Assembly: GCA_040235405.1 (NCBI GenBank) | Contig: JBECKT010000051.1 | Location: 6,879-70,878, forward strand | Direction: 5' to 3' | Source of the DNA: Alcanivoracaceae bacterium | GTDB lineage: Bacteria; Pseudomonadota; Gammaproteobacteria; Pseudomonadales; Alcanivoracaceae | Length of the DNA: 64,000 nucleotides | Part shown: piece after piece, positions 1 through 64,000 of the stretch | How positions within the stretch are numbered: the stretch's first letter is position 1 | Layout of the letters: the number at the start of each line of letters is the position of its first letter | Translations under genes and position numbers: made by a program | The notes under the pieces: generated by a model | Database searches by the model: none | What the model was told of the DNA's origin: nothing | The model's input: only the letters and a program-made list of their open reading frames with translations

Positions 1-398
1 ACCGCACAGGGTTATCGTTTCGCCGTCGTGGGAGGCACGCAAATCACCGCAATAATGGCTACGCATAACTTTGAATCCGCTCGTTTTTTTTCAGGATGCG
101 GCGGGCAGCCGCAAAGGCGGCGTAGTATAGCGACTCAGGACGTCGTCAGCTATGCCGGCCCCTGGTGCAACGACAAGCGGCCATGCGCTATTCCGGCTCA
201 TCAGGGAAAAAGGGCAAAAATACGGGAAAAAAGCCCTGTTCAGTGCTTGCCGGTAACGAGTCCTTGGCATATAACTAGCCCGGAATCATCGCGGGGGACG
301 GCCCCTCAGCTACCAGATCTTCGGGGTAGCATCGGGAACGGATATCCTTCGGGTGGGTCGAGACATCCAATCGGACTATAAAAGGGGTACACACCATC

Positions 399-845
399 AT
401 GGCTGCCAAGAAAAAAGCTGCTGCCGCAAAACCGAAAGCCAAAGCCAAGGCCGCACCAAAAGCCAAGGCCGCACCAAAGAAAGCCGCTGCCAAAGCCAAA
501 GCTGCTCCGGCTGCGCCGAAGAAAGCCAAACTGTACGCTGACCCGGTCAGCAAGACCCAGCTGGTGAGCACCATTGCCGAGAGCACCGAGCTTAGCCGCA
601 AGCAGGTGTCGTCGGTTCTGGAAGAGCTGAACCTGATCATCGAAGGCCACCTGAAGAAGAAAGGCGGTGCCGGCAGTTTCACCATGCCGGGTTTGTTCAA
701 AATCGTCACCAAGCACAAGCCGGCACAAAAGGCACGCAAGGGCATCCACCCGATCACCAAGGAGCCGACCACCTTCAAGGCCAAGCCAGCTTCTGTTCAG
801 GTCAAGGTTCGCCCGCTCAAGAAAATGAAAGACATGGCGCAGTAA
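399..845 (+). CDS. HU/IHF-family DNA-binding protein with an N-terminal Ala/Lys/Pro-rich histone H1-like tail
   Basis: ATG at 399. The first ~45 aa are a low-complexity AKKA/PKAK repeat (AAKKKAAAAKPKAKAKAAPKAKAAPKKAAAKAKAAPAAPKKAK). An HU-like core follows (KTQLVSTIAESTELSRKQVSSVLEELNLIIEGHLKK...GLFKIV...ARKGIHPITKEP). A strong hairpin lies downstream. Confidence 0.8.
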   Translation: MAAKKKAAAAKPKAKAKAAPKAKAAPKKAAAKAKAAPAAPKKAKLYADPVSKTQLVSTIAESTELSRKQVSSVLEELNLIIEGHLKKKGGAGSFTMPGLFKIVTKHKPAQKARKGIHPITKEPTTFKAKPASVQVKVRPLKKMKDMAQ

Positions 846-859
846 GCATTGCCGTGGCT

Positions 860-894
860 CAACAAAAAAGGCGGTTTTCCCGCCTTTTTTGTTG
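860..894. terminator. Bidirectional intrinsic terminator hairpin between convergent genes
   Basis: Perfect 15-bp stem caacaaaaaaggcgg / ccgccttttttgttg with a ~5-nt loop. A/T runs on both flanks give a U-tract on either strand. It lies between the stop at 845 (+) and the stop at 908 (-). Confidence 0.7.
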
Positions 895-907
895 CCCGCA
901 ACGGGAC

Positions 908-1948
908 CTACACTGCCATTCGCTCGGCAAACAGGCCCTGACCGGCGTCCCCTACCCAATCGCCGAGGCGCACAGTGAAGCCTTTTTTCTTCAGCTCTCC
1001 GGCCACTGCGAGCATATAGGCCATATCCGCATCCACCCGACACAGTGACAGCACTTCCCTGCCAAATCGGGTAAGCCGATACACAGGGAGACGGAAATCA
1101 TCCCTGGCACTGCCGCCCTCAACGAAGATGGCTTTGTTGGAACAGGCCAGCATGGCGCTGAAGTCATCTTCAGTGGTGGACGTCATGGTCCAGGACTCCG
1201 GGCGACCATATACACCGCGTAACAAGCCCAACTCTTCCATCTGCTCAAACATCGGCTGATGCAGTTCCGGTGAAAAATAGGTCCCCGGGTTACGGTAAAT
1301 GAATCCGTCGAAACACAGTCTTGCGCAGATATTTATCATTTCCAGATCAGCTCTGGAAATGGTCCGCAAAAATTCCATGGTCCGTACAGAATAGGTGCTG
1401 GGTTTCAGCACTTCACCCGCCAAAAGCCGCGCCCAGTAGCGCTTCAGCTGCACTGACACCGCGTCCTGGGCACCGTCGCGCCATCGCACCAGCCAGTCCG
1501 GATCCACCTGGACTCTGGATATCTTCTCAAGAGGAAGATTGCGACACTCCTCCTCGGCAAGAATGGCGATATGCCGAATGGCAAGATCACGTCGCACCGC
1601 ACGCATGGCACCGTCGCGATCGGCCTGGCGAAGCAACCGGGCGGTATCCAGAGACTCCACCGGGTCATCGAACCCGGCGGCAACAATCACAGAGTTCAAC
1701 TTGACCCCCTGCATCAACTCGTCATCCGCTGCTTCACGCAAATTGCCGTCACGGGTCATCCGCAGGCGACCTTCTACCAGCCCCTGCAGCTCGTGCTGTA
1801 CCCGGGCGATCTCCCTCAGTTCCCGGGCCCTGACGGTGCGCCGATCCAGACTGCGTCGGCGCAACTCGTCCGGAGCCGACAATCCTCTTACGCCCTTGCC
1901 GAACAGAGTCAGCCAGAGCTTGTCCAGATAGTCTTCAAAACCACTCAT
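908..1948 (-). CDS. Hypothetical protein, DUF2806-like (recollection of family, not verified)
   Basis: Long ORF. I chose the internal ATG at 1948 (MSGFEDYLDKLW...) because the 2152 start would overlap the divergent gene region. The central segment DPDWLVRWRDGAQDAVSVQLKRYWARLLAGEVLKPSTYSVRTMEFLRTISRADLEMI resembles the DUF2806 signature as I remember it. Confidence 0.5.
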   Translation of the reverse strand: MSGFEDYLDKLWLTLFGKGVRGLSAPDELRRRSLDRRTVRARELREIARVQHELQGLVEGRLRMTRDGNLREAADDELMQGVKLNSVIVAAGFDDPVESLDTARLLRQADRDGAMRAVRRDLAIRHIAILAEEECRNLPLEKISRVQVDPDWLVRWRDGAQDAVSVQLKRYWARLLAGEVLKPSTYSVRTMEFLRTISRADLEMINICARLCFDGFIYRNPGTYFSPELHQPMFEQMEELGLLRGVYGRPESWTMTSTTEDDFSAMLACSNKAIFVEGGSARDDFRLPVYRLTRFGREVLSLCRVDADMAYMLAVAGELKKKGFTVRLGDWVGDAGQGLFAERMAV

Positions 1949-2060
1949 AAACCGGTTCTCCCGCCGGATGCGTGCCTGCATTGTGCGCTGCACCAGCCAG
2001 TTTGTGCACCCGCTGGTTATCCCTATAATGGCGCCCCTCTGACCCAGCGAGAATCCACTT

Positions 2061-2354
2061 ATGGCACGCAAGGACAAAAAACAGGTGATCGGCGAGCCGA
2101 TGACCGACGAACAGGTCCAGGCCTTCCTGCACACCCTGCCGGAGAGAGGCATGAACCCGGATTATCACAGCCTGTTGCGCGCCTACCGCAGTCTGCGGGC
2201 GCAGGATTTTGGGCGTTTTCTGGGATTCTTCCTCGCCGAGGGTCGTAACCTGAATGCCGCCGGACCGGACGGCAGGACCTTGCTTGAGACCATTTCAGAC
2301 CACCAGCAAAGCGCCGAATACGCAGACATCCTGACCCAGGCAGGCGGACACTGA
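2061..2354 (+). CDS. Small conserved protein, PA4642-family-like
   Basis: 97-aa ORF (MARKDKKQVIGEPMTDEQVQAFL...LRAYRSLRAQDFGRFLGFFLAEGRNLNAAGPDGRTLLE). It resembles the small gammaproteobacterial PA4642 family from memory. Confidence 0.5.
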   Translation: MARKDKKQVIGEPMTDEQVQAFLHTLPERGMNPDYHSLLRAYRSLRAQDFGRFLGFFLAEGRNLNAAGPDGRTLLETISDHQQSAEYADILTQAGGH

Positions 2355-2505
2355 CGCCCGGGCTGCTCATGACAGGACAAAAGTTGCCACAGTAAAGGCA
2401 CCACACCCTGCCGACCCGAGAAGGTCTGGTCAAAACCCATCCCTCATGGCAAGGTATGCCCATACTTCCGCAATCGTGGGCGGACATAATCACAACAACG
2501 AGAAA

Positions 2506-3747
2506 ATGAGCGCGAAGCCGATGCGATATCAGGAAATGTCCCGCTGGCGCCTGCTGGTGCTACTGATGCTCTGTGTGTTCTCCCTCAACGGCTACGCTGC
2601 CGGTGACGACGACGAGGAGGCTGATGATGAGATGGACGAGGTCACAGCAGAGGACCTCGCCATTGAAGACATCCCGGTAGATGAGCGCATCTTTCTGGTG
2701 AAATGGGCGGAGCCGCCGTTTGAGAAGCGGGTGTTTACCTACACGGATGCCCAGATCAAGGAAAAATGGGACTACCTGATGCGCGGACTGCGCATTCCCT
2801 ACCCATCCGCCGAGTACCTCCGCAAGCAGTCGGAGAAGTATCCGTTTATTCTTGAAGGCATCAAGGATTTCGACGGCGACTTCAACAAGCTGGAAAAGCG
2901 CTATGTAGAGGTCTGGCGCAAGTTCTTTGCCGGTGATTTTCAGGCCGCTCGCAACGAAGGCATCGAGATGGGCCCGATTGGCCTGATTCCCGGCCTGTTT
3001 TCACAGTTGATGCAGGCCATCTATCTGACCGAACGTCAGAGCGACAAGTACATGCTGCTACAGGATGTCGCCAACCGGGCCAAATACTACTTCGACCAGA
3101 TTACTGAAATCGAGGAAGATCCGGAAATCAAGACGCTGGCCGCTGCCGTTCGACTTGGTTACGCCTATGCGCTTGCCCGCATTGCGGAAGAGTCACCGAT
3201 CCCGATTGTTATCGCACGTCGCTATATCGGCAAGATCAAGGGCAACTCTGATCACATCACTGCCCTGGTGCCAGACCATCCGCTTGGACACGCCTTCCGT
3301 GCCGGTGTCGACGCAGGCATTATGCGCCGGGTCGGCAAATTTACCGGCCGGATGACCTATAACGCCCGCTCGACAGTGGTTGGCGGTTCTTTCGGCATGG
3401 CCCGCAAGCTGACCCCGGATATCCCGATTGTTGCCTACGAACATGGCAATGCGCTTATCTACATGAACAAGAACCGCAACCTGAACGAGGCCATGGCATT
3501 GTTTGAAGAAGCGTCGATGATGCAGCCACAGTTCTCCATGGACGCGCTGGACACCATGTATGCCTACAAGCGACTGCAGGAAATCAAGCTGTACGCTCTG
3601 AATTACCGCAGCTTCCGCAGCTTCGAGAAAGACCGTCGCAAATTTATCCGAACGACTGACCGCAATCTGACCAATGTTCGCGCTCCAATGCTGACCATGG
3701 ATATGCTTGACAACCCCGACAAGTACAAACTGCCGGAACGTAACTGA
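2506..3747 (+). CDS. Secreted hypothetical protein with an acidic N-terminal linker
   Basis: ORF 2446..3747. The likely start is one of the ATGs at 2506, 2521 or 2536, upstream of a signal-peptide-like segment (MSRWRLLVLLMLCVFSLNGYAAG). A DDDEEADDEMDE tract follows. I recognise no family. Confidence 0.55.
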   Translation: MSAKPMRYQEMSRWRLLVLLMLCVFSLNGYAAGDDDEEADDEMDEVTAEDLAIEDIPVDERIFLVKWAEPPFEKRVFTYTDAQIKEKWDYLMRGLRIPYPSAEYLRKQSEKYPFILEGIKDFDGDFNKLEKRYVEVWRKFFAGDFQAARNEGIEMGPIGLIPGLFSQLMQAIYLTERQSDKYMLLQDVANRAKYYFDQITEIEEDPEIKTLAAAVRLGYAYALARIAEESPIPIVIARRYIGKIKGNSDHITALVPDHPLGHAFRAGVDAGIMRRVGKFTGRMTYNARSTVVGGSFGMARKLTPDIPIVAYEHGNALIYMNKNRNLNEAMALFEEASMMQPQFSMDALDTMYAYKRLQEIKLYALNYRSFRSFEKDRRKFIRTTDRNLTNVRAPMLTMDMLDNPDKYKLPERN

Positions 3748-3750
3748 TCT

Positions 3751-4371
3751 ATGTTCAGCTGGTATGAAGACAGGGTGTTCCCGAGGCTGCTCGACTGGGC
3801 AACCCGCCCTTTGGCCCCGGACCGGGCTGCCCTGGTTGGCTCTGCCAGTGGTCGCGTTCTGGAGCTCGGCGTAGGCAATGGCGCCAACTTCCCCTACTAC
3901 TCTGAACAGGCCAGCGAGATACACGGTATAGAACCGGCCAACGCCCTGCTCAATGAAGCTCGCGCCGTTGCCCTCGCTCACGCCAACCCGGAGCGATTTC
4001 ACCTGACTCAGGCCGGGGCCGAAAACCTTCCCTACCCTGACAATCACTTCGATAGCGTAATCGCCTGTCTGGTGTTCTGCACCATTCCGGATGCCGAAGC
4101 TGCCGCGCGGGAAACGCTGCGCGTGCTGAAACCAGGCGGTGTTCTGCTGGTGCTTGAACATGTTGCCCACGAGAAGCCTGTCTGGCGTCGCAGTCAAAAG
4201 CTGATAGAACCACTATGGACTCCAATGGCCTGCGGTTGCCACTTGAGCCGTGACACTCTGTCTCTTTTCAGCGAATCCGGCTTCGACACCAGCAACCTCA
4301 GCAGGTGGCAACATCCGAAGCTGCCGAAACTGGCTGGTTTTATGCTCTCCGGAACTGCCATCAAACCCTGA
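3751..4371 (+). CDS. Class I SAM-dependent methyltransferase (Methyltransf_11-like)
   Basis: SAM-binding motif I VLELGVGNGANF, plus the post-I/II motifs DSVIACLVFCTIPD and LKPGGVLLVLEH. Confidence 0.8.
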   Translation: MFSWYEDRVFPRLLDWATRPLAPDRAALVGSASGRVLELGVGNGANFPYYSEQASEIHGIEPANALLNEARAVALAHANPERFHLTQAGAENLPYPDNHFDSVIACLVFCTIPDAEAAARETLRVLKPGGVLLVLEHVAHEKPVWRRSQKLIEPLWTPMACGCHLSRDTLSLFSESGFDTSNLSRWQHPKLPKLAGFMLSGTAIKP

Positions 4372-4451
4372 TTACTGCGTCATTCCGCCGCAGGCGCCCA
4401 AGCCTGCTATCCGGTTAGAATGCTCTCCACCTGGCCACACTGCGACTTGTC

Positions 4452-5648
4452 ATGACAGCATTATCTCCCGCTTCCACTCGCGTCTGGCGGCAACGGCTGG
4501 TGATGCTGCGCGGGCTGCTGATTATGGTGTTGGCTCTGGCATTTGCCCTGGCCTGGTCCCACGCCATCACGCCACTGCCCGTAGTAACGGCCCTGTTCTG
4601 GTTGCTGCTGCTCTGGTGCCCGTCCCTGCTGTTTCTTGTCACTCGTCATGCAAAAGAGCGGCATCAGTCGCGCTGGCTGACTTTCGAACTCTGTCTGGAC
4701 GTACTGCTTTTTCTCGGGCTGCTCTACCAGATTGGCGGCACTGGCAACCCGATTATTTTCTACCTGCTGCTACCGGTGCTGATGGCCGCCCTGTCATTGC
4801 CGCCGGCCGGGAACGCTCTGCTTGCCACACTGGCAATTACCGGCTATGCCGCCGCAGGCACCTGGCGACGTCCCCCGGACAGCCATCACCTGCACGGCCT
4901 GCATGACGTCAGCCATACTCATGAAATCGGCATGTGGCTGATTTTCGCTATTCTGGTGGTGATGTTCTCGATACTGGGGCAGGCGCTGCAGCAAGCCAGT
5001 CGGCGCACTCGGCAGCAACAGGCAATGGCATTAAGCATAGGCCTGCAAAGAGAGCGCATGTACCAGATTGCCGCCGGCCTTGCTGACCGCGCCCATGAGC
5101 TGAATACCCCGCTGACAACCCTGATGCTGCTAACCGATGATCCGCCACCGGCCAACGCAGCGCAGCTGCAAAAAGACTGGCAGCAGATTCGCTCGCTGGC
5201 CGAGAGAATGGCCTCGATATTGAAGCCGCGGATTTCGCCGAGTGATGCAATAGCACAACCTCTCTCCGGCCTGGTTGCGGATCTGCAGAAAAATCTGCGC
5301 ATGCTTGCTCCGACTCTGAAAGTAACCTGGCGCGGCCCGCAAGACCCGTTACTCGGCGCGCCGGTATTGTGGCAGAGGATTCTCGCCAATATCGGCTATA
5401 ACGCCTGCGATGCCGGCGCGGCAACGCTGGATATACGCTGTGAAAAAGATGCAAATTACTGGCTTGTTCAGGCCAGCGATGATGGCCCCCGTCATCATCG
5501 CGGTGATGACGGGCACATGGGCATGGGGGTTGGTCTTGCCCTGATTGAGGCTTCCCTGGCAGCTTTGGGAGGTTCTCTCGACCTGATTTTTGAAAACCGG
5601 TGGACTGTGGCGCGAATCAGGCTGCCAATCAGCGGAGAGCCACTTTGA
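4452..5648 (+). CDS. Membrane sensor histidine kinase, RegB/PrrB/RoxS-like
   Basis: Multiple N-terminal TM helices. GGTGNPI matches the RegB-family GGxxNPF quinone-site motif with F->I. H-box AHELNTPLTTL. N/G-box region NIGYNACDAG...GMGVGLAL. The stop overlaps the start of the downstream regulator. Confidence 0.75.
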   Translation: MTALSPASTRVWRQRLVMLRGLLIMVLALAFALAWSHAITPLPVVTALFWLLLLWCPSLLFLVTRHAKERHQSRWLTFELCLDVLLFLGLLYQIGGTGNPIIFYLLLPVLMAALSLPPAGNALLATLAITGYAAAGTWRRPPDSHHLHGLHDVSHTHEIGMWLIFAILVVMFSILGQALQQASRRTRQQQAMALSIGLQRERMYQIAAGLADRAHELNTPLTTLMLLTDDPPPANAAQLQKDWQQIRSLAERMASILKPRISPSDAIAQPLSGLVADLQKNLRMLAPTLKVTWRGPQDPLLGAPVLWQRILANIGYNACDAGAATLDIRCEKDANYWLVQASDDGPRHHRGDDGHMGMGVGLALIEASLAALGGSLDLIFENRWTVARIRLPISGEPL

Positions 5649-6196
5649 ATCCCGAGTTATTGCTTGTGGAAGATGATGAATCATTACGCTTGCATCTTGG
5701 CGACAGGCTGACAAGGCATGGCTACAAGGTGCACCGTTGCGCATCCATGGCGCAGGCGGCCGAGGTGTTGACCTCTGCACGACAGCTCGATGCAGCAATT
5801 CTTGATCAGAATCTGGATCAGGATAACGGGCTGGACCTGATCGAACCTTTGCTGGCCCGGTTCCCGGCATGCAGGATTCTGGTCCTGACCGGGTATGGCA
5901 GCATTCCGGCTGCTGTTGCAGCCACTCGCCGGGGCGCCCACAACTACCTGACCAAACCCGCCTCCATGGGAGACATTCTGCAGGCCTTTCAGGAAGACAC
6001 CACCACCATGCCGGAGCTGCCCGATGCCCCGCCGTCCCTCGAACGGCTGGAGTGGGAGCACATCCAGCACGTACTCGAAGAGCATCAGGGCAATGTGTCT
6101 GCCGCAGCAAGGACACTTGGCATCCATCGCAGGACTTTGCAACGCCGGTTAAAAAAGCGGCCGTCGGCAAGCCACTATCATCGTGACCGCCCCTGA
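5600..6196 (+). CDS. Response regulator, RegA/PrrA/ActR/RoxR-like (receiver + Fis-type HTH)
   Basis: Receiver LLLVEDDESLRLHL...AAILDQNLDQDNG...TKP. C-terminal Fis-type HTH GNVSAAARTLGIHRRTLQRRLKK. The true start may be the in-frame TTG at 5645, which forms TTGA with the kinase stop. Confidence 0.8.
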   Translation: MDCGANQAANQRRATLNPELLLVEDDESLRLHLGDRLTRHGYKVHRCASMAQAAEVLTSARQLDAAILDQNLDQDNGLDLIEPLLARFPACRILVLTGYGSIPAAVAATRRGAHNYLTKPASMGDILQAFQEDTTTMPELPDAPPSLERLEWEHIQHVLEEHQGNVSAAARTLGIHRRTLQRRLKKRPSASHYHRDRP

Positions 6197-6213
6197 ACGG
6201 CTACAATGGCCCG

Positions 6214-7965
6214 ATGCTGTCAATGCGTATAGTCACTGCTATCACTGCCGCCTTCATCTTTCTTGTCAGCCTGATCGTTGCTGACCAGGCCCTCGCGGCT
6301 GACTCCCGGCCACAGCTTCAGATCAGCAGCGATCAACCGGCACTGACCCGCAATCTGGAAGTCATGCTCAGCGTCGGCAACGAGTCGTGCCATGCCAGCG
6401 ATGACAGAAAAAGACTGGTACGCCGCAATCTGCTCAAACAGGCTGAGCGCGCGGCTCGCGCCGTTGGCTATTACCGTCCCGTGATTAATCTGCGCACTGA
6501 TACAGCTGATAATTGCTGGAGCATAACCATCGATGCAGAAGCCGGCGAACCGGTTCGGCTCAACAATGTGAATATCCGTTTGCAGGGGGATGCCGAAAGT
6601 GACCCTGCATTTGCCGAACTGATCCAGCGCAGCCCGCTTAAGAAAGGGGCAATACTCAGGCATAACGAATACCAGTCGTTACGTGACGGCTTGCTGCAAC
6701 TCGCCAGCGAAAGAGGCTATTTTGACCACCAACTTCTGGAGCACCGGCTTGAGGTCGACCCGGCGATGCTGACTGCGGACATTATTCTGACAATCGACAG
6801 CGGGAGGCGTTATCGATTCGGCGAGTTCAGATTAAAACAGAATGTACTGAGCGATAGCATGGCGATGCGTTATCTGCGTTTCGAATCGGGGCAGCCATGG
6901 GACAGCGAACAACTTCTGGCCAGCCAACAGGCACTTCTCGGTAGCGGCTATTTCTCCACCGTGCGACTGGAGCGTGGCAAAACCGACACAGATACCGGCA
7001 AGGTCCCGGCAACACTATACCTTACGGAACGACCGCAGCACGCCTGGATGACGGGCGTAGGCGTTAGCACCGACACCGGCCCGAGATTGCGGCTGGGCTA
7101 TGAAAACCGCTACGTTAATCGGCATGGTCATCGCTGGCGTACTGACAGTCGAATATCCGCGCTGAACAGAGCAATCACAAGCAGTTACGAAATTCCCTTT
7201 CGCGACCCGGTCCAGGACCGGCTGATGTTTTCTTCCGGGTATCAGTATGAAAATAATGAAAGCGCGGAGAGCGAACAGTTCCGCCTTGGTGGCAGACTGA
7301 TCAGTGGCTTCCTCAACGGCTGGGTGCTGACCCGGTCACTGGATTACGAGCGCGAAAACTTTACTGTCGCCGATCAGACCGAGACATCCGAGCTGGTCAT
7401 GCCGGGCGTGCAAATACAGAAAATTCGCAGCAGCCATCCGGTTTACCCACGACGGGGATGGAAGCTTGGCGCAGGCTTCCGCGGCACCCATCCCTCCATA
7501 TCGACCACGGAAGCGTTTATCCAGTCCAGACTATGGATGAAAGGCATCACTGCCACTGGCCCGGCCCGCATTCTTGCCAGACTTGAAGCCGGGCACACCA
7601 ATGTCACGGATGTTACCTCCCTGCCCGCAACTGTTCGCTTTTTTACCGGTGGTGATAATAGTATCCGTGGCTTCGACTATCAGACTCTTGGCCCGGTCGA
7701 TACGGCTGGCGCGGTCACCGGCGGCCGAAGCCTGCTGGTCGGGTCGATCGAAGCAGATTTCGCCCTGTCAAAGCACTGGCACCCTGCTGTCTTTATCGAC
7801 GCCGGCAACGCCTTCAATGACTTTAATGCCCCCAACTTGCGTACCAGTGCCGGCATGGGCATTCGCTGGAGGTCGCCGTTGGGGCCGATTCGTATTGATC
7901 TGGCCAGACCGATAGATGCTGATCGTAACTGGAGACTTCACCTGAGTATGGGGCCAGACCTGTGA
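6214..7965 (+). CDS. tamA: Translocation and assembly module outer-membrane subunit TamA (Omp85/BamA family)
   Basis: Signal peptide, POTRA-like N-terminal region and an Omp85 barrel C-terminus (FFTGGDNSIRGFDYQ...GMGIRWRSPLGPIRIDLA). It is followed by tamB with a GTGA start/stop overlap. Confidence 0.85.
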   Translation: MLSMRIVTAITAAFIFLVSLIVADQALAADSRPQLQISSDQPALTRNLEVMLSVGNESCHASDDRKRLVRRNLLKQAERAARAVGYYRPVINLRTDTADNCWSITIDAEAGEPVRLNNVNIRLQGDAESDPAFAELIQRSPLKKGAILRHNEYQSLRDGLLQLASERGYFDHQLLEHRLEVDPAMLTADIILTIDSGRRYRFGEFRLKQNVLSDSMAMRYLRFESGQPWDSEQLLASQQALLGSGYFSTVRLERGKTDTDTGKVPATLYLTERPQHAWMTGVGVSTDTGPRLRLGYENRYVNRHGHRWRTDSRISALNRAITSSYEIPFRDPVQDRLMFSSGYQYENNESAESEQFRLGGRLISGFLNGWVLTRSLDYERENFTVADQTETSELVMPGVQIQKIRSSHPVYPRRGWKLGAGFRGTHPSISTTEAFIQSRLWMKGITATGPARILARLEAGHTNVTDVTSLPATVRFFTGGDNSIRGFDYQTLGPVDTAGAVTGGRSLLVGSIEADFALSKHWHPAVFIDAGNAFNDFNAPNLRTSAGMGIRWRSPLGPIRIDLARPIDADRNWRLHLSMGPDL

Positions 7966-10900
7966 GACGCGTGATTCTGCTACTCCTGATAGTCATGCTA
8001 CTGGTTCAAGTGATGGCTGCCATTCTGGTCAGCACTGAACGTGGCAGTCGCTGGTTGCTCGGCATAGCCTGCCAGTATGTGCCCGGTACGCTTACCACCA
8101 ATGATGTTACCGGCACCTGGCTGGCCGGAATGAATATCGGCGCGCTTCACTATCAACTGCCGGAAATCACCATTCACGGCGAAGCAATACAACTCAAACC
8201 GGATTTCGCTGCGTTATGGCGCGGCGAGATCCATGCAAACTGGCTGTACGCCAGCAATGTAAGAATAGACCAGTCACTGGCCCGGCCCGGAGCGAGCGGT
8301 CCATTTATTCTGCCCGATCAGCTCAGCCTGCCGATTTCCATAACGATTGATGATGTCCGACTACAAGGCCTGTCCCTGCATCACCCGGAGCGCACAACAC
8401 TAAAACTGGACCTTGTCACCAGTACAAATATCTCAGCAGGACAGTACCTGAGCTTTCGCACCTTTCTGATCCAGCATGACCTGGCTGAAATCAGTGCCAG
8501 TGATGGAAAGCTGAAACTGGTTCAGCCCTATCCTCTGAAAGCGGATATTCACTGGCGCAGCGCTTTCACGAAACTGTCCGAATTATTTGGCAGCGATCAG
8601 CTTGCAGGCAAAGCGGAGCTATCCGGTTCATTGAACAATCTCCACATTAATCACCAACTGCTTGACCCGGCGTCACTATCGAGCAAGATTGATGCCCAAC
8701 CATTCTCCGGGAAAATGGATTTCCGCAGCCGTCATCACTGGCAGGAAATTGCACTGCTACAAGCAACACAGCAACCCCTGACTGTGCAACGCGGCAGCCT
8801 TGAGTTGTCCTCAAACGATGGACGCCTGATCAGCAAGCTCGACACCACGCTACACGCCGCCGATTTTGGCAGTCTGGACGTCAGCATTGCTGCCGAAGGC
8901 AGCTGGACACAGGCAGACAAGCTGCAGATATCGGTCGCACAAGAGGATAGCCGGGTTCAGGCAACTGGCAGCGCCCACTGGCAGCCGGATGATGCAGGTT
9001 TCAACCTGATTATCAATGACAGTCATATTGATGCCAGCCGGATTCATCCGGAACTGACTGGCAAGATCGGACTGGCAGCCAACCTTAGTGGCTCCGTGAT
9101 CGGCAAGCGCTGGAGCGTCCTATCCGACAGCATCCGTATTGACGGACAACTGATGGGCAACCCGCTGCAAGCCTCCCTGAATGCGGCGGTCAGTCAACGC
9201 CTTGTTTCGGTAAACGGCGATGGCAGCTACGCTGGCAATCATGCAAACATCGATGTTCGCATCAATGACCGCATCAGAGGTGATGCCAGCCTCTCTCTGA
9301 AAAACTTGCAAGCCTTGCATCCGGAGCTGCACGGAGCCGCCGAGATCCAGGCGACCCTGAGCGGATACCGGAATGCCCCGGAAGTTAATATGACTGTTGC
9401 AGGCACAGGCTTGCGCATGCGCGAATACCTGCTCGCCAGTGTGTCACTAAAGGCAGACAACCTCGGCCCCGCTTCCTCGAACATGACGCTTGCCATCAAC
9501 AGCGGGGAGCTCTGGCATCGAGACAGTATGCTTCTTGAGCATGCAGCCATTGAACTGAGCGGCGCCTACAGCAACCACTCCATTGCGCTGGTGTTAAAGA
9601 AGGAAGGCATTCGTCTTGATGGCGCTCTGGCGGGCGGATTCCAGTCTGTGCAGCATTGGGCCGGCGAGATCACCGGCCTGAGTCTGGCCCTGCCGGAAAA
9701 CCCGCCCTGGCAGCTGTTGCAGCCCTCGCCGATTGAGTTATCTCCGCACAAGACAGTGCTGATGCCACTGTGCCTGTCTGATACAAACGGTGAAGCTTGT
9801 CTGGAATATTCTTTCGACAACGGTCGCATTGCCGGCTCCGCCGCTCTTGGCAAAATAGCGCTGGCGCCTTTGTCTGCCATTATTGGCCATGACATCAGTC
9901 TCTCCGGAAGCCTTGACAGCAAACTGACCGCGTCGCGCTCCGCTGCCGGAATCTGGCAAGGCCAGGCCAGCTCGTCTCTGCACAACGCGCAGCTTATATT
10001 CTCAGTAGATACTGAAGCCTACCCGCTGGATTTTGACGCAGCCTCACTTTCCGGACAGGTCACGGGCGACACGCTTACCGCCCAGGCAAGTATCAGCATC
10101 AATAATCACGGGTATGCGCGAGCCAATCTGGCAACCGGCTTGCAACCGGAAGCACCGCTATCCGGTGAACTTTCTCTGGCGCTGAGCGAGCTGCGTTGGC
10201 TGGAGATGATATTGCCGCAATTACGCCAGAGCCGGGGACATCTTGAAGGTCGTCTTGCAGTGGCAGGAACTCGCCAGTCGCCACGTTTCAGCGGCGCACT
10301 TCAGTTGCGCGATGCCGGCACCGACATTCCGGTTGCCGGGCTTTCCCTGAGCGGAATCCGCGCCGAGCTGAGCGGCAATGGACCGGAACTGAGCTTGAGC
10401 GGAGAGGCCGGGTCCGGCCCCGGGACGCTCCGGGCCAGGGGCAATATTGATCTTTCCACCGGCCTGCCGTTGCAACTCGACCTGACTGTGAGTGGCAAAA
10501 GCTTTCTCGCCATTGATCTGCCGGAAGCGCGTGTTCTGGTCGATCCGGACCTGCGCCTGCGCGGCTCCACCAGGCTGCTGATACTGCGCGGGGATATCGT
10601 CATTACCGACGCTGCACTTCGACCACAGCAACTGCCCGAGATGGCGGTACGGGTAAGTGATGATGAAATCATTATTAATGCCTCAACCGAGCAACCCGGC
10701 GTGATGGCAGTAGATACCGACATCATGTTGCGGCTGGGTAACAATGTACGGTTTAGCGGCTTTGGCCTGGAGGCAAAGCTGGGTGGCAATCTGCAGCTGT
10801 TGTCCGCGCCATCCCGGCCAGTTGCGCTAACGGGAGAACTACGCATTGATGAAGGCCGCTATCGCGCCTATGGGCAGAATCTGGAGATTGATCGCGGCCT

Positions 10901-11417
10901 GCTGATATTCCAGCAACGGATTGATAACCCCGGTCTTGATATTCGCGCGGTACGCCGCATTCCCAGCGCCCAGGTAGTTGCTGGCGTTGCCATCACCGGC
11001 ACACTGCAATCGCCGGAAGCGCGGTTGACCTCCACGCCGCCCATGGAAGAAAGCGAGATCATGGCATGGCTGCTCACCGGCCGGGGGCTGTCCGGCAATT
11101 CGGAAACCGACAATGCCATGATCGCTCAGGCATTGGCGGTATATGGCCTCGAAAAAGGCAGCGGCGTCACCGAAAAAATCGGCGAGAAAGTTGGTCTGGA
11201 TGAAATCAGTGTCGGCAGCAACTGGGAAACCACTGATGCCGCCCTGATGCTTGGCAAACAGATCAGCAATCGCCTGTACTTGCGCTACGCCATTGGTCTG
11301 TTTGATGCCCTGTCAACGGTGATGCTGCGCTATACCGTCAGCCGTCGAGTGCATCTTGAAGCACAGTCCGGCAGTGACCAGCAAAGCATTGACCTGATCT
11401 ATCAGATCGAACGCTGA
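7962..11417 (+). CDS. tamB: Translocation and assembly module subunit TamB (DUF490 C-terminus)
   Basis: 1151 aa with an N-terminal signal-anchor. The body is a long repetitive beta-rich region. The C-terminal DUF490-like region reads LTSTPPMEESEIMAWLLTGRG...LGKQISNRLYLRYAIGLF. It is coupled to tamA. Confidence 0.85.
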   Translation: MRRVILLLLIVMLLVQVMAAILVSTERGSRWLLGIACQYVPGTLTTNDVTGTWLAGMNIGALHYQLPEITIHGEAIQLKPDFAALWRGEIHANWLYASNVRIDQSLARPGASGPFILPDQLSLPISITIDDVRLQGLSLHHPERTTLKLDLVTSTNISAGQYLSFRTFLIQHDLAEISASDGKLKLVQPYPLKADIHWRSAFTKLSELFGSDQLAGKAELSGSLNNLHINHQLLDPASLSSKIDAQPFSGKMDFRSRHHWQEIALLQATQQPLTVQRGSLELSSNDGRLISKLDTTLHAADFGSLDVSIAAEGSWTQADKLQISVAQEDSRVQATGSAHWQPDDAGFNLIINDSHIDASRIHPELTGKIGLAANLSGSVIGKRWSVLSDSIRIDGQLMGNPLQASLNAAVSQRLVSVNGDGSYAGNHANIDVRINDRIRGDASLSLKNLQALHPELHGAAEIQATLSGYRNAPEVNMTVAGTGLRMREYLLASVSLKADNLGPASSNMTLAINSGELWHRDSMLLEHAAIELSGAYSNHSIALVLKKEGIRLDGALAGGFQSVQHWAGEITGLSLALPENPPWQLLQPSPIELSPHKTVLMPLCLSDTNGEACLEYSFDNGRIAGSAALGKIALAPLSAIIGHDISLSGSLDSKLTASRSAAGIWQGQASSSLHNAQLIFSVDTEAYPLDFDAASLSGQVTGDTLTAQASISINNHGYARANLATGLQPEAPLSGELSLALSELRWLEMILPQLRQSRGHLEGRLAVAGTRQSPRFSGALQLRDAGTDIPVAGLSLSGIRAELSGNGPELSLSGEAGSGPGTLRARGNIDLSTGLPLQLDLTVSGKSFLAIDLPEARVLVDPDLRLRGSTRLLILRGDIVITDAALRPQQLPEMAVRVSDDEIIINASTEQPGVMAVDTDIMLRLGNNVRFSGFGLEAKLGGNLQLLSAPSRPVALTGELRIDEGRYRAYGQNLEIDRGLLIFQQRIDNPGLDIRAVRRIPSAQVVAGVAITGTLQSPEARLTSTPPMEESEIMAWLLTGRGLSGNSETDNAMIAQALAVYGLEKGSGVTEKIGEKVGLDEISVGSNWETTDAALMLGKQISNRLYLRYAIGLFDALSTVMLRYTVSRRVHLEAQSGSDQQSIDLIYQIER

Positions 11418-11430
11418 CAGCCTCTCAAGC

Positions 11431-12198
11431 TCAGCGACTGAGAAAACGTATCAGACTGCGCGTGAACCCGGCAGGCGTCAGTTTCGCTGCCAGCATGGTG
11501 GCGCGGAACTGCAATCCGACCGGACGATGAACCGGACTGGCGGCACCGCCCTGCTGCACCGCTTCCCACACTGCCTCGGCGATATCGCTGGCATCCAGAT
11601 CAACACCGAGACGGTCCATGATAGGCGAATAGTTATCCGCCACCATCGCTGTCTTGACAAACGGCGGCATGATATCAAGCACGCGGATATCATGTTTTTG
11701 CCATTCAATATTGAGGGCCTCGGTCAAGCCGCGAACGGCAAACTTGCTGGCCGAGTAACTGGCAAAATCCGGCACACCATAAAGCGCCGAAGCCGAGCAC
11801 ATGCTGATCACCATAGCGTCAGGTGTGATCCGAAGAAAAGGAAACGCCGCATGGGTGACATTAATCAGCCCGGTGACATTGATATCGATGATGCTTTTAT
11901 GTTGATCCGGCGAAATCTTTTCAAACGCGCCAGTGCGGAGAATGCCTGCACAGTTAAACAACACCTGCAGATAGCCGTCATGGTCATGGGCAAAGGCCTC
12001 GACCGTGGCACGCACGCGGGCGCCGTCGGTGACGTCCAGGGCACGCCACCAGACCCGTCCCCCCAGCTCTCCGGCCAACTTCTCCAGCGCTGCCTCGTTG
12101 ACATCGGTGAGGCCGACTGACCATCCGGCGGCATGGAACCTGCGCGCTGTAGCCTCGCCGATGCCGGCGCCAGCACCAGTAATAAAAATTGCTTTCAT
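11431..12198 (-). CDS. SDR-family oxidoreductase
   Basis: The ATG at 12198 is preceded by AGGAG. Rossmann motif MKAIFITGAGAGIGEATA, NCAG, and catalytic S...YSASK. Confidence 0.85.
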   Translation of the reverse strand: MKAIFITGAGAGIGEATARRFHAAGWSVGLTDVNEAALEKLAGELGGRVWWRALDVTDGARVRATVEAFAHDHDGYLQVLFNCAGILRTGAFEKISPDQHKSIIDINVTGLINVTHAAFPFLRITPDAMVISMCSASALYGVPDFASYSASKFAVRGLTEALNIEWQKHDIRVLDIMPPFVKTAMVADNYSPIMDRLGVDLDASDIAEAVWEAVQQGGAASPVHRPVGLQFRATMLAAKLTPAGFTRSLIRFLSR

Positions 12199-12505
12199 AT
12201 CAGGACTCCTTGATAACCGGCAGCGCATAGATGCCTTCACTGAAAAGCCGCACTTCCATTACTGCGGAACGACAGCCGAGCTGGCAAGTATAGCGGCACA
12301 CATGGCACTGTCTGCCAGCCCCAGCATGGCCGGCCCCGCCAGAGTAGCACTCTGGGCGGACCAGGTTTTCCCGGAACGGCTGGCTTCCGGTAAAAAAACA
12401 GCGCTAATCATAGCGATAACAGCCGCACATGCCAGTGCGGCCATGGGCAGCGCGCCACGCTTGCCGTAAAATGGCCCGTTTTCACAGCCAGCCAGGAACC
12501 TGTCC

Positions 12506-14221
12506 ATGCGCGCGTCCCGCTTTCTGCTTGCCACCGTCAAGGAAACTCCGGCTGATGCCGTGGTTATCAGCCATCAGCTGATGCTGCGTGCCGGCATGAT
12601 CCGTAAACTTGCGTCCGGCCTGTATAACTGGCTGCCGGTGGGTCTGCGGGTGCTGCGCAAGGTCGAGCGCATCGTCCGCGAGGAAATGGATAAAAGCGGT
12701 GCCCAGGAAGTGCTGATGCCGGTGGTCCAGCCGATGGAGCTATGGGACGAATCCGGGCGCGCGCCTGCCTACGGCCCGGAACTGCTGCGTATTACTGACC
12801 GCCACAACAACCCGTTTTGCCTCGGCCCCACCCATGAAGAGGTGATCACCGACCTGGTCCGCAACGAAGTGCACAGCTACAAGCAGCTGCCCATGAACTT
12901 CTACCAGATCCAGACCAAATTCCGCGATGAAACCCGGCCACGCTTCGGCGTCATGCGGGCACGCGAATTCATCATGAAGGACGCCTACTCGTTCCATATC
13001 AACATGGATTCGCTGCAGCAGACCTATGACGATATGTATCGCACCTACTGCCGGATTTTCGACCGCATCGGTCTCGATTATCGTCCGGTTGCGGCCGACA
13101 CCGGCTCCATCGGCGGCTCCGGTTCACACGAATTCCATGTGCTGGCGGATTCCGGCGAGGACGCCATCGCCTTCTCTGACCAGTCTGATTACGCCGCCAA
13201 TGTCGAACTGGCCGAGGCAGTTTCCAGCGGCTCGCGCGCGGCGCCATCGGAAGCCCTGCGACTGGTCGACACGCCAAAGGCAAAAACCATTGCCGAACTG
13301 GTCGAGCAGTTCGATATCCCCGCCACCAGAACGGTAAAGACCCTGATCGTTGCGGCCAGCGAGGAATTCGGCGGTGGTTTTGTTGCCCTGCTGCTGCGCG
13401 GTGATCACGAGCTGAACGAAATCAAGGCGGAAAAACATCCGGCAATTGCCAGCCCCTTGCGCTTTGCCACAGAAGACGAGATCCGCGCTCTGATCGGTGC
13501 CGGCCCAGGCAGTCTCGGCCCCCTGAATCTGCCGATTCCGTTTATTGTTGACCGCGCCGCGGCCCTGTGCAGTGATTTCGCCAGTGGCGCCAATATCGAT
13601 GGCAAACATTACTTCGGCATGAACTGGGAGCGCGATCTCACCATTGATACCAGCGCCGATCTACGCAACGTGGTCGAGGGTGATCCGAGCCCGGACGGCA
13701 AGGGCAACCTGACTATCCGTCGCGGCATTGAAGTCGGCCACATTTTCCAACTGGGCACCAAATATTCCGCCGCGTTGGGCGCCAAGGTACTGGACGAAAA
13801 CGGTAAAAGCGTAATCATGCCGATGGGCTGCTATGGCATCGGAGTCAGCCGGGTAGTGGCGGCCGCGATCGAACAGAACTATGACGACCGCGGTATTATC
13901 TGGCCGGCATCGATTGCCCCGTTTGACGTGGCCCTGATCCCGCTCAATCTGAAAAAGAGTCCGCGCGAAGGCGAGCTGTGCGAACGGCTATACGCCGAGC
14001 TGATCGCCGCCGGCTTCGATGTACTCTACGACGACCGGGAAAAGGAACGGCTTGGCGTGAAGCTGGCCGATGCCGAGCTGATCGGCATTCCCCACCGGAT
14101 TCTGGTCACGGAGAAAGGTATCGACGCCGGCATACTGGAGTACAAGGGCCGCCGCGATAGCGAGGCCCGCGAGATCGCCATCACCGGACTGCTGAGCTTC
14201 CTGAACTCCGGCCGCAACTAG
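12506..14221 (+). CDS. proS: Proline--tRNA ligase
   Basis: Full-length bacterial-type ProRS with class II motifs ([25 protein letters not shown]; [13 protein letters not shown]) and an inserted editing domain. Confidence 0.97.
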
Positions 14222-14419
14222 ACATCCCGCCAATCGGAGGATTCGCCCGTTTTTCGTAGTCTTTTGTCTCCCGGGCATTGACGGCGCGGGTACAACCGTT
14301 AACAGTAGCTTCCCAATAACAAGAGCTTCTGTCAGTAGCCGCTTGATATCTCAGGGTTTAGGTTAATCAAAAGCTTCTGAGAGCGTGCTGACGACCCTTT
14401 TCTGACGCGGAACAGATTA

Positions 14420-15676
14420 ATGCTGCGACTCATACTGTTTCTCTGCTGTCTGGCCCTGTTGCCGTGCACAGCCCTTGCCCATGTATTCCAGATTCCTGCT
14501 TCTCAACTGCCGGGGCTGGTCAATCAGGCCCCGGAACCATTCAGCTTCTTCAGCATGCAATCCGGGCGGCTTGAACCGGTGCCACACCAGTGGCTGGAGT
14601 TTTCCACCGACGGCTTCCCCTGGTTTGCCAGGGACTCTGCCACCCGTCGTGCCGGCGAGCCCGGAATCATCAATGCCGAGCACCGGCTGTTATTACGGCG
14701 CAGCGATGGCGGCCCGCGCCTGAGTGGCAATCAGGCGGAACAGGTGGTCGGAGAGCTTGAAGTAAACCTGGCAGGCGAGACGCTTTACTATTACGTAGTC
14801 AAGAATGCCTACCGTCAGGCAACACAGCGCTATGTCCGTTTCGACCAGCAGCGCATGGCGGTCCGCAGCACCGATTACTCGTTCTCCATGAAACAGGGCA
14901 ACATGCTGATCTGGAATGATTTTTTTTATAAAAGCTTCCAGACGGAGTCGGGCCAGCCGGAAACCCTGCTGGACACCCTGAAGATTCGCATGAGCGCCGG
15001 GCTGTTCTCGGAGAACGCCCGCATTACCCTTACCAACGAGAATCTTGAACCAACCATTGAAGAAGTGGTGGAGGGACCGCTGGCATGGGTGGTATTCGCC
15101 AGGACCACCCTGCATGTAGCCCGTGTGCCGGTAATGCGGGCACGCAACTATTTCCTGCTGATGCCGCAGCAAACCGATATCCACACTCGCTTCACCCTGC
15201 CGATAGTGGCCAAGACCATTCTCACCCCGCCAACGCTATCTATCTCGCTGGATGGTAACCAGCTTTATGGCGGCAAGCTGGTCACCAGCTGGACTGGCGA
15301 CAAGGTTGGCGTCACTGATGGCAAGCTCTCGGATACCGAAAAGGCTATGGTGGAAACTCCGCTGAAGGGACAGAACTGGCTCTGGTTTGGCACCGGCCGC
15401 GGATTCGACCTGCTTGGCCAGCTTGAGTTTCTCGAAGGCTTCGAACGTCCCGTGCGCCTGCTCTATGAAGACGATGCCACGCTCAGCAATCCGCCGGAAC
15501 GCTTCCCCGGCCAGCTGCCCAACGTTGGCTTTACCATTGAGCAGCTGCCCATTGGCAAGGAATTCTATTTCCGCGCCAGCCTGTACTTCAGCGAGAACAG
15601 CCGCGGGATGGGCCCCGGGCAATATGCCGCCAGCATCACCGGCGAGCCCTCCGTGGTCTGGCGAACGCTGGATTGA
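14420..15676 (+). CDS. Secreted hypothetical protein
   Basis: ATG at 14420 with signal peptide MLRLILFLCCLALLPCTALA. It is a 418-aa ORF in no family I recognise. Its stop abuts the stop of the convergent thpR (TGATCA). Confidence 0.55.
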   Translation: MLRLILFLCCLALLPCTALAHVFQIPASQLPGLVNQAPEPFSFFSMQSGRLEPVPHQWLEFSTDGFPWFARDSATRRAGEPGIINAEHRLLLRRSDGGPRLSGNQAEQVVGELEVNLAGETLYYYVVKNAYRQATQRYVRFDQQRMAVRSTDYSFSMKQGNMLIWNDFFYKSFQTESGQPETLLDTLKIRMSAGLFSENARITLTNENLEPTIEEVVEGPLAWVVFARTTLHVARVPVMRARNYFLLMPQQTDIHTRFTLPIVAKTILTPPTLSISLDGNQLYGGKLVTSWTGDKVGVTDGKLSDTEKAMVETPLKGQNWLWFGTGRGFDLLGQLEFLEGFERPVRLLYEDDATLSNPPERFPGQLPNVGFTIEQLPIGKEFYFRASLYFSENSRGMGPGQYAASITGEPSVVWRTLD

Positions 15677-16210
15677 TCAAATGCTGCTGGCCGTCAATGG
15701 CCAGCGGCGGCGCACCCGGTAGCGCACACCCCACTGACTCTGCTCTGATTCATACAGACACAGTTCCGCTATCTCGTAACCGAGATCCAGCGGTATATCG
15801 GGAGCCGGGACAAACGCGCGCGGCAGCCGCGCCAATGTGATATGAGGGCGTAATGGTCGCCCCGCCGACTCGGCAAGAGCCTCTTGCAAAAGACGGTGAA
15901 AGCGCGACAGGCCACTGGTCAACGGAGCCTCGGCCGCAAATACCCGGCCAGCACTGTCCGGAAAGCAATGACCTCGCTGCAGGCGCAGGCGCAGGGCTGA
16001 CTGTCCGGAACAGAATTGCTCTGCAACCGTAGCGATCTGCTCCATCCTCGCTTCTGTGATTTCTCCAAAAAAAATCAACGTCATATGAAAGTTGCCCGCC
16101 ACCACCGGCAGCGGTCTGATAGCCGTCATCTGCTGCAGCGCCTGATCGCGCACGCCAATCAGTTCCAGAGACAGGGCGTCCGGCACCGGAAAGCCAAGAA
16201 AAAGCCTCAT
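15677..16210 (-). CDS. thpR: RNA 2',3'-cyclic phosphodiesterase (2H phosphoesterase, ThpR/LigT)
   Basis: Two H-x-T-x motifs (HMTLIFFG and HITLARL) at typical spacing. I chose the ATG at 16210 (MRLFLGFPVP). Confidence 0.75.
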   Translation of the reverse strand: MRLFLGFPVPDALSLELIGVRDQALQQMTAIRPLPVVAGNFHMTLIFFGEITEARMEQIATVAEQFCSGQSALRLRLQRGHCFPDSAGRVFAAEAPLTSGLSRFHRLLQEALAESAGRPLRPHITLARLPRAFVPAPDIPLDLGYEIAELCLYESEQSQWGVRYRVRRRWPLTASSI

Positions 16211-16299
16211 GGCCAGCGCCACGGCCGGGCGGTACAATCAGCGCCCCGGGATACCCCGGTGACCCCTGAACCTGCTTCTGCCAACACGGTGCCCCCGCA

Positions 16300-17643
16300 A
16301 TGTCTTCTGAAAAACTGTCCCCGACCGCAACGCCCGGCAAAGTCGGGTTTATCAGCCTTGGCTGCCCGAAGGCGCTGGTGGACTCCGAACGCATTCTGAC
16401 CCAGCTGCGCACCGAAGGCTATGAAGTGGTGCCCACTTACGAGGACGCTGACGTAGTCGTGGTCAACACCTGTGGTTTTATCGATGCAGCCAAGGCGGAA
16501 TCGCTGGAGGCGATCGGTGAGGCGATCAGTGAAAACGGCAAGGTGATCGTCACCGGGTGCATGGGTGTCGACGAAGATGCCATTCGCAAGGTCCATCCAC
16601 AGGTGTTGTCGGTGACCGGGCCACAGCAGTACGAGCAGGTCGTCAACGCGGTGCATCAGGTGGTGCCGCCGCTGGCCAACCACAATCCGTTTCTTGATCT
16701 GGTGCCTCCGCAGGGTATCAAGCTCACACCACGGCACTATGCCTACCTGAAAATTTCCGAAGGCTGCAATCACAAGTGCAGCTTCTGCATTATTCCGTCG
16801 ATGCGCGGGAAGCTGGTCAGTCGACCGATTGGCGACGTGATGGATGAAGCCGAGCGCCTGGTCAAGGCCGGCGTGCAGGAGCTGCTAGTGATTTCCCAGG
16901 ACACCAGTGCCTACGGTGTCGACCTGAAATATCAGACCGGCTTCTGGCAGGGCATGCCGGTGAAAGCCAAAATGCTGGACATGTGTCGCGCAATGGGCAG
17001 CCTCGGCGCCTGGGTCCGGTTGCACTATGTCTACCCTTACCCGCATGTCGACGACATCATTCCGCTGATGAGCGAAGGCCTGGTACTGCCCTATCTTGAT
17101 ATTCCGTTCCAGCATGCCAGTCAGCGCATTCTTGAACTGATGAAGCGCCCGGCCCACGCTGAAAACACGCTGGCGCGGATCAAACGCTGGCGGGAAATCT
17201 GTCCGGACATCACTTTGCGCTCGACTTTTATCGTCGGCTTCCCCGGTGAAACCGATGATGACTTCGAGCAACTGCTCGACTGGCTTGAAGAAGCCCGGCT
17301 TGATCGCGTCGGCTGCTTCACCTATTCGCCGGTGCAGGGCGCAGCGGCCAACGCCCTGCCCGACCATGTCGACCCGGAAGTTGCCGAGCAGCGTCTTGAG
17401 CGTTTCATGAATGTTCAAGCTCGCATCAGTGCCCGCAAACTGCAGCAGAAAATCGGCCGCGAACTGGAAGTGCTGGTGGATGAAGTCGGGGACGAAGGCG
17501 TAATCGCGCGCAGCCAGGCCGACGCTCCGGAAATTGATGGCCTGGTCTATCTGGATGATGTTGCCGATGTTCGCCCCGGACAACGGCTACGCGTGCGCGT
17601 GACCGACGCTGATGAACACGATCTCTGGGCCACCCCGCTGTAA
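16300..17643 (+). CDS. rimO: Ribosomal protein S12 methylthiotransferase RimO
   Basis: UPF0004 N-domain ([15 protein letters not shown]), radical [14 protein letters not shown] and a C-terminal TRAM domain. Confidence 0.95.
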
Positions 17644-17657
17644 GGAGCGTCATCCGT

Positions 17658-18509
17658 TTGCTGGCAAACAACCCGTCCCGCGGCGCTGTCATGCTGATCA
17701 CCGGCGAGCTGTTGCTCGCGGTGATGGCGGCAATGATCAAGCACCTCACCGATCAGGGACTGTCCAGCGAAAGCATGGTGTTTTTCCGCAACCTGTTCGG
17801 TCTTCTGTTCCTGTTTCCGATGCTTTATCGCGGCGGCCTCGGCCAGTTGAAAACACAGCGCATCGGCATTCATCTGGTACGCGCCATCACCGGCGTCGGC
17901 GCCATGTTTCTGTTCTTTTATACCATTGCCCACGCTACGCTGGCGGAAGCGGTGCTGGTGAAAATGACGGCACCGTTCTTTCTGCCGCTGATCGGCCTGG
18001 TCTGGCTCGGTGACAGGGTCCGGCCGCAAACCTGGTGGGCGATTCTGCTCGGCTTTGTCGGTGTTATCGTGATTTTACGGCCCGGCTCCGGCGCCTTTAA
18101 TCCGGTGCTACTACTGGCCCTGGCCAGCGCTGCACTGATGGGCATTGCCAAGGTCAGCATTCGGCGCATGGCGGATTCCGAACCACCGCGCCGCATCGTA
18201 TTCTGGTTCGGTTTGTTCAGCACACTGATTTCCGCAGTGCCAATGCTGTGGAATGAGCGCTGGCCGGACCAGATCCAGCTGTACTGGTTGCTCGGCATTG
18301 GCCTGATCGCCACCGCTGCGCAGATGTGCATGACCCATGCCTATCAACTGGCCAGCCCGGGGCGGATCGGTGTCTACAACTACACCTCGGTGATCTGGGC
18401 GGTGACACTGGGCTGGCTGTTCTGGGGAGAAACGCTGTATTTCAGCTTTCTGCTCGGCACCCTGCTGATTGTCGGCGCAGGCATCTGGAATCTGCGCACC
18501 CAGCGGTAG
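17658..18509 (+). CDS. DMT-superfamily (EamA-like) transporter
   Basis: About 10 predicted TM helices with duplicated EamA-like halves. The TTG at 17658 follows AAGGAG; an alternative ATG lies at 17691. Confidence 0.75.
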   Translation: MLANNPSRGAVMLITGELLLAVMAAMIKHLTDQGLSSESMVFFRNLFGLLFLFPMLYRGGLGQLKTQRIGIHLVRAITGVGAMFLFFYTIAHATLAEAVLVKMTAPFFLPLIGLVWLGDRVRPQTWWAILLGFVGVIVILRPGSGAFNPVLLLALASAALMGIAKVSIRRMADSEPPRRIVFWFGLFSTLISAVPMLWNERWPDQIQLYWLLGIGLIATAAQMCMTHAYQLASPGRIGVYNYTSVIWAVTLGWLFWGETLYFSFLLGTLLIVGAGIWNLRTQR

Positions 18510-18517
18510 CAGGCAAT

Positions 18518-19849
18518 TCAACCGGTGTTCCGGCGCTCCGGTGGCGTCCAGTCAAATGGCACGTTGTACGTCATCAGGAAGCCGCCCAGCGTAATCAGCA
18601 CCCGGGCAATGCCAATATAGGAATCCGGAATACGCACCCGGTTCTCGCGGAATTTTTCCAGCAGGTCCGACATCGCCAGACCAAATTCATTTCTTTTCAT
18701 CCTGTCGCTGAGTACGTACTGGGCCAGTTCCCGCAGCGTGTCCGGGTTGCCACCAACAAAGCCGGCATTGATAAACAACTGGCCGATATCAACGTCGCCT
18801 TCGAACCCCATCAACCCGTACAGCAAGCGGGAGTAGTTTCGCACTTCATCCGGCGTCAGGCGCCCAAGCGTGCCGAAATCAAGAATACTGATATCACCAT
18901 CATCACTGACAATGAAGTTTCCCGGATGGGGATCGGCCTGGTAAACGCCAACACGAGTGACCTGGTGCAGATAAGAGGTAAATAGCAGTGTTAGCAGGTC
19001 CGCGGCCTGATCAGGATGTTGATCAAGGTAGTCTCTCAAGCGGTGACCATGCTGCCATTCACTGACCAGCACATTCGGCCCGGACAACTCCTCCACCAGC
19101 GCGGCAACACGAATGCGTGGTGGATGCTGAATACGGCTGAAGCGCCGCATGTTTTCCGCCTCATTACGGAAATCCAGTTCAACAGAAGTCATCTCAAGCA
19201 GCTGCTCGGTAATCTGGATAAAATCCAGCTCACGAAAAAGCGGTGCCATTAATAACGCCAGCAACCGGAAGACTCTGGCGTCCTGCTCGAACAATTCAAC
19301 CACTCCGGGCAAGCGTATCTTGATCGCCACATCGCGGCCATCGCGCAGCACGGCACGATGGACCTGGGCAATTGATGCAGTTGCTGCGGGAATTTCACTG
19401 AATTCGCTGAAGCGCTCACGCCAGCGCAGCCCCCAGGCCCGCTCAAGCAGCGGCTTGATCTGGCTGAACGACACCGCCTCGGCATCGTTCTGCAAAGCCT
19501 GCAATGCAAGAATATATGCAGGTGGCAGGACATCCGGACGACAGGAAAAAAACTGGGCAGCCTTGACCCAGATAGCGCCATTACGGCGGCAAAGCTGCGC
19601 TACAGCAGCGGCCGCCTCCGAGTGCACCCGCTCCAGCTCCAGCTCCTCACCACGGGCCCGCCTGACCGCAAGGCCATGGCGGCCATACAACGCCACCACA
19701 TCCACTACAGTGCGCAATGCCCGCAGATAGCGTCGTCGCCCCGCTATCAAGCCGGAAACGGCGGCCGAGCCTGTGCGTGCTAACTGGATACCGGAAACCA
19801 AATGTGCTCCCCCCAAGAAAGTGGCATTAGTGTAACCGCATGATGACAT
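18518..19849 (-). CDS. ABC1/AarF/UbiB-family atypical kinase
   Basis: ABC1 signature AAASIAQVHRAVLRDGRDVAIKIRLPG, and HPGNFIVSDDGDISILDFG (catalytic loop plus DFG). Confidence 0.75.
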   Translation of the reverse strand: MSSCGYTNATFLGGAHLVSGIQLARTGSAAVSGLIAGRRRYLRALRTVVDVVALYGRHGLAVRRARGEELELERVHSEAAAAVAQLCRRNGAIWVKAAQFFSCRPDVLPPAYILALQALQNDAEAVSFSQIKPLLERAWGLRWRERFSEFSEIPAATASIAQVHRAVLRDGRDVAIKIRLPGVVELFEQDARVFRLLALLMAPLFRELDFIQITEQLLEMTSVELDFRNEAENMRRFSRIQHPPRIRVAALVEELSGPNVLVSEWQHGHRLRDYLDQHPDQAADLLTLLFTSYLHQVTRVGVYQADPHPGNFIVSDDGDISILDFGTLGRLTPDEVRNYSRLLYGLMGFEGDVDIGQLFINAGFVGGNPDTLRELAQYVLSDRMKRNEFGLAMSDLLEKFRENRVRIPDSYIGIARVLITLGGFLMTYNVPFDWTPPERRNTG

Positions 19850-19940
19850 CGTGTACTGTGACGTATTGCAGCGCCCTGTAACAGCAAGTAAAAGGTGCGT
19901 TGATGCTCACTGAAAGCTGTCTGAAAAGCGGAAATTTGCC

Positions 19941-20573
19941 ATGCCATCAATTCGTATTGCCCGGGATGACCCGCGTGCCATCCATAGTCGCGGCATTGTC
20001 GTCCTCAAACCCGCCCATCCCATGATCCGCAAGTTGAAACGCGACCTGCCCACGCCTTGTATCCACGGCGACAAGGTCTGGGACTCAAGCTGGCTGCTGA
20101 TGGATGAGCTCAGACGCAATCCGCCTCCGGCCGGTGCCACTCTGATGGATCTCGGTTGCGGCTGGGGGCCACTGAGCATGTTCGCGGCAAAACGATTGAA
20201 GCAACAGGTAATCGGTGTCGATGCGGACGACGGTGTGTTCCCGTATCTGCACCTCCATGCCGAGCTCAACGGCGTCAGCATCGACACCCGTCAACGCCGC
20301 TTCGAGAAGCTTCGCGGCAAGGAACTGGGCACCGTCAACACCCTTGCCGGCGCGGACATCTGCTTCTGGGACGAGTTAGCCCCCATTCTGTTCAACCTGA
20401 TCCGCCGGGCGCTGAAATCCGGCGTCAACCGTGTTCTGGTCGCAGACCCGGGCCGGGATCCGTTTTACCAGCTGGCCGAGCGCTGCGAAAAAGCCTTTAA
20501 CTCCCGGGTCGTTGAACGCACTACCTCAACACCGAAAGCGGCAGTGGCGGACCTGCTTATCGTCGAGGCCTGA
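19941..20573 (+). CDS. Class I SAM-dependent methyltransferase (Methyltransf_16-like)
   Basis: HGDKVWDSSWLLMDEL followed by LMDLGCGWGPLSMFAA (motif I) and VIGVDAD. Its stop overlaps the downstream start (TGATG). Confidence 0.65.
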   Translation: MPSIRIARDDPRAIHSRGIVVLKPAHPMIRKLKRDLPTPCIHGDKVWDSSWLLMDELRRNPPPAGATLMDLGCGWGPLSMFAAKRLKQQVIGVDADDGVFPYLHLHAELNGVSIDTRQRRFEKLRGKELGTVNTLAGADICFWDELAPILFNLIRRALKSGVNRVLVADPGRDPFYQLAERCEKAFNSRVVERTTSTPKAAVADLLIVEA

Positions 20574-21241
20574 TGGACCCGCGTCCTGTTCACCTGCCGC
20601 CACCCTGCACTGAGCCGCTGCAGATACTGCATGCGGACAAAACCCTGGTGATCGTCAACAAGCCTGCATTTCTGCTATCCGTGCCGGGCCGTGGCCCACT
20701 CAAGCAGGATTGTGTGCAGCATCGACTAGCCGGCCAGTACGATGACATCCGCCTGATTCACCGCCTTGATCTGGACACCTCCGGACTGATGGTGTTCGCC
20801 CGCGGCGCCGACGCGCAGAAATTCATCGCCCGTCATTTCCAGGAGCGCCGGGTTAAAAAGGAATATCACGCCCGCGTTGCCGGCCTGGTAAAGCAGGATG
20901 AGGGTGAGGTAGAGCTGCCCATCATTACCGACTGGGCCAATCGGCCACGACAGAAAATCAGCCAGGACGGAAAATGGGCCCTGACCCGTTACCGCGTCCT
21001 GCAGCGGGATCCGGACAGCGACAGCACGCTGGTATCGCTGGAGCCCTTCACCGGCCGCTCGCATCAGTTGCGCATCCATATGCGTGAACTGGGCCATCCC
21101 ATTCTCGGCTGTGATCTGTATGCGCCGGAGGCGATCATGGCCCGCTCTCCGCGGCTGCTGCTGCATGCCTGCAGGCTTGGCCTGACACACCCGGCTTCCG
21201 GTGAATGGCAGGTCTACCAATGCCCACCGCCATTCGCCTGA
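20573..21241 (+). CDS. RluA-family pseudouridine synthase
   Basis: Catalytic motif HRLDLDTSGLMVFAR and the conserved GRSHQLRIHM. Confidence 0.85.
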   Translation: MDPRPVHLPPPCTEPLQILHADKTLVIVNKPAFLLSVPGRGPLKQDCVQHRLAGQYDDIRLIHRLDLDTSGLMVFARGADAQKFIARHFQERRVKKEYHARVAGLVKQDEGEVELPIITDWANRPRQKISQDGKWALTRYRVLQRDPDSDSTLVSLEPFTGRSHQLRIHMRELGHPILGCDLYAPEAIMARSPRLLLHACRLGLTHPASGEWQVYQCPPPFA

Positions 21242-21290
21242 GCTCCCACTGCATGCCGAATACCGCTACCATCAGCCACTCTGACGTACG

Positions 21291-22970
21291 ATGGAACAGG
21301 TTATGAGTATTCTTGACACCGGTCGCGACCTGCGTCGCCTTAATGAACTGACTGGAATTTTGCTCAAGTACGGATTCGGCGACATGATCCGCCGGCTTGG
21401 CATGGCAGCGCCGTTCGAGCAGGCCGGCAAACTGATGCGGCAATCGGTCGACCGCGACATGCTGACCATGGAACCGGGCGAGCGGCTGCGGCGGGCGCTG
21501 GAAGAAATGGGCCCGACCTTCGTCAAACTCGGGCAGATTCTTGCCACCCGGGTCGACCTGTTCCCGATGGACTGGATCGAGCAGTTTGAAAAGCTGCAGG
21601 ATAATGCCCGCGCCCTGCCGTACGAAAAACTGTTGCCGAAAATTGAAAAAAGTCTTGGCAAACCGGTCGACAAGGTTTTCATCAGCATCGACCCGAAACC
21701 CATCGGCGTTGCGTCCATTGCCCAGGTTCACCGGGCGGTGACCCGCAATGGTGAGCAGGTAGTACTCAAGATACAGAAGCCCGGCATCCGCTCACGCATT
21801 GAATCGGACCTGCGGTTACTCGATCAGGCCGCCAAGCTGGCCGCCGACAACTCAATTGAACTGCGCCGCTACCGGCCGGTGGATCTGGTCCGTGAATTTG
21901 AACGCTCGCTGACCCGCGAGCTCGATTTCACCAGCGAATCCCGCAACGCTGACCGCATCCGCCAGAATATGAAAAGCCTTAAATGGCTGGTAGTTCCAAA
22001 AGTGTACTGGGAATACACCTCCGCCGCGCTGTCGGTACAGGAATACATCGAAGGCATTCCGGCGCGGCAGACAGACCGCATCGAGGATGCCGGACTGGAT
22101 CGCAAGCTGCTCGCCCGCCGCGGCGCCACCGTCGCCTGGAAAATGGCGCTGGAAGACGGCTTTTTCCATGCCGACCCCCATCCGGGCAATTTCCTGATCC
22201 TGCCGCGTAACCGCATTGCCATGCTTGACTACGGCATGGTTGGAAAGCTGACCCGCGCCCGCCAGGAACAGATGGTCCAGATCATGAAGTCCGTGGTCAT
22301 GCAGGAGCCCGAAGGCTGTGCCTCGGTGCTGGCATCCTGGGCCGATGGCATTCCGGTAAAGTTTGAACAGCTTACTGCGGATATCGAGGACATCGTCACC
22401 CGCTACTACGGCATCCCTCTGGCCGAGCTGGATGCCGCGGCCTTGCTGCTTGATATCACTTCGTTGCTGCGCAACCACGATCTGGTGCTGCCCAGCGACA
22501 TCGCCCTGCTGATCAAGGCAATTATCACGCTGGAAGGATTCGGTCGGGTACTTGACCCTTCTTTCGATGTCATGAGCGAAGCCGAGCCGCTGATCAAACG
22601 CATGGTGCGGATTCGCTACAGCCCCGGCCGGCTGGCCCGCAGCCTCAGCATGCGGGCGCTGGATATGGTCGACAGATTGTATGCACCGCCGCCAGTGCAG
22701 GGCAGCCAGCGCAGTGGTACCGCCGGCGGCGGCATTGATCCACGGCACCTTGAGCGCCTGGTCGGCCGGCTGGAGCGTTCACAGTACCGGCTGGTGCAAA
22801 CCTCGCTGACAGTTGCCGGCATTCTCTGTGGCAGCCTGCTACTGGCCGGCAGAGTGGCACCAACTATCTGGGATATTTCTGTTTTTGGCCTGATGATTCT
22901 GCTGTCCAGCGGTACCTGGTCAATCTGGATGATGCTGGTGGCACGTCGCCACTTGCGCGAATGGGAGTAG
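21291..22970 (+). CDS. ABC1/UbiB-family atypical kinase with two C-terminal TM helices
   Basis: GPTFVKLGQILATRVDLFP, ASIAQVHRAVTRNGEQVVLKIQKPG and HADPHPGNFLIL...MLDYG. The hydrophobic C-terminus is typical of UbiB-like proteins. I cannot tell whether it is the ubiquinone-pathway UbiB itself. Confidence 0.8.
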   Translation: MEQVMSILDTGRDLRRLNELTGILLKYGFGDMIRRLGMAAPFEQAGKLMRQSVDRDMLTMEPGERLRRALEEMGPTFVKLGQILATRVDLFPMDWIEQFEKLQDNARALPYEKLLPKIEKSLGKPVDKVFISIDPKPIGVASIAQVHRAVTRNGEQVVLKIQKPGIRSRIESDLRLLDQAAKLAADNSIELRRYRPVDLVREFERSLTRELDFTSESRNADRIRQNMKSLKWLVVPKVYWEYTSAALSVQEYIEGIPARQTDRIEDAGLDRKLLARRGATVAWKMALEDGFFHADPHPGNFLILPRNRIAMLDYGMVGKLTRARQEQMVQIMKSVVMQEPEGCASVLASWADGIPVKFEQLTADIEDIVTRYYGIPLAELDAAALLLDITSLLRNHDLVLPSDIALLIKAIITLEGFGRVLDPSFDVMSEAEPLIKRMVRIRYSPGRLARSLSMRALDMVDRLYAPPPVQGSQRSGTAGGGIDPRHLERLVGRLERSQYRLVQTSLTVAGILCGSLLLAGRVAPTIWDISVFGLMILLSSGTWSIWMMLVARRHLREWE

Positions 22971-22975
22971 TGACA

Positions 22976-23764
22976 ATGAGAGCTGTTCAATGGATTTCCG
23001 CCACTGTGGTCACAGTTGCACTGGTGGCTTGCGCGACCTCACCGATGGGCCGCCGGCAACTGTTATTGCAGCCGGCCGCGCAGATGGATCAGATGGGCCT
23101 GACTGCCTATCAGCAACTCAAGCAACAAACGCCGCTATCCACCAATCAGAAGCAGATCAGTTATGTTACCTGCATCAGCAGCGCCCTGACTGCAACGCTG
23201 GAAAAACAGCAGAACTGGGAGATCAACCTGTTTGAAGATCCCACCGCCAATGCTTTTGCCCTGCCAGGCGGCTTCATGGGGGTGCACACCGGTCTGCTCA
23301 ATGTCGCCACCAATCAGCACCAGCTCGCTGCCGTGGTCGGTCACGAGATCGGTCACGTACTGGCCCAGCACAGCAATGAACGGGTCTCCATCGAGATGGC
23401 CACCAGTACCGGCATGCAACTACTGCAGGCTTTAGCGGGAGAACAGACCGCTGAAAAGCAGTTAGTATTTGCGGCACTGGGCATTGGCACCCGGTTCGGC
23501 GTCAGCATGCCGTTCAGCCGCAAGCATGAATCCGAGGCTGACCTGATCGGTCTGGAGATGATGGCCAAAGCCGGCTTTGATCCGCGCCAGGCGGTCACCC
23601 TGTGGGAAAACATGCAGGCGGCTGGCGGCAAGGCACCGCCGGAGTTTCTCTCTACTCACCCGTCCGGCGATACCCGAATCCGTGAGCTCAACAAGCACAT
23701 GGAAACAGCCTTGCCCTACTACCAGCAGGCAGTCGCAAGTGGCCGGGTACCGAAGTGCGGTTAA
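22976..23764 (+). CDS. M48-family zinc metallopeptidase lipoprotein
   Basis: Lipobox VALVAC after MRAVQWISATVVT. HEIGHVLAQH (HExxH) plus a downstream ESEAD glutamate. Confidence 0.85.
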   Translation: MRAVQWISATVVTVALVACATSPMGRRQLLLQPAAQMDQMGLTAYQQLKQQTPLSTNQKQISYVTCISSALTATLEKQQNWEINLFEDPTANAFALPGGFMGVHTGLLNVATNQHQLAAVVGHEIGHVLAQHSNERVSIEMATSTGMQLLQALAGEQTAEKQLVFAALGIGTRFGVSMPFSRKHESEADLIGLEMMAKAGFDPRQAVTLWENMQAAGGKAPPEFLSTHPSGDTRIRELNKHMETALPYYQQAVASGRVPKCG

Positions 23765-23774
23765 ATCCAGACAG

Positions 23775-23798
23775 CGCTGACCGCCTTAGCGGTCAGCG
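23775..23798. terminator. Hairpin between convergent genes (possible bidirectional terminator)
   Basis: Perfect 10-bp stem cgctgaccgc / gcggtcagcg with loop ctta. There is no clear U-tract, and the right arm overlaps the nfuA stop codon. Confidence 0.4.
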
Positions 23799-24386
23799 GA
23801 AGTAGGCATTATCACGAACGCTGTGGTCGGTCTTGTCTCGCACCGCCGACAGCTCCGGAACGCGCTCCTTCAGGGTTTTCTCAACACCGCTCTTCAGCGT
23901 CATGTCCACCGCTGAGCAGCCCTGACAGCCACCACCGAATTCCAGAATGGCAACATTGTCTTCGGTCAGCTCCAGTAGCTGGACGTTGCCACCATGAGCA
24001 GCAAGGCTCGGATTGATCTCGGCGTAAAGGATGTGATTGATGCGCTCTTCCAGAGTCGCATCCGGGCCGATATCCGGCACCCTCGATTTCGGAGCACGAA
24101 AGGTCAACTGCCCGCCCATGCTGTCCTTCTTGAAGTCAATCGAGGCGTCTTCCAGATAGCGGACGCTTTTGCCCTCGATCCAGGCGTGAAAGCCGTCGTA
24201 GTCGTAGCGCACGTCACTTTCTTCCTGCTCGCCCGGCGGGCAGTAGGCCATGCAGCATTCCGCATGGGGCGTTCCGGGCCGCTCGACAAAAATACGCACC
24301 CCCATACCCGGCGAGCCCTGACGATCAAGCAGATCTCGCAGGTATTCACGGGCGTTTTCGGTAATGCTAATCAGCGGTTCAGTCAT
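23793..24386 (-). CDS. nfuA: Fe-S cluster biogenesis protein NfuA
   Basis: N-terminal degenerate A-type carrier domain (ITENAREYLRDLL). C-terminal Nfu domain with GGGCQGC. Confidence 0.92.
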   Translation of the reverse strand: MTEPLISITENAREYLRDLLDRQGSPGMGVRIFVERPGTPHAECCMAYCPPGEQEESDVRYDYDGFHAWIEGKSVRYLEDASIDFKKDSMGGQLTFRAPKSRVPDIGPDATLEERINHILYAEINPSLAAHGGNVQLLELTEDNVAILEFGGGCQGCSAVDMTLKSGVEKTLKERVPELSAVRDKTDHSVRDNAYFR

Positions 24387-24521
24387 GAAACAGCTCTCGA
24401 CTCGGATTCCCGACTATTTTAGTCAAGTATTCGAGCCTTGCAATGGCTTTACCCTTCCCTTTCCGGAGCTGATCGCTATCATATCGCCGTAATCCCCTGT
24501 GTATCCCGATGGAAGCATGCC

Positions 24522-24740
24522 ATGAGCGAGCAAACCCCGGACAAGAAACCCAACCTGCTGCAGGTCATAGGCAGTGTGCTGGCCAGCCTGCTTGGGGTCC
24601 AGAGCGGCAAGAACCGTGAGCGTGACTTTCTCAAGGGTGACCCGAAAGACTATATCGGCGTATATGTGGTTCTGGTGGTACTTTTCGTGATCAGCATGAT
24701 CGTCGTGGTCAATATGGTTATCTCCTCTGCCGGCAAATAA
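24522..24740 (+). CDS. Small membrane protein, DUF2970-like
   Basis: ATG at 24522. The sequence NLLQVIGSVLASLLGVQSGKNRERDF plus a C-terminal TM helix resembles DUF2970 from memory. Confidence 0.6.
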   Translation: MSEQTPDKKPNLLQVIGSVLASLLGVQSGKNRERDFLKGDPKDYIGVYVVLVVLFVISMIVVVNMVISSAGK

Positions 24741-24867
24741 GCCGGCACCCGGCATATCCATATAACCGCATCATCCTTTCGACCCCTGCCCTTATTTGCT
24801 ACAGTGCGTCCCCCGGCGCCTGTGGCGCTCTATTCCCATACAAATTAGCAGGTTACCCAGAGCCTCT

Positions 24868-26529
24868 ATGTACGTTTATCAGGATTATGACCAGCGTCTG
24901 CTTGACGAGCGCGTCGCCCAGTTCCGTGACCAGACCCGGCGTTATCTGGACGGCAAACTGCGCGAAGAAGAGTTTCGTCCGCTGCGCCTGCAGAACGGCC
25001 TCTATATCCAGCGCTACGCGCCGATGCTGCGTATCGCTGTGCCCTACGGCATGCTCGACAGCAAGCAGTTGCGCATGCTGGCGCACGTCTGCCGCACCTG
25101 GGACAAGGGCTACTGCCACGTGTCCACCCGCCAGAACATCCAGTTCAACTGGCCGGACCTGCAGGACGTGCCGGATATTCTCGCCGCGCTGGCCAGCGTC
25201 CAGATGCACGGTATCCAGACCAGCGGTAACTGCATTCGTAACACCACCACCGATGAGTTTGCCGGCGTCAATCCGAAGGAAATCGCGGACCCGCGTCCGT
25301 GGTGCGAGCTGATCCGCCAGTGGTCGACCTTCAATCCGGAATTTGCCTATCTGCCGCGCAAGTTCAAGATCGCCGTGAATGCGGTGCCGGACGAAGATCC
25401 GGCGCTGATCGGCGTACACGACATCGGCGTGCAGATCGTCAAGGCAGACAACGGCGATATCGGCTTCCAGGTCTGGGCTGGCGGCGGTCTTGGCCGCACG
25501 CCGATGACCGGCGAGATTATCGGCGAATTTGTTGCCCGCGAAGACCTGCTGTCTTATCTGGAAGCGGTGCTGCGCGTGTACAACAAGTACGGCATCCGCG
25601 ACAACAAGTACAAGGCGCGCATCAAGATCATCGTCAAGGCCATGGGCCGGGAGAAATTCCGCGAACTGACCGAGCGCGAGTTTGCTGAACTGAAAGGCGG
25701 GCCAATGACCCTCACGGAAGCGGAAATGGCACGCATGATTGCCAGCTTCCCGGCACCGGCCTATGCCGCACTGACCGACATGCCGGCTGCCCTGCAGCAG
25801 GCACTGGCCAGCGACAAGGCCTTCAACCGCTGGTACCACACCAATACCCGTGCGCATAAACAGGCCGGTTACCGCGCCGTAACCCTGTCGCTGAAGAAAA
25901 CCGGGCGTGTTCCGGGAGACATCACCGACAACGAACTGGAGGTAGTAGCTGATCTCGCCGATCACTACAGCTTCGGCGAGGTGCGTAACACCCACCAGCA
26001 GAACATGGTGCTGGCGGATGTCCGTCAGGATCAGTTGTTCGAGGTCTGGCAGGCGCTCGACAAACTGGGCCTTGCCACACCGAACCTGAAACTGTTGACC
26101 GACATCGTTGCCTGCCCCGGTGGCGACTACTGCTCGCTGGCCAATGCCAAGTCGATTCCGATTGCCGAAGCGATCCAGCGTCGCTTCGATGATCTCGATT
26201 ACCTGCATGATATCGGCGAACTGGATATCAATATTTCCGGCTGCATGAACGCCTGTGGCCATCACCATATCGGCCATATCGGCATTCTCGGTGTCGACAA
26301 GAAAGGTCGCGAGTATTACCAGATTACCCTCGGTGGCCGTGGCGACAAGATTTCCCGCATCGGCGACAAGATGGGCCCGTCGTTTGAGTCGGACGAGGTG
26401 GCAGATGTGATCGAGAAGATCGTCAACCTGTACGTGGAAAAGCGTCACGACGACGAGCTGTTTATCGACACCTATGAACGCATTGGCATTGAACCTTTCA
26501 AGGAGTCCGTCTATGGCTCAGCTGATTAA
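24868..26529 (+). CDS. Sulfite/nitrite reductase hemoprotein (sirohaem-[4Fe-4S], CysI-like)
   Basis: Duplicated NIR_SIR ferredoxin-like halves. Cluster/sirohaem Cys motifs TSGNCIRNTT and ACPGGDYC...GCMNACGHHH. Start chosen at ATG 24868 (MYVYQDYDQRLL). Confidence 0.85.
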   Translation: MYVYQDYDQRLLDERVAQFRDQTRRYLDGKLREEEFRPLRLQNGLYIQRYAPMLRIAVPYGMLDSKQLRMLAHVCRTWDKGYCHVSTRQNIQFNWPDLQDVPDILAALASVQMHGIQTSGNCIRNTTTDEFAGVNPKEIADPRPWCELIRQWSTFNPEFAYLPRKFKIAVNAVPDEDPALIGVHDIGVQIVKADNGDIGFQVWAGGGLGRTPMTGEIIGEFVAREDLLSYLEAVLRVYNKYGIRDNKYKARIKIIVKAMGREKFRELTEREFAELKGGPMTLTEAEMARMIASFPAPAYAALTDMPAALQQALASDKAFNRWYHTNTRAHKQAGYRAVTLSLKKTGRVPGDITDNELEVVADLADHYSFGEVRNTHQQNMVLADVRQDQLFEVWQALDKLGLATPNLKLLTDIVACPGGDYCSLANAKSIPIAEAIQRRFDDLDYLHDIGELDINISGCMNACGHHHIGHIGILGVDKKGREYYQITLGGRGDKISRIGDKMGPSFESDEVADVIEKIVNLYVEKRHDDELFIDTYERIGIEPFKESVYGSAD

Positions 26530-27007
26530 AGACGGCGCCCTGACCGACAACCACTGGGTGCGGGTGACGCCGGAAGACGATGGCATTCCGGCCCATGGCG
26601 ATATCATAGTTTCTCTGGCCTGCTGGCAGGAACAGAAGGAAGCGCTGAAAAATCGTGCTGGCAAGGTGGCAGTGTGCCTGGAACCGGGCCAGGAACCGGT
26701 GGAGATTGCTGCTGATCTGGCCGACCTGCCAATGGTTGCGATCAACTTCCCGGTGTTTGCCGATGGTCGCGGTTATTCCTACGCCCGTGAGCTGCGTACC
26801 CGCTACGGTTATCAGGGTGAAATTCGGGCGGTGGGTGATGTACTGCAGGATCAGCTGTTCTATATGTGGCGATGCGGTTTCAATGCGTTTGATATTCGTG
26901 CCGACCGGGATGCGACGGAAGCGCTGAAAGGCCTGAATGATTTCACCGTCACCTATCAGGGTGATGCGCGCGATCCGCGGCCGATCTATCGGCGATCGTC
27001 AGTTTGA
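26513..27007 (+). CDS. DUF934-domain protein (usual partner of this type of sulfite reductase)
   Basis: MAQLIKDGALTDNHWVRV...FPVFADGRGYSYARELR...GYQGEIRAVGDVLQDQLFYMWRCGFNAF. It overlaps the reductase stop by 17 nt. Confidence 0.75.
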   Translation: MAQLIKDGALTDNHWVRVTPEDDGIPAHGDIIVSLACWQEQKEALKNRAGKVAVCLEPGQEPVEIAADLADLPMVAINFPVFADGRGYSYARELRTRYGYQGEIRAVGDVLQDQLFYMWRCGFNAFDIRADRDATEALKGLNDFTVTYQGDARDPRPIYRRSSV

Positions 27008-27028
27008 TTTGCGCCCGGGCACTGCGAG

Positions 27029-28504
27029 TCAGGTTCCACAGAATGTCTTGCAGACTTTCTCGGATGGCTGCGGCGGCCCCATCCACCGGGCGTCTTCATC
27101 CGTGACCTGAAACGGGTTGGAGAGAATCCGGTTCAAGCGATGGAAGTCGGAAAAATCCTGTCGCTCACTGGCCGACTGAATGGCCTGTTCGATACGATGA
27201 TTACGTGGAATCACGGCAGGATTGATGTCCCGCAGAAAGGCAGCGATCTGTTCAGGCGATTGCTGCTCCGCTTGCAGCCGTTGACTCCAGCGCGATGCCC
27301 AGTTTTGCCACCCGGAAACATCCTGAAATAGCGCTCTGGTCTGCGCCGCCTGCAGCGGCGCCAGAACTGCATCCTGCAGGCTACGGAACAGCAGGGTAAA
27401 ATCCACCGCCTGCTGCGCCATCCAGCCGAGCAATTCCTCGACCAGCTGCTGATCTCCCGGTTGCGCCGTGCGCAGGCCGATTTTGGCGCGAAACTGCTGC
27501 AGCCAGGCAGTATCGTAAATACCGACAAAACCCCGAATCACTGCCGTGGCCTGCTCGACCGCCTGGTCCTGATCGTCAGCGATCAGCGGCAACAGAGCTT
27601 CGGCAAATCTGGCCATGTTCCACTGCGCTACCGCCGGCTGCATCTGGTACGCATAGCGGCCGCCGGTGTCGATGGAGCTGAATACGGTTTCAGGGTGGAA
27701 ACTGTCCATAAAAGCACAGGGGCCGTAATCAACGGTTTCGCCGCTGACCAGTACGTTATCGGTATTCATGACCCCATGAATAAAGCCGAGACTCATCCAG
27801 CGAGCGATCAGCTCGGCCTGCCTTTGTACCACCTGCTGCAACAGGGCCATATAGGGTTGGGCGCTGGTAGCCACTTCGGAAAAGTGGCGCTCGATAACGT
27901 AGTCCGCCAATATCCTCAGCGAATCAAGGTCGCGCCGGGCGGCGAAAAACTCAAAAGTACCCACACGAATATGGCTGGCCGCCACCCGGGTCAGGATTGC
28001 GCCCGGCAAGGCCGTGTCCCGGTAAACGCTTTCTCCGGTGGTTACCGCCGCCAATGCCCGCGTGGTAGGCACGCCCAAGGCATACATCGCCTCGCTGACC
28101 AGATACTCACGCAGCACCGGGCCGAGCGGCGAGCGACCATCCCCGCCTCGCGAGAACGGCGTGGGGCCCGCCCCCTTGAGCTGGATATCCCGTCGTTTCC
28201 CATCCGCCACCACTACCTCGCCCAGTAAAACAGCACGGCCATCACCCAGTCGTGGATTAAAGCCTCCGAACTGATGACCGGCGTAGGCAGTAGCAACCGG
28301 TTCTGAGCCGGCCAGCAACTGATTGCCGGAAAAAACCTGCGCCAGCTGCTCGGCATTACTGACGTCCCCCTGATACCCTAGTTCAGCAACCAACGACTGG
28401 TTAAGCTGAATCAGCACCGGAGCAGCCACTGCGGTCGGCTCACAGGCCCGGGAGAAAGTTCGGGGCAAACGTGCATAGCTATTATCAAATGCAAAACCGG
28501 GCAT
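27029..28504 (-). CDS. selO: Protein adenylyltransferase SelO (YdiU/UPF0061)
   Basis: Full-length match to SelO hallmarks: AYAGHQFGGFNPRLGDGRA, GAGPTPFSRGGDGR and GFIHGVMNTDN. Confidence 0.92.
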   Translation of the reverse strand: MPGFAFDNSYARLPRTFSRACEPTAVAAPVLIQLNQSLVAELGYQGDVSNAEQLAQVFSGNQLLAGSEPVATAYAGHQFGGFNPRLGDGRAVLLGEVVVADGKRRDIQLKGAGPTPFSRGGDGRSPLGPVLREYLVSEAMYALGVPTTRALAAVTTGESVYRDTALPGAILTRVAASHIRVGTFEFFAARRDLDSLRILADYVIERHFSEVATSAQPYMALLQQVVQRQAELIARWMSLGFIHGVMNTDNVLVSGETVDYGPCAFMDSFHPETVFSSIDTGGRYAYQMQPAVAQWNMARFAEALLPLIADDQDQAVEQATAVIRGFVGIYDTAWLQQFRAKIGLRTAQPGDQQLVEELLGWMAQQAVDFTLLFRSLQDAVLAPLQAAQTRALFQDVSGWQNWASRWSQRLQAEQQSPEQIAAFLRDINPAVIPRNHRIEQAIQSASERQDFSDFHRLNRILSNPFQVTDEDARWMGPPQPSEKVCKTFCGT

Positions 28505-28790
28505 CAGAGCCTCATATCAATCTGGCCGTTCTCAACTCACAGGAAGTCGACTGAGGGCATGATATCACCACGCGCTTGCCGACCGTTCAGAAGGTAAAAT
28601 ATTTGCATAATATGCTTGCCGAAAAACCACTCTCTGCTCATGTCAATTAGCGGCCATCGGTCAACTGCTACCACTCGTAACCGCCTGAGCCCCCAGCATT
28701 TACCATAATAAGAGCTGATAGCATATTGCCGCCTTGTAACATGATCCATGCTGGCAGAAAGTTGCCTTTTAACGAGTGCGAAGACGACTT

Positions 28791-28820
28791 TCAGGCACGA
28801 TCAGGCACGACCAGGCACGA
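28791..28820. repeat. Three tandem 10-bp direct repeats upstream of the response-regulator gene
   Basis: tcaggcacga / tcaggcacga / ccaggcacga, head to tail. They end 16 nt before the ATG at 28837 and sit immediately before the AAGGAG RBS. Confidence 0.9.
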
Positions 28821-28836
28821 CAAAGGAGCCGCAGCC

Positions 28837-29304
28837 ATGCATAAGATCATGATTGTTGACGACGAGGAAAACATCCTCAAGGCACTGAGCCGCACTCTGC
28901 GCCGTGAAGAAGGCTGGGAAACAGAGTGCTACAGCAACGCGGAGGAAGCACTTCGAAGAGCCCGCTCCTGCATCTTCGATGCTGTGATATCCGACTGCAA
29001 CATGCCGGGCTGCAACGGCATTGACTTTCTCGCTGAGCTGAGGGAAATCCAGCCCGACGCCTGCCGCATTCTGATAACCGGGATGGTCAACATCGACACC
29101 CTGATGCAGGCCATCAATCAGGCTGGCGCCTTCCGCTTTTTCGCCAAGCCATGGGATGACGAGGCTCTGATGGAGGGAATTCGTGAGGGGCTTCGCTACC
29201 GGGATGTGCTGGTGGAGAACCGCATGCTGGCCGAGAAGGTACGCGATCAACAGGTCGAGCTGGACAGCTACAGAAAGCAGCGTCAGGCATCCGTATCACA
29301 CTGA
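28837..29304 (+). CDS. Response regulator, receiver domain with a short coiled-coil tail and no recognisable output domain
   Basis: MHKIMIVDDEENILKAL...DAVISDCNMPGCNGIDF...FRFFAKPWD. AAGGAG RBS. Confidence 0.8.
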   Translation: MHKIMIVDDEENILKALSRTLRREEGWETECYSNAEEALRRARSCIFDAVISDCNMPGCNGIDFLAELREIQPDACRILITGMVNIDTLMQAINQAGAFRFFAKPWDDEALMEGIREGLRYRDVLVENRMLAEKVRDQQVELDSYRKQRQASVSH

Positions 29305-29322
29305 ATTAGCGCAGGCACAGAA

Positions 29323-30780
29323 ATGCAGTACATCAAGGATCTGATCTCACCCATCTTCAATGCTGAAGGAGCGGGGGTATACCTGTTCTTCTCAATCATC
29401 GTCATGCTGATTGTTATTTTCTTTCTCTACAAAACCTACCGGGCATCTATCAATGTTGAGGCAAGACTGGCGGAGTTCTCGTCGCTGACCAGTAGCGCCT
29501 TCGCCAGCAGACTAAACCTGATTGAAGCCAGCGCCGAGGCCTATCATCTTAATCGCCACGCACTCGGGCCACTAGCAAGAATTATTGATGAATACTGCGT
29601 CATCACGACCAATGAAGATGGCATCATCACTTACTGCAACGACCGTTTCACGGCCCTTTCCGGCACCAGCCAAAAGGCACTGGTCGGCAAGCCCGGGAGC
29701 TTCGAGCACCACGTCACAGACATACACCACTCCTGGAACGCGACACGATCATTGCTCTCTCCTGACAAGGTATGGCACGGCGAGTTGTGCCTGTCGCTGG
29801 AATCCGGACTGCGCTGGCTCGACTGCTTCGTATTTCCTCTTGGCTTCATCACCACCGGAGAAAGTGGCTACATCTATTTTGGCACTGACATTACCGTGGT
29901 AAAGAAGCAGAACCAGCAGTTGATGAATGAAGTTCGCAAGAAAGATGAAGCCATCAGCAAGATGGAGGGCATGCTACTCAATTCGGAGAAGATGGCTTCC
30001 CTTGGCGTTATCTCCGCAGGCATCGCCCATGAGATCAACAACCCTATCGCCTTTGTGCTCGCCAACATTCGGCAGATCCATAACTATGGCACCAGCATGC
30101 GGGCCGTCATTCTGGATCTGCTCCGCCGCATCCCGGATGACAAGATGGAGAAGGTTCTCAACAGCCTTGAGGACAACCCGATCACTTTCAAACACCTGAA
30201 CGAAATCATTGATGACTTCCCCTCTCTTATGGATGAAACCTTCGATGGCATTGACCGGGTCCAGAAAATCATTACGGATCTGAAGTGCTTCTCTAATGAA
30301 AGGCCGGATAATTTTACCGACGTGGATATCCGCAAATGTATCGACCTCTCTCTTAATCTTGCCCGCCATGAGACAAAGGGGAAGATTCGCGTCTCCCGCG
30401 ATCATCAGGGCAGCACCCCCTCATTACTGGGCTCCGAAACCCAGCTATCCCAGGTGTTCCTGAATCTGATCGTCAATGCCTCTCAAGCCATGCCCCAGGG
30501 AGGAGACATCCGTATCCACACGCATTGCGATCAGGACCAGTGCATTATTCAGGTTATAGACACCGGCCCCGGCATCAGCGAGGAAATACAGGAGAATATT
30601 TTCGAGCCGTTCTTTACCACCAAAGCTGCTGGCGAAGGAACCGGGCTGGGTCTGGCAATCTCGCAAGACATTATTCGCCGCCACGGTGGTGAAATTTCCG
30701 TACAAAGCCAGCCCGGCCGGGGCACAACCTTTACGATCTCGCTGCCGATTGGCAAGACCTCACGATCACATGCCGCCTGA
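29323..30780 (+). CDS. PAS-domain sensor histidine kinase
   Basis: One N-terminal TM helix. PAS-like region (NEDGIITYCNDRFTALSG). H-box AHEINNPIAF. N/G boxes LIVNASQAM, DTGPGI and GTGLGLAIS. Confidence 0.85.
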   Translation: MQYIKDLISPIFNAEGAGVYLFFSIIVMLIVIFFLYKTYRASINVEARLAEFSSLTSSAFASRLNLIEASAEAYHLNRHALGPLARIIDEYCVITTNEDGIITYCNDRFTALSGTSQKALVGKPGSFEHHVTDIHHSWNATRSLLSPDKVWHGELCLSLESGLRWLDCFVFPLGFITTGESGYIYFGTDITVVKKQNQQLMNEVRKKDEAISKMEGMLLNSEKMASLGVISAGIAHEINNPIAFVLANIRQIHNYGTSMRAVILDLLRRIPDDKMEKVLNSLEDNPITFKHLNEIIDDFPSLMDETFDGIDRVQKIITDLKCFSNERPDNFTDVDIRKCIDLSLNLARHETKGKIRVSRDHQGSTPSLLGSETQLSQVFLNLIVNASQAMPQGGDIRIHTHCDQDQCIIQVIDTGPGISEEIQENIFEPFFTTKAAGEGTGLGLAISQDIIRRHGGEISVQSQPGRGTTFTISLPIGKTSRSHAA

Positions 30781-31459
30781 CATTCTCTATTCCATGACAT
30801 TTCAGAACGGACGGCGAGAGGAAATCGCCGTGACACTGGATGCAGGAAACGGAGAGATAGTAATAGACGATGAATTCATTCCGCCCGCATGGGCCTTACT
30901 GGGCCACCATCAATGCAGCCACTGCCCGTTGCAGCCGGATGAAGAGACCTACTGTCCGATAGCCCGCAATCTGGCGTACCTGTTTTCCGGGCGCAATACC
31001 GGCACATCTCACGACAAGGTCTTTCTTCGCGTACAGGTCGAACAGCGGGGTTATGTGTTTGATGAAACTACAACACAACGGGCCCTGAGCTCTCTGTTTG
31101 GCCTCATCTGTGCGTTGAGCCCCTGTCCACATACCCTGCCCCTGCGGCCGATGGGTGTATTCCACTTGCCACTGGCAACGGATGTCGAAACGCTGGTGCG
31201 GATATCATCCTTGTTTCTGCTACGCAGCTATCTTTCCCGTCAGGAAAGACCGGCAGACCCCGTTGACCTCAGCGATATGGAGGCAACCTACGGCAATCTG
31301 GGCAAACTCAATCAGGGCATGGCGGCTCGGTTACGCAGCGCGTCTTCCTCGGATGCCGCCGTTAATGCCATTACCCTGCTCGATGTGCTGGTCAAGGACG
31401 TTCGCTTTGAGCTGGATAGCCAGCTAGCCCTGCTCAAAAAGCTGATGCAGGTTCAGTGA
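30770..31459 (+). CDS. Hypothetical Cys/His-containing protein coupled to the kinase gene
   Basis: The ATG at 30770 overlaps the kinase stop by 11 nt; an alternative ATG lies at 30794. It contains HHQCSHCPLQPDEETYCP and CALSPCPH. I recognise no family. Confidence 0.5.
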   Translation: MPPDILYSMTFQNGRREEIAVTLDAGNGEIVIDDEFIPPAWALLGHHQCSHCPLQPDEETYCPIARNLAYLFSGRNTGTSHDKVFLRVQVEQRGYVFDETTTQRALSSLFGLICALSPCPHTLPLRPMGVFHLPLATDVETLVRISSLFLLRSYLSRQERPADPVDLSDMEATYGNLGKLNQGMAARLRSASSSDAAVNAITLLDVLVKDVRFELDSQLALLKKLMQVQ

Positions 31460-31470
31460 ATCGTTGCTGA

Positions 31471-31902
31471 TCATTGGGCCAGATCCCGCAAGTAATGCAC
31501 CAGCTGCCAGATCTGCGTATCACGCAGCTGCGGATGGGCCGGCATTGCTGTATCCGGTGAGCCAAAGCGAATGATCCAGAACAGTTGCCCATCGGCAATA
31601 CCATTTATCGTTCTGGCGCAGGTAAAATTACGCGGAGGCGGATCAAAACTGTCGGCAAGGGGGCCGCGCCCGTCCCCCTTGCTACCGTGACAGATTGCAC
31701 AACCCTGCCCGTCTTGCTTGCCCAGGTACAGGCGCTTACCCTCACGCAGCACGGCCCGATTCAGCGGCACAGGGTTGTCCATCTGCAGGTACTCAGGCGG
31801 TGCACTGCCAGTAAATCGCGGCTGCGGACACTGTGGCTCTGCCAGTGCCGCCTGAACAAGCGCTATCAGGAATAACAGCGTAACGCTGCGAATAGTAACC
31901 AT
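31471..31902 (-). CDS. Periplasmic class I c-type cytochrome
   Basis: Signal peptide MVTIRSVTLLFLIALVQAALA, a single CAICH haem motif and a downstream Met (DTAMPAH). The ATG at 31902 follows GGAG. Confidence 0.75.
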   Translation of the reverse strand: MVTIRSVTLLFLIALVQAALAEPQCPQPRFTGSAPPEYLQMDNPVPLNRAVLREGKRLYLGKQDGQGCAICHGSKGDGRGPLADSFDPPPRNFTCARTINGIADGQLFWIIRFGSPDTAMPAHPQLRDTQIWQLVHYLRDLAQ

Positions 31903-32092
31903 GGCCACTCCACATCAACTGCGAGTATCTTGACAAACGGCTTTCAGGGTAACGCCGGCGTGAGTACAGGTCTTGATACGGATCAATGCCGGCGCTTTCG
32001 CACCCGCTCAACAGGCTCGGATAGCCATGGCAGGATGGAACCGAACCCTTATTGCGGGCTCCAAGAGCCGTCGACTGTTTACCGGAGTCAGC

Positions 32093-33319
32093 ATGTTTTC
32101 ACGGACATTTGGTTTTGTTGCTCTGATCTTGCCAATCCTCGTACTGGCCGCCGAAGAAGCCGGGAACCCGCCCGGGTTTGCCGAGTGCGTCGTGCGGCTT
32201 CAAGACACCGCTCTGGAACAAGGCATCAGCAGCACGGTTGTCAACAAAGATCTGGCGGATGTGAATTACGTCGTGCGGGTTATTGAGCTGGACCGCAAAC
32301 AGCCGGAGTTCAGTGAAAGCTTTGCCACCTATTTCGAGCGCCGGGTGACCCAGGACCGTATCGTCAAAGGGCGCGCCCTGCTGGCCGAGCACCGTCAGCT
32401 GCTCAACAGGATCAGCCGTGAATTTGGCGTCCCGGCGCAGTATCTGGTTTCGTTCTGGGGGCTGGAAACCAATTTCGGCAGCTACTTCGGCAAGATGCCG
32501 ATTCTTGACTCGCTCGCCACGCTGGCCTGTGACCCACGCCGCAGCGAATACTTTACCGGTGAACTGATCAATGCCCTGAAAATCATTGATGAGGGTTCAA
32601 TCACTTCGGAAAAAATGCAGGGCTCCTGGGCCGGCGCTATGGGCCATACCCAGTTCATGCCGTCGGTTTTCCTGCGTTATGCGCTGGATTATGACGCTGA
32701 CGGCAAACGCGACCTGTGGGGCAGTCTGCCCGATGCTCTGGCGTCGGCAGCCAATTTCCTCCGCGGTATCGGCTGGCAGAAAGAGCAACGCTGGGGACGC
32801 GAGGTCAGCCTGCCGAAAAACTTCCCCTACGAAAAAGCCGGGCTGGCAACCAGACTTTCCCTGCAACAATGGCAGGCGCTGGGGGTACGCCAGAGCAGCG
32901 GTGCGAACCTCCCGGATGAAGACATGCAGGCATCCCTGCTGGTGCCCACCGGACATGAAGGGCCAGCATTTCTGGTCTATGACAATTTTCACGTGATCAT
33001 GCGCTGGAACCGTGCCGAGGCTTATGCGCTGGCAGTGGGCCATCTGGCAGACCGCATCAATGGTGCTGGCACACTGAAACGCCAGCCAGTGCAGGCTCCA
33101 AGACTGAGCCGCGAGCAGATCACCACTTTGCAAACCACGCTGAATGAAACAGGCTTTGCCGCCGGCGAACCGGACGGTGTGCTTGGTCCCGGCACCCGCG
33201 CCGCCATCAGCCGTTACCAGCAGTCCCGGCAACAAATAGCAGACGGCTTTGTCAGCAAGTCACTGCTAGCCGAGCTGGGCGTTACCCGTTACCTCGGCAA
33301 GCCGTCAGAGCCGGACTAG
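32093..33319 (+). CDS. Lytic murein transglycosylase (MltB/SLT_2 family) with a C-terminal PG_binding_1 domain
   Basis: FWGLETNFG and GAMGHTQFMPSVF. C-terminal LQTTLNETGFAAGEPDGVLGPGTRAAISRYQ. Signal peptide from ATG 32093. Confidence 0.85.
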   Translation: MFSRTFGFVALILPILVLAAEEAGNPPGFAECVVRLQDTALEQGISSTVVNKDLADVNYVVRVIELDRKQPEFSESFATYFERRVTQDRIVKGRALLAEHRQLLNRISREFGVPAQYLVSFWGLETNFGSYFGKMPILDSLATLACDPRRSEYFTGELINALKIIDEGSITSEKMQGSWAGAMGHTQFMPSVFLRYALDYDADGKRDLWGSLPDALASAANFLRGIGWQKEQRWGREVSLPKNFPYEKAGLATRLSLQQWQALGVRQSSGANLPDEDMQASLLVPTGHEGPAFLVYDNFHVIMRWNRAEAYALAVGHLADRINGAGTLKRQPVQAPRLSREQITTLQTTLNETGFAAGEPDGVLGPGTRAAISRYQQSRQQIADGFVSKSLLAELGVTRYLGKPSEPD

Positions 33320-33706
33320 CCAACGCATACAGCAGGCCACACCAACCCCCCAGGCACCATTGACGATCAGCCCGCCGATAACGGTAGTGGTATTGACGTC
33401 GAGGCCCTTAACCGGAAACACCACCAGCATCGCCACGGCCGTCGGGCCAACAGCACCGGCAACCAGTGCCGCCAGCCAGTGTCTGGCGCCGCGCCAGCGA
33501 CGGATCAGCCACCATACCGGCGGCCCCCATACACCGCCCCAGAATGCCAGTGAGATAACCTTCGGCACGCCCAGCGGCGGCACCGCGCTCATATTCCAGG
33601 GAGCCGCAGGTATTGCACCGGCCAACCAGAACAGCGCGATCACACCCTGATGAAATACCAGTGTTGCCAGAAACCCGGCAACAAATGCCTTGACCCAGAC
33701 CATCAT
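33305..33706 (-). CDS. Small integral membrane protein (4 predicted TM helices)
   Basis: MMVWVKAFVAGFLATLVFHQGVIALFWLAG... is hydrophobic throughout. Its 3' end overlaps the convergent transglycosylase gene by 15 nt. Confidence 0.5.
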   Translation of the reverse strand: MMVWVKAFVAGFLATLVFHQGVIALFWLAGAIPAAPWNMSAVPPLGVPKVISLAFWGGVWGPPVWWLIRRWRGARHWLAALVAGAVGPTAVAMLVVFPVKGLDVNTTTVIGGLIVNGAWGVGVACCMRWLVRL

Positions 33707-33729
33707 GCAACTCCCTTTGGTTATCACCT

Positions 33730-35268
33730 TTAAAGCCAGCCTTCCGGTGCCATACGGGCACTGAACCAGGCCAGCAGCCGACGCCAGAACGAGCCCTTCT
33801 CGACCCGCCTGACCTGTAACCCGCGCGGCCCCAGAAACTGCCACTGGATACGTTTTTTCTCGCTCAGTTGCAGACGGTAGCTGATGTCCGGTGCCATCGC
33901 CTGCTCCGCCAGTTGATTCAGCTGGGCCGCCAGCACCGGGCTGTCCATCAGGACGCCAATCTCGGTGTTCCAGAACGCCGAGCGCGGGTCCATGTTGAAA
34001 CTGCCCACAAAGGCGCTGTCATCATCGAAGATGATGGTTTTCGAATGCAGGCTGACCTTGCCACGCCACGGCAAGCGCCAGCGCCGGAAAGCACTCGCGG
34101 TCGAACTCATTTCATGTAGCTCGACACCAGCCTCAAGCAAGGCTTGTCGATACAGCGTGTAGCCGCCGTGAACCAGTGGCAAGTCGGTCGCCGCCAGTGA
34201 GTTGGTCAGCACGCGGACGCGAACACCGCGGGCTGTCAGATCACCAAGCAGCTCCATGCCCAGCTCACCAGGAACAAAATAGGCACTGACCAGCGTCAGC
34301 TGCCTTGTTACCGCCTTGACCCGCTCGATAAGCGGGCTGAAAACCAGCTCCTCCACCGGCGGATGATCCGGCGTACCAATCTTTTCCGGCCTGTCGACCA
34401 GCAGGCTCGCCTGAACCTGCTGCATATTTTCGAGCAAACGCTGACCACAGCCATCCTTCTGCCACTGGCGCAGTGATGACACATAGTCCTCACGTTCACG
34501 CATGGCAGTTTTCAACCGGTCGCGCACCCGCAACCGCCACAATCGATGCTCTTCAATATTTGGCACAAACAGGCGGAACCGGGCAATCGGCTGGACAAAG
34601 GGACTGTTCCAGTAAAGCTCGAAGCTGGCCTGCATCTGCGCCACCAGCGGGCCACGTACCAGCAGATCCAGATCGCTGAAATTCATCTCACTGGAAGCGC
34701 CGTAGTATTCATCCCCGAGATTACGACCGCCGGTGATCGCCAGTTCACCATCGGCAACCCAGAGCTTGTTATGCATACGCCGGTGCAAACGCTGGATCCG
34801 GGCAACAAAAACAACAAACCGGGTAAACGCCAGGCGCCGGCCCGACTCAATCGGATTGAACAGACGCACTTCAATATTATCGTGGCAGGACAGCGCGGCA
34901 ATACGGGCGTCCTGTCCGTAGATGGTCATGTCGTCAAGCAGAATACGCACCTTGACGCCGCGATCGGCGGCAACCAGCAATGACTGAATCAGCATCCGGG
35001 TGGTCAGGCCGTCGTGCAGGATGTAGTACTGGATATCCAGGCTGCGGCGAGCACTCTCGGCCAGATGGGTGCGCATGCCAAGGGCATCCATACTGCCCTC
35101 CAGCAACCGCACCTCGGTGCCCACCGACTGCAATAACCCTTCCATCCACACCGCCTTGTAAAATTGGCTCAGCCACTCCTGCTGGCCGATTGTGCCGCAT
35201 GCTATGCTTCGCGGCCATTCCTGTCCTGACGCCGAGCCACCGCCGTGCCGCTGTCCAAGGCTAGTCAA
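33730..35268 (-). CDS. Phospholipase D-family protein (two HKD motifs)
   Basis: HNKLWVADGELAITGGRNLGDEY and HSKTIIFDDDSAFVGSFNMDPRS. The start is uncertain: the ATG at 35145 would avoid overlap with the divergent gene. Confidence 0.8.
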   Translation of the reverse strand: MTSLGQRHGGGSASGQEWPRSIACGTIGQQEWLSQFYKAVWMEGLLQSVGTEVRLLEGSMDALGMRTHLAESARRSLDIQYYILHDGLTTRMLIQSLLVAADRGVKVRILLDDMTIYGQDARIAALSCHDNIEVRLFNPIESGRRLAFTRFVVFVARIQRLHRRMHNKLWVADGELAITGGRNLGDEYYGASSEMNFSDLDLLVRGPLVAQMQASFELYWNSPFVQPIARFRLFVPNIEEHRLWRLRVRDRLKTAMREREDYVSSLRQWQKDGCGQRLLENMQQVQASLLVDRPEKIGTPDHPPVEELVFSPLIERVKAVTRQLTLVSAYFVPGELGMELLGDLTARGVRVRVLTNSLAATDLPLVHGGYTLYRQALLEAGVELHEMSSTASAFRRWRLPWRGKVSLHSKTIIFDDDSAFVGSFNMDPRSAFWNTEIGVLMDSPVLAAQLNQLAEQAMAPDISYRLQLSEKKRIQWQFLGPRGLQVRRVEKGSFWRRLLAWFSARMAPEGWL

Positions 35269-36183
35269 TCCGATCTGTTGCTGGTGCTGGTCACCGTGCT
35301 GTCGGCGCTGAGCTGGATTTTCTCCCGCGAAGCGGTACAGCTGATGCCGCCCCTGTTATTCATGTGCCTGCGTTTTCTGCTGGCCGGCTCATTACTGGCC
35401 TTGCTCGGCCGTCGGCAACTGCTGCAAATCAATGCCGATCAAGCGTGGCGCGCCATCCGCGTTGGCCTGGTATTCGGCTTTGCCATGTGTTTCTGGGTGC
35501 TCGGCCTGACCCATGCCAGCCATGTTGGTGAAGGTGCTTTCCTGACCATTCTCGGCGTGCTGATGGTGCCGCTAATTGGCCGGTTCCTGTTTGCGGAAAC
35601 TCCGCCGCTGAGCACCTGGATCGCGATTCCCGTTGCCCTGACGGGGCTGGCCCTGCTGGCGCTGAAGGAAGGTTTCCGACCGGAACAGGGGCAAATCTTT
35701 TTCTTCATTTCCGCGTTCGGTTTTGCTTTCTACTACGCCCTCAATACCCGCGCCGCCAACGTCAGTTCGTCACGCAGCAAGTCTGGCGAGCTGTTGCAGA
35801 AACAGGGCGTGCCACCGCTGGCCCTGACCACCCTGATGGTACTGACCGTCTCTGTGGTAACCGGGCTGGCGTCGCTGGTGATGGAGCCATGGCGCGCCAG
35901 CTTCGCTGATTTCGACCCGATGCTGGCTGTCTGGATTGGCGCCAGCGCCATTATCGGCACATCTGCCCGGTTCTTTTTCCAGACCTGGGCACAGAGCCTG
36001 TCCACCACCAGTCATGGTGTGGTGATCATGATTGTCGAGCCGGTCTGGGTGGCACTGCTGGCGGCGCTCTGGTTTGGCGAAACCATGGCGCCGATGCAGC
36101 TGGCAGGCTGCCTGCTGATTTTCACCGCATTGCTGGTCAATCGCTGGAACGCGGTAAGAAAGGTTCTGAAATCCGTGCTCTAG
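35245..36183 (+). CDS. DMT-superfamily (EamA-like) transporter
   Basis: Ten hydrophobic helices with duplicated EamA halves. The GTG start is uncertain. The TAG stop lies inside the REP-like element. Confidence 0.75.
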   Translation: MPLSKASQSDLLLVLVTVLSALSWIFSREAVQLMPPLLFMCLRFLLAGSLLALLGRRQLLQINADQAWRAIRVGLVFGFAMCFWVLGLTHASHVGEGAFLTILGVLMVPLIGRFLFAETPPLSTWIAIPVALTGLALLALKEGFRPEQGQIFFFISAFGFAFYYALNTRAANVSSSRSKSGELLQKQGVPPLALTTLMVLTVSVVTGLASLVMEPWRASFADFDPMLAVWIGASAIIGTSARFFFQTWAQSLSTTSHGVVIMIVEPVWVALLAALWFGETMAPMQLAGCLLIFTALLVNRWNAVRKVLKSVL

Positions 36184-36241
36184 GAGCGGCCGAGCGGCCG
36201 CGATTGTTTCCGGGGTATCGCCGTCGGTCGACGGTTCCTAC
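36181..36241. repeat. REP-like composite palindromic element, copy A
   Basis: TAGGAGC-GCGGCCGAGCGGCCGC-spacer-GCCGTCGGTCGACGG-TTCCTAC. It shares its architecture and most bases with the copies at 61605 and 63146. Confidence 0.8.
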
Positions 36242-37314
36242 AAGCCAGCTCTTTGTTTTCGTGCGGCAAGTACTGCGGGAGAGTTGTCCGGTTTTTGCCA
36301 ACCGGACAACTGCTGCCCGATCAGTGATTGCAACGCGCTGATATGTGACGGCAATGCATTCAACGCCGGAATGTAGTGGTACTGCTCGCCGCCCGCCGCC
36401 ATAAAGTAGCCGCGATTCTCGACCTCGATTTCCTCGATCGTTTCCAGGCAGTCCGCAGCAAAGCCCGGGCAAAGCACTTGCACATGCCTGATGCCTTGCG
36501 CCGGCATTGCCTTCAGGGTTGCATCGGTATAGGGCTTGAGCCACTGCTCCCGACCAAAACGGGACTGGAAAGTGGTGACATATTGCTCAGAATTCAGGCC
36601 AAGACGCTCGGCTAGCAAGCGCGACGTTTTGTGGCATTCGCAGTGATACGGATCGCCATTATCCAGATACCGCTGCGGTACACCGTGGTAGGACAACACC
36701 AGCTTGTCGGGGCGGCCGTGCTGCTGCCAGTGCTGCTCGACCTGCCCTGCCAGAGCCTCGATGTAATCGGGGAAGTCATGGTAGTGACTGACAAAACGCA
36801 AATCCGGCAACCAGCGACGCCGGGTAAAATCCGCCGCCAGCGCATCGAAAGTAGACGCGCTAGTGGCAGCGGAGTATTGCGGGTACAGCGGCAACACCAG
36901 CAGCTGACGCACACCCTGCTGCTGCATTGATTCCAGCGTACTGCTGATTGATGGTTGTCCGTAGCGCATCGCGCACTCGACGATCAGATCATCACCCCAC
37001 GCCGGCTTCAGCGCTGCCCGCAGGGCATCGCGTTGGGCCAGCGTGTGCAACATCAATGGTGAGCCGGCTTCGGTCCAGACGCTCTGATAGGCGTGCGCCG
37101 AACGTCGCGGCCGAATACGCAGAATGATGCCATGGAGGATCAGGAACCATAACAGCCGCGGTACCTCTACCACTCGCGGGTCGGCAAGAAACTCGGCCAG
37201 ATAGCGACGCAGTGCCGGCGTAGTCGGCGCTTCCGGTGTCCCCAGATTGGTAATCAGCACGCCGATCCGGGCCGGTTGCTCATGGCGAAAGCCGGATTGT
37301 CCCCGATACTGCAT
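36238..37314 (-). CDS. hemH: Ferrochelatase
   Basis: IGVLITNLGTPEAPT, LVLPLYPQYSAATS and VLSYHGVP. Start chosen at ATG 37314. Confidence 0.92.
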   Translation of the reverse strand: MQYRGQSGFRHEQPARIGVLITNLGTPEAPTTPALRRYLAEFLADPRVVEVPRLLWFLILHGIILRIRPRRSAHAYQSVWTEAGSPLMLHTLAQRDALRAALKPAWGDDLIVECAMRYGQPSISSTLESMQQQGVRQLLVLPLYPQYSAATSASTFDALAADFTRRRWLPDLRFVSHYHDFPDYIEALAGQVEQHWQQHGRPDKLVLSYHGVPQRYLDNGDPYHCECHKTSRLLAERLGLNSEQYVTTFQSRFGREQWLKPYTDATLKAMPAQGIRHVQVLCPGFAADCLETIEEIEVENRGYFMAAGGEQYHYIPALNALPSHISALQSLIGQQLSGWQKPDNSPAVLAARKQRAGL

Positions 37315-37392
37315 AACCTGCCTCCACGCGATCACCGCGTTTTATCTGTTGCCTGTGGCCAAGTATAGCCATGACCGGTCAAGGGCGTGTCA

Positions 37393-39216
37393 TCAGGGCG
37401 ACAGCGCCGGTATCGTGTCCGGCCGCACCGGCGAAATAAACTCGCAGCCTTCGAACTCCTCGATATCACCACCCACCACCAGACAGTTCCAGTACACCGT
37501 CTCGTCGTCATCAAACCACTGCGGATTCATTCGCACTGCCCGGTGGCGGAAATCGCCATACTCCGGCATTTCCACCAGCAGCTCACCGGAAGCCGGATCA
37601 AAACGCCACAGCACACCATCAAACAACTCGACCAGCTCAGCTTGCTGTGCGGTCGGAAAAGCCTTGTATTCGCTGTAATACTCACCGAGATAGCGGGCCG
37701 ACGAATCCACCGCCGCCACCAATGTGGCAAGGCGGTCATACTCGTTGTACCAGCCGTACCGCTCGGCCATTTCATCTGCACCGGCGGCCTGCTGCCCGTC
37801 CTGCTGCGGCCGCAGTGACAGCACCAGCATCTGCATGTCTTCCAGCGACAGCGGCCGGCCGTTGAGACTCAACTGCCCTTGCCGGGCAGAAAATGCAAGG
37901 CGCCAGCGATGATCCTCTCGACGAATCACACCGGCCTCTTCCAGCGGCAGCAATCGCGGCTGCACAGCCTCTGGCAGCAATGACGCCTGCCAGTCCAGAT
38001 TGAGGTTGATATCGTTGATCGCGAGCACCTGCTCCGGCGGCATCGCCATGAGTGCAGCACTATCAGGAATATTTTCCAGGCCACCGGCATAGGTTGCCGC
38101 AAGCGCCACAGACAATACCGGCGAGGTATCTTCAAACAATGCCTCGATGACAAGCCGACTTTTACCTTTTTGCAACAGCTTGCCTGTAACCAGCGCTACG
38201 GCTTCGGCCATAACAGCTTCCATCTTGCTGCCGGCAGCAACCAATTCGGCCGGATCAGGACTGTCGCCCTCTATCGCCATCGCCATGTTCCTTTCCATCT
38301 GCTGGTTGATCTCCTCGATCAACTCATACAGACGCAGCATCGCGGCGCTGTCCAGACCGTCCACGGTAATACCCAGATAGCCCTTGCTGGCCGGAAATCC
38401 GCTGACAGAAAGATTTTCCAGCCAGATACGCGCGTCACTGAACAGCAGGCCATTGTTATCACTGCTACGGCCCTGAATATACAGATCGGTGTTAAAGCTC
38501 AACATCGGCGAGGCCACGGCAACCCCGGTTATCGACGTCATGGTGTCGTACAACGGCATGGTTCCGGCAAGCATCCCGGAGGGAGTCAATGTCGACTCCA
38601 GCGTCGCCAGATCAAAACGGCTGCCCATCGCCTCAAGCATCAAACCACGACCACGCAGCACGCTGTGCTGCAGAACCATATCAGCACCAATATCCATATC
38701 AAGACGCAGCTCGTCCAGCCGGACATTGCCCGTCGGTGACTCCAGCTTGAACGGCGACACCGCCAGCGTGCCGAGCGTGCGGCCTTCCAGTGTCACGTAG
38801 CCATCCAGCTGCAACGGCGGTTTACCGGCAAAAAAGTCGGTAATCAGTGCAGCGAGCTCCGGCGGATACACGGAGAGATCCAGCTCGCTGTGCAGCACCG
38901 CCAGACCGGTGCGGAAGCCGCTATTGGTCAGCAACAGGGGGCCATGGCCGAGCTCGTTGCGAAAGCAGATATCCATGGGCGGGCTGGTCGGGTCATTGGC
39001 CGGCATGGCCAGACAGCTACGGTAGGACGAGCCGAGCAGACCGCGCTGGTACTCATCAATCCTCATCAGCATGCGGTAACGGGCCAGCTGGCGGTTACCT
39101 TCCTCGAGCTGTGCTCTGGTCAGGGTTTCAATATCGGCGCCTGTCTTCCACGCGGCCCCCAACCAGGCCGCCGCCATCAGGCCCAACACCAGCACTATCG
39201 CCCACAACACTCGCAT
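37393..39216 (-). CDS. YdgA/DUF945-family envelope protein with a ~120-aa C-terminal extension
   Basis: The N-terminal anchor and GAAWKTGADIETLTRAQLEEGN match the E. coli YdgA start (GGAWYTGKKIETHLEDMV). RQGQLSLNGRPLSLEDMQMLV matches the YdgA C-terminus (ANGQITLNGQKMSLEDFVGMF). About 120 extra residues follow. Confidence 0.7.
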   Translation of the reverse strand: MRVLWAIVLVLGLMAAAWLGAAWKTGADIETLTRAQLEEGNRQLARYRMLMRIDEYQRGLLGSSYRSCLAMPANDPTSPPMDICFRNELGHGPLLLTNSGFRTGLAVLHSELDLSVYPPELAALITDFFAGKPPLQLDGYVTLEGRTLGTLAVSPFKLESPTGNVRLDELRLDMDIGADMVLQHSVLRGRGLMLEAMGSRFDLATLESTLTPSGMLAGTMPLYDTMTSITGVAVASPMLSFNTDLYIQGRSSDNNGLLFSDARIWLENLSVSGFPASKGYLGITVDGLDSAAMLRLYELIEEINQQMERNMAMAIEGDSPDPAELVAAGSKMEAVMAEAVALVTGKLLQKGKSRLVIEALFEDTSPVLSVALAATYAGGLENIPDSAALMAMPPEQVLAINDINLNLDWQASLLPEAVQPRLLPLEEAGVIRREDHRWRLAFSARQGQLSLNGRPLSLEDMQMLVLSLRPQQDGQQAAGADEMAERYGWYNEYDRLATLVAAVDSSARYLGEYYSEYKAFPTAQQAELVELFDGVLWRFDPASGELLVEMPEYGDFRHRAVRMNPQWFDDDETVYWNCLVVGGDIEEFEGCEFISPVRPDTIPALSP

Positions 39217-39371
39217 GCCTGCTCCCCCCGGTCGGCAAAATCAGCGAGGAAATATAGCAGTTAAAGCGGCAAAATCCTGCCCGGAACAATATAAAAGCAG
39301 AGCGACCGGAATCCCCCTCCGGGGATAACCGCAGAACTGATAAACCGTATTTCTGATATAGCGCGGCTTTT

Positions 39372-39947
39372 TTAATAGCAGGCGCGCAGCTTTTTCTTCA
39401 TGCTGCTGCGAATGTCATTCAGTTCAAAGCGGGATTTTTCCGATATCAGTCTGGCGTCGAGCCGATGCAGATGCAGTATCGGCGCCTGCTTTTTGAAGGC
39501 ACGCAAATCCCCCTTGGTCAGGATCGGCAGAAACTCCTCGCTGCGCGCTTCAAACTCCTCGGCAACGGCTTGCAGGCCCGCTGCCAACGGCACTGCCTTG
39601 CCATTACCAGCGGCGTCTTTCATATGCAGATACAGGCCGGAACGGCCCACTACACCGCCAGGAACAATGGTGTAGCCGGTTGAAAGAATGGCTTTCTCAG
39701 GTACCTCGTACCAGGTTTCGGTAAAAGCCTCGAGATCCGGCACCACCACCAGATCCGGCAAGTCTCCGGTGGGTACAATAACGTCGTAGCAGGCGTAGAT
39801 CTGACCAACCTTGTTGGAGTAGATGCACAGAGACTCACGAAAATGGCGAACAAACTCCACCGCCCGGCGATGATCGTCGAACTCGCCAAGGCTCCAGATC
39901 AGGCTTTCGTCTGACTGCAGGTCAATGGCCGCAGCACTGATGGACAT
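39372..39947 (-). CDS. Hypothetical cytoplasmic protein
   Basis: Clean 191-aa ORF with an ATG start. I recognise no family. Confidence 0.5.
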   Translation of the reverse strand: MSISAAAIDLQSDESLIWSLGEFDDHRRAVEFVRHFRESLCIYSNKVGQIYACYDVIVPTGDLPDLVVVPDLEAFTETWYEVPEKAILSTGYTIVPGGVVGRSGLYLHMKDAAGNGKAVPLAAGLQAVAEEFEARSEEFLPILTKGDLRAFKKQAPILHLHRLDARLISEKSRFELNDIRSSMKKKLRACY

Positions 39948-40182
39948 AAGCGCATCCTCTCGCTTGATTTGGTAATGCCATCATCTTAGCTGTGATGGCA
40001 ATCACATTTCATCGCCTTAATCAGGGTGCGGCCCGGATTTTACAATTCACGCCAGCCGACTGTCTGATCGGGCCACCCGCCCGTCTGCTCTTGCTGCCGA
40101 TATTTCTCTGCAGGACCGTCCCCGGTCGCCGCCGCACTCGCCAGCAGGTACAATGCGCGCCCCCGCTGTTTCCGGATACCTG

Positions 40183-42489
40183 ATGTCTGCCCTGTCGATT
40201 CCCCGTCCCCGCACCAGCCTGTTCGGTTACCCCCGATACTGGGCGGAATGCTTTGGCACGGCGCCGTTCCTGCCGATGTCCCGGGCGGAGATGGACCAGC
40301 TTGGCTGGGATTCCTGCGACATCATCATTGTCACCGGCGATGCCTATGTCGACCATCCGTCATTCGGCATGGCAATTGTAGGCCGTTTGCTCGAAGCTCA
40401 GGGGTTCCGGGTCGGCATCATTGCCCAGCCGGACTGGACCTCGAAGGACGCCTTTATGGCGTTGGGCCGGCCGAACCTGTTCTTCGGCGTCGCTGCCGGT
40501 AACATGGATTCGATGATCAATCGCTACACCGCTGATCGCAAACCACGCTCCGACGACGCCTATACCCCGGGCGGCGAAGCCGGCAAGCGCCCGGACCGCT
40601 GCTCGCTGGTGTACTCGCAGCGCTGCAAGGAAGCCTGGTCGGATGTGCCGGTAATTCTCGGCGGCATTGAGGCGTCACTGCGCCGCATTGGCCATTACGA
40701 TTACTGGCAGGACAAGGTGCGCCGTTCCATCCTGCTCGACGCCACCGCTGATCTGTTGCTGTATGGCAATGCCGAACGCGCCGTGGTCGAAGTGGCCCAT
40801 CGTCTGGCCCGCGGCGAAACCATCGACAGCATCACCGATGTTCGCGGCACTGCCTTTATCCGTCGCGACACGCCGGAAGGCTTCTGGGAAATCGATTCCA
40901 CCCGAATCGACCGACCCGGCCGGGTTGATCGCATCATCAATCCCTACGTCAACACCCAGGAGATGGATGAATGTGAAGTGGAACGCCGTAACAACCCGAT
41001 GCTCGGCGTCAGCATCAACGACAACGGCGAACAAGTGGTGCAGTTGCTGCCGCACCCGAAACTGAAACGCGACCAGACCGTGATCCGCCTGCCATCGTTT
41101 GAAAAGGTACGCAACGATCCGGTGCTGTATGCCCACGCCAGCCGGGTACTGCATCTGGAAACCAACCCGGGCAACGCCCGCGCGCTGGTCCAGCGTCATG
41201 CTGAAATTGATGTCTGGCTGAATCCGCCGCCGATTCCGCTGACCACCGAAGAAATGGATTACGTATTTGATCTACCTTACGCCCGCTCGCCGCACCCGGC
41301 TTACGGTGATGCGAAAATTCCGGCCTGGGACATGATCCGCTTTTCCGTCAACATCATGCGCGGCTGCTTCGGTGGCTGCACCTTTTGCTCGATCACTGAG
41401 CACGAAGGTCGCATTATCCAGAACCGCTCGGAAGAATCGGTGCTGCGCGAAATCGAACAGATCCGCGACAAGGTCAAGGGCTTTACCGGCGTGATTTCCG
41501 ATCTCGGCGGGCCCACTGCAAACATGTACCGGATTGCCTGCAAAACCCCGGAAATCGAGGCAGCCTGCCGCAAGCCGAGCTGTGTTTATCCGGGCATCTG
41601 CGAAAATCTCAACACTGATCATTCGCACCTCACCCAGCTGTACCGCAAGGCGCGTAATATCAAGGGTGTGAAAAAAATCCTGATCGCTTCCGGCTTGCGT
41701 TACGATCTGGCAGTGAAAGACCCGGAGTATGTGCGCGAGCTGGTGACGCACCATGTCGGCGGTTATCTGAAGATTGCCCCGGAACATACCGAGCAGGGGC
41801 CGCTGTCGAAGATGATGAAGCCAGGTATCGGTTCCTACGATATTTTTCGCGAGATGTTTGAACGTTTTTCAAAAGAAGCCGGCAAGGAACAGTACCTGAT
41901 CCCCTACTTTATCGCTGCCCACCCGGGCACCACCGATGAAGACATGATGAATCTCGCACTATGGCTGAAGCGCTACGGTTTCCGTGCCGATCAGGTGCAG
42001 GCGTTCTATCCATCGCCGATGGCCAGCGCCACCGCCATGTATTACTCCGGCAAGAACCCGCTGCGCCGGGTGACCTATAAAAGCGATGCCATCGAGTCAC
42101 CGAAGACACCGGAGCAACGCCGCCTGCACAAGGCGTTCCTGCGTTACCACGACCCGAGAAACTGGCCGCTATTGCGCGAGGCACTCAAGCGCATGGGCCG
42201 TGCTGACCTGATCGGTGACGGCAAGCATCAACTGATTCCGAAAACCCAGCCGACCGATGCCCGCGACTATCAGGCGCCACGGCGAAAAAATTCCAGCGAT
42301 GCCCACCAGCGTCGCACCGGCCCCGGCAGCGCGCCGGCCAAAGGCAAGATCCTGACCCAGCACACTGGCCTGCCTCCGCGCGAGCAAACTGCCGACAAGG
42401 CAAGGCCTGCTGGCAGAGCAGCCAGTGGCGGGCGCAAGCCGCCGGGAAGTCCGCGCCAGCGGCCCGGTAAAAACAGAACACCCCACTAG
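40183..42489 (+). CDS. ygiQ: YgiQ-family radical SAM protein (UPF0313)
   Basis: [36 protein letters not shown], radical [12 protein letters not shown], and a basic low-complexity C-terminal tail. Start chosen at ATG 40183. Confidence 0.9.
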
Positions 42490-43736
42490 CGGGAACCATT
42501 AAACTGACGCATGGCGCGGAGAAACTCCTCGGCGCGGAAACGATGCTGATCCGACAGGCTCTGGTACAGGCCGTCCAGCGCCGCGCTATCACCCTGCAAT
42601 TGCTCGGTCAGCAATGCCATCAGCATCAGCACCTGCTCGGCGGTCATGTAGTCGTTAAAGGTTGCATCCAGAGTGTCTGCCTTCATGCGCTGGAGCAGCC
42701 GCCCGGCATCCGGGCCAGACAACTTGCCATTACGCAAGCGCACCAGAGTGTCATCAAGCTGGCGAATCAGTGCGCCACTGGCCTGCTGGATCGCCTCGCG
42801 GCCCTGCTGACTGGCGCCATGCAAACCGGCGACGCCGGTTTTCCAGCGCGCTGCGGCAGCCGGATCACTTGCCTCCAGCATCCAGCCCACCATCAGCAAA
42901 CTGCTGTCATTCAGCCGTACCGCGCCGGGCCGCAACTTGCCGGCGGCGCGTGGCCGCCATTTATCCGCATTCATCGGTGCATGGCAGGCGTGGCAGTCGA
43001 AGAATGCCAGCTCCGGCCACAGCGGCGTTGCCATAAACTGCTGGCCGCGCAAACCCTCGAGCACGTTGCGGGCGCTACGCAACTGCCCGGCCACCCATAG
43101 CTGCAGGGATTGCGGCGACTGTTTGCGGGCACGGTAAGCATCATCATCACGATGATGTGATGGCCACAGCCGGCTGTAGGTGGCCAGCTCGAACTGCAAC
43201 CGCGGGTGCCCGGCGCCCATGATGTCGTGACTGGCAAGCCGCTCACTGTCGCCGACGTGGCAAGCAACACAGACCGAGGCACGCACATCGGCATCCTGCA
43301 ACAGTGTCAGACCGCGGGCGATATTGTCCTCGTGGGTGACCCCCTTCTCCGTATGCGAGGACAGCCAGCGCCGGGAGCCACCGTGACAGGCTTCACAACC
43401 GACACCATCGGTCAGCTGGAAACGCGGGCCGCGTTGTTCCTTCGGCACATAATCACTGTGGCAAGCAAGACAGACCTTCGCTTCGTGAGCCGGACCGATA
43501 CCGAGCTTGGTAGCAATTTCCTTCGAATCACTATTGAGCAAAGTGTTGTAAGCGCCGGCATGAGGATCACGCTGCCCCCAGATCACATACTCGCTATGAA
43601 AAATATTGGCGCCACTGCGCTCGGTGCTGCTGCCATGGCAAACCGAAGAGGCACAACTGGCCACGCCCATATGTTTGTCTGCGGCCAGCACAACCCCGGT
43701 CACAACCAGCAACCCGAGCAGGATGAATCGTTTCAT
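42486..43736 (-). CDS. Periplasmic multihaem c-type cytochrome (4 CxxCH + 1 CxxxxCH) with a helical non-haem C-terminal half
   Basis: Signal peptide [18 protein letters not shown]. Motifs CASSVCH (CX4CH), CLACH, CEACH, CVACH and CHACH. The ATGA start/stop overlaps the upstream gene. Confidence 0.8.
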
Positions 43737-46700
43737 CGTTTGCCTCCGCTGCGGCTGACCTTGTCACTGACAAACCAGGGCTCACCCTTTTCATTCAGGA
43801 ACAGGCGGCGCATTTCTTCCAGTGTGAAAGGCCGCGAGCCATGCCGACCGAATACCGCCACCTGACCACCGGTCTCATCCACCGCCCGATCACGCTCAAG
43901 TCCACGTGACAACGACAACGCCGGATAGCGGGTTTTCGCCCTGGCGATCAACTGCGGCACCGGGGCCGGATTGAAGCCGTAGAAATTCGGCTGACTGGCC
44001 GGCGATGTTAACTGAAGCACTTTGAGGCCACCCTCACCATCGGCCACATAGGCAAATGCAGACGCATTGGTGCTGGCCACGATCACATCATGACTGTCCT
44101 GCAAGGCGCCCTCGGCAGTGAAGCGTTGATACAGCGACAGCTTCTCCGGATTCTCCATATCAATGATGACCAGACCATCCTTGCCGGCCGCAACATAGGC
44201 ATAAGCCCGGGCAATATGAATACCACGGGCCTGATCCAGGGCGATGGTGTTGTCCGGAATCAGGCTGGCCTGCTCCGGCAAGGTCACATCAATAGCGCTG
44301 ACACCACCGGCATGGCTGACCAGCAGATAGCGGAACTGCAAGGCACTGGCACGGACATCCTCAAGAGCAATCTGCCTCACCAGCTTCGGCGCCAATGGCT
44401 CATCCAGATTCAGTATCACCAGCGCCTTTGGTGTAGCGATATAGGCATAATGGCCACCGAGAATGACATGGCGGGCACCGTCCAGTACCCCGTTTTCATT
44501 CCAGGTAACGGCGCGCTCAAGGTGATTATTACGGAACTCGCCATCGGCAAAGGTGGTGATATCGGCAAGGATCAAACCTTCCTCGGCATCGGTAATCACC
44601 GCATAGGAATAGATCGGGTGGAACGGCTGCTCAAGGTTTTCCACTCGCATCAGGTCGCCGACGTTACGCTGTGGCGCCACCGGCTGGGTGGTCGCCAGTG
44701 CCATGCAGGTAGCGTTACGGCTTGGCACCCTGGCGTTGTGACCCAGCGGGCTGAACGGCGCGGTAATGATCCGCTGCGAGACGCCCTTGTTATCAATGCC
44801 GGCGATATCGTAAACGCGGAAGCCGTTCTTGCCTTCGGCGACATACAGATACTCACCGCGCATCTGCACACAACCGGCTCGATCACCGGCATGGCTGTAC
44901 TGCTCCGGCAAATCCAGATCACGGCGCAAGTGCTGCTGATACCAGTCCGGGTAGGCATAGCGATGCAGGTAGGAACCGTAAACGGCTTGCGGCTCGTCCC
45001 ACTCGGTCACCGCCACCGCCTGCAAACCACCCTCACCGCCCACCCAGGCAAACCGGCCGACAAAGTTGATGTAGTTGGTACCAAGCATCAACAGCTGCGC
45101 CATGATCGCATTGTTGTCATTGTCTTCGGACAGATGGCAATCGGTACAGGTCTTGGTTTCCGTACGCCGCTCGGTATGCGGATAGTGCGGATTAAATGCC
45201 TGTGAGCTGTAACCACTGGCCGATACCGGCGGCTGCTGGATATAGATGCGTTCACGGTTCGAGTTGGTAGAGCTTAATACCAATGCCGAGGTAGAACGGG
45301 TCGGCGCAATTCTGGCGTCATGCACCGGGCCACGCTTGCCGAGCATAAACATTTCGTCACGCGCCACCTGCGGATTGTAGGTGGCGTAGTTGCGGGTTTC
45401 TCCGCCTTCGTAATGATGTCGTTCGGTTTTCCAGTTCGCCTCAATCGGCAGGTGGCAGCCGCCGCAGGAGGTAGTCCAGGAGGTGTGGCAGGTATAACAC
45501 TCGAAGTCCTCGTCACGGTGGGCCCGCTGGCCGGATTTTACCGACAGCCCCCACGCCAGCGAGTTGGTATCGCGGCTCATCAGCTTGGCCCGGGCCGCCT
45601 TGGCATTGTACTGACCATGTTTCGGATTGACCGAGTCCTTGACCAGACTCATGGTCCACTCCAGCCCCGGCGTCAACAACGAACGCTGAATCAGTTTGCC
45701 GTTAACCCATTCAAAGCGCTTTTTACCATCCGGGTTGCGCAGTATCGACAGGTCCTGACCACCGGCTGGCGCGGCAGCGCCACTGGTGCGCAGGCTCGGA
45801 TAACTGTCCGCAGTGCCATGGCAGTCCTTGCAGCCAATTTCCACGGCATGACCTACCTCGCCGTACAGATGGCCATTGCCATGGCTGTCCTGACTGAAGT
45901 GGCAGTCCACACAGTGCATGCCGACATCGACATGAATCGAGGAAAGGTGCACCGCCTTCTTGAATTTTTCCGGATCCTCGGCAGAGACCTGATCGCCTTC
46001 GGCATCGAGCAGATTGCCTTCCCGGTCACGCTTGAACACCGCCCGGAAATTCCAGCCATGGCCATGGTAGTCGGCAAACTGGGTGTCTTTCAGCTTCGGG
46101 TTCATCTCCCAGACTGATGAGAGGAAATTCAGATCCCGCCATTTGCCGCGCGCCACCGCCCCTTCCGGATTGCGATCATAGACATCGCGCATTTCCTCGT
46201 CGCTCGGATAATGCTGCTTCTCCGGCCACATGAACGGCGCATCGGCTTCGTAATCCCACATGGTGTAACCGAGGTAGGTGTTCATGAACATGTTCGGCTG
46301 GTGCATGTGACAGACCATGCACTGGCTGGTGGGAATGGCGCGGGTAAACTGATGCTGGATCGGATGACCCGGCTCGTCTTTCGGAATCAGCGGGTCACGG
46401 CTGGCGCTTAATCCCCAGTGGCCATGTTTGGCATAGGGACCGCTGTGGCGCGGATCGCGATCATTGCCATACACCACATGGCAGGAGGCGCAGCCGGAGC
46501 TGCGGTAGTCGCCGGGCTGATCATTGGAGCCAAGGAACCACATCAGCGGATCATTGAGACGGGTTTTAGTGATATTGATCAGCGGCACGGCAATCCGTGC
46601 ACCAGTGCCGGCACCGCGATTCGATTGCTTCACATCCGGCCGGCCCGGTTCCTCCAAACGCTGGATCTGACCAAGTGAATTGGGAATGCCGATTTCCGGG

Positions 46701-47479
46701 AACAGGCTGTTGATATTGCGGCCACCGTCTTCGAACACCCGGAACACATCGGCGGGCTTGACGGTTTCCCAGGCCGGCAGCGGCAGCAGCGTTTTCAGTG
46801 CGCCGAAGCGATGGCTCATGTCTTCTGTCGGCACCATCAGTGGCGTGACCGCTGCCGGTTGTCCGTCGCGGCTATAGGCCTCGCCCAGGATGTAGCGCTT
46901 GTACGGCAAAATGCCGTTGTTATAGGAGGCGCCGCCCCAGAGCATGGCGCCGGTGGCCATAATTGAACGCTCGGCAGCAAGAATCTGCGGCATATGACAA
47001 CTGCCGCAGGCTTCACGAACAATGCGGTAATCGGACGGATTGACGAAGCGGATATATTCCGGCGCTTCCTTGTTCAGCAGGGTGTAACTGATCGGTGGAT
47101 TACTGCTGCGCGGCCAGCGCCATTTGTCGGCATAGTCTGGCAATACATGGGCCTGCTTCATCGCTTCCATAAAGGCCGGATCATCGCGATTGCTGTTCGC
47201 CGGCTTCTGCACACCGGCATTGCCACCATGACAATCGGTGCAGCCCAGGACCACCGCCGGGTTGGCGTGCATGGTCTTGCTATCGGAAGCGCCGTGACAG
47301 CTGCCGCAGCCACTGCTTTTGCGTACCGCTTCGGCGGGTGATTGCCAGGCCGGTGCCGATGGCGCTGCCACCCGGTTTTCCTGCTTGACCACCGGCGCCT
47401 CTACCGCCGGCAACAAAACAGGCAACAACAGCATTAGTGCCGTCATCCATGCCTGCCAGAGCTGAAGTCCGTGTCTCAT
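43733..47479 (-). CDS. Secreted decahaem c-type cytochrome fused to a C-terminal LVIVD-repeat beta-propeller
   Basis: Signal peptide. Ten CxxCH motifs: CGSCH, CTDCH, CGSCH, CASCH, CMVCH, CVDCH, CKDCH, CYTCH, CGGCH, CTDCH. In the last ~450 aa there are at least 6 LVIVD-type repeats (YLYVAEGKNGFRVYDI, EEGLILADIT, YAYIATPKALVILNLDEP, AYAYVAAGKDGLVIIDMENP, AFAYVADGEGGLKVLQL). Confidence 0.85.
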   Translation of the reverse strand: MRHGLQLWQAWMTALMLLLPVLLPAVEAPVVKQENRVAAPSAPAWQSPAEAVRKSSGCGSCHGASDSKTMHANPAVVLGCTDCHGGNAGVQKPANSNRDDPAFMEAMKQAHVLPDYADKWRWPRSSNPPISYTLLNKEAPEYIRFVNPSDYRIVREACGSCHMPQILAAERSIMATGAMLWGGASYNNGILPYKRYILGEAYSRDGQPAAVTPLMVPTEDMSHRFGALKTLLPLPAWETVKPADVFRVFEDGGRNINSLFPEIGIPNSLGQIQRLEEPGRPDVKQSNRGAGTGARIAVPLINITKTRLNDPLMWFLGSNDQPGDYRSSGCASCHVVYGNDRDPRHSGPYAKHGHWGLSASRDPLIPKDEPGHPIQHQFTRAIPTSQCMVCHMHQPNMFMNTYLGYTMWDYEADAPFMWPEKQHYPSDEEMRDVYDRNPEGAVARGKWRDLNFLSSVWEMNPKLKDTQFADYHGHGWNFRAVFKRDREGNLLDAEGDQVSAEDPEKFKKAVHLSSIHVDVGMHCVDCHFSQDSHGNGHLYGEVGHAVEIGCKDCHGTADSYPSLRTSGAAAPAGGQDLSILRNPDGKKRFEWVNGKLIQRSLLTPGLEWTMSLVKDSVNPKHGQYNAKAARAKLMSRDTNSLAWGLSVKSGQRAHRDEDFECYTCHTSWTTSCGGCHLPIEANWKTERHHYEGGETRNYATYNPQVARDEMFMLGKRGPVHDARIAPTRSTSALVLSSTNSNRERIYIQQPPVSASGYSSQAFNPHYPHTERRTETKTCTDCHLSEDNDNNAIMAQLLMLGTNYINFVGRFAWVGGEGGLQAVAVTEWDEPQAVYGSYLHRYAYPDWYQQHLRRDLDLPEQYSHAGDRAGCVQMRGEYLYVAEGKNGFRVYDIAGIDNKGVSQRIITAPFSPLGHNARVPSRNATCMALATTQPVAPQRNVGDLMRVENLEQPFHPIYSYAVITDAEEGLILADITTFADGEFRNNHLERAVTWNENGVLDGARHVILGGHYAYIATPKALVILNLDEPLAPKLVRQIALEDVRASALQFRYLLVSHAGGVSAIDVTLPEQASLIPDNTIALDQARGIHIARAYAYVAAGKDGLVIIDMENPEKLSLYQRFTAEGALQDSHDVIVASTNASAFAYVADGEGGLKVLQLTSPASQPNFYGFNPAPVPQLIARAKTRYPALSLSRGLERDRAVDETGGQVAVFGRHGSRPFTLEEMRRLFLNEKGEPWFVSDKVSRSGGKR

Positions 47480-47485
47480 AATGCC

Positions 47486-49216
47486 TCAGTACGTCAATAT
47501 CAGGTTGCCGAGAATCGAATAGCGCGAGTCCCGCTCGAACAGGTCGTCAAAACCTTCGCCGGGCAGCAACTGCGCCACCGACAAACGGCCGACAATGTTC
47601 TGGATCGCCAGCGGCCGCCAGATAATGGCAGCGGAAATATCCCAACCGATTTCCCGGTCGATATTGTCCTGCTGGCGTAACACCTCGATCACTTCGGTGC
47701 GATCAAAGGCAAGATGATTGGCGTTGAAACTGAGCCGGGCAGTCGGGGTCAGGTCCAGATCGGCACCAACACCGAGCAACCGCAGTCCCGGATTGGTGAA
47801 GTTGGACTGGCCGTGCTCTTTCGACGAACGCAGGTTCGGCAACAAACCATTACGCGTTGACAGGGTTACCCCGCCGCCGGCAATAAAGGGCACGCCCTGA
47901 CGGATCCAGAAGCTGGTGTCGGCACCGGCAATAATCGGGTTCTCGAACACCGCATCGAAGCCGGTCTCGACTTTATCAAACGGATTGCGATCACCGGAAG
48001 CATGCACACCGGTGGCGCGCAGACGAATCCAGTCAAAATCAATACCCGCTTCAAAGGCAGCAAAGCTGGCGCGCACCTCGGTGGTCTCATCGTTCATGAC
48101 CCCGGGGGCGTTGCGGCCACTGGCGGCGTACAACGACGTGGTCAGATTCAGGCGGCCAAGATGGCCATCACCGTTGTAACCCAGATAGGTGACGTCATAG
48201 CTGCGCGGCACTTCCCGGCCAAGCGAGGCGGGACGGGCAATAAAGCCGTTATCGTCATAGAAGAAACTGTCCTCCCGATTACGGTTATGCAGCAGGCTGA
48301 ACTGGCTGATAAACCCCAGCTTGAGAAAATCCTGCCAGTACAGGTTGGCAACGAAAACATCATCGTCGCGGAAACGGGCGGTAACATCGTTCAGGCCGCT
48401 GTTGGTGTCTTTTTCCAGACGCCGGAACCAGGCCAGGTTGTACTGGAAGATATTGTTGTCCCGGGTGCCGAACAGGCGCACACCGAACGGGCTGTCCTGA
48501 AACAGAAAGCCGCGAAAATCCGCATTGAACGGCTGGATGCCAACGCGAATACTGTCGAAGTCGTATCGGTCGGAGACATTACGGATGTGGTAGTCAACAA
48601 AAGCGCCCTGCACGCCGACATGGCCATCGGTACGGGTATCGCCGTCACGCGGGTCGATATACAGGGCACGGACCTCCTCCACCTCAGTGCGGTTGAAGTT
48701 AAACACCGGGATAAAGCGGAACTCCCAGTCCGGCGGTCGAAACACGGTATCGCCACGTAACCAGACCAGTTCCACCAACAGGTTCTGATTGAAAGTCACC
48801 TGCTCGCCACTGCCGAACACATCAATATCACCGCTGTCGCCGGTGGTCTGGTTGCCTACCGGGGTGGGAATATCACGCAGCTCCAGCACGGTATCGGATA
48901 CTGCGGTCAGCGAGAAGAACCATTCGCCCCGGACCGGCTTGTCACCCTTTAAGACATTACGTTGGTAGGGATTCCACAGGCTGTGGTTGTAACCCGGCAG
49001 GCTATCAACAATGCGCCAGCGATCCGGCACTGCCTGCAACGGCTGATCCTGAAACAGCGGCGCGGCGGGAATGGCATTGTCGTCGCACAGCACTTGCTGA
49101 CGCGCTTCAACCTTTTTGCCCGGCAGACGAATTTGCGGCTGCTGATCCGGCTCAGGACATTCCGCCTGTGCCAGCAGCGGCATCAGCAGCAACATGAAAA
49201 GCGGGAGGCGATGCAT
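47486..49216 (-). CDS. Probable outer-membrane beta-barrel protein
   Basis: Signal peptide MHRLPLFMLLLMPLLAQA. Alternating hydrophobic beta-strand patterning runs throughout, rich in aromatics, Gly, Asn and Asp. The C-terminus ends with an aromatic residue (...GNLILTY). I cannot assign a family with confidence. Confidence 0.6.
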   Translation of the reverse strand: MHRLPLFMLLLMPLLAQAECPEPDQQPQIRLPGKKVEARQQVLCDDNAIPAAPLFQDQPLQAVPDRWRIVDSLPGYNHSLWNPYQRNVLKGDKPVRGEWFFSLTAVSDTVLELRDIPTPVGNQTTGDSGDIDVFGSGEQVTFNQNLLVELVWLRGDTVFRPPDWEFRFIPVFNFNRTEVEEVRALYIDPRDGDTRTDGHVGVQGAFVDYHIRNVSDRYDFDSIRVGIQPFNADFRGFLFQDSPFGVRLFGTRDNNIFQYNLAWFRRLEKDTNSGLNDVTARFRDDDVFVANLYWQDFLKLGFISQFSLLHNRNREDSFFYDDNGFIARPASLGREVPRSYDVTYLGYNGDGHLGRLNLTTSLYAASGRNAPGVMNDETTEVRASFAAFEAGIDFDWIRLRATGVHASGDRNPFDKVETGFDAVFENPIIAGADTSFWIRQGVPFIAGGGVTLSTRNGLLPNLRSSKEHGQSNFTNPGLRLLGVGADLDLTPTARLSFNANHLAFDRTEVIEVLRQQDNIDREIGWDISAAIIWRPLAIQNIVGRLSVAQLLPGEGFDDLFERDSRYSILGNLILTY

Positions 49217-51147
49217 TATTTGCCTCCGCAGGGTGTCTGTTCATTGCTGTCGAGAAACGGTGCCTGCGGACACTGCACATAACGCAGCCGGGTGCCGTGC
49301 GGGGCCAGCTGGTCGGCGCGCATCATTACCGGCGCATTGTTGATGCTGCCAAGCAGCTCACCGGCCTGATGCACGGACAGAAACGAAATCATGTCATCCT
49401 GATCAATGCCGTCACCGGATACCCCAATGGCACCGACCAGTGTGCTGCCACGGTAGATCGGCACACTGCCGGGGAAAATCTGGGTGCCATTCGCCACCGG
49501 GTCGACATTGCCAGCGGATGTCACACGACTGATGGCGCTGCACCCCTCGGCGACATCAACACCACTCAGGCCGGCGGCAAAAGCAACATGACCAATAAGC
49601 TGGTTATAGACCAGATCCAGCTGCAGGCCGGTGGAGAACGGACTCCACTGCCCTTCCGGTTTCGATAAAGGTCCGGGCGGCGCACTGCGCAGACCATCCG
49701 GGAAATACGGCCGCGACAGATTACCGCCGGCGCGATCACTAAAAGCGTAGGCGCCATCGGCAAGCGCTGAAGGCAGATCCAGAAAGGTGCGTAGCGCATC
49801 AACGTAATCACCGATATCAACACTGGTTGCCACGGTCGGCGCACCAGCGACCAGTACCGGGCCAAGATAATCCGCCGTCGGCAGCGCCTGTAACTCTGCG
49901 GCCGCCTGCGTGCCTGAATAAAATGCAGCAGTACGCGCCTTCTGCAACGACACATCAGTACCGAACAGTGGCGCATCGCGGGTCCGCACCAGCCCCAGCA
50001 CCACACCATTACGATCCACCACACTGATGCTGACCCGTGCCTGACTTCCAAGTGGCCGACGAATCTGGGCCCGGGCGCGACTGGCAATCAACAGCGCCTG
50101 ATCCAGCACTGCAGTGACTTCAGTCTGGGTCAGCGCACCGGGGCCATCACTGGCGGCGACTGGCGGGAAGCGCGGCGTGTCGGTGGCATCTACCAACACG
50201 AAGGCATCGCGGCCGGGGAAAAAGTTTTCGGTATCGGCACGAATACCGGAACCGCTTTGGGTAAATGTCTGACCGGCGATAATGCCGCCACCGGCATTGA
50301 AGTAACCCGGCACACTAACCAGCGCACCGGTCAGACTGGCAAACGCCGGCACCGGCAGAGACCGGGTCTGCACCATCGCCACGCTCATATCGCTGTAACG
50401 CAGCTGCTTGCCTTCAACGGTGATGCGTTCGGCACGACGGTCCGCCGGCGCCAGCAAACCGCGACTACCAGCCAGCGCCACCACTTCATCCAGTGACTGA
50501 TCGCGATCAAACAGACTGTCATCGAAACTGTAGCGATCATCCACCACTACACCGATACCGCCGATAACGGTGCCATCGCGATACAGCGGGAAGCCGCCCG
50601 GATCAGCGGACAACCCCAGCGGAGCATGCTTGGGGCCGTGGCTGCCATCGGTCACACGCACCGTCAGATCGGAACAGGCCAGCTGGGAGAACTGCACGCC
50701 AAACAGGGGCCCGGCCGGCTGATTGCGCTCGCCCGGATTGAAATGCTCCTGCACGATCTGGCTGGCGGTGCGTGAACTGAAGGCATTGCCCTCGCTGGAC
50801 AGATAAGCGCCGGTGACCGCCTTGCTGATCGCTGCCAAGGTGGCCGGAATAAAGCTGATATTTTCCAGACCGCCGCTGACCGGATAGGGCGATGCAATAG
50901 TTACCGCATCAACTGCGCCAACCATCTGATACACGGCCAGAATATTGCCAACCCGGTCAGACACGGCAATGGTAGCCGCGACGCCACGCTGATCCGCCTC
51001 CAGTGCAGCCGCTGCAATAATGCTTTCGACATCCGCAGCGGAGAGAAAGCTGGCCGGGCTGACACAGCTGCCATCACAGCCGCCATTCGATAACGAATCG
51101 CCGCCACAACCGGCCAGCAGCAGACACAGCCCGATCAGCCGTTTCAC
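49216..51147 (-). CDS. Lipoprotein with two tandem GlcG/HbpS-like (DUF336, haem-binding/haem-degrading superfamily) domains
   Basis: Lipobox LLLAGC after a GTG start. Domain 1: ATIAVSDRVGNILAV...GGFPLYRDGTVIGGIGVVVD. Domain 2: SISVVDRNGVVLGL...LQKARTAAFYS...GSVPIYRGSTLVGAIGVSGDGIDQDD. Compare E. coli GlcG: GGVPVVVDGQIIGAVGVSG. Confidence 0.7.
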   Translation of the reverse strand: MKRLIGLCLLLAGCGGDSLSNGGCDGSCVSPASFLSAADVESIIAAAALEADQRGVAATIAVSDRVGNILAVYQMVGAVDAVTIASPYPVSGGLENISFIPATLAAISKAVTGAYLSSEGNAFSSRTASQIVQEHFNPGERNQPAGPLFGVQFSQLACSDLTVRVTDGSHGPKHAPLGLSADPGGFPLYRDGTVIGGIGVVVDDRYSFDDSLFDRDQSLDEVVALAGSRGLLAPADRRAERITVEGKQLRYSDMSVAMVQTRSLPVPAFASLTGALVSVPGYFNAGGGIIAGQTFTQSGSGIRADTENFFPGRDAFVLVDATDTPRFPPVAASDGPGALTQTEVTAVLDQALLIASRARAQIRRPLGSQARVSISVVDRNGVVLGLVRTRDAPLFGTDVSLQKARTAAFYSGTQAAAELQALPTADYLGPVLVAGAPTVATSVDIGDYVDALRTFLDLPSALADGAYAFSDRAGGNLSRPYFPDGLRSAPPGPLSKPEGQWSPFSTGLQLDLVYNQLIGHVAFAAGLSGVDVAEGCSAISRVTSAGNVDPVANGTQIFPGSVPIYRGSTLVGAIGVSGDGIDQDDMISFLSVHQAGELLGSINNAPVMMRADQLAPHGTRLRYVQCPQAPFLDSNEQTPCGGK

Positions 51148-52820
51148 GGCATCACCTCGGGCAGGTCGGCATGATCCAGTTCAAACTGGTGATAGTTGTG
51201 ACAGCTGATGCAACCGGAAAGCAGCCCCTGCTTCTGCTGCTGGCCGACATGACATTCCTGACAGACGGCAATGTCCGGCATCAACACATCTGCAGTCTCC
51301 ATGGACTCGTTGGCGGCATGGCAGTCGGCGCATTCGGTTTGGGTGTGACGAACATGGGGAAATTCGCCGGAGACAAACCAGTTTTCATTCAGCCGTACCG
51401 GTTTGACAAACCACTGGGGCGGCTGCTCGCTGACCCTGTCCACTTCATGACAGCTGACACAGGCACGGCGCTCGAACATATCCTCTGCCACCGCCTGACT
51501 CTTTTTTTCCACCCAGGCGACGCCTTCGCGCTGCAACTGGCTGAGGTTATCGCGCTGGCCCGGTCTTAATGCCCGGATATCACCGGCGTCAGCGCGGTCC
51601 TGGATAAAGCGGCTGCTGTAGTACTCACGCAGATTAGCCAGCACCTGATCCGGCTTACCATGCGGCACGACCCGATTCGGATCGACTGGATCAAACGCCA
51701 GGCCATGGCAGCGGGCACAGTGTTGCTCCATCTTCACCGGCGCCATGTTAATGCCGTCCAGTGCCATCTCATGGCAACTGTCGCAACTCAGCACTTCCCA
51801 GTCGCCGTCATTATTCTTGATGCCTTCGACATCCAGATGCCCGGCGTGATCAAATTTCAGGTTGCTGTTATCGTGCAGGGATTCATCTACCGTCAGCCGC
51901 GGGCTCTGCAACCACTCGCGACTATCGTCCTGCCACTGCAGCATGCTCAGGCGGAACGCTGGATGATCGGCATGGAAGTCCGTTGCCTTGCCGACCTGTG
52001 GCTCACTGCCCATGCGCTGGTCAAGGCTGGCATGGCAATCGGCACAGAAGCGCTGATCCTCAAACACCATGCGCTGCTCGCCGTTATGTTCATGATGACA
52101 AGAGGCACAGCGCTCGCCATCAAACAGACCGGCATCCGGATGCCCTGCCGGCACATGCAAAGCGGTTTCTTCATGACAGGCAACGCAGGTATCGTTGCTG
52201 ACTTTCTCAAACGGTTTGGTGTGACAGGCCTGACAATCCTTGCCAATGGTGCTGTGCACCGAATGCAACTCGCCACTCAACCACAGGCTGTCATCCGGCA
52301 ACGGCGTATTACGCAGCACATTCTGAAATTCCGGCTTTAGCGTCACCAGTGCCGGCAACAACAGCGCTGCAACCAGCAACACAAGGAACAGCGCCCAGGC
52401 CCAGCGACGCGGACGCCAGAGCGTCAATGCATCCAGCCGGGTAACAAACTTCGCCGGATCAATCGACGGCGCTTCCTGTTGCTCCAGCACCTCCAGACTG
52501 AGCGCCAGATCAACACCGTCCGGCGCGGCAATCACGATCAGGCGATAGTCACCGATCAGGATCTGGTCACCGGTATTCAGCACCGCCATCTTGCAGCTGC
52601 GACCATTTACCGTGATGCCGGTACTGGCCAGCGCACGAATCCGGAACTGACCGGCACTCAGGGAGATTTCCGCGTGCTGGTAGGCAACCCGGTCGCCGGG
52701 CAACAACAATTCCTGATCGGTACCACGACCTATGCTGAGCTGATCAACCGCCAGCTCTTCATCCTTGTAGCTTCGATTCTGACCGCTGCCAGCGCCGAGA
52801 CGGCGTATCAATACATACAT
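51144..52820 (-). CDS. FHA domain - single TM helix - periplasmic decahaem c-type cytochrome
   Basis: N-terminal FHA-like LSIGRGTDQELLLPGDRVAYQHAEI...ITVNGRSCKMAVLNTGDQILIGDYRLIV. TM helix RRWAWALFLVLLVAALLLPALV (positive-inside). Ten CxxCH motifs: CQACH, CVACH, CASCH, CADCH, CDSCH, CARCH, CVSCH, CADCH, CQECH, CISCH. The start is ATG 52820 or TTG 52850. Confidence 0.8.
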   Translation of the reverse strand: MYVLIRRLGAGSGQNRSYKDEELAVDQLSIGRGTDQELLLPGDRVAYQHAEISLSAGQFRIRALASTGITVNGRSCKMAVLNTGDQILIGDYRLIVIAAPDGVDLALSLEVLEQQEAPSIDPAKFVTRLDALTLWRPRRWAWALFLVLLVAALLLPALVTLKPEFQNVLRNTPLPDDSLWLSGELHSVHSTIGKDCQACHTKPFEKVSNDTCVACHEETALHVPAGHPDAGLFDGERCASCHHEHNGEQRMVFEDQRFCADCHASLDQRMGSEPQVGKATDFHADHPAFRLSMLQWQDDSREWLQSPRLTVDESLHDNSNLKFDHAGHLDVEGIKNNDGDWEVLSCDSCHEMALDGINMAPVKMEQHCARCHGLAFDPVDPNRVVPHGKPDQVLANLREYYSSRFIQDRADAGDIRALRPGQRDNLSQLQREGVAWVEKKSQAVAEDMFERRACVSCHEVDRVSEQPPQWFVKPVRLNENWFVSGEFPHVRHTQTECADCHAANESMETADVLMPDIAVCQECHVGQQQKQGLLSGCISCHNYHQFELDHADLPEVMP

Positions 52821-52824
52821 GGCA

Positions 52825-53715
52825 TCACCAGTAGAAGAACACGCTGACAATATGCGCCGTCAGCGTTGCCAGCAGTGCCAGCGTCAGCGGGATATGGCAG
52901 TACAACCAGATCTCCATCAGCCCCTGCAGACGGATATCTTTAAGTAACTGTTTCACCAGTCTGGCTTTACGCGAGACCAGATCGATCAGCTCCTGCAGCA
53001 GCGCCGCTTCCTTGGGATCCGTGCTGCGTGACAGCAACCCGGTCAACTCATCCAGTAAGCGTTGCTGGTGCGAATTACTGACCCGCTTCCAGCTCTTCTG
53101 CTTTTTCCTGACCTCGCTGATCATCATTCGCGAACGGTCACGCCCACCGAGTTGCTGCCAGACGCCACCGCCAACCTGAAACAATTGAATGGCGGAAATC
53201 ACCATCCGGTCTGCCGGTGAGCCGAGACCTTCAACAATCAGACTGGCCTTGCGATCAATATCGGCAATCTCGCGGAAGATCAGATCGCGAGTCATGCCAT
53301 CACGGTTGCGGGTAATACGATTCGGGTAACGCCAGTACACCCAGCCACCATAAAAGCCGCTGACGATAACCAGCACCATCAACAGCCAGGCCAGTGTGTG
53401 AATGTTCAAACCAAACTGAAAGCCGCTATGCAGCGTGCCCACCACCAGCAGTGAACCGCCCAGGTAAACGTGCGCAGACAACCAACCCTTGACGCTGCCG
53501 ATACGTGAGTAATAGGCGCGCTTGCGCACCCCGAACAGGGTCAGCCAGACAATCAGCAATGCGGCAATAGTGCCAAGGGTATAACCCAGCCAGGTACCGC
53601 CATTAGGCAACCCGATCGGTTCGTGCCAGACGTAGGCAACAACACTGGCCAGTACCAGCACCAGCGCAAACCAGAACCAGAAGCCGCCACGGTGAGAGAG
53701 GAAAGAGCCGTGCAT
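52825..53715 (-). CDS. Five-TM membrane protein with two H-x13-H pairs (candidate di-haem cytochrome b)
   Basis: The ATG at 53715 lies 7 nt after GGGAGGA. TM3 is AHVYLGGSLLVVGTLH (His codons at 53470-53472 and 53428-53430). TM5 is CHIPLTLALLATLTAH (His codons at 52894-52896 and 52852-52854). A ~130-aa soluble helical loop lies between TM4 and TM5. Confidence 0.6.
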   Translation of the reverse strand: MHGSFLSHRGGFWFWFALVLVLASVVAYVWHEPIGLPNGGTWLGYTLGTIAALLIVWLTLFGVRKRAYYSRIGSVKGWLSAHVYLGGSLLVVGTLHSGFQFGLNIHTLAWLLMVLVIVSGFYGGWVYWRYPNRITRNRDGMTRDLIFREIADIDRKASLIVEGLGSPADRMVISAIQLFQVGGGVWQQLGGRDRSRMMISEVRKKQKSWKRVSNSHQQRLLDELTGLLSRSTDPKEAALLQELIDLVSRKARLVKQLLKDIRLQGLMEIWLYCHIPLTLALLATLTAHIVSVFFYW

Positions 53716-53717
53716 GC

Positions 53718-56099
53718 TCAATCCTCCCTGACCAGTTCAATAAACTGCTCCGGACTGATCCGCACCGCCGCGCCGGTCGGGCAGGCGCGCACACAGGCCG
53801 GGCCACCCTTGAGGTTGGCACACATGTCACACTTCACTGCTCGCTTCGGTGCGTCCTTGGCCTTGACCTTTTTGTGCTCGGCGCCGAACAGCACCCGGCT
53901 CCACAGCCCCGGCTGGGAACCACCGATCGGCGCCATCTGGATCACACCATAGGGGCAGTTGCTTTCACAGTTACCACAGCCGATGCAGTTGTCGGCAATC
54001 ACCACCTCGCCACTGGCATTACGACTGATCGCATCCGGCGGGCAATCTTTCATGCAATGCGGATGTTCGCAGTGACGACAGGAAGTCGGCACATGGATTG
54101 AGGCATAGCTTGGCCCGGCCTCACGATTCAGCCGCGAGGTACCACCGTGGGTGGAAGCGCAGGCGGTCTCACAGTTATCGCAACGCACGCACAGGGATTC
54201 GTCGATCAGCAACACATCGGTGGCTTCGCCCAGACCCTGACGCATCAGGAACGACAGCAGCTCACCACCTTCCGAGGAAGATTCCATGCTGGCATTGGCA
54301 CGCAGCCGCGCCTGCAGCTGCGTCTGCACCTGCGCCTTCAGTTTCGGGTCTCGCTCCAGCAAGGCGAGGAACGGCTCGCTTTTCATGACCACGGTTTCGG
54401 TCGGCACCACGGCGCGTACCGAAGCGGTACGGCGGGAATTACCAAGCAACCCCATTTCACCGACATATTTGCCCGCCGGCACATAGGACAGCACCACCTC
54501 GCGGCCTTGCAGGTAACGGGAAACCGTCAGTGAACCACGCCGCACCAGATGCAGCTCGTCACCGCTCTCGCCTTCGGCGAACAGGACCTCGCCGGGAGCG
54601 TACTGACGCAGCTCTGCCGAGTTCACCAGATCGGCCAGATCCTCCAGATTGGCGTTCGGCGCAAACTGGGAATGAATCGCACGCAGGATAAACACCTGAT
54701 CAATCCGCCGCCGCACTTCATCCACCGACGACAGCAATCGCAACATGGTCCGGCGCGGGGTTTCCACCAGCACACAATAGCGACCGGCATAAACCGTGGC
54801 ATTACGACGCCGGCCGGAAATCAGGCCCATCTCGCCAAAGAACTGACCTTCGCCAATGGTAACCCGTTTGCCGGTCTGTTCATCAATCTCGACCTCCACC
54901 GAACCTTCCACGACTGAGTAGAACGAGTTGGTGTAGTCATTGCGAGAGAAGATCACCTCGCCCGCCTTCGGCATGTGCACTTCGCTTTCCAGAATCAGCT
55001 CACGGAAACGCAGGCTGTTGACGGGACCGAAACAGAGCACATTGTTTTTGATCTTCTCCAGCGTCTGCTCGACGTCCAGTCCGAATGGCAAGCCAGAGAA
55101 CTTCTTTGCCAGCAAGCCATGATCCACCGGCTTGATATCGCGACCGAGAATATGCTCGATCACTTCATAACCCTGATTCATGGCCTGCTTGATCAGCGGA
55201 TAACCAGCCAATGCGCCGATCACATACAAGCCCGGCACATTCGATTCGTACTGATGAGTCAGTTCCGGCACCGCATTGGTTGATTTATTGGGAAACTGGA
55301 TGCCACAGGATTCGACAAAATCACGCGGCGGAATAGCGCCCAACCGGGCAATGATCCGATCCACTGGCACCTGCACTTCACCTTCGCCGGTACTCAGCGA
55401 CACCTGGGCCCGATGCTCACCATTACCCTGCACTTCAATACTACGCAGACTGCTGTTGAAAAATACCCTGATACGGCCGCGCTCAATGGCATCCTCAAGC
55501 AGGCTCAGGTTTCCTTCTTTGGCACGGGCAAATTCGTCGCGGCGATTGATCAGCGACACCTTGTTCTGGCGGGCCAGTGCCAGCGCGTTTTCAATCGCCG
55601 AATCCCCGGCGCCGACCACCATGATTTCTTCGTTCTGATATTCGTCCGGATCATCCAGCTGGTATTGCACAAATGGCTGGTCTTCACCCGGCACACCGAG
55701 CTTGCGTGGATTACCCTGCAGACCAATGGCCAGCACCACATGCTTTGCTCGCACGCTTTTGCCGCTGCGTGTCTGCAGCACGAAATCACCGCGTTGGCCA
55801 CTGATGGCCGTGACATCAGCATTCCAGCCAACCTTGATGCCAAGTTTTTTGGCATTCTTCAGCCAGACGGCAAGGATGTCCTCACGACTGCCAGCATCAA
55901 ATGGCAGGCTGCTACGCAACGGCAGAAGGCCTGGCTCCGCCATGACGTGCTTGCCTTTCTGATAGCGCTGAATGGTATTGGCCAGATGGGTCGTGCTTTC
56001 CAGCAACAGGTGCGACAACCCCAGTTCAGCGGCACGGCCAGCGGCGCTGAGGCCCGCCGGGCCGGAGCCGACAATAACAACTTCAAAACGGTTTTCCAT
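53718..56099 (-). CDS. Cytoplasmic fusion protein: FAD/NAD(P)-dependent pyridine-nucleotide-disulfide-type oxidoreductase + 2 cyclic-nucleotide-binding domains + four-cluster [4Fe-4S] ferredoxin
   Basis: Dinucleotide motifs VVIVGSGPAGLSAAGRA and IMVVGAGDSAIENA. cNMP motifs FFGEMGLISGRRRNATVYA and YVGEMGLLGNSRRTASVRA. Cys motifs CVRCDNCETAC, CRHCEHPHCMKDCP, CIGCGNCESNCP and CDMCANLKGGPACVRACP. No signal or Tat motif. Confidence 0.85.
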   Translation of the reverse strand: MENRFEVVIVGSGPAGLSAAGRAAELGLSHLLLESTTHLANTIQRYQKGKHVMAEPGLLPLRSSLPFDAGSREDILAVWLKNAKKLGIKVGWNADVTAISGQRGDFVLQTRSGKSVRAKHVVLAIGLQGNPRKLGVPGEDQPFVQYQLDDPDEYQNEEIMVVGAGDSAIENALALARQNKVSLINRRDEFARAKEGNLSLLEDAIERGRIRVFFNSSLRSIEVQGNGEHRAQVSLSTGEGEVQVPVDRIIARLGAIPPRDFVESCGIQFPNKSTNAVPELTHQYESNVPGLYVIGALAGYPLIKQAMNQGYEVIEHILGRDIKPVDHGLLAKKFSGLPFGLDVEQTLEKIKNNVLCFGPVNSLRFRELILESEVHMPKAGEVIFSRNDYTNSFYSVVEGSVEVEIDEQTGKRVTIGEGQFFGEMGLISGRRRNATVYAGRYCVLVETPRRTMLRLLSSVDEVRRRIDQVFILRAIHSQFAPNANLEDLADLVNSAELRQYAPGEVLFAEGESGDELHLVRRGSLTVSRYLQGREVVLSYVPAGKYVGEMGLLGNSRRTASVRAVVPTETVVMKSEPFLALLERDPKLKAQVQTQLQARLRANASMESSSEGGELLSFLMRQGLGEATDVLLIDESLCVRCDNCETACASTHGGTSRLNREAGPSYASIHVPTSCRHCEHPHCMKDCPPDAISRNASGEVVIADNCIGCGNCESNCPYGVIQMAPIGGSQPGLWSRVLFGAEHKKVKAKDAPKRAVKCDMCANLKGGPACVRACPTGAAVRISPEQFIELVRED

Positions 56100-56382
56100 A
56101 AGTCCTTGCGGCCTTGTCCCTGATCCCCGTCACGCCGACGGCCGAGTACGAGGATGATAAGCGGTTACACCCCCTGTTCCCATGACGTTTTCCACCGAAC
56201 CGGGGTTTCTTCTCAGTTAGCCGGAAACGGAATCCATCTGGTCAGCTGAATTACCTAAACGATTCCTAGGCCGACCTCGCCAATTTACTGTCGCTGTGAT
56301 GCAAGACCCACATTTTGGGAGTAAAACGCACTACAAGGATGGGAACATAACAACCCGCACGCTTCACAGGGAGTGATTCGTC

Positions 56383-57552
56383 ATGTTTCGTCATGGTGTG
56401 TTTGGTCTGCTACTCGTCAGCGGCTGCCTGGGAGCCTTCACATGCGTGGCAGCCGAGGCTGATTGCCGCGGTTCAGCCAAAGTGCCGACCCAAGAACAAA
56501 GTCGCCAGGTGCTACTGGCGCTGAGCGAAGCAGATCAGGGCAACCGGCGTTCGCTACTGGAACAGTATCTGGCCAATCCGCCCACCAGAATCACTGCCGT
56601 GGAACAGGTAGCACTGAACCGCTCACGTCTGGCGCTGGCCGCCGACTACCTGACCGAATCCCGTTTTCCGGAAGCCCGCGAGCTGCTCAGCGCCATTGAG
56701 CTGGATAGCCCGATTGCCGTGCAGGCATCGCTGTTACTGGCCGAATCGTTCCGGCTGGAAGGGGATCATGCCCGCTCGGCGCAGTGGATGCTGCGCACCG
56801 GCCAGCGCTACGGCGCCGACCCGGATGCCCTGAAAAGTATGCTGGAGCAAGCCAATGAGCTGCGCTATCAGGGTGAACAGCAACAGGCCTTTGCCCTCTA
56901 CAATATGGTTCAGAGCCAGATTCTGAGTAATGCCGAACAGGTCGGCTCATTACGCAGCGAAGCTGACCGCCTGATTGCACAACTGCTGCGCACCCGTCTG
57001 GATGAAAGCCGCGCCGCCCAGAGCCAGATGCTCAAGCAGATGATCAATGACACCGACAGCAGCCTGCTGATGGACCTTGGCGCACTGGCACGTAGCACCG
57101 GGCTGCGCGAGTGCCTGGAAAAGCAGCAACGAAAAATCTCCGAAGCCGCGTTTGAGAATTCCGCCCAGCAGGCCCGAATCACCCCGTTCCTGACCATGCT
57201 CGACCGCGAGGAAGGCATGATGACGCGGCGGCTGGAGCAGCTTGGCGAGCCAACTCAGCCTGACCAGCAAGCCGAGCAAGAGGAAATCCGGCAGCAACTG
57301 GAAGCGCTGCGCAGTCGCCGTCAGGCCCTGCTTGATGAACAGCAACAGCTGCCCGGTGAGGCCGCCCGGGCGCACCGGGAAATTGCTGACAGGATTGCCG
57401 CACTGGATGAACAGAACGCGCAACGTCGCCAGCGGATCCGCGAGCAGCTCGACCTGGTCAGCAGCGAACTGATGACCCGCTACCGTGAGCTGGCAGCAGA
57501 AAGCCAGTACGGCCGCGCCACCCTGCTGGCCGAGCGCCACAGCGGCGGCTGA
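56383..57552 (+). CDS. Secreted hypothetical protein, helical/TPR-like N-terminal half and Gln/Arg/Glu-rich coiled-coil C-terminal half
   Basis: AGGGAG RBS and ATG at 56383. Signal peptide MFRHGVFGLLLVSGCLGAFTCVAA. I recognise no family. Confidence 0.55.
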   Translation: MFRHGVFGLLLVSGCLGAFTCVAAEADCRGSAKVPTQEQSRQVLLALSEADQGNRRSLLEQYLANPPTRITAVEQVALNRSRLALAADYLTESRFPEARELLSAIELDSPIAVQASLLLAESFRLEGDHARSAQWMLRTGQRYGADPDALKSMLEQANELRYQGEQQQAFALYNMVQSQILSNAEQVGSLRSEADRLIAQLLRTRLDESRAAQSQMLKQMINDTDSSLLMDLGALARSTGLRECLEKQQRKISEAAFENSAQQARITPFLTMLDREEGMMTRRLEQLGEPTQPDQQAEQEEIRQQLEALRSRRQALLDEQQQLPGEAARAHREIADRIAALDEQNAQRRQRIREQLDLVSSELMTRYRELAAESQYGRATLLAERHSGG

Positions 57553-57575
57553 GGTTTTTTAACGAATCACTTGCA

Positions 57576-57595
57576 TTACTGTTCATATGGACAGT
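57576..57595. promoter_or_regulatory. LexA (SOS) box upstream of imuA
   Basis: TACTGTTCATATGGACAGTA is a perfect CTGT-N8-ACAG palindrome, 38 nt upstream of the imuA ATG. Confidence 0.8.
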
Positions 57596-57632
57596 AATCT
57601 AGGCAGCACTGACCACTTGTACAGGTGCCGCC

Positions 57633-58439
57633 ATGATTCCGCTGACCTCAACCCCCGACCAGACCACCGCGCTGAATGCCGTCCTGGAACGTCCTGGCAT
57701 CTGGCGCGGCCGCCCTGCCGCCAATACCGAGCTGGCCAGCGACAGCGGCTTCCCTGCCCTGAATGACGCCCTGCACCTGCGTGGCTGGCCGGCGGCCGGG
57801 CTGGTCGAGCTGCTTTGCAGTGGCCCCTGCCCACAGGCTTTGCGGCTGATGCTGCCGGTCATGGCCAGCCGGGCCGACGGCCTGGTACTACTGGCCAACC
57901 CACCGGCCCGGCCACGCGCGGAAACCCTGCAACAGGCCGGCATCAAGAGCCAGCGCCTGCTGGTGATGCGCAGTGAACGTCAGGACACCTTGCTGCAGGC
58001 CTGTCACGAAGCGCTCGCCAGTGGCGCCGTCAGCACACTGGTGATCTGGCTACCGGAAAACATGGACGACCAGACCAGCCTGCGGCGCCTGCATCTGGCC
58101 GCCCGCGAAGGTCGCTGTCTGCTGGTGGCCATGCGCCCGGCCAGCGTTGCCGATCGTCCCTCCCCGGCCAGTTTGCGCCTGCGCCTGCGGGCGCAACCGC
58201 CGGCCCATCTGGCGGTGGATGTGATCAAGCAGCCTGGCGGCTGGGGTGGCCAGCAGATCCATCTGGCCCTGCTGCCGGAACGCCTGAGCCAGCCACTGGC
58301 GGCCAGCCGTGATATGCCGGCACCGCCGCGGCTACGGGAAAAACAGAAAGCCGCACCTGGCTACCGCGACCCGGACAGCCGTTTTGCCTGGCGCCGCCCG
58401 GCAGCGACGCTGCCCAGCCTGCAAAACCTGCCGTTCTGA
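57633..58439 (+). CDS. imuA: Translesion-synthesis-associated protein ImuA (SulA/RecA-fold-like)
   Basis: GIWRG...SGFPALNDALHLRGWPAAGLVELL is typical of ImuA. It is first in the imuA-imuB-dnaE2 arrangement. Confidence 0.75.
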   Translation: MIPLTSTPDQTTALNAVLERPGIWRGRPAANTELASDSGFPALNDALHLRGWPAAGLVELLCSGPCPQALRLMLPVMASRADGLVLLANPPARPRAETLQQAGIKSQRLLVMRSERQDTLLQACHEALASGAVSTLVIWLPENMDDQTSLRRLHLAAREGRCLLVAMRPASVADRPSPASLRLRLRAQPPAHLAVDVIKQPGGWGGQQIHLALLPERLSQPLAASRDMPAPPRLREKQKAAPGYRDPDSRFAWRRPAATLPSLQNLPF

Positions 58440-58469
58440 TTTGTTGCATGACATACCCGGCGGTGGTCC

Positions 58470-59939
58470 GTGAGCCTGTGGCTGGCACTGCGTTTCCCGC
58501 AGCTGAAAATCGACGCCCTGCCAACGGCCAGCGCTGGCGAACCGCTGGTAGTGCGCGAGCAGCATCGGCTGGCGGCAGTAAATGCTGCGGCCTTCGAACA
58601 GGGCGTACAGGCGGGCATGAAGGTCGGCACCGCCCTCGCCCTGTGCGATGCATTGCAGATTTACGCACGGCAACCGGCCGCAGAACAACACTGGCTTGAG
58701 CAGCAGGCCCGGGCACTGGGCCGGTTCACACCGATGATTACCCACGACGACAATTGTCTGCTGCTGGAAATCGGCAGCTCATTACGGCTGTTCCGCGGAC
58801 TGGATACATTGCTGTCGCGGTTGCTGCGACAATTGCCCGCTGCAACAGAGTGCCACCCCGGCCTTGGCCACACTCCGCTTGCCGCGCAGATTCTCAGCCA
58901 GCTGCCACTGGCCGACAGCCGCGCCTGTATTGTTCTGAAAGACAGCCAACCGGAAATTTCCGCCGGCCGGCAAGCACTGCTGCAATTACTGGCGCGACAA
59001 CCGCTGGATCAGTTGCCGCTACCAGCCGCATTGAAAACCTCGTTACAGGGGCCGGGGCTGCGCACTCTGGGTGATTTGCTGGCGCTGCCGGACGGCGCCC
59101 TGCAGCGTCGCTTCGGCAGGAACCTGACGGACTGGCTGGCACGACTACGCGGCGACAAAGCCGACCTGCGCCAGCCGATCATCTCGCCGCAGCGTTTTCT
59201 GGTCACGCTGGAATTTGATGAGCCGGTTTCCGGCAGCGCACGCTTGCTGCCACTGATGCAACAGTTGCTGGAGCAGATGCAGGTCTGGCTGACCCGCCAT
59301 CAGCTGCAGGTGCGCGCCATTCGCTGGATCTTTTTTCCGTTACGCGGTGAACCGGATCGACTGCTGGTACGCCGCGCCGGGGCGGATCATCGCGCCGATG
59401 CCTGGCTGGATCTGTCACGCCGCCATCTGGAGCACACCCGACTGACCGCGCCGGCACTGAGGCTGACCCTGGAAGCCGGCCGACTACTGCCCATGGCGGC
59501 GCCACCGGCACATCTGTTTGCCGCACTGGAGCGCCCGGCAGCACGCGAATTGCTGGAAAAACTCGCCAACCTGCCCGGCTTGTCGCTGTATCAGCCAACA
59601 ACAGCGGACAGCCACCTGCCGGAACAGAATGAAATGCGCAGCGATCCGCTGGCACCAAACCGAACAGAGTCCTTTTTGCCGCTCTCCAGCTTTGTCGATG
59701 CGCCACTGTGGCTGCTGGAGCAACCCCTGCCACTACGCAGCCGCCAGCAACAGATATTCTGGCGCGGTGCTGCACTGGAGTTATTGCCCGGCCTGCGACA
59801 GTTCAATGAACCCTGGTGGCAAGCGCATCAGGGCTGGCAGCGTCATTACCACATTGGCCGACATCCGCTCGGCATTCACTGCTGGTTATTCCAGCAGGGG
59901 GATGGCGAAGGAGCGTGGTTTTTACACGGTTTCTTCTGA
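58470..59939 (+). CDS. imuB: Y-family-polymerase-like protein ImuB
   Basis: GTG start. LWLALRFPQLKIDAL...PLVV... is typical of the ImuB N-terminus. It lies directly upstream of dnaE2, with a 2-nt gap. Confidence 0.8.
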   Translation: MSLWLALRFPQLKIDALPTASAGEPLVVREQHRLAAVNAAAFEQGVQAGMKVGTALALCDALQIYARQPAAEQHWLEQQARALGRFTPMITHDDNCLLLEIGSSLRLFRGLDTLLSRLLRQLPAATECHPGLGHTPLAAQILSQLPLADSRACIVLKDSQPEISAGRQALLQLLARQPLDQLPLPAALKTSLQGPGLRTLGDLLALPDGALQRRFGRNLTDWLARLRGDKADLRQPIISPQRFLVTLEFDEPVSGSARLLPLMQQLLEQMQVWLTRHQLQVRAIRWIFFPLRGEPDRLLVRRAGADHRADAWLDLSRRHLEHTRLTAPALRLTLEAGRLLPMAAPPAHLFAALERPAARELLEKLANLPGLSLYQPTTADSHLPEQNEMRSDPLAPNRTESFLPLSSFVDAPLWLLEQPLPLRSRQQQIFWRGAALELLPGLRQFNEPWWQAHQGWQRHYHIGRHPLGIHCWLFQQGDGEGAWFLHGFF

Positions 59940-59941
59940 CC

Positions 59942-62900
59942 ATGAAAAAATCCGCGCGCGGCTTTGCCGAACTACACTGCCGATCCGCCTTCAGCTTTCT
60001 GACCGGCGCCAGCCAGCCGGAGGAATTGGTGGCACGTGCTGCAGCGCTCGGTTATCAGGCCCTGGCGATCACCGATGAGTGTTCGCTGGCCGGCATAGTG
60101 CGCGCCCATCAGGCGGCACGTGAGCACAGCCTGAAACTGATTACCGGCAGTCAGTTCCGGATCGAGGATAACGAATCAGACAAGCCCCTGAACCTGATCC
60201 TGCTGGTGCCACAGCGTCAGGCCTACAGTGAACTGTGCGCCCTGATCAGCCGCGGCCGCCGGCGCGGCGAAAAAGGCCAGTACCAGTTGCACTGGAAAGA
60301 TCTGACTCGGCTGGTCCAGCGCTGCCTGTGTCTTTGGCTACCCGCTTTTGATCGGCAACAGGACCTCGATCAGGGCACCAGACTGAAAGCGCATTTCCCT
60401 GATCGACTCTGGATTGCCTGCGAGCTGTTGCAGGAAGAACACGACGGCGCCCGCTATCAGTACCTGTGGCAACTGGCCAGCGCGCTTGACCTGCCGATGC
60501 TGGCCAGCAATGACGTGCATATGCATGTTGCCGAGCGGCAACCGCTGCAGGATGTGCTAACTGCCCTGCGCTATCGTTGCACCGTACAGACCCTCGGCCG
60601 CCGCCGCTTCCTTAACGACCAGCGCCACCTGCGCCCACTGGCTGCACTCAGTGAAATTTACCCTCAGGCATTACTTGCAGAGAGCCTGCATATCGCCGGG
60701 CTATGCCAGTTCTCCCTGAGTGAACTGCGCTACCAGTATCCCCGTGAGGCGATTCCAGCCGGCATCAGTGCCGCCGACTGGCTCCGGCAGCTGGTCTATC
60801 AGGGCGCCGCACTGCGCTGGCCCAACGGTGCGCCGAATGGAGTGCACAGCCTGCTGGAAAAGGAACTGGCCCTGATCAGCGAGCTGCGTTACGAGGCCTA
60901 CTTTCTGACCGTGCATGACATCGTCATGTTTGCCCGCAACCAGCACATTCTCTGCCAGGGTCGCGGCTCAGCCGCCAACTCGGCGGTCTGTTATTGTCTG
61001 TTTATCACCGAAGTTGACCCGTCACGCAGCCAGCTGCTGTTCGAGCGTTTCATTTCCCGCGAGCGTGACGAGGCGCCGGATATCGATGTCGATTTCGAAC
61101 ATGAACGGCGCGAAGAAGTGATCCAGTACATCTACCGGAAATATGGCCGCAACCACGCCGCCCTCGCCGCCACGGTGATCCGCTACCGGATGCGCTCGGC
61201 GGTGCGCGATGTTGGCCGCGCACTGGGCATGGACATGGCCATTCTCGATCAGCTCAGCCGCAACCTGGCCTGGTGGGACAAGCGCGAAGAACTGCCACAG
61301 CGATTCCGCGAAGCCGGCCTGCACGACACCAGCCTGACCCGCCACTATCTGACACTGGTGAATCAGCTGCTCGGCTTTCCTCGCCATCTTTCCCAGCATG
61401 TCGGCGGTTTTGTTATCACCCATGAGCCGCTGCATACACTGGTGCCGGTGGAAAATGCCGCCATGATTGATCGCACCATTATCCAGTGGGACAAGGATGA
61501 TCTGGAAAGTATCGGCCTGATGAAGGTGGATGTGCTGGCACTCGGCATGCTCACCGCGATCCGCAAGATGCTGGACCTGATCAACCAGACACACACATCG
61601 GGAGCTGTAGGAGCCGTCGATCGACGGCGAGAAGATTTCGCGGCCGATCGGCCGCTCCTACAGGGAAATCAGTCATCCACACCGCCACTCACCTTGCAGA
61701 ATATTCCACCGGAAGACCCCGCCACCTATGCCATGCTGCAGAAAGGCGACAGCGTCGGCGTGTTTCAGGTGGAGTCGCGGGCACAGATGAACATGCTGCC
61801 GCGTCTTAAACCGGAAAGATTCTACGATCTGGTCATTGAAGTGGCGATTGTCCGCCCCGGCCCGATTCAGGGTGACATGGTGCATCCCTACCTGCGCCGA
61901 CGAAACAACGAGGAAGCAGTCGATTATCCGGATGCGCGCATCAAGGGCGTGCTGGAGCGAACACTGGGCATTCCGATTTTTCAGGAACAGGTGATCCAGC
62001 TGGTAATGGTAGCCGCCGGCTTCAGTGGCGGCGAGGCAGACCAGCTGCGCCGGGCCATGGCCAGCTGGGGCAAGGACGGCACCCTGTTCCGGTTTGAAGA
62101 CAAGGTGATTCAGGGCATGCTGAAAAATGGTTACAGCCTTGATTATGCCAACCGTATTTTTGAACAGATGAAGGGTTTTGGTGGTTATGGTTTTCCCGAA
62201 TCCCACGCCGCCAGTTTTGCCCTGCTGGTGTATGTGTCGGCCTGGTTCAAGCGTCATCACAGCAGCGCATTTTACTGTGGCCTGCTCAACAGTTTGCCGA
62301 TGGGATTCTATTCCCCGTCACAACTGCTGCAGGACGCCCGTCGCCATGGCATTGAAGTCCGCCCGCCGGACAGCGATCACAGCCACTGGGATTACACCCT
62401 GGAAAACAGCGAGCGGCTGGCGCTGGGCGTGCAACCGGCGATCCGCATCGGCCTGCGCCAGATCAGCGGTTTCAATATGGAGGCGGCGGATCGCATTGTT
62501 GCGGCAAGGCAGCAACAGCCGTTCAGCAATATTCAGGACCTCTGCAGCCGCGCCAACCTTAACCGGAACGAACGGGAGTGTCTGGTAGCGGCCAATGCAG
62601 TACGACGATTAAGCGGCCATCGTCATCAGGGCTACTGGGACATGCTCGGCGTCGAGGAATCGCGACCACTGTTCGGCAAGGAGCAACACGATATCCGCGA
62701 CGGCATTTTTCTTGATGCGCCTTCGGAGATGGACACCATGCTGGCCGATTATCGCGCCCTGTCACTGACCACCGGCCGTCATCCGCTCGCCCTGCTGCGA
62801 CATCAGGAACCGTTCCGCAGCGCCTGCTCTGCAGCAACCCTGAGAAAAGCGCGGCACGGTCAACTGGTGCGGGTTGCTGGCCTGATCACCAACCGGCAAC

Positions 62901-63145
62901 GACCGGGCTCAGCGTCCGGAGTGATGTTTGTCACCCTCGAAGATGAAACCGGCAACAGCAATGTGGTGGTCTGGCAGAACGTGCAGAAGCAGTATCGACG
63001 CGAACTGCTCGGCAGTTCACTGGTGCTGGTAACCGGCACGGTGGAACGCAGCCCGGAAGGCATCGTCCATCTGATGGCAGGCAGGATTGAAGATCAGCAA
63101 ACCGCATTACAGCAACTGACCGTGCAATCCCGCGATTTCCACTGA
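59942..63145 (+). CDS. dnaE2: Error-prone DNA polymerase DnaE2 (Pol III alpha paralogue)
   Basis: PHP domain start FAELHCRSAFSFLTGAS, VFQVESRAQMNMLPRLKP, IVRPGPIQGDMVHPYL and a C-terminal OB fold. It contains an in-frame REP-like element at 61605..61663. Confidence 0.93.
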   Translation: MKKSARGFAELHCRSAFSFLTGASQPEELVARAAALGYQALAITDECSLAGIVRAHQAAREHSLKLITGSQFRIEDNESDKPLNLILLVPQRQAYSELCALISRGRRRGEKGQYQLHWKDLTRLVQRCLCLWLPAFDRQQDLDQGTRLKAHFPDRLWIACELLQEEHDGARYQYLWQLASALDLPMLASNDVHMHVAERQPLQDVLTALRYRCTVQTLGRRRFLNDQRHLRPLAALSEIYPQALLAESLHIAGLCQFSLSELRYQYPREAIPAGISAADWLRQLVYQGAALRWPNGAPNGVHSLLEKELALISELRYEAYFLTVHDIVMFARNQHILCQGRGSAANSAVCYCLFITEVDPSRSQLLFERFISRERDEAPDIDVDFEHERREEVIQYIYRKYGRNHAALAATVIRYRMRSAVRDVGRALGMDMAILDQLSRNLAWWDKREELPQRFREAGLHDTSLTRHYLTLVNQLLGFPRHLSQHVGGFVITHEPLHTLVPVENAAMIDRTIIQWDKDDLESIGLMKVDVLALGMLTAIRKMLDLINQTHTSGAVGAVDRRREDFAADRPLLQGNQSSTPPLTLQNIPPEDPATYAMLQKGDSVGVFQVESRAQMNMLPRLKPERFYDLVIEVAIVRPGPIQGDMVHPYLRRRNNEEAVDYPDARIKGVLERTLGIPIFQEQVIQLVMVAAGFSGGEADQLRRAMASWGKDGTLFRFEDKVIQGMLKNGYSLDYANRIFEQMKGFGGYGFPESHAASFALLVYVSAWFKRHHSSAFYCGLLNSLPMGFYSPSQLLQDARRHGIEVRPPDSDHSHWDYTLENSERLALGVQPAIRIGLRQISGFNMEAADRIVAARQQQPFSNIQDLCSRANLNRNERECLVAANAVRRLSGHRHQGYWDMLGVEESRPLFGKEQHDIRDGIFLDAPSEMDTMLADYRALSLTTGRHPLALLRHQEPFRSACSAATLRKARHGQLVRVAGLITNRQRPGSASGVMFVTLEDETGNSNVVVWQNVQKQYRRELLGSSLVLVTGTVERSPEGIVHLMAGRIEDQQTALQQLTVQSRDFH
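61605..61663. repeat. REP-like composite palindromic element, copy B (inverted orientation, inside the dnaE2 ORF)
   Basis: CTGTAGGAGC-CGTCGATCGACGG-CGAGAAGATTTCGC-GGCCGATCGGCC-GCTCCTACAG. Its reverse complement aligns almost base for base with copy C. Confidence 0.8.
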
Positions 63146-63209
63146 CTTCGTAGGAGCGGCTGATCAGCCGCGAAATGTTTTCGCCGTCGATCGACGGCTC
63201 CTGCGAAGG
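63146..63209. repeat. REP-like composite palindromic element, copy C
   Basis: CTTCGTAGGAGC-GGCTGATCAGCC-GCGAAATGTTTTCGC-CGTCGATCGACGG-CTCCTGCGAAG. It lies between the convergent dnaE2 and helicase stops. Confidence 0.8.
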
Positions 63210-63215
63210 TATGAC

Positions 63216-64000
63216 TTAGCTGGCGGTACGGCTGCGGCGATTCTGGCTGTTGCCACCGGGGCGACGGTTGCCGCCATCAGAGGAAACCCGCACTGCCACA
63301 TCCCGGCGCTGGCCCTGTTGCTGACGCTGGCCATCACCACCCTGTCGTTGGCCGCTTGCACCCTGCCCGGAACGCTGACCACCCTGACGTTGCTGGCCAC
63401 GGCCACCGCCGCCAGGGCCATTGCGGCCATTCAGAATCGGCTCCGCCTTGATACGCGGATCCACTTCAAAGCCGGGCACAATTTCCTTAGGCAACGAACG
63501 CTTGATCAGTCGCTCGATACCGGTCAGCAGTTTCAGCTCGTCAACACAAACCAGTGACACCGCCTCGCCTTCACAGCCGGCACGACCGGTACGGCCAATA
63601 CGGTGAACATAATCTTCCGCCACATTCGGCAATTCGAAGTTGACCACATGCGGCAGTTCACTGATGTCGATACCACGGGCAGCGATATCGGTCGCCACCA
63701 GCACCTGCAACTTGCCGGATTTGAATTCGGACAACGCCTTGGTGCGGGCACCCTGGCTCTTGTTGCCATGAATCGCCATCGCCGGGATGCCCTGCTTGTC
63801 GAGCTGCTCGGCCAGACGGTTGGCGCCGTGCTTGGTGCGGGTAAATACCAGCACCTGATACCAGTTGTGATCGGTGATCAGCTTCGCCAGCAATTCACGC
63901 TTGCGCTCACGATCCACCGGATAGATTTTTTGCGCCACGGTATCGGCGGTGGCGTTGCGACGCGCCACTTCAATCAGCGCCGGCTTGTTCAGCAGACCAT
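63216..64000 (-). CDS. DEAD-box ATP-dependent RNA helicase (RhlE-like), C-terminal part; the gene continues beyond the window
   Basis: Helicase C-domain motifs [24 protein letters not shown] and [10 protein letters not shown]. The Arg/Gly/Gln-rich C-terminal tail is typical of RhlE-type proteins. The reading frame is open to position 64000 (..[15 protein letters not shown]..). Confidence 0.9.

Follow-up and report, generated by a model that had tools for sequence, protein, structure and literature searches.

Proteins of the FRD family (PF01794; NOX, FRE, and MsrQ) bind 2 bis-His b-haems through 2 His ligands on transmembrane helix (TM) 3 and 2 on TM5, with both helices running from the cytoplasm to the outside and a cytoplasmic flavin/NAD(P)H module serving as the electron donor. 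The haem ligands of FdnI and HyaC are 1 His on TM1, 1 on TM2, and 2 on the last TM, and in mitochondrial cytochrome b, 2 di-His helices alternate with 2 helices carrying small residues at the haem levels. Known extracellular electron transfer leaves the inner membrane via quinol-oxidising cytochromes such as CymA, ImcH, and CbcL.

Among putative porin-cytochrome clusters of the PCC3 and PCC4 types, He et al. (2017, Front Microbiol, PMC5566968) described a conserved and unannotated IMP of approximately 300 aa with 5 TM, the motif WX3HX13H on both TM3 and TM5, and SGXXG on TM4, likened it to the FRD domain and cytochrome b, and predicted that it carries 2 b-haems. A PF13247 Fe-S gene precedes IMP in subgroup II of PCC4, where the 2 have sometimes been annotated as fused, and the authors proposed quinone coupling in Fe(II) oxidisers and favoured inward flow to quinone (PMC5566968). 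A more recent preprint on Ferrigenium straubiae (bioRxiv 10.64898/2026.01.22.701106) reported a nonahaem-cytochrome cluster with a [4Fe-4S] protein, a 5-TM protein, and an FHA-anchored multihaem cytochrome, and likewise favoured inward flow to quinone; no redox motif was reported in the TM protein, for which a scaffold role was suggested. Our search of the literature found no experimental follow-up of the IMP prediction of He et al., and descriptions of this kind of 5-TM protein in the literature are predictions only.

We analyzed a 5-TM protein encoded in a 64,000-nucleotide stretch of DNA from an Alcanivoracaceae bacterium (hereafter, the window). It is matched by the features described for IMP (PMC5566968), having 5 TM, a length of approximately 300 aa, WX3HX13H twice, and SGXXG, and the idea that it is a di-haem protein is a rediscovery of the 2017 prediction. 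The window operon also contains the upstream PF13247 gene, an outer-membrane protein gene, and 3 CxxCH-rich genes as in PCC4, whereas the CxxCH counts differ (10, 10, and 4 in the window and 4, 5, and 10 in He et al.). The same 3-gene core as in Ferrigenium straubiae is present in the window, and Gallionellaceae loci with this core were recovered here; however, the Ferrigenium straubiae module is isolated and lacks the porin, HbpS-like, and LVIVD genes of the window operon. The FAD, cNMP, and FHA domains, the fusion, and the occurrence in aerobic heterotrophs were not discussed by He et al. (PMC5566968). New here are the size of the family, the register of its Gly and His residues, a weak link to PF01292, a genuine fusion, the finding that the FAD/cNMP/FeS and FHA partners make up a constant core, and a bioenergetic argument for outward electron flow.

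Gene, operon, and conserved neighbourhood

The coordinates of the gene, the segments of its product, and the neighbouring genes are collected in Table 1. With an alternative TTG start, the ORF covers 52825-53721 (-); the ATG start was favoured because a GGAGGA Shine-Dalgarno site lies 7 nt upstream of it, and the ORF and this site together agree with the original prediction, which had placed the gene at 52825-53715. The ATG lies 2 nt past the stop of the upstream Fe-S gene, and the stop of the 5-TM gene lies 4 nt ahead of the ATG of the FHA-decahaem gene; these spacings indicate that the 3 genes are tightly coupled. A position between a cytoplasmic Fe-S gene and the gene of a membrane-anchored decahaem protein had also been predicted, and we found both neighbours, counting 10 CxxCH in the downstream one.

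Table 1. Positions in the window of the 5-TM gene, the segments of its product, and the other genes of the operon
Feature	Coordinates	Strand	Residues	Remarks
5-TM protein gene	52825..53715	(-)		296 aa from ATG; stop TGA at 52825-52827
GGAGGA Shine-Dalgarno	53723..53728	(-)		inside 3' end of upstream Fe-S gene; read from sequence
TM1	53626..53682	(-)	12-30	in to out; little conserved except Y28
TM2	53524..53592	(-)	42-64	out to in; G44, Y45, G48, G62
TM3	53425..53493	(-)	75-97	in to out; W78-x3-H82-x3-G86 ... H96
TM4	53335..53403	(-)	105-127	out to in; H106 at periplasmic end, S119-G120-x-x-G123 (SGXXG), conserved Y127
Cytoplasmic insert	52921..53334	(-)	128-265	helices and one beta-hairpin; pLDDT above 90
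TM5	52834..52920	(-)	266-294	in to out; W270-x3-H274-x-P276 ... H288
Codon of H82	53470-72	(-)	82	checked on DNA
Codon of H96	53428-30	(-)	96	checked on DNA
Codon of H274	52894-96	(-)	274	checked on DNA
Codon of H288	52852-54	(-)	288	checked on DNA
Partner 1, FAD/2xcNMP/4x[4Fe-4S] protein	53718..56099	(-)		793 aa, cytoplasmic, directly upstream
Partner 2, FHA-TM-decahaem protein	51144..52820	(-)		cytoplasmic N-terminal FHA, one TM helix, periplasmic domain with 10 CxxCH
HbpS-like lipoprotein	49216-51147	(-)		conserved operon
Outer-membrane protein	47486-49216	(-)		no Pfam family; conserved operon
LVIVD-decahaem protein	43733-47479	(-)		1248 aa, 10 CxxCH and LVIVD repeat; conserved operon
c554-like tetrahaem protein	42486-43736	(-)		conserved operon

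The upstream partner has a TrxR-like FAD/NAD(P) domain (Pyr_redox) without a redox CxxC at its N-terminus, 2 cNMP_binding domains, and, at its C-terminus, 4 Cys4 ferredoxin motifs (16 Cys, residues 637-773) with Fer4_11 (PF13247) present. It was placed in the cytoplasm because it lacks a signal peptide, and it looks like an NAD(P)H-to-FeS wire. Beyond partner 2, the rest of the operon spans 42486..51147 (-), and the operon as a whole encodes 24 CxxCH sites in 3 multihaem cytochromes.

In each of the 134 loci covering the Fe-S and 5-TM genes, the former directly preceded the latter, and in almost every locus reaching far enough an FHA-multihaem gene came next; the loci span Gamma-, Alpha-, and Betaproteobacteria and Magnetococcales. 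The order of all 7 genes was kept in dozens of Gamma- and Alphaproteobacteria, and Gallionellaceae and Magnetococcales had the core only (FeS, 5-TM, and FHA-multihaem genes); several loci of Burkholderiales and Arenimonas instead have the FeS gene after the c554-like gene. A search of genome contigs with the divergent subfamily member P0266, aimed at PCC3-type clusters, returned no matches.

In 3 Magnetococcales MAGs (L083-L085), 74-100% identical to one another, the Fe-S and 5-TM genes form a single in-frame ORF with approximately 25 residues between the last Fe-S motif and the start of the 5-TM part (TM1). This fusion indicates that the Fe-S protein and the 5-TM protein work together, and the short joint places the N-terminus of the 5-TM protein in the cytoplasm and H82 and H274 on the Fe-S side. 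The cytoplasmic Fe-S partner named in the original prediction is thus confirmed by both strict synteny and a natural in-frame fusion. Apparent fusions at 3 further loci (L003, L041, and L068) were rejected as artefacts of the ORF test on truncated or high-GC contigs.

Transmembrane helices and conserved histidine pairs

Hydropathy and AlphaFold agreed on 5 TM helices (residues 12-30, 42-64, 75-97, 105-127, and 266-294), and the C-terminus lies 2 residues beyond TM5. Lys and Arg number 5 in the 62-76 loop and 0 in the loops 30-42 and 97-105, and the insert at residues 128-265 has 27 K/R and 16 D/E. The K/R-rich 62-76 loop and the insert were therefore both assigned to the cytoplasm, giving a topology with the N-terminus in and the C-terminus out, and on this K/R-based topology TM3 and TM5 are parallel, both running from the cytoplasm to the periplasm. 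TM1 is probably peripheral to the haem bundle.

The translation holds SAHVYLGGSLLVVGTLHSG and YCHIPLTLALLATLTAHIV, that is, H82/H96 on TM3 and H274/H288 on TM5, with the 2 His residues of each pair 14 positions apart (H-x13-H). What had been predicted of the protein itself therefore stands: 5 TM helices are seen by both methods, the charged helical TM4-TM5 loop of approximately 130 aa proved to be a mostly helical, basic insert of 138 aa, and the 2 H-x13-H pairs on TM3 and TM5 are present in the translation and at the His codons of the DNA. In 200,000 shuffles of the protein, the chance of 2 H-x13-H pairs both falling inside TM segments was 0.0005. Conservation is a stronger argument against chance than shuffles of a single sequence.

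Conservation was counted in 124 near-full-length representatives sharing no more than 50% identity pairwise, and the 4 histidines, whose conservation in homologues the original prediction had proposed to check, were near-invariant among them. H82 was present in 123/124, H96 in 124/124, H274 in 116/124 (6 gaps), and H288 in 117/124 (4 gaps). Conserved at 94-100% were also W78, G86, N104, H106 (121/124), G120, G123, P131, W270, G48, and G62, of which W78, G86, G120, G123, and W270 reached 95% or more, and the basic loop R64-K65-R66 was conserved at 91-98%. The SGXXG motif of TM4 corresponds to S119-G120-F-Y-G123, with Ser at position 119 in 105 and Thr in 17 of the 124 sequences, G120 invariant, and G123 in 123/124. 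A conserved stretch, G98-F99-Q100-x-G102-x-N104-x-H106, follows H96. On TM2, G48 and G62 are 14 positions apart, which is the register of the His pairs, and the combination of di-His helices (TM3 and TM5) with Gly-bearing helices (TM2 and TM4) is the pattern known for mitochondrial cytochrome b. A DsbD-like thiol relay was considered and rejected, since there is no conserved Cys and C273 is variable.

An AlphaFold model built from 114 sequences, without cofactors, had a pLDDT of 95.5 and a pTM of 0.88; a first model from 20 sequences had a pLDDT of 71, modelled the membrane part badly, and gave Foldseek matches of no meaning. Searching the 114-sequence model against the PDB with Foldseek gave nothing better than E 0.27 and long-helix proteins only, a search that the cytoplasmic helical insert of the model probably dominates. 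All-helical TM bundles are a hard case for the 3Di alphabet of Foldseek.

Family size and remote relationships

Homologues of the protein number in the thousands, none of them named or assigned a Pfam domain. When 1.84 billion cluster representatives were searched with a profile, 3,304 clusters (50% identity) were recovered at E ≤ 1e-3 and 332 at E ≤ 1e-30, and the family is present in at least 595 GTDB species genomes. No model in Pfam or NCBIfam matched the window protein, and no entry in Pfam, NCBIfam, or the PDB covers the family.

When the 114 members of the alignment were each scanned singly against Pfam at E ≤ 1, weak matches recurred to PF01292 (96/114 members, best E 3.8e-8), DUF4405 (32/114), and Ferric_reduct (12/114, best E 0.001), which we take to belong to one Pfam clan of two-haem cytochromes. 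No family member attained the Pfam gathering score of any of the 3. For PF01292 (threshold 30.1 bits), the window protein scored 10.1 bits and the best among the matches listed 26.0 bits, and a family consensus from which the insert had been deleted aligned to positions 13-165 of 179 with 29.6 bits (cutoff 30.1) and E 7e-7; for Ferric_reduct (PF01794, threshold 28 bits), one example member scored 17.4 bits. A match to DUF3732 was dismissed as noise (17.6 bits against a cutoff of 25, over 23 residues of TM5). NarI (PF02665) gave no match to the window protein at E ≤ 0.1 and was outside the 25 families matched most often by the 114 members at E ≤ 1.

Full-length profiles searched against PDB sequences retrieved only coiled-coil or designed helical proteins, via the insert, and a profile of the TM part alone retrieved nothing at E ≤ 10. 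Comparisons by hhalign with the single E. coli sequences of FdnI, MsrQ, and YodB gave probabilities below 1%; in the alignment with FdnI, which at this probability is non-significant, H274/H288 stand opposite His155/His169 on the H-x13-H helix of FdnI. On the weak Pfam matches, remote homology to the di-haem b superfamily is likely. The original prediction had not recognised the protein as a member of any named family and had suggested comparison with the cytochrome b and FRD families; in line with it, no curated threshold was reached, and the recurrent weak matches were to di-haem cytochrome b families only.

Set against the described families, the 5-TM protein resembles FRD in carrying, on each of TM3 and TM5, 2 His with a spacing of approximately 13 residues, in the parallel course of these helices, and in the cytoplasmic TM2-3 and TM4-5 loops, which are candidate docking sites. 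It differs from FRD in having 5 TM and not the 6-TM core, in the 138-aa insert in the TM4-5 loop, and in its proposed redox partners, the donor being a separate Fe-S flavoprotein and the acceptor a multihaem cytochrome c. PF01292 (FdnI, HyaC, and CybB) is the best remote sequence match, and its members likewise partner four-cluster ferredoxin subunits; however, the 5-TM family has no conserved His on TM1 or TM2, its di-His helix runs in the opposite direction through the membrane, and it has an extra helix and the large insert. The distribution of 2+2 putative ligands on outward-pointing TM3 and TM5 is of the FRD type and not of the FdnI/HyaC type. Like NarI, DsrM, and HdrE, the protein would be a 5-TM di-haem subunit exchanging electrons with a cytoplasmic Fe-S protein, but sequence similarity to this group (PF02665) was not detected and the His ligands are distributed differently over the helices.

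A candidate electron path and its alternatives

We consider it probable that the 5-TM protein is a di-haem b-type cytochrome forming the membrane-spanning middle of a 3-protein wire, and the di-haem relay interpretation of the original prediction is supported at the sequence level. The lack of PDB relatives in the sequence-profile and Foldseek searches, the non-significant hhalign comparisons, and the failure of every member to attain a Pfam gathering score speak against it. In the model proposed here, for which we infer haem binding, His pairing, docking surfaces, flow direction, and quinone independence, H82 and H274 would coordinate one haem close to the cytoplasmic face and reachable from the Fe-S chain, and H96 and H288 a second haem near the periplasmic face, adjoining the decahaem domain. 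The small residues of TM2 (G48 and G62) and TM4 (G120 and G123) would let the porphyrins pack, resulting in a four-helix, two-haem bundle with TM1 outside. The insert together with the basic R64-K65-R66 loop may dock the four-cluster ferredoxin domain of the upstream flavoprotein, the insert being a putative docking platform to which the Fe-S protein, the FHA domain, or both could bind, and the conserved G98-H106 stretch may face the decahaem domain of the FHA-anchored cytochrome. Electrons would pass from NAD(P)H to FAD, 4x[4Fe-4S], the inner haem b, the outer haem b, and the 10 haems c, and from there to the HbpS-like, porin, and LVIVD-decahaem outer-membrane components, a NOX/FRE-like export of cytoplasmic reducing power for which no quinone would be needed. 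A regulatory role is probable for the cNMP-binding and FHA domains.

Outward flow from NAD(P)H is the most likely direction, in which we have moderate confidence. It is favoured because the donor module resembles an NAD(P)H:ferredoxin-type reductase and many hosts are aerobic heterotrophs, and because the negative-inside membrane potential would assist it; electrons moving inward to NAD(P)+ would have to work against this potential and against the redox potential as well. As a counterpoint to outward flow, Fe(II)-oxidising Gallionellaceae carry the core module as well. The fullest version of the proposal is that the FeS-flavoprotein, the 5-TM cytochrome b, and the FHA-decahaem protein form a quinone-independent, NOX-like wire from NAD(P)H to the outer-membrane porin-cytochrome conduit, gated by cyclic nucleotide and phospho-threonine signalling; we offer it tentatively, as a possible reading that falls short of being probable. 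From the same cNMP and FHA domains, the system could instead be a sensor module and not a bulk conduit.

As in the model of He et al. (PMC5566968), a di-haem cytochrome b could also be coupled to quinone. It would then link the quinone pool to the periplasmic multihaem cytochrome, working like NarI, FdnI, or HyaC as a quinol oxidase or a quinone reductase, with the Fe-S flavoprotein as an accessory or alternative input. Such coupling would accord with the strongest of the weak homologies, to PF01292 as the family of the quinone-reactive FdnI and HyaC, with the presence of the module in Fe(II) oxidisers, and with the conserved polar Q100-x-G-x-N104-x-H106, which adjoins the position of the outer haem and could be a quinone site. 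An obligate and sometimes fused Fe-S flavoprotein is, however, unexpected for a simple quinol:cytochrome c module, and the 2+2 arrangement of His on 2 parallel helices contrasts with the 1+1+2 of FdnI and HyaC; we regard quinone coupling as unlikely, though it deserves more weight than the explanations that follow.

A non-redox scaffold joining the Fe-S protein and the FHA-anchored cytochrome, as suggested in the 2026 Ferrigenium straubiae preprint, would fit a protein that has no InterPro or Pfam family and whose large cytoplasmic insert resembles a docking domain. It is very improbable, because a scaffold would not need 4 buried His in an exact 14-residue register on parallel helices, with matching Gly, conserved across more than 3,000 clusters, and because the distance from cytoplasmic cluster to periplasmic haem would presumably be too great for electron tunnelling if the membrane contained no redox centres. 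Haem or metal handling is the explanation to which we give the least credence. The protein would then be a haem exporter or chaperone for the 3 multihaem cytochromes of the operon (compare the TM-His sites of CcsBA and CcmF) or a metal-ion channel, and the 24 CxxCH sites to be served speak for it. Cytochrome c synthetases carry His in TM helices as well as a conserved periplasmic loop rich in Trp and Gly, which likewise lends it some appeal; yet we found neither matches to cytochrome c assembly families nor a WWD-type motif, and the NAD(P)H/Fe-S protein to which the 5-TM protein is strictly paired and in some genomes fused points to electron transfer.

If the preferred reading is true and electrons pass from NAD(P)H via FeS clusters and 2 b-haems to multihaem cytochromes, this route would bypass the quinone pool and would dissipate membrane potential instead of building it, following a logic like that of the eukaryotic NOX/FRE enzymes. 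In its fullest version, the proposal would place a fourth type of inner-membrane entry point for extracellular electron transfer alongside CymA, ImcH, and CbcL, and one widespread in aerobic heterotrophs (for example, Alcanivoracaceae and Lysobacterales) and iron oxidisers. Given the invariant His residues, the natural fusion, and the existence of cultured hosts (for example, Tahibacter, Dokdonella, and Cognaticolwellia), the hypothesis is open to direct testing, and curation of the family together with biochemistry would alter the reading of many genomes.

Proposed electron input and the membrane protein

In 3 Magnetococcales MAGs, a single in-frame polypeptide of approximately 1,110 aa comprises both the Fe-S flavoprotein and the predicted two-haem b relay, the 5-TM protein. 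Within the 5-TM protein, a fifth conserved histidine, H106 (numbered from the ATG), was kept in 121 of the 124 near-full-length family representatives (at most 50% identical to each other), where it belongs to the stretch G98-F99-Q100-x-G102-x-N104-x-H106. This residue could form a quinone site or provide a contact to a haem propionate or to the decahaem.

Features of the operon, its neighbourhood and the fused loci (window coordinates unless a locus is named)
Feature	Position	Strand
Fe-S flavoprotein: TrxR-like FAD/NAD(P) domain (no CxxC), two domains for cyclic-nucleotide binding, four-cluster ferredoxin domain	53718-56099	-
H106 of the 5-TM protein, periplasmic start of TM4	53398-53400	-
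Multihaem cytochrome c: 10 CxxCH, a single TM helix and, on the cytoplasmic side, an FHA domain (binds phospho-threonine)	51144-52820	-
Lipoprotein containing repeats of an HbpS-like domain (type that binds or degrades haem)	49216-51147	-
Outer-membrane protein, 576 aa, no Pfam family	47486-49216	-
Secreted 1248-aa protein: 10 CxxCH and LVIVD repeat (beta-propeller type)	43733-47479	-
268-aa protein without family, Y-family polymerase-like protein (IMS domain), DnaE-type polymerase	57633-63145	+
Ferrochelatase	36238-37335	-
Fe-S flavoprotein/5-TM fusion ORFs, Magnetococcales	L083:9893-13333; L084:3046-6423; L085:9947-13309	

Core and outer genes across lineages

The FHA-multihaem gene was the constant partner downstream of the 5-TM gene (more than 100 loci), encoding a combination of FHA domain, TM helix and multihaem cytochrome c that is termed unreported in a preprint on Ferrigenium straubiae (bioRxiv 10.64898/2026.01.22.701106). 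Gallionellaceae loci (L086-L095, L099, L103, L111, L121, L154) had only the three-gene core of Fe-S flavoprotein, 5-TM and FHA-multihaem genes, without outer-membrane genes. The Fe-S gene was relocated to behind the c554-like gene in L132-L138, L146-L151, and L156-L157, mostly from Burkholderiales and other Betaproteobacteria along with 2 Arenimonas, loci in which the sequence range examined stops short of the 5-TM gene. Among the outer parts, the LVIVD-decahaem protein was the most conserved protein of the operon, with 60-69% identity between classes, and the outer-membrane protein, encoded directly after the HbpS-like lipoprotein gene, presumably serves as the conduit's porin.

Flanking genes and possible gating

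Directly upstream of the operon, 3 genes on the opposite strand look, by their arrangement, like an imuA-imuB-dnaE2 mutagenesis cassette. The ferrochelatase gene lies approximately 5 kb past the other end, with genes for a radical-SAM protein and a DUF945 protein in between; a connection with haem supply would be speculative.

The flavoprotein combines flavin, cyclic-nucleotide-binding, and ferredoxin domains in one protein, which suggests that a cyclic nucleotide would gate electron output.

Follow-up and report, generated by a model that had tools for sequence, protein, structure and literature searches.

The gene at positions 53718..56099 of the window (the whole stretch of 64,000 nucleotides that was analysed) encodes a 793 aa fusion of a flavoprotein, two cyclic nucleotide-binding (CNB) domains and a ferredoxin. 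This gene and its product are referred to here as g1; all features described below, like g1, are on the minus strand. We favour, with about even confidence, the reading that g1 feeds electrons from the cytoplasm into a transmembrane redox module of three parts, as a subunit driven by NADPH and under the control of cAMP or cGMP. This reading draws on motifs for cofactors and ligands that are invariant or highly conserved, and on the place of g1 in a conserved gene triad, g1-g2-g3.

Architecture and distribution of g1

g1 is an ATG-initiated ORF, and it was characterised with Pfam and NCBIfam models, homologues and genome loci. The domain content given in the earlier note, namely a flavoprotein, two cNMP-binding domains and a four-cluster ferredoxin, was borne out by Pfam matches above the gathering scores to Pyr_redox_3 (6.7e-36, aa 8-295), Pyr_redox_2 (4.5e-33), cNMP_binding (6.4e-39, two stretches) and Fer4_11 (3.1e-11), plus other Fer4 models. 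The location predicted in that note also held. g1 is a cytoplasmic protein, as its FAD-binding beta-alpha-beta unit begins at residue 4 and leaves no space for a Sec or Tat signal. In the AF2 model of g1 the ferredoxin domain is of low confidence and the inter-domain geometry is not trustworthy.

The fusion had been called unusual. However, it is not rare: relatives with the full-length architecture conserved were found in at least 594 species genomes, and the module has been noted before in two preprints (bioRxiv 10.1101/2023.11.21.568154; 10.64898/2026.01.22.701106). More than 120 full-length homologues share 58-98 % identity with g1, and the family includes about 55 full-length clusters at 50 % identity, extending down to 34 % identity. 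This full-length conservation, together with the E-values, rules out a chance origin of the architecture. Conservation was assessed in an alignment of 81 sequences, and synteny in a sample of 80 genome loci.

The flavin domain

Alignments, Foldseek and conservation define aa 1-320 (55140..56099) as a FAD/NAD(P)H domain with the fold of low-Mr thioredoxin reductases (TrxRs). The analysis confirmed the two Rossmann motifs reported earlier, GSGPAG (aa 11-16) and GAGDSA (aa 163-168). Both are conserved, and their key positions (G11-x-G13-x-x-G16 and G163-x-G165-x-x-A168) are invariant in the 81 sequences. The flavin domain with its NADPH motif is among the best conserved parts of g1: at 92 of its 320 positions, conservation reaches at least 97 % of sequences. 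The best Foldseek matches were to YpdA/Bdr (E 1e-24, TM 0.8), TrxR-like ferredoxin-NADP reductases (FNRs) and TrxRs; for YpdA and the TrxR-like FNRs they ranged from E 1e-22 to 1e-24 with TM up to 0.81. Sequence and structural model place the domain in the TrxR-fold group with two dinucleotide-binding domains (TrxR-like FNR/YpdA).

The segment NRRDEFARAK, NR[RK]DEFARAK across the family, aligns with HRRDxFRA, the motif for the 2'-phosphate of NADPH in TrxRs and TrxR-like FNRs. I-N-R-R-D-E-F-A-R-A of g1 lies opposite I-H-R-R-D-T-F-K-A and I-H-R-R-P-Q-F-R-A, in agreement with the HRRxxxR motif; N185, R186 and R192 are invariant, while either R or K is found at position 187. This suggests that NADPH, not NADH, is the donor.

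The NADPH domain has no redox-active CxxC, and the residues aligned with the CxxC of TrxR (C-S-V-C in chain 3f8p; 3f8d is the C147A mutant) are Q-L-D-D-P. There is no conserved Cys in aa 1-320, C265 being present but variable in the 81 sequences. A low-Mr thioredoxin reductase proper (TIGR01292) was rejected on the score, 88 bits against a cut-off of 343, and on the missing CxxC, and YpdA bacillithiol disulfide reductase (TIGR04018) on a score of 144.7 bits against 339.9. g1 shares with TrxR-like FNRs and YpdA/Bdr (PDB 2zbw, 3ab1, 3lzw, 6gar and 7apr) the two-domain FAD/NAD(P)H fold, the Arg motif for NADPH and the lack of a redox CxxC in the NADPH domain, although identity is only 21-27 %. 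TrxR-like FNRs hand single electrons to ferredoxin, and g1 may carry out the same reaction in cis. In g1, unlike these enzymes, the acceptor ferredoxin is fused and two CNB domains lie between donor and acceptor.

The flavin domain is accessory; complete CNB-CNB-FeS proteins without it occupy the same type of module. These flavin-less variants show that input from NADPH is not a universal feature, and they weigh against the favoured reading.

The ferredoxin domain

The C-terminal domain (aa 628-793; 53721..54218), identified from its Cys motifs and from PDB and NCBIfam matches, contains 16 Cys in the motifs C637xxCxxCxxxC, C674xxCx4Cx3CP, C705xxCxxCxxxCP and C757xxCx8Cx3CP. The first three spacings are as the earlier note gave them, but the fourth is x8 rather than x7. 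All 16 Cys are invariant in the 81 sequences, the Fer4_11 score is 43.8 against a cut-off of 26.2, and the spacing is that of the four-cluster family (PF13247).

The NarH/NrfC-like label attached to this domain needs to be replaced. PDB sequence matches were to HycB3 and HycB4 of 7qv7 and to HycB of 7z0s, with aa 631-790 aligning to the whole of HycB3 and a full-length alignment to HycB4 as well. Partial NCBIfam matches were to AegA, HydN and DmsB, with a weak partial match to DsrO. By sequence, the domain is closest to the cytoplasmic connectors of the HycB, HydN and AegA type, not to NarH or NrfC, and a cytoplasmic location is therefore ordinary for it. NrfC (43 against 378) and DmsB (50 against 214) were rejected on NCBIfam scores, and membership of these periplasmic proteins, the partners of a periplasmic catalytic subunit, also because the ferredoxin is C-terminal in a protein whose N-terminus is a FAD-binding fold and which, unlike DmsB/NrfC, has no Tat signal. 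NarH, the beta subunit that partners NarG, is about 500 aa long and one of its groups is [3Fe-4S], whereas the g1 domain has 165 aa, four Cys in every group and no large insertions. No NarH model was among the best 25 of 121 NCBIfam matches to g1, and no molybdoenzyme gene is present in the g1 operon.

The four Cys motifs, length and cytoplasmic location are the same in g1 and in the HycB/HydN/AegA-type proteins (PDB 7qv7 and 7z0s), and AegA-type proteins are likewise fused to an NAD(P)H flavoprotein. However, g1 falls below the equivalog cut-offs (HydN, 61 against 260; AegA, 64 against 1003; NCBIfam). HycB-type ferredoxins are electron wires between a catalytic subunit and its partner, and we envisage the same role for this domain. 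The partner of the HycB/HydN-type proteins is a hydrogenase or formate dehydrogenase, whereas the partners of g1 would be a membrane cytochrome and a multihaem cytochrome.

The cyclic nucleotide-binding domains

The PF00027 match to g1 (132 bits against a gathering score of 27.5) covers two stretches. Domain A (aa 366-475; 54675..55004; cassette FFGEMGLISGRRRNATV) was delimited using Pfam cNMP_binding and alignment to CNB-A of PKG and PKA-R, and domain B (aa 480-600; 54300..54662; cassette YVGEMGLLGNSRRTASV) using the best Pfam stretch, 498-584, and alignment to CRP and the CNB-B domain of PKG. The tandem (aa ~340-570) aligns as a whole to residues 38-255 of PfPKG and 3-231 of yeast Bcy1. G422, E423 and R430-432 of domain A, and G547, E548, R557 and A559 of domain B, are invariant, and the cassette residues G422, E423, R432-x-A434, G547, E548 and R557-x-A559 are all invariant or at least 85 % conserved in the 81 sequences. 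In CRP, PKA and PKG, the Gly-Glu and Arg-[Ser/Thr]-Ala residues touch the ribose and the cyclic phosphate. Both cassettes retain the G-E...R-[ST]-A signature family-wide, including relatives of ~33 % identity. The RNA of cassette A in the window is a lineage substitution, with Asn replacing the Ser of the family consensus, RSA.

PKA-R and PKG share with g1 both the A-B tandem arrangement and the cassette residues. In those proteins, nucleotide binding frees or activates the attached catalytic module. They control a kinase, whereas the counterpart in g1 would be an electron-transfer chain. Gating of g1 by cAMP or cGMP is plausible and, if true, would mean second-messenger control of transmembrane electron flow.

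It is unlikely, in our estimate, that the two domains bind no cyclic nucleotide and serve as structural linkers or bind some other ligand, as in CooA, NtcA and CprK, in which case second-messenger control would fall away. Many bacterial CNB-fold domains do bind ligands other than cyclic nucleotides, cassette A in the window has Asn for the usual Ser/Thr, and a scan of a subset of the window ORFs turned up no nucleotide cyclase, which counts against gating, nor any Ser/Thr kinase. However, the family-wide retention of the signature argues for binding, and to our knowledge the CNB-fold proteins that bind other ligands lack it.

The g1-g2-g3 triad

g1 opens a tightly packed operon of seven genes (g1 to g7), in which the stop codon of one gene overlaps or almost touches the start codon of the next. 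g2 was identified in 62 of the 80 loci and g3 in 66. Loci that have both, whether from Alpha-, Beta- or Gammaproteobacteria, show them colinear with g1, and the order g1-g2-g3 is kept in nearly all loci with enough flank. The triad alone persists in relatives of 34-36 % identity. The proposal that g1 works with the membrane protein encoded next to it is upheld by this colinearity, but a single membrane-subunit partner is too simple: there is a core triad, and in the lineage of the window four genes for periplasmic or outer-membrane proteins come after it.

Variant arrangements bear on the module in both directions. An ORF in which g1 and g2 are fused exists (P0250) and is directly followed by a g3 homologue, and the FHA domain, which belongs to g3 in the lineage of the window, is attached to g1 in some others (P0261, P0254); the fusion and the mobile FHA domain hint, in the manner of Rosetta-stone proteins, at a g1-g2-g3 module. 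Downstream of flavin-less CNB-FeS genes, too, there is a g2-like gene and a gene for a TM-anchored multihaem protein. Against the module, one of the three complete flavin-less genes examined had no g2 neighbour, and in Betaproteobacteria g2 was not detected within the flanks examined; there, four genes lie between g1 and g3, and g7 is directly upstream of g1.

The probable membrane partner and the proposed route to the periplasm

g2 (52825..53715) encodes 296 aa with five TM helices and a cytoplasmic insert of ~135 aa, and is probably a di-haem cytochrome b, judging from His conservation and weak Pfam matches. Its AF2 model has pLDDT 85. Homologues begin at Met3 of the TTG-initiated ORF. Four His, forming two i/i+14 pairs (H84/H98 and H276/H290, 298-aa numbering) on TM3 and TM5, are invariant in 60 close and four distant homologues. 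The positive-inside rule predicts that both helices lead outward from the cytoplasmic side, in the distant homologues as well, and His84/His276 and His98/His290 are the putative haem-ligand pairs. Weak matches to PF01292 (Ni_hydr_CYTB) were obtained with 38 of 44 family members (best 4e-5), all below 30.1 bits; the window protein itself gave E 0.69, and DUF4405 was weakly matched by seven of the 44. Sub-threshold hits to these families also recur among precomputed matches. Foldseek against the PDB gave nothing below E 0.2 and no fold match to FdnI, HyaC or NarI, and profile searches gave no match to any solved di-haem protein. A ferric reductase domain (NOX/MsrQ, PF01794) was rejected, as it was not among the Pfam families listed and had no PDB fold match.

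g3 (51144..52850) has an N-terminal FHA domain that resembles GarA and OdhI, one TM helix and a periplasmic decahaem cytochrome c (Pfam FHA, Cytochrome_C7 and c3), with ten CxxCH in 54 of 54 homologues.

g2 could react with quinone, which would weaken the direct route from haem b to haem c. We hold the corresponding alternative to be decidedly unlikely: g1 and g2 would together make up an NAD(P)H:quinone oxidoreductase, built like FdnH-FdnI or HyaA-HyaC and working from the cytoplasmic side, and g3 would be a separate CymA/NapC-like quinol dehydrogenase supplied via the quinone pool. In its favour, Ni_hydr_CYTB, the sole family signal of g2, is a quinone-reactive family, cytochromes b of this kind have four-cluster ferredoxins as partners in Fdn and Hya, and g3 combines one TM helix with a multihaem domain as do NapC, NrfH and CymA, a likeness also noted in one preprint (10.64898/2026.01.22.701106). 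However, the g2 scores are all below the Pfam threshold and the fold matches are lacking, and the g3 haem domain has no NapC/NirT match in Pfam or NCBIfam. The adjacency and near-overlap of g2 and g3, and the g3 homologue that follows the g1-g2 fusion, fit one complex better.

Downstream genes

g4 (49216..51147) encodes a 643 aa lipoprotein (lipobox LAGC) with HbpS/GlcG-like repeats (Pfam HbpS-like, three stretches) and weak PDB matches to GlcG-like proteins, and is syntenic in 59 of the 80 loci. g5 (47486..49216), syntenic in 56, encodes a secreted protein of 576 aa with a signal peptide, the C-terminus ...LILTY and no Pfam match; its sequence suggests that it is probably an outer-membrane barrel. 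g6 (43733..47479) encodes a secreted decahaem cytochrome of 1248 aa with C-terminal LVIVD repeats (Pfam LVIVD, 3.9e-16), a probable beta-propeller. Ten CxxCH are present in 35 of 35 g6 homologues; g6 has no PDB sequence relative at E <= 1, and it has the highest identities of the cluster (best segment 59-69 % in more distant loci). g7 (42486..43736) encodes a secreted c554-like tetrahaem cytochrome of 416 aa (Pfam Cytochrome_C554; 4e-5 to PDB 1bvb) with an extra CX4CH motif.

Proposed mechanism and direction of electron flow

In the reading that we favour, NADPH would reduce FAD in the TrxR/TrxR-like FNR type domain of g1, and electrons would pass from the flavin along four [4Fe-4S] clusters to two b haems in g2, one near each face of the membrane. 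These would hand electrons to the ten c haems of membrane-anchored g3 and, in the lineage of the window, on to the periplasmic and outer-membrane haem proteins of g4-g7, which would reduce some periplasmic or extracellular acceptor. The tandem CNB domains, placed between flavin and Fe-S wire, would set the coupling of the two halves on binding cAMP or cGMP, and a further input, from phospho-threonine, would come through the FHA domain of g3, also on the cytoplasmic face. We infer that g1, g2 and g3 form a physical complex, that flow is outward, and that it is independent of the quinone pool. Transfer from NADPH outward across an inside-negative membrane is downhill.

The same parts could also run inward. 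A donor in the periplasm or outside the cell, such as Fe(II), reduced sulfur or a cathode, would then supply electrons through c haems, b haems and Fe-S clusters to NAD(P)+. TrxR-like FNRs are reversible, and g7 is similar to cytochrome c554, which accepts electrons in an oxidative pathway. We nevertheless regard inward flow as very unlikely: from an Fe(II)-type donor to NAD(P)+ (-320 mV) it would be strongly uphill and would run against the membrane potential, the cluster contains no gene for a proton- or ion-coupling subunit, and most named hosts (Alcanivoracaceae, Lysobacterales and Cognaticolwellia) are known mainly as aerobic heterotrophs. The outward reading is weakened, however, by the presence of the triad in an Fe(II) oxidiser, Ferrigenium straubiae, for which the preprint proposes that electrons taken up from Fe(II) oxidases move inward, towards the inner membrane and on to quinone (10.64898/2026.01.22.701106).

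Least probable of all is that g1 serves mainly in sensing. Its flavin and Fe-S clusters would then report the NAD(P)H or redox state of the cytoplasm and its CNB domains cNMP, so as to switch g2-g3 together with FHA but carry no main flux. In favour of this, the flavin fusion is younger and less widespread than the CNB-FeS core, and signalling domains (CNB and FHA) lie on the cytoplasmic face, where FHA can be fused to g1. Against it, four invariant HycB-type [4Fe-4S] clusters make a conduit-like wire of ~40 A where sensors use one or two, the flavin domain with its NADPH motif is among the best conserved parts of g1, and the cluster has no gene for another electron donor in the cytoplasm.

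Comparison with known systems

The proposed logic of the module is shared with NOX, SpNOX and MsrQ-Fre, in which electrons pass from cytoplasmic NAD(P)H via a flavin and two stacked bis-His b haems to an outside acceptor, and the spacing of the His pairs, 13-14 residues on two helices, is a common feature. However, g2 has no Ferric_reduct family match and no fold match to these proteins. In the module an Fe-S wire would lie between flavin and haem, regulation through CNB and FHA domains is proposed, and the acceptor would be a multihaem cytochrome chain rather than O2 or MsrP. The Tmc, Hmc and DsrMKJOP-type complexes of sulfate reducers form a similar transmembrane path from a cytoplasmic Fe-S protein and a membrane cytochrome b to a periplasmic multihaem cytochrome c. 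Apart from the weak DsrO match, no homology to them was detected, and they have CCG-type Fe-S subunits and, unlike the module, no flavin, CNB or FHA domains.

Two preprints describe clusters of this kind. The function of the 'NHC' cluster of F. straubiae is called unknown by its authors (10.64898/2026.01.22.701106). It contains, adjacent to one another like g1-g3, a [4Fe-4S] protein, a 5-TM protein without an InterPro match, and a protein with FHA, one TM helix and a multihaem domain, the three having no signal peptide. It has nine haems, compared with ten in g3. No haem ligands were identified in the TM protein, for which a scaffold role was favoured, whereas g2 has its His pairs; the passages available do not discuss CNB and flavin domains of the Fe-S protein.

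The ptdABCDEFG operon is reported to be widespread in marine Proteobacteria and other phyla, and its function was called 'completely unknown' (bioRxiv 10.1101/2023.11.21.568154). PtdF is described there as a cytoplasmic-membrane 'ferric reductase-like' protein, PtdG as decahaem, PtdD as tetrahaem and PtdB as a porin. None of the contigs in Table S7 of that study is among the 80 loci, and the correspondence of PtdE, PtdF, PtdG, PtdD and PtdB to g1, g2, g3, g7 and g5 is by description only. The gene order differs from that in the window, the HbpS-like lipoprotein g4 is not in the ptd list, and PtdA is a pentahaem protein with a beta-sandwich, whereas g6 has ten haems and LVIVD repeats. Two clusters were reported for PtdE, whereas the 16 invariant Cys of g1 indicate four, and the flavoprotein PtdC is encoded by a separate gene, whereas in the window it is fused to the CNB-FeS protein. 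PtdE matches g1 by description: it is a CNB and 4Fe-4S protein whose gene neighbours those for a TM protein and a decahaem cytochrome, and the cluster also has genes for a porin and a tetrahaem cytochrome.

Domain organization of g1

The g1 gene (53718..56099, minus strand) has an ATG start and encodes a single protein of 793 aa. The earlier note had read it as a single-polypeptide fusion of a flavin oxidoreductase, two cNMP-binding (CNB) domains and a four-cluster ferredoxin, and this was borne out, as all of the domains score above the Pfam gathering scores. They are a pyridine-nucleotide-disulfide-oxidoreductase fold (aa 6-310; Pyr_redox_3, 6.7e-36; Pyr_redox_2, 4.5e-33), two cNMP_binding domains (6.4e-39) and a 4Fe-4S dicluster region (aa 630-790; Fer4_11, 3.1e-11, and others). 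The protein cannot carry a Sec or Tat export signal, in agreement with the original reading, because the FAD-binding strand-loop-helix already starts at residue 4.

Residues 1-320 align over their full length with low-Mr thioredoxin reductases (TrxRs) and TrxR-like ferredoxin-NADP+ reductases (FNRs). In the alignment, LINRRDEFARA of g1 falls on the NADPH 2'-phosphate motif of the TrxRs and TrxR-like FNRs (LIHRRDTFKA / LIHRRPQFRA), and QLDDP is found at the place of the redox-active CxxC of TrxR. When the AF2 model of the whole of g1 was used in Foldseek, only the flavoprotein domain was matched, at E values of 1e-21 to 1e-24, with YpdA/Bdr at the top followed by TrxR-like FNRs (2zbw, 3ab1, 3lzw, 6gar and 5ygq) and TrxRs. 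The model has a pLDDT of 70-95 in this domain and of 33-57 in the ferredoxin domain. Scores against the NCBIfam equivalogs for TrxR and YpdA are far under the cut-offs. Together, the alignment, the replacement of the CxxC, the Foldseek ranking and these low scores place the g1 flavoprotein in a distinct branch of the TrxR fold, predicted to be of the type that passes single electrons to a ferredoxin rather than reducing a disulfide.

The C-terminal domain contains four Cys groups, C637xxCxxCxxxC, C674xxCx4Cx3CP, C705xxCxxCxxxCP and C757xxCx8Cx3CP. The first three have the spacing originally reported, but the last is x8 and not x7. Across 81 sequences, none of the 16 Cys varies. The domain belongs to the four-cluster ferredoxin superfamily, as proposed, but shows no specific likeness to NarH or NrfC. 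Its alignment to HycB3 and HycB4 (7qv7) and to HycB (7z0s), all cytoplasmic four-cluster connectors, extends from end to end, and HydN, AegA, DmsB, ArrB and NrfC were partial model matches. For the HycB/HydN/AegA branch, being cytoplasmic is the norm.

The tandem CNB domains align with the A-B tandems of the PKG and PKA regulatory subunits. The RNA that was noted for the first of the phosphate-binding cassettes does occur in g1 of the window; it is a lineage substitution, the family consensus being RRRSAT. Among the 81 aligned sequences, G422, E423 and R432-x-A434 of cassette A and G547, E548 and R557-x-A559 of cassette B are invariant or at least 85 % conserved. These residues make the contacts to ribose and cyclic phosphate, and they are kept in relatives of approximately 33 % identity. 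The substituted cassette of g1 speaks for, and the retained contact residues speak against, the possibility that the CNB domains do not bind cNMP, which overlaps with the other alternatives discussed here and is considered rather unlikely.

Distribution of g1

The fusion had been described as unusual. The architecture is in fact common, with more than 120 clusters at 90 % identity that span 58-98 % identity to g1, and relatives are encoded in at least 594 species-representative genomes. The best 80 of these at least 594, found in Gammaproteobacteria (including an Alcanivoracaceae MAG at 95 % identity, presumably of the source lineage), Betaproteobacteria and Alphaproteobacteria, formed the set used to compare loci. 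A library of 1.84 billion 50 %-identity representatives contains 1135 proteins that match g1 at E ≤1e-30 and, among the matches listed, approximately 55 are full length (about 770-880 aa), down to 34 % identity. The names on the matched proteins are all generic, e.g. 'cyclic nucleotide-binding domain-containing protein'. Two short representatives (P0326 and P0337) that looked like split genes are fragments at contig ends and were discarded.

The g1 operon

g1 is the first of seven genes on the minus strand, extending from 56099 to 42486, with stop and start codons that overlap or nearly abut. It is followed by g2, a membrane protein belonging to no Pfam family, and by g3 (51144-52850, minus strand), which has an FHA domain at its cytoplasmic end, one TM helix and ten CxxCH motifs, and which probably starts at the ATG of MYVLIRR (~52820) rather than at the TTG at 52850. 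The next gene, g4 (49216-51147, minus strand), encodes a 643 aa lipoprotein with the lipobox LAGC and three HbpS/GlcG-like stretches, and g5 encodes a secreted protein without a Pfam match that ends in LILTY and is probably an outer-membrane barrel. The last two are g6 (43733-47479, minus strand), a secreted protein of 1248 aa that carries ten CxxCH motifs and, in its C-terminal part, LVIVD repeats, and g7 (42486-43736, minus strand), a c554-like tetrahaem protein whose only match in a search of PDB sequences was N. europaea c554. Altogether, the operon includes 24 CxxCH haem c sites and two putative b haems in g2.

In tblastn searches with the window proteins, g2 was found in 62 of the 80 loci, g3 in 66, g4 in 59, and g5 and g6 in 56 each. 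The order g1-g2-g3-g4-g5-g6 is colinear in the loci whose flank is long enough, apart from Betaproteobacteria, which have a permuted order, g3-g4-g5-g6-g7-g1. A chance gene neighbourhood is ruled out by this synteny over three proteobacterial classes and in the 34 % identity relatives. In the more distant loci from the three classes, best-segment identities are highest for g6 (59-69 %) and lowest for g3 (29-43 %). The level of conservation of g6, for which no relative was found in PDB sequences at E ≤1, is more in keeping with a terminal enzyme that acts catalytically than with a passive conduit.

The promoter scan of 56000-56450 detected no sigma-70-like site, and no CRP or FNR palindrome was obvious by eye. 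We note that g7 includes an N-terminal CASSVCH (CX4CH) in addition to its four CxxCH, which could bind a fifth haem, and that g7 and a convergent YgiQ-type radical SAM gene (40153-42489, plus strand) share 4 nt at their 3' ends. A ferrochelatase gene, hemH (36238-37335, minus strand), lies approximately 5 kb past the end of the operon, and this proximity may be coincidental.

g2 is a putative di-haem membrane protein

The g2 ORF as mechanically defined (52825-53721, minus strand) starts with TTG, and homologues of 296 aa begin at its third codon, an ATG at 53715. The g2 protein contains five hydrophobic helices, of which TM4 and TM5 are separated by an insert of approximately 135 aa. The insert is predicted to be cytoplasmic by the positive-inside rule, the flanking loops being rich in Arg and Lys. 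Four residues, His84, His98, His276 and His290, are kept without exception in 60 close and four distant homologues; a fifth, His108, is lost in the distant ones. Because one pair lies on TM3 and the other on TM5, each with i/i+14 spacing, and the two helices lead from the cytoplasm to the outside, His84 with His276 and His98 with His290 can, by this prediction, hold one haem near each membrane face. Spacing of the i/i+14 type is classic for cytochrome b and NOX.

Searched singly, 38 of 44 members of the g2 family matched PF01292 (prokaryotic cytochrome b561 / Ni_hydr_CYTB) and 7 matched DUF4405, in all cases weakly and under the threshold, and faint precomputed matches to the same two families were present at distant loci. 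g2 cannot be placed in any solved di-haem family, as a Foldseek search of the PDB with its AF2 model (pLDDT 85) returned nothing below E 0.2, the matches being unrelated helical proteins, and a profile of 44 g2 sequences found nothing below E 1.7 among PDB sequences. We infer that g2 probably represents a new di-haem b family. The b561-type matches speak for a quinone-linked dehydrogenase that works with a separate quinol dehydrogenase, a reading that we regard as unlikely.

Core module and gene variants

In full-length relatives of 34-36 % identity, the genes after the g1 homologue encode a homologue of g2 and a ten-haem homologue of g3, and g4-g7 are missing. Complete genes for proteins of 464-481 aa encode CNB-CNB-ferredoxin alone, without the flavoprotein, and in two of the three examined the next genes encode a g2-like four-His protein and a TM-anchored multihaem cytochrome, the latter detectably homologous to g3 in one of the two loci. 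The ancient unit is therefore made up of CNB-CNB-4x(4Fe-4S), a four-His membrane protein and an anchored multihaem cytochrome. The proteobacterial branch added the flavoprotein at the N-terminus, and a sub-branch added g4-g7.

In P0250 (GCA_039908105.1, L090:10001-13333), homologues of g1 and g2 are joined by a short linker ('...SPELFFGDLTSWVTENMSTIQDK...') in one ORF of 1110 aa that is followed by g3. This is a single case, and could be a genuine fusion or the product of a lost stop codon or an error. In the P0261 and P0254 lineages, one or two FHA domains are found N-terminally on g1 in an otherwise identical g1-g6 cluster, and this position places the FHA (phospho-threonine-binding) input on the same cytoplasmic assembly as g1. 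No Ser/Thr kinase was seen in the g1-g7 cluster. The extra FHA domains of these g1 homologues, for example at L088:5316-8720, come on top of a weak FHA-type signal in g3 itself.

Genes surrounding the operon

The genes flanking g1-g7 are chromosomal housekeeping genes, and the composition of the window is uniform, both of which make a mobile-element or plasmid origin less likely. All-against-all clustering of the flanking ORFs, in which conserved neighbours such as cyclases and kinases were sought, was dominated by antisense shadow ORFs, and the few real extra ORF clusters had no Pfam match. One of them is a conserved gene on the opposite strand upstream of g1, present in only 16 loci, mostly of the Lysobacterales type (e.g. 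L029:8120-9850, minus strand), and directly adjoins g1 in about half of them; its product is approximately 540-600 aa where complete and has no Pfam match, haem motif or signal peptide.

In the window, a TPR protein gene (56383-57552) is located between g1 and what looks like an imuA-imuB-dnaE2 mutagenesis cassette (57633-63145, plus strand), whose products are a 268 aa protein that matches nothing in Pfam, a polymerase-like protein of the IMS family and an error-prone polymerase (PHP/DNA_pol3_alpha). The rest of the window (among others 18518-19849, minus strand; 21291-22970, plus strand; 27029-28504, minus strand; 6214-11417, plus strand) looks like ordinary chromosome, with genes for SelO, ProS, TamA/TamB, a PAS histidine kinase, a haemoprotein of the sulfite/nitrite reductase type and two kinases of the ABC1/UbiB type. 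None of these genes is obviously tied to g1-g7.

Proposed role of g1

The earlier note had suggested that g1 exchanges NAD(P)H electrons with the membrane protein encoded next to it, under control by cAMP or cGMP. From this interpretation, the conserved membrane partner and the cytoplasmic location of g1 are retained, but the rarity and the NarH/NrfC-like ferredoxin are not. In the mechanism proposed here, g1 would be the cNMP-gated NADPH electron-input subunit of a transmembrane haem chain. NADPH would reduce the FAD of the flavoprotein domain, and the four clusters would relay electrons to the haem of g2 on the cytoplasmic side, from where they would go across the membrane to its second haem, and then to the ten haems of g3 and the downstream haem proteins. 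As the CNB tandem lies between donor and wire, a bound nucleotide could couple or uncouple the two halves, by analogy with PKA and PKG. We consider this mechanism as a whole to have an even chance of being correct.

An electron-input subunit is the most economical reading, as no other cytoplasmic donor is encoded in the cluster and conservation within g1 is strongest in its flavin and ferredoxin domains. It is also favoured by direction, since electron flow from NADPH to the outside is thermodynamically and electrically downhill; inward flow, which would use the same cofactors in reverse, is improbable. A sensor role for g1, for which its CNB domains speak but against which the conservation of the redox domains speaks, is very doubtful.

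If g1 is the proposed input subunit, an electron-transfer chain would come under post-translational control by cyclic nucleotides, whose action would then not be limited to CRP-type transcription factors; we know of no precedent for this. There would be a possible extracellular electron-transfer route in Alcanivoracaceae, Lysobacterales, Steroidobacteraceae, Woeseiaceae and Burkholderiales, and also in the marine oxygen-deficient-zone Alphaproteobacteria that transcribe the ptd genes; to our knowledge, these hosts are not regarded as electroactive. A route fed by NADPH and not by the quinone pool would bear on redox balancing, iron and manganese reduction, and the production of reactive oxygen in oceans and soils.

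A more tentative proposal, which is less likely than not, is that the cluster forms a quinone-independent NADPH export line, widespread in aerobic Proteobacteria, that leads from the flavin through four Fe-S clusters, two b haems and more than 20 c haems to the periplasm or cell surface. Flow through this line would be governed directly by cAMP/cGMP on the input subunit and by phospho-threonine via FHA, and the line would be a bacterial counterpart of the regulated NADPH oxidases and the first case of cNMP allostery on an electron-transport chain.

Comparison with described gene clusters

g1 is not rare and has been noticed before, and no member of the family is characterised. A 2024 preprint on oxygen-deficient-zone Alphaproteobacteria named a ptdABCDEFG operon, including a decahaem protein (PtdG), a tetrahaem protein (PtdD), a porin (PtdB), an FAD/NAD(P) oxidoreductase (PtdC) and a pentahaem protein (PtdA), whose function, according to its authors, 'remains completely unknown' (bioRxiv 10.1101/2023.11.21.568154). 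A 2026 preprint reports adjacent genes in Ferrigenium straubiae for a [4Fe-4S] protein, a 5-TM protein without an InterPro match and an FHA-nonahaem cytochrome, and gives the function of this trio as unknown (bioRxiv 10.64898/2026.01.22.701106). Beyond these two preprints, the literature searched contained no mention of the ptd name, of FHA together with a decahaem protein, or of the g1 domain combination.

Compared by description only, g1-g2-g3 correspond to PtdE-F-G, and PtdC as a separate protein agrees with the split-gene variants. The PDB searches with g6 and g7 linked neither of the two to PtdA. None of the contigs in Table S7 of the ptd study is among the best 80 of the at least 594 loci. 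The flavoprotein is fused in the window, whereas PtdC is separate; g1 has four clusters, whereas two are published for ptd; and the window encodes a ten-haem LVIVD protein where ptd lists a pentahaem protein, as well as an HbpS-like lipoprotein that is not in the published description. New here are the probable haem ligands of g2, the status of g1-g2-g3 as a conserved core, the NADPH-type motif, and the split, fused and FHA-swapped gene variants. If the proposed role is correct, the ptd cluster and the NHC cluster of Ferrigenium would gain a testable mechanism from the four probable His ligands in g2 together with the split and fused variants. The system is best filed as a new variant of the transmembrane electron-transfer complexes, one with built-in second-messenger domains.
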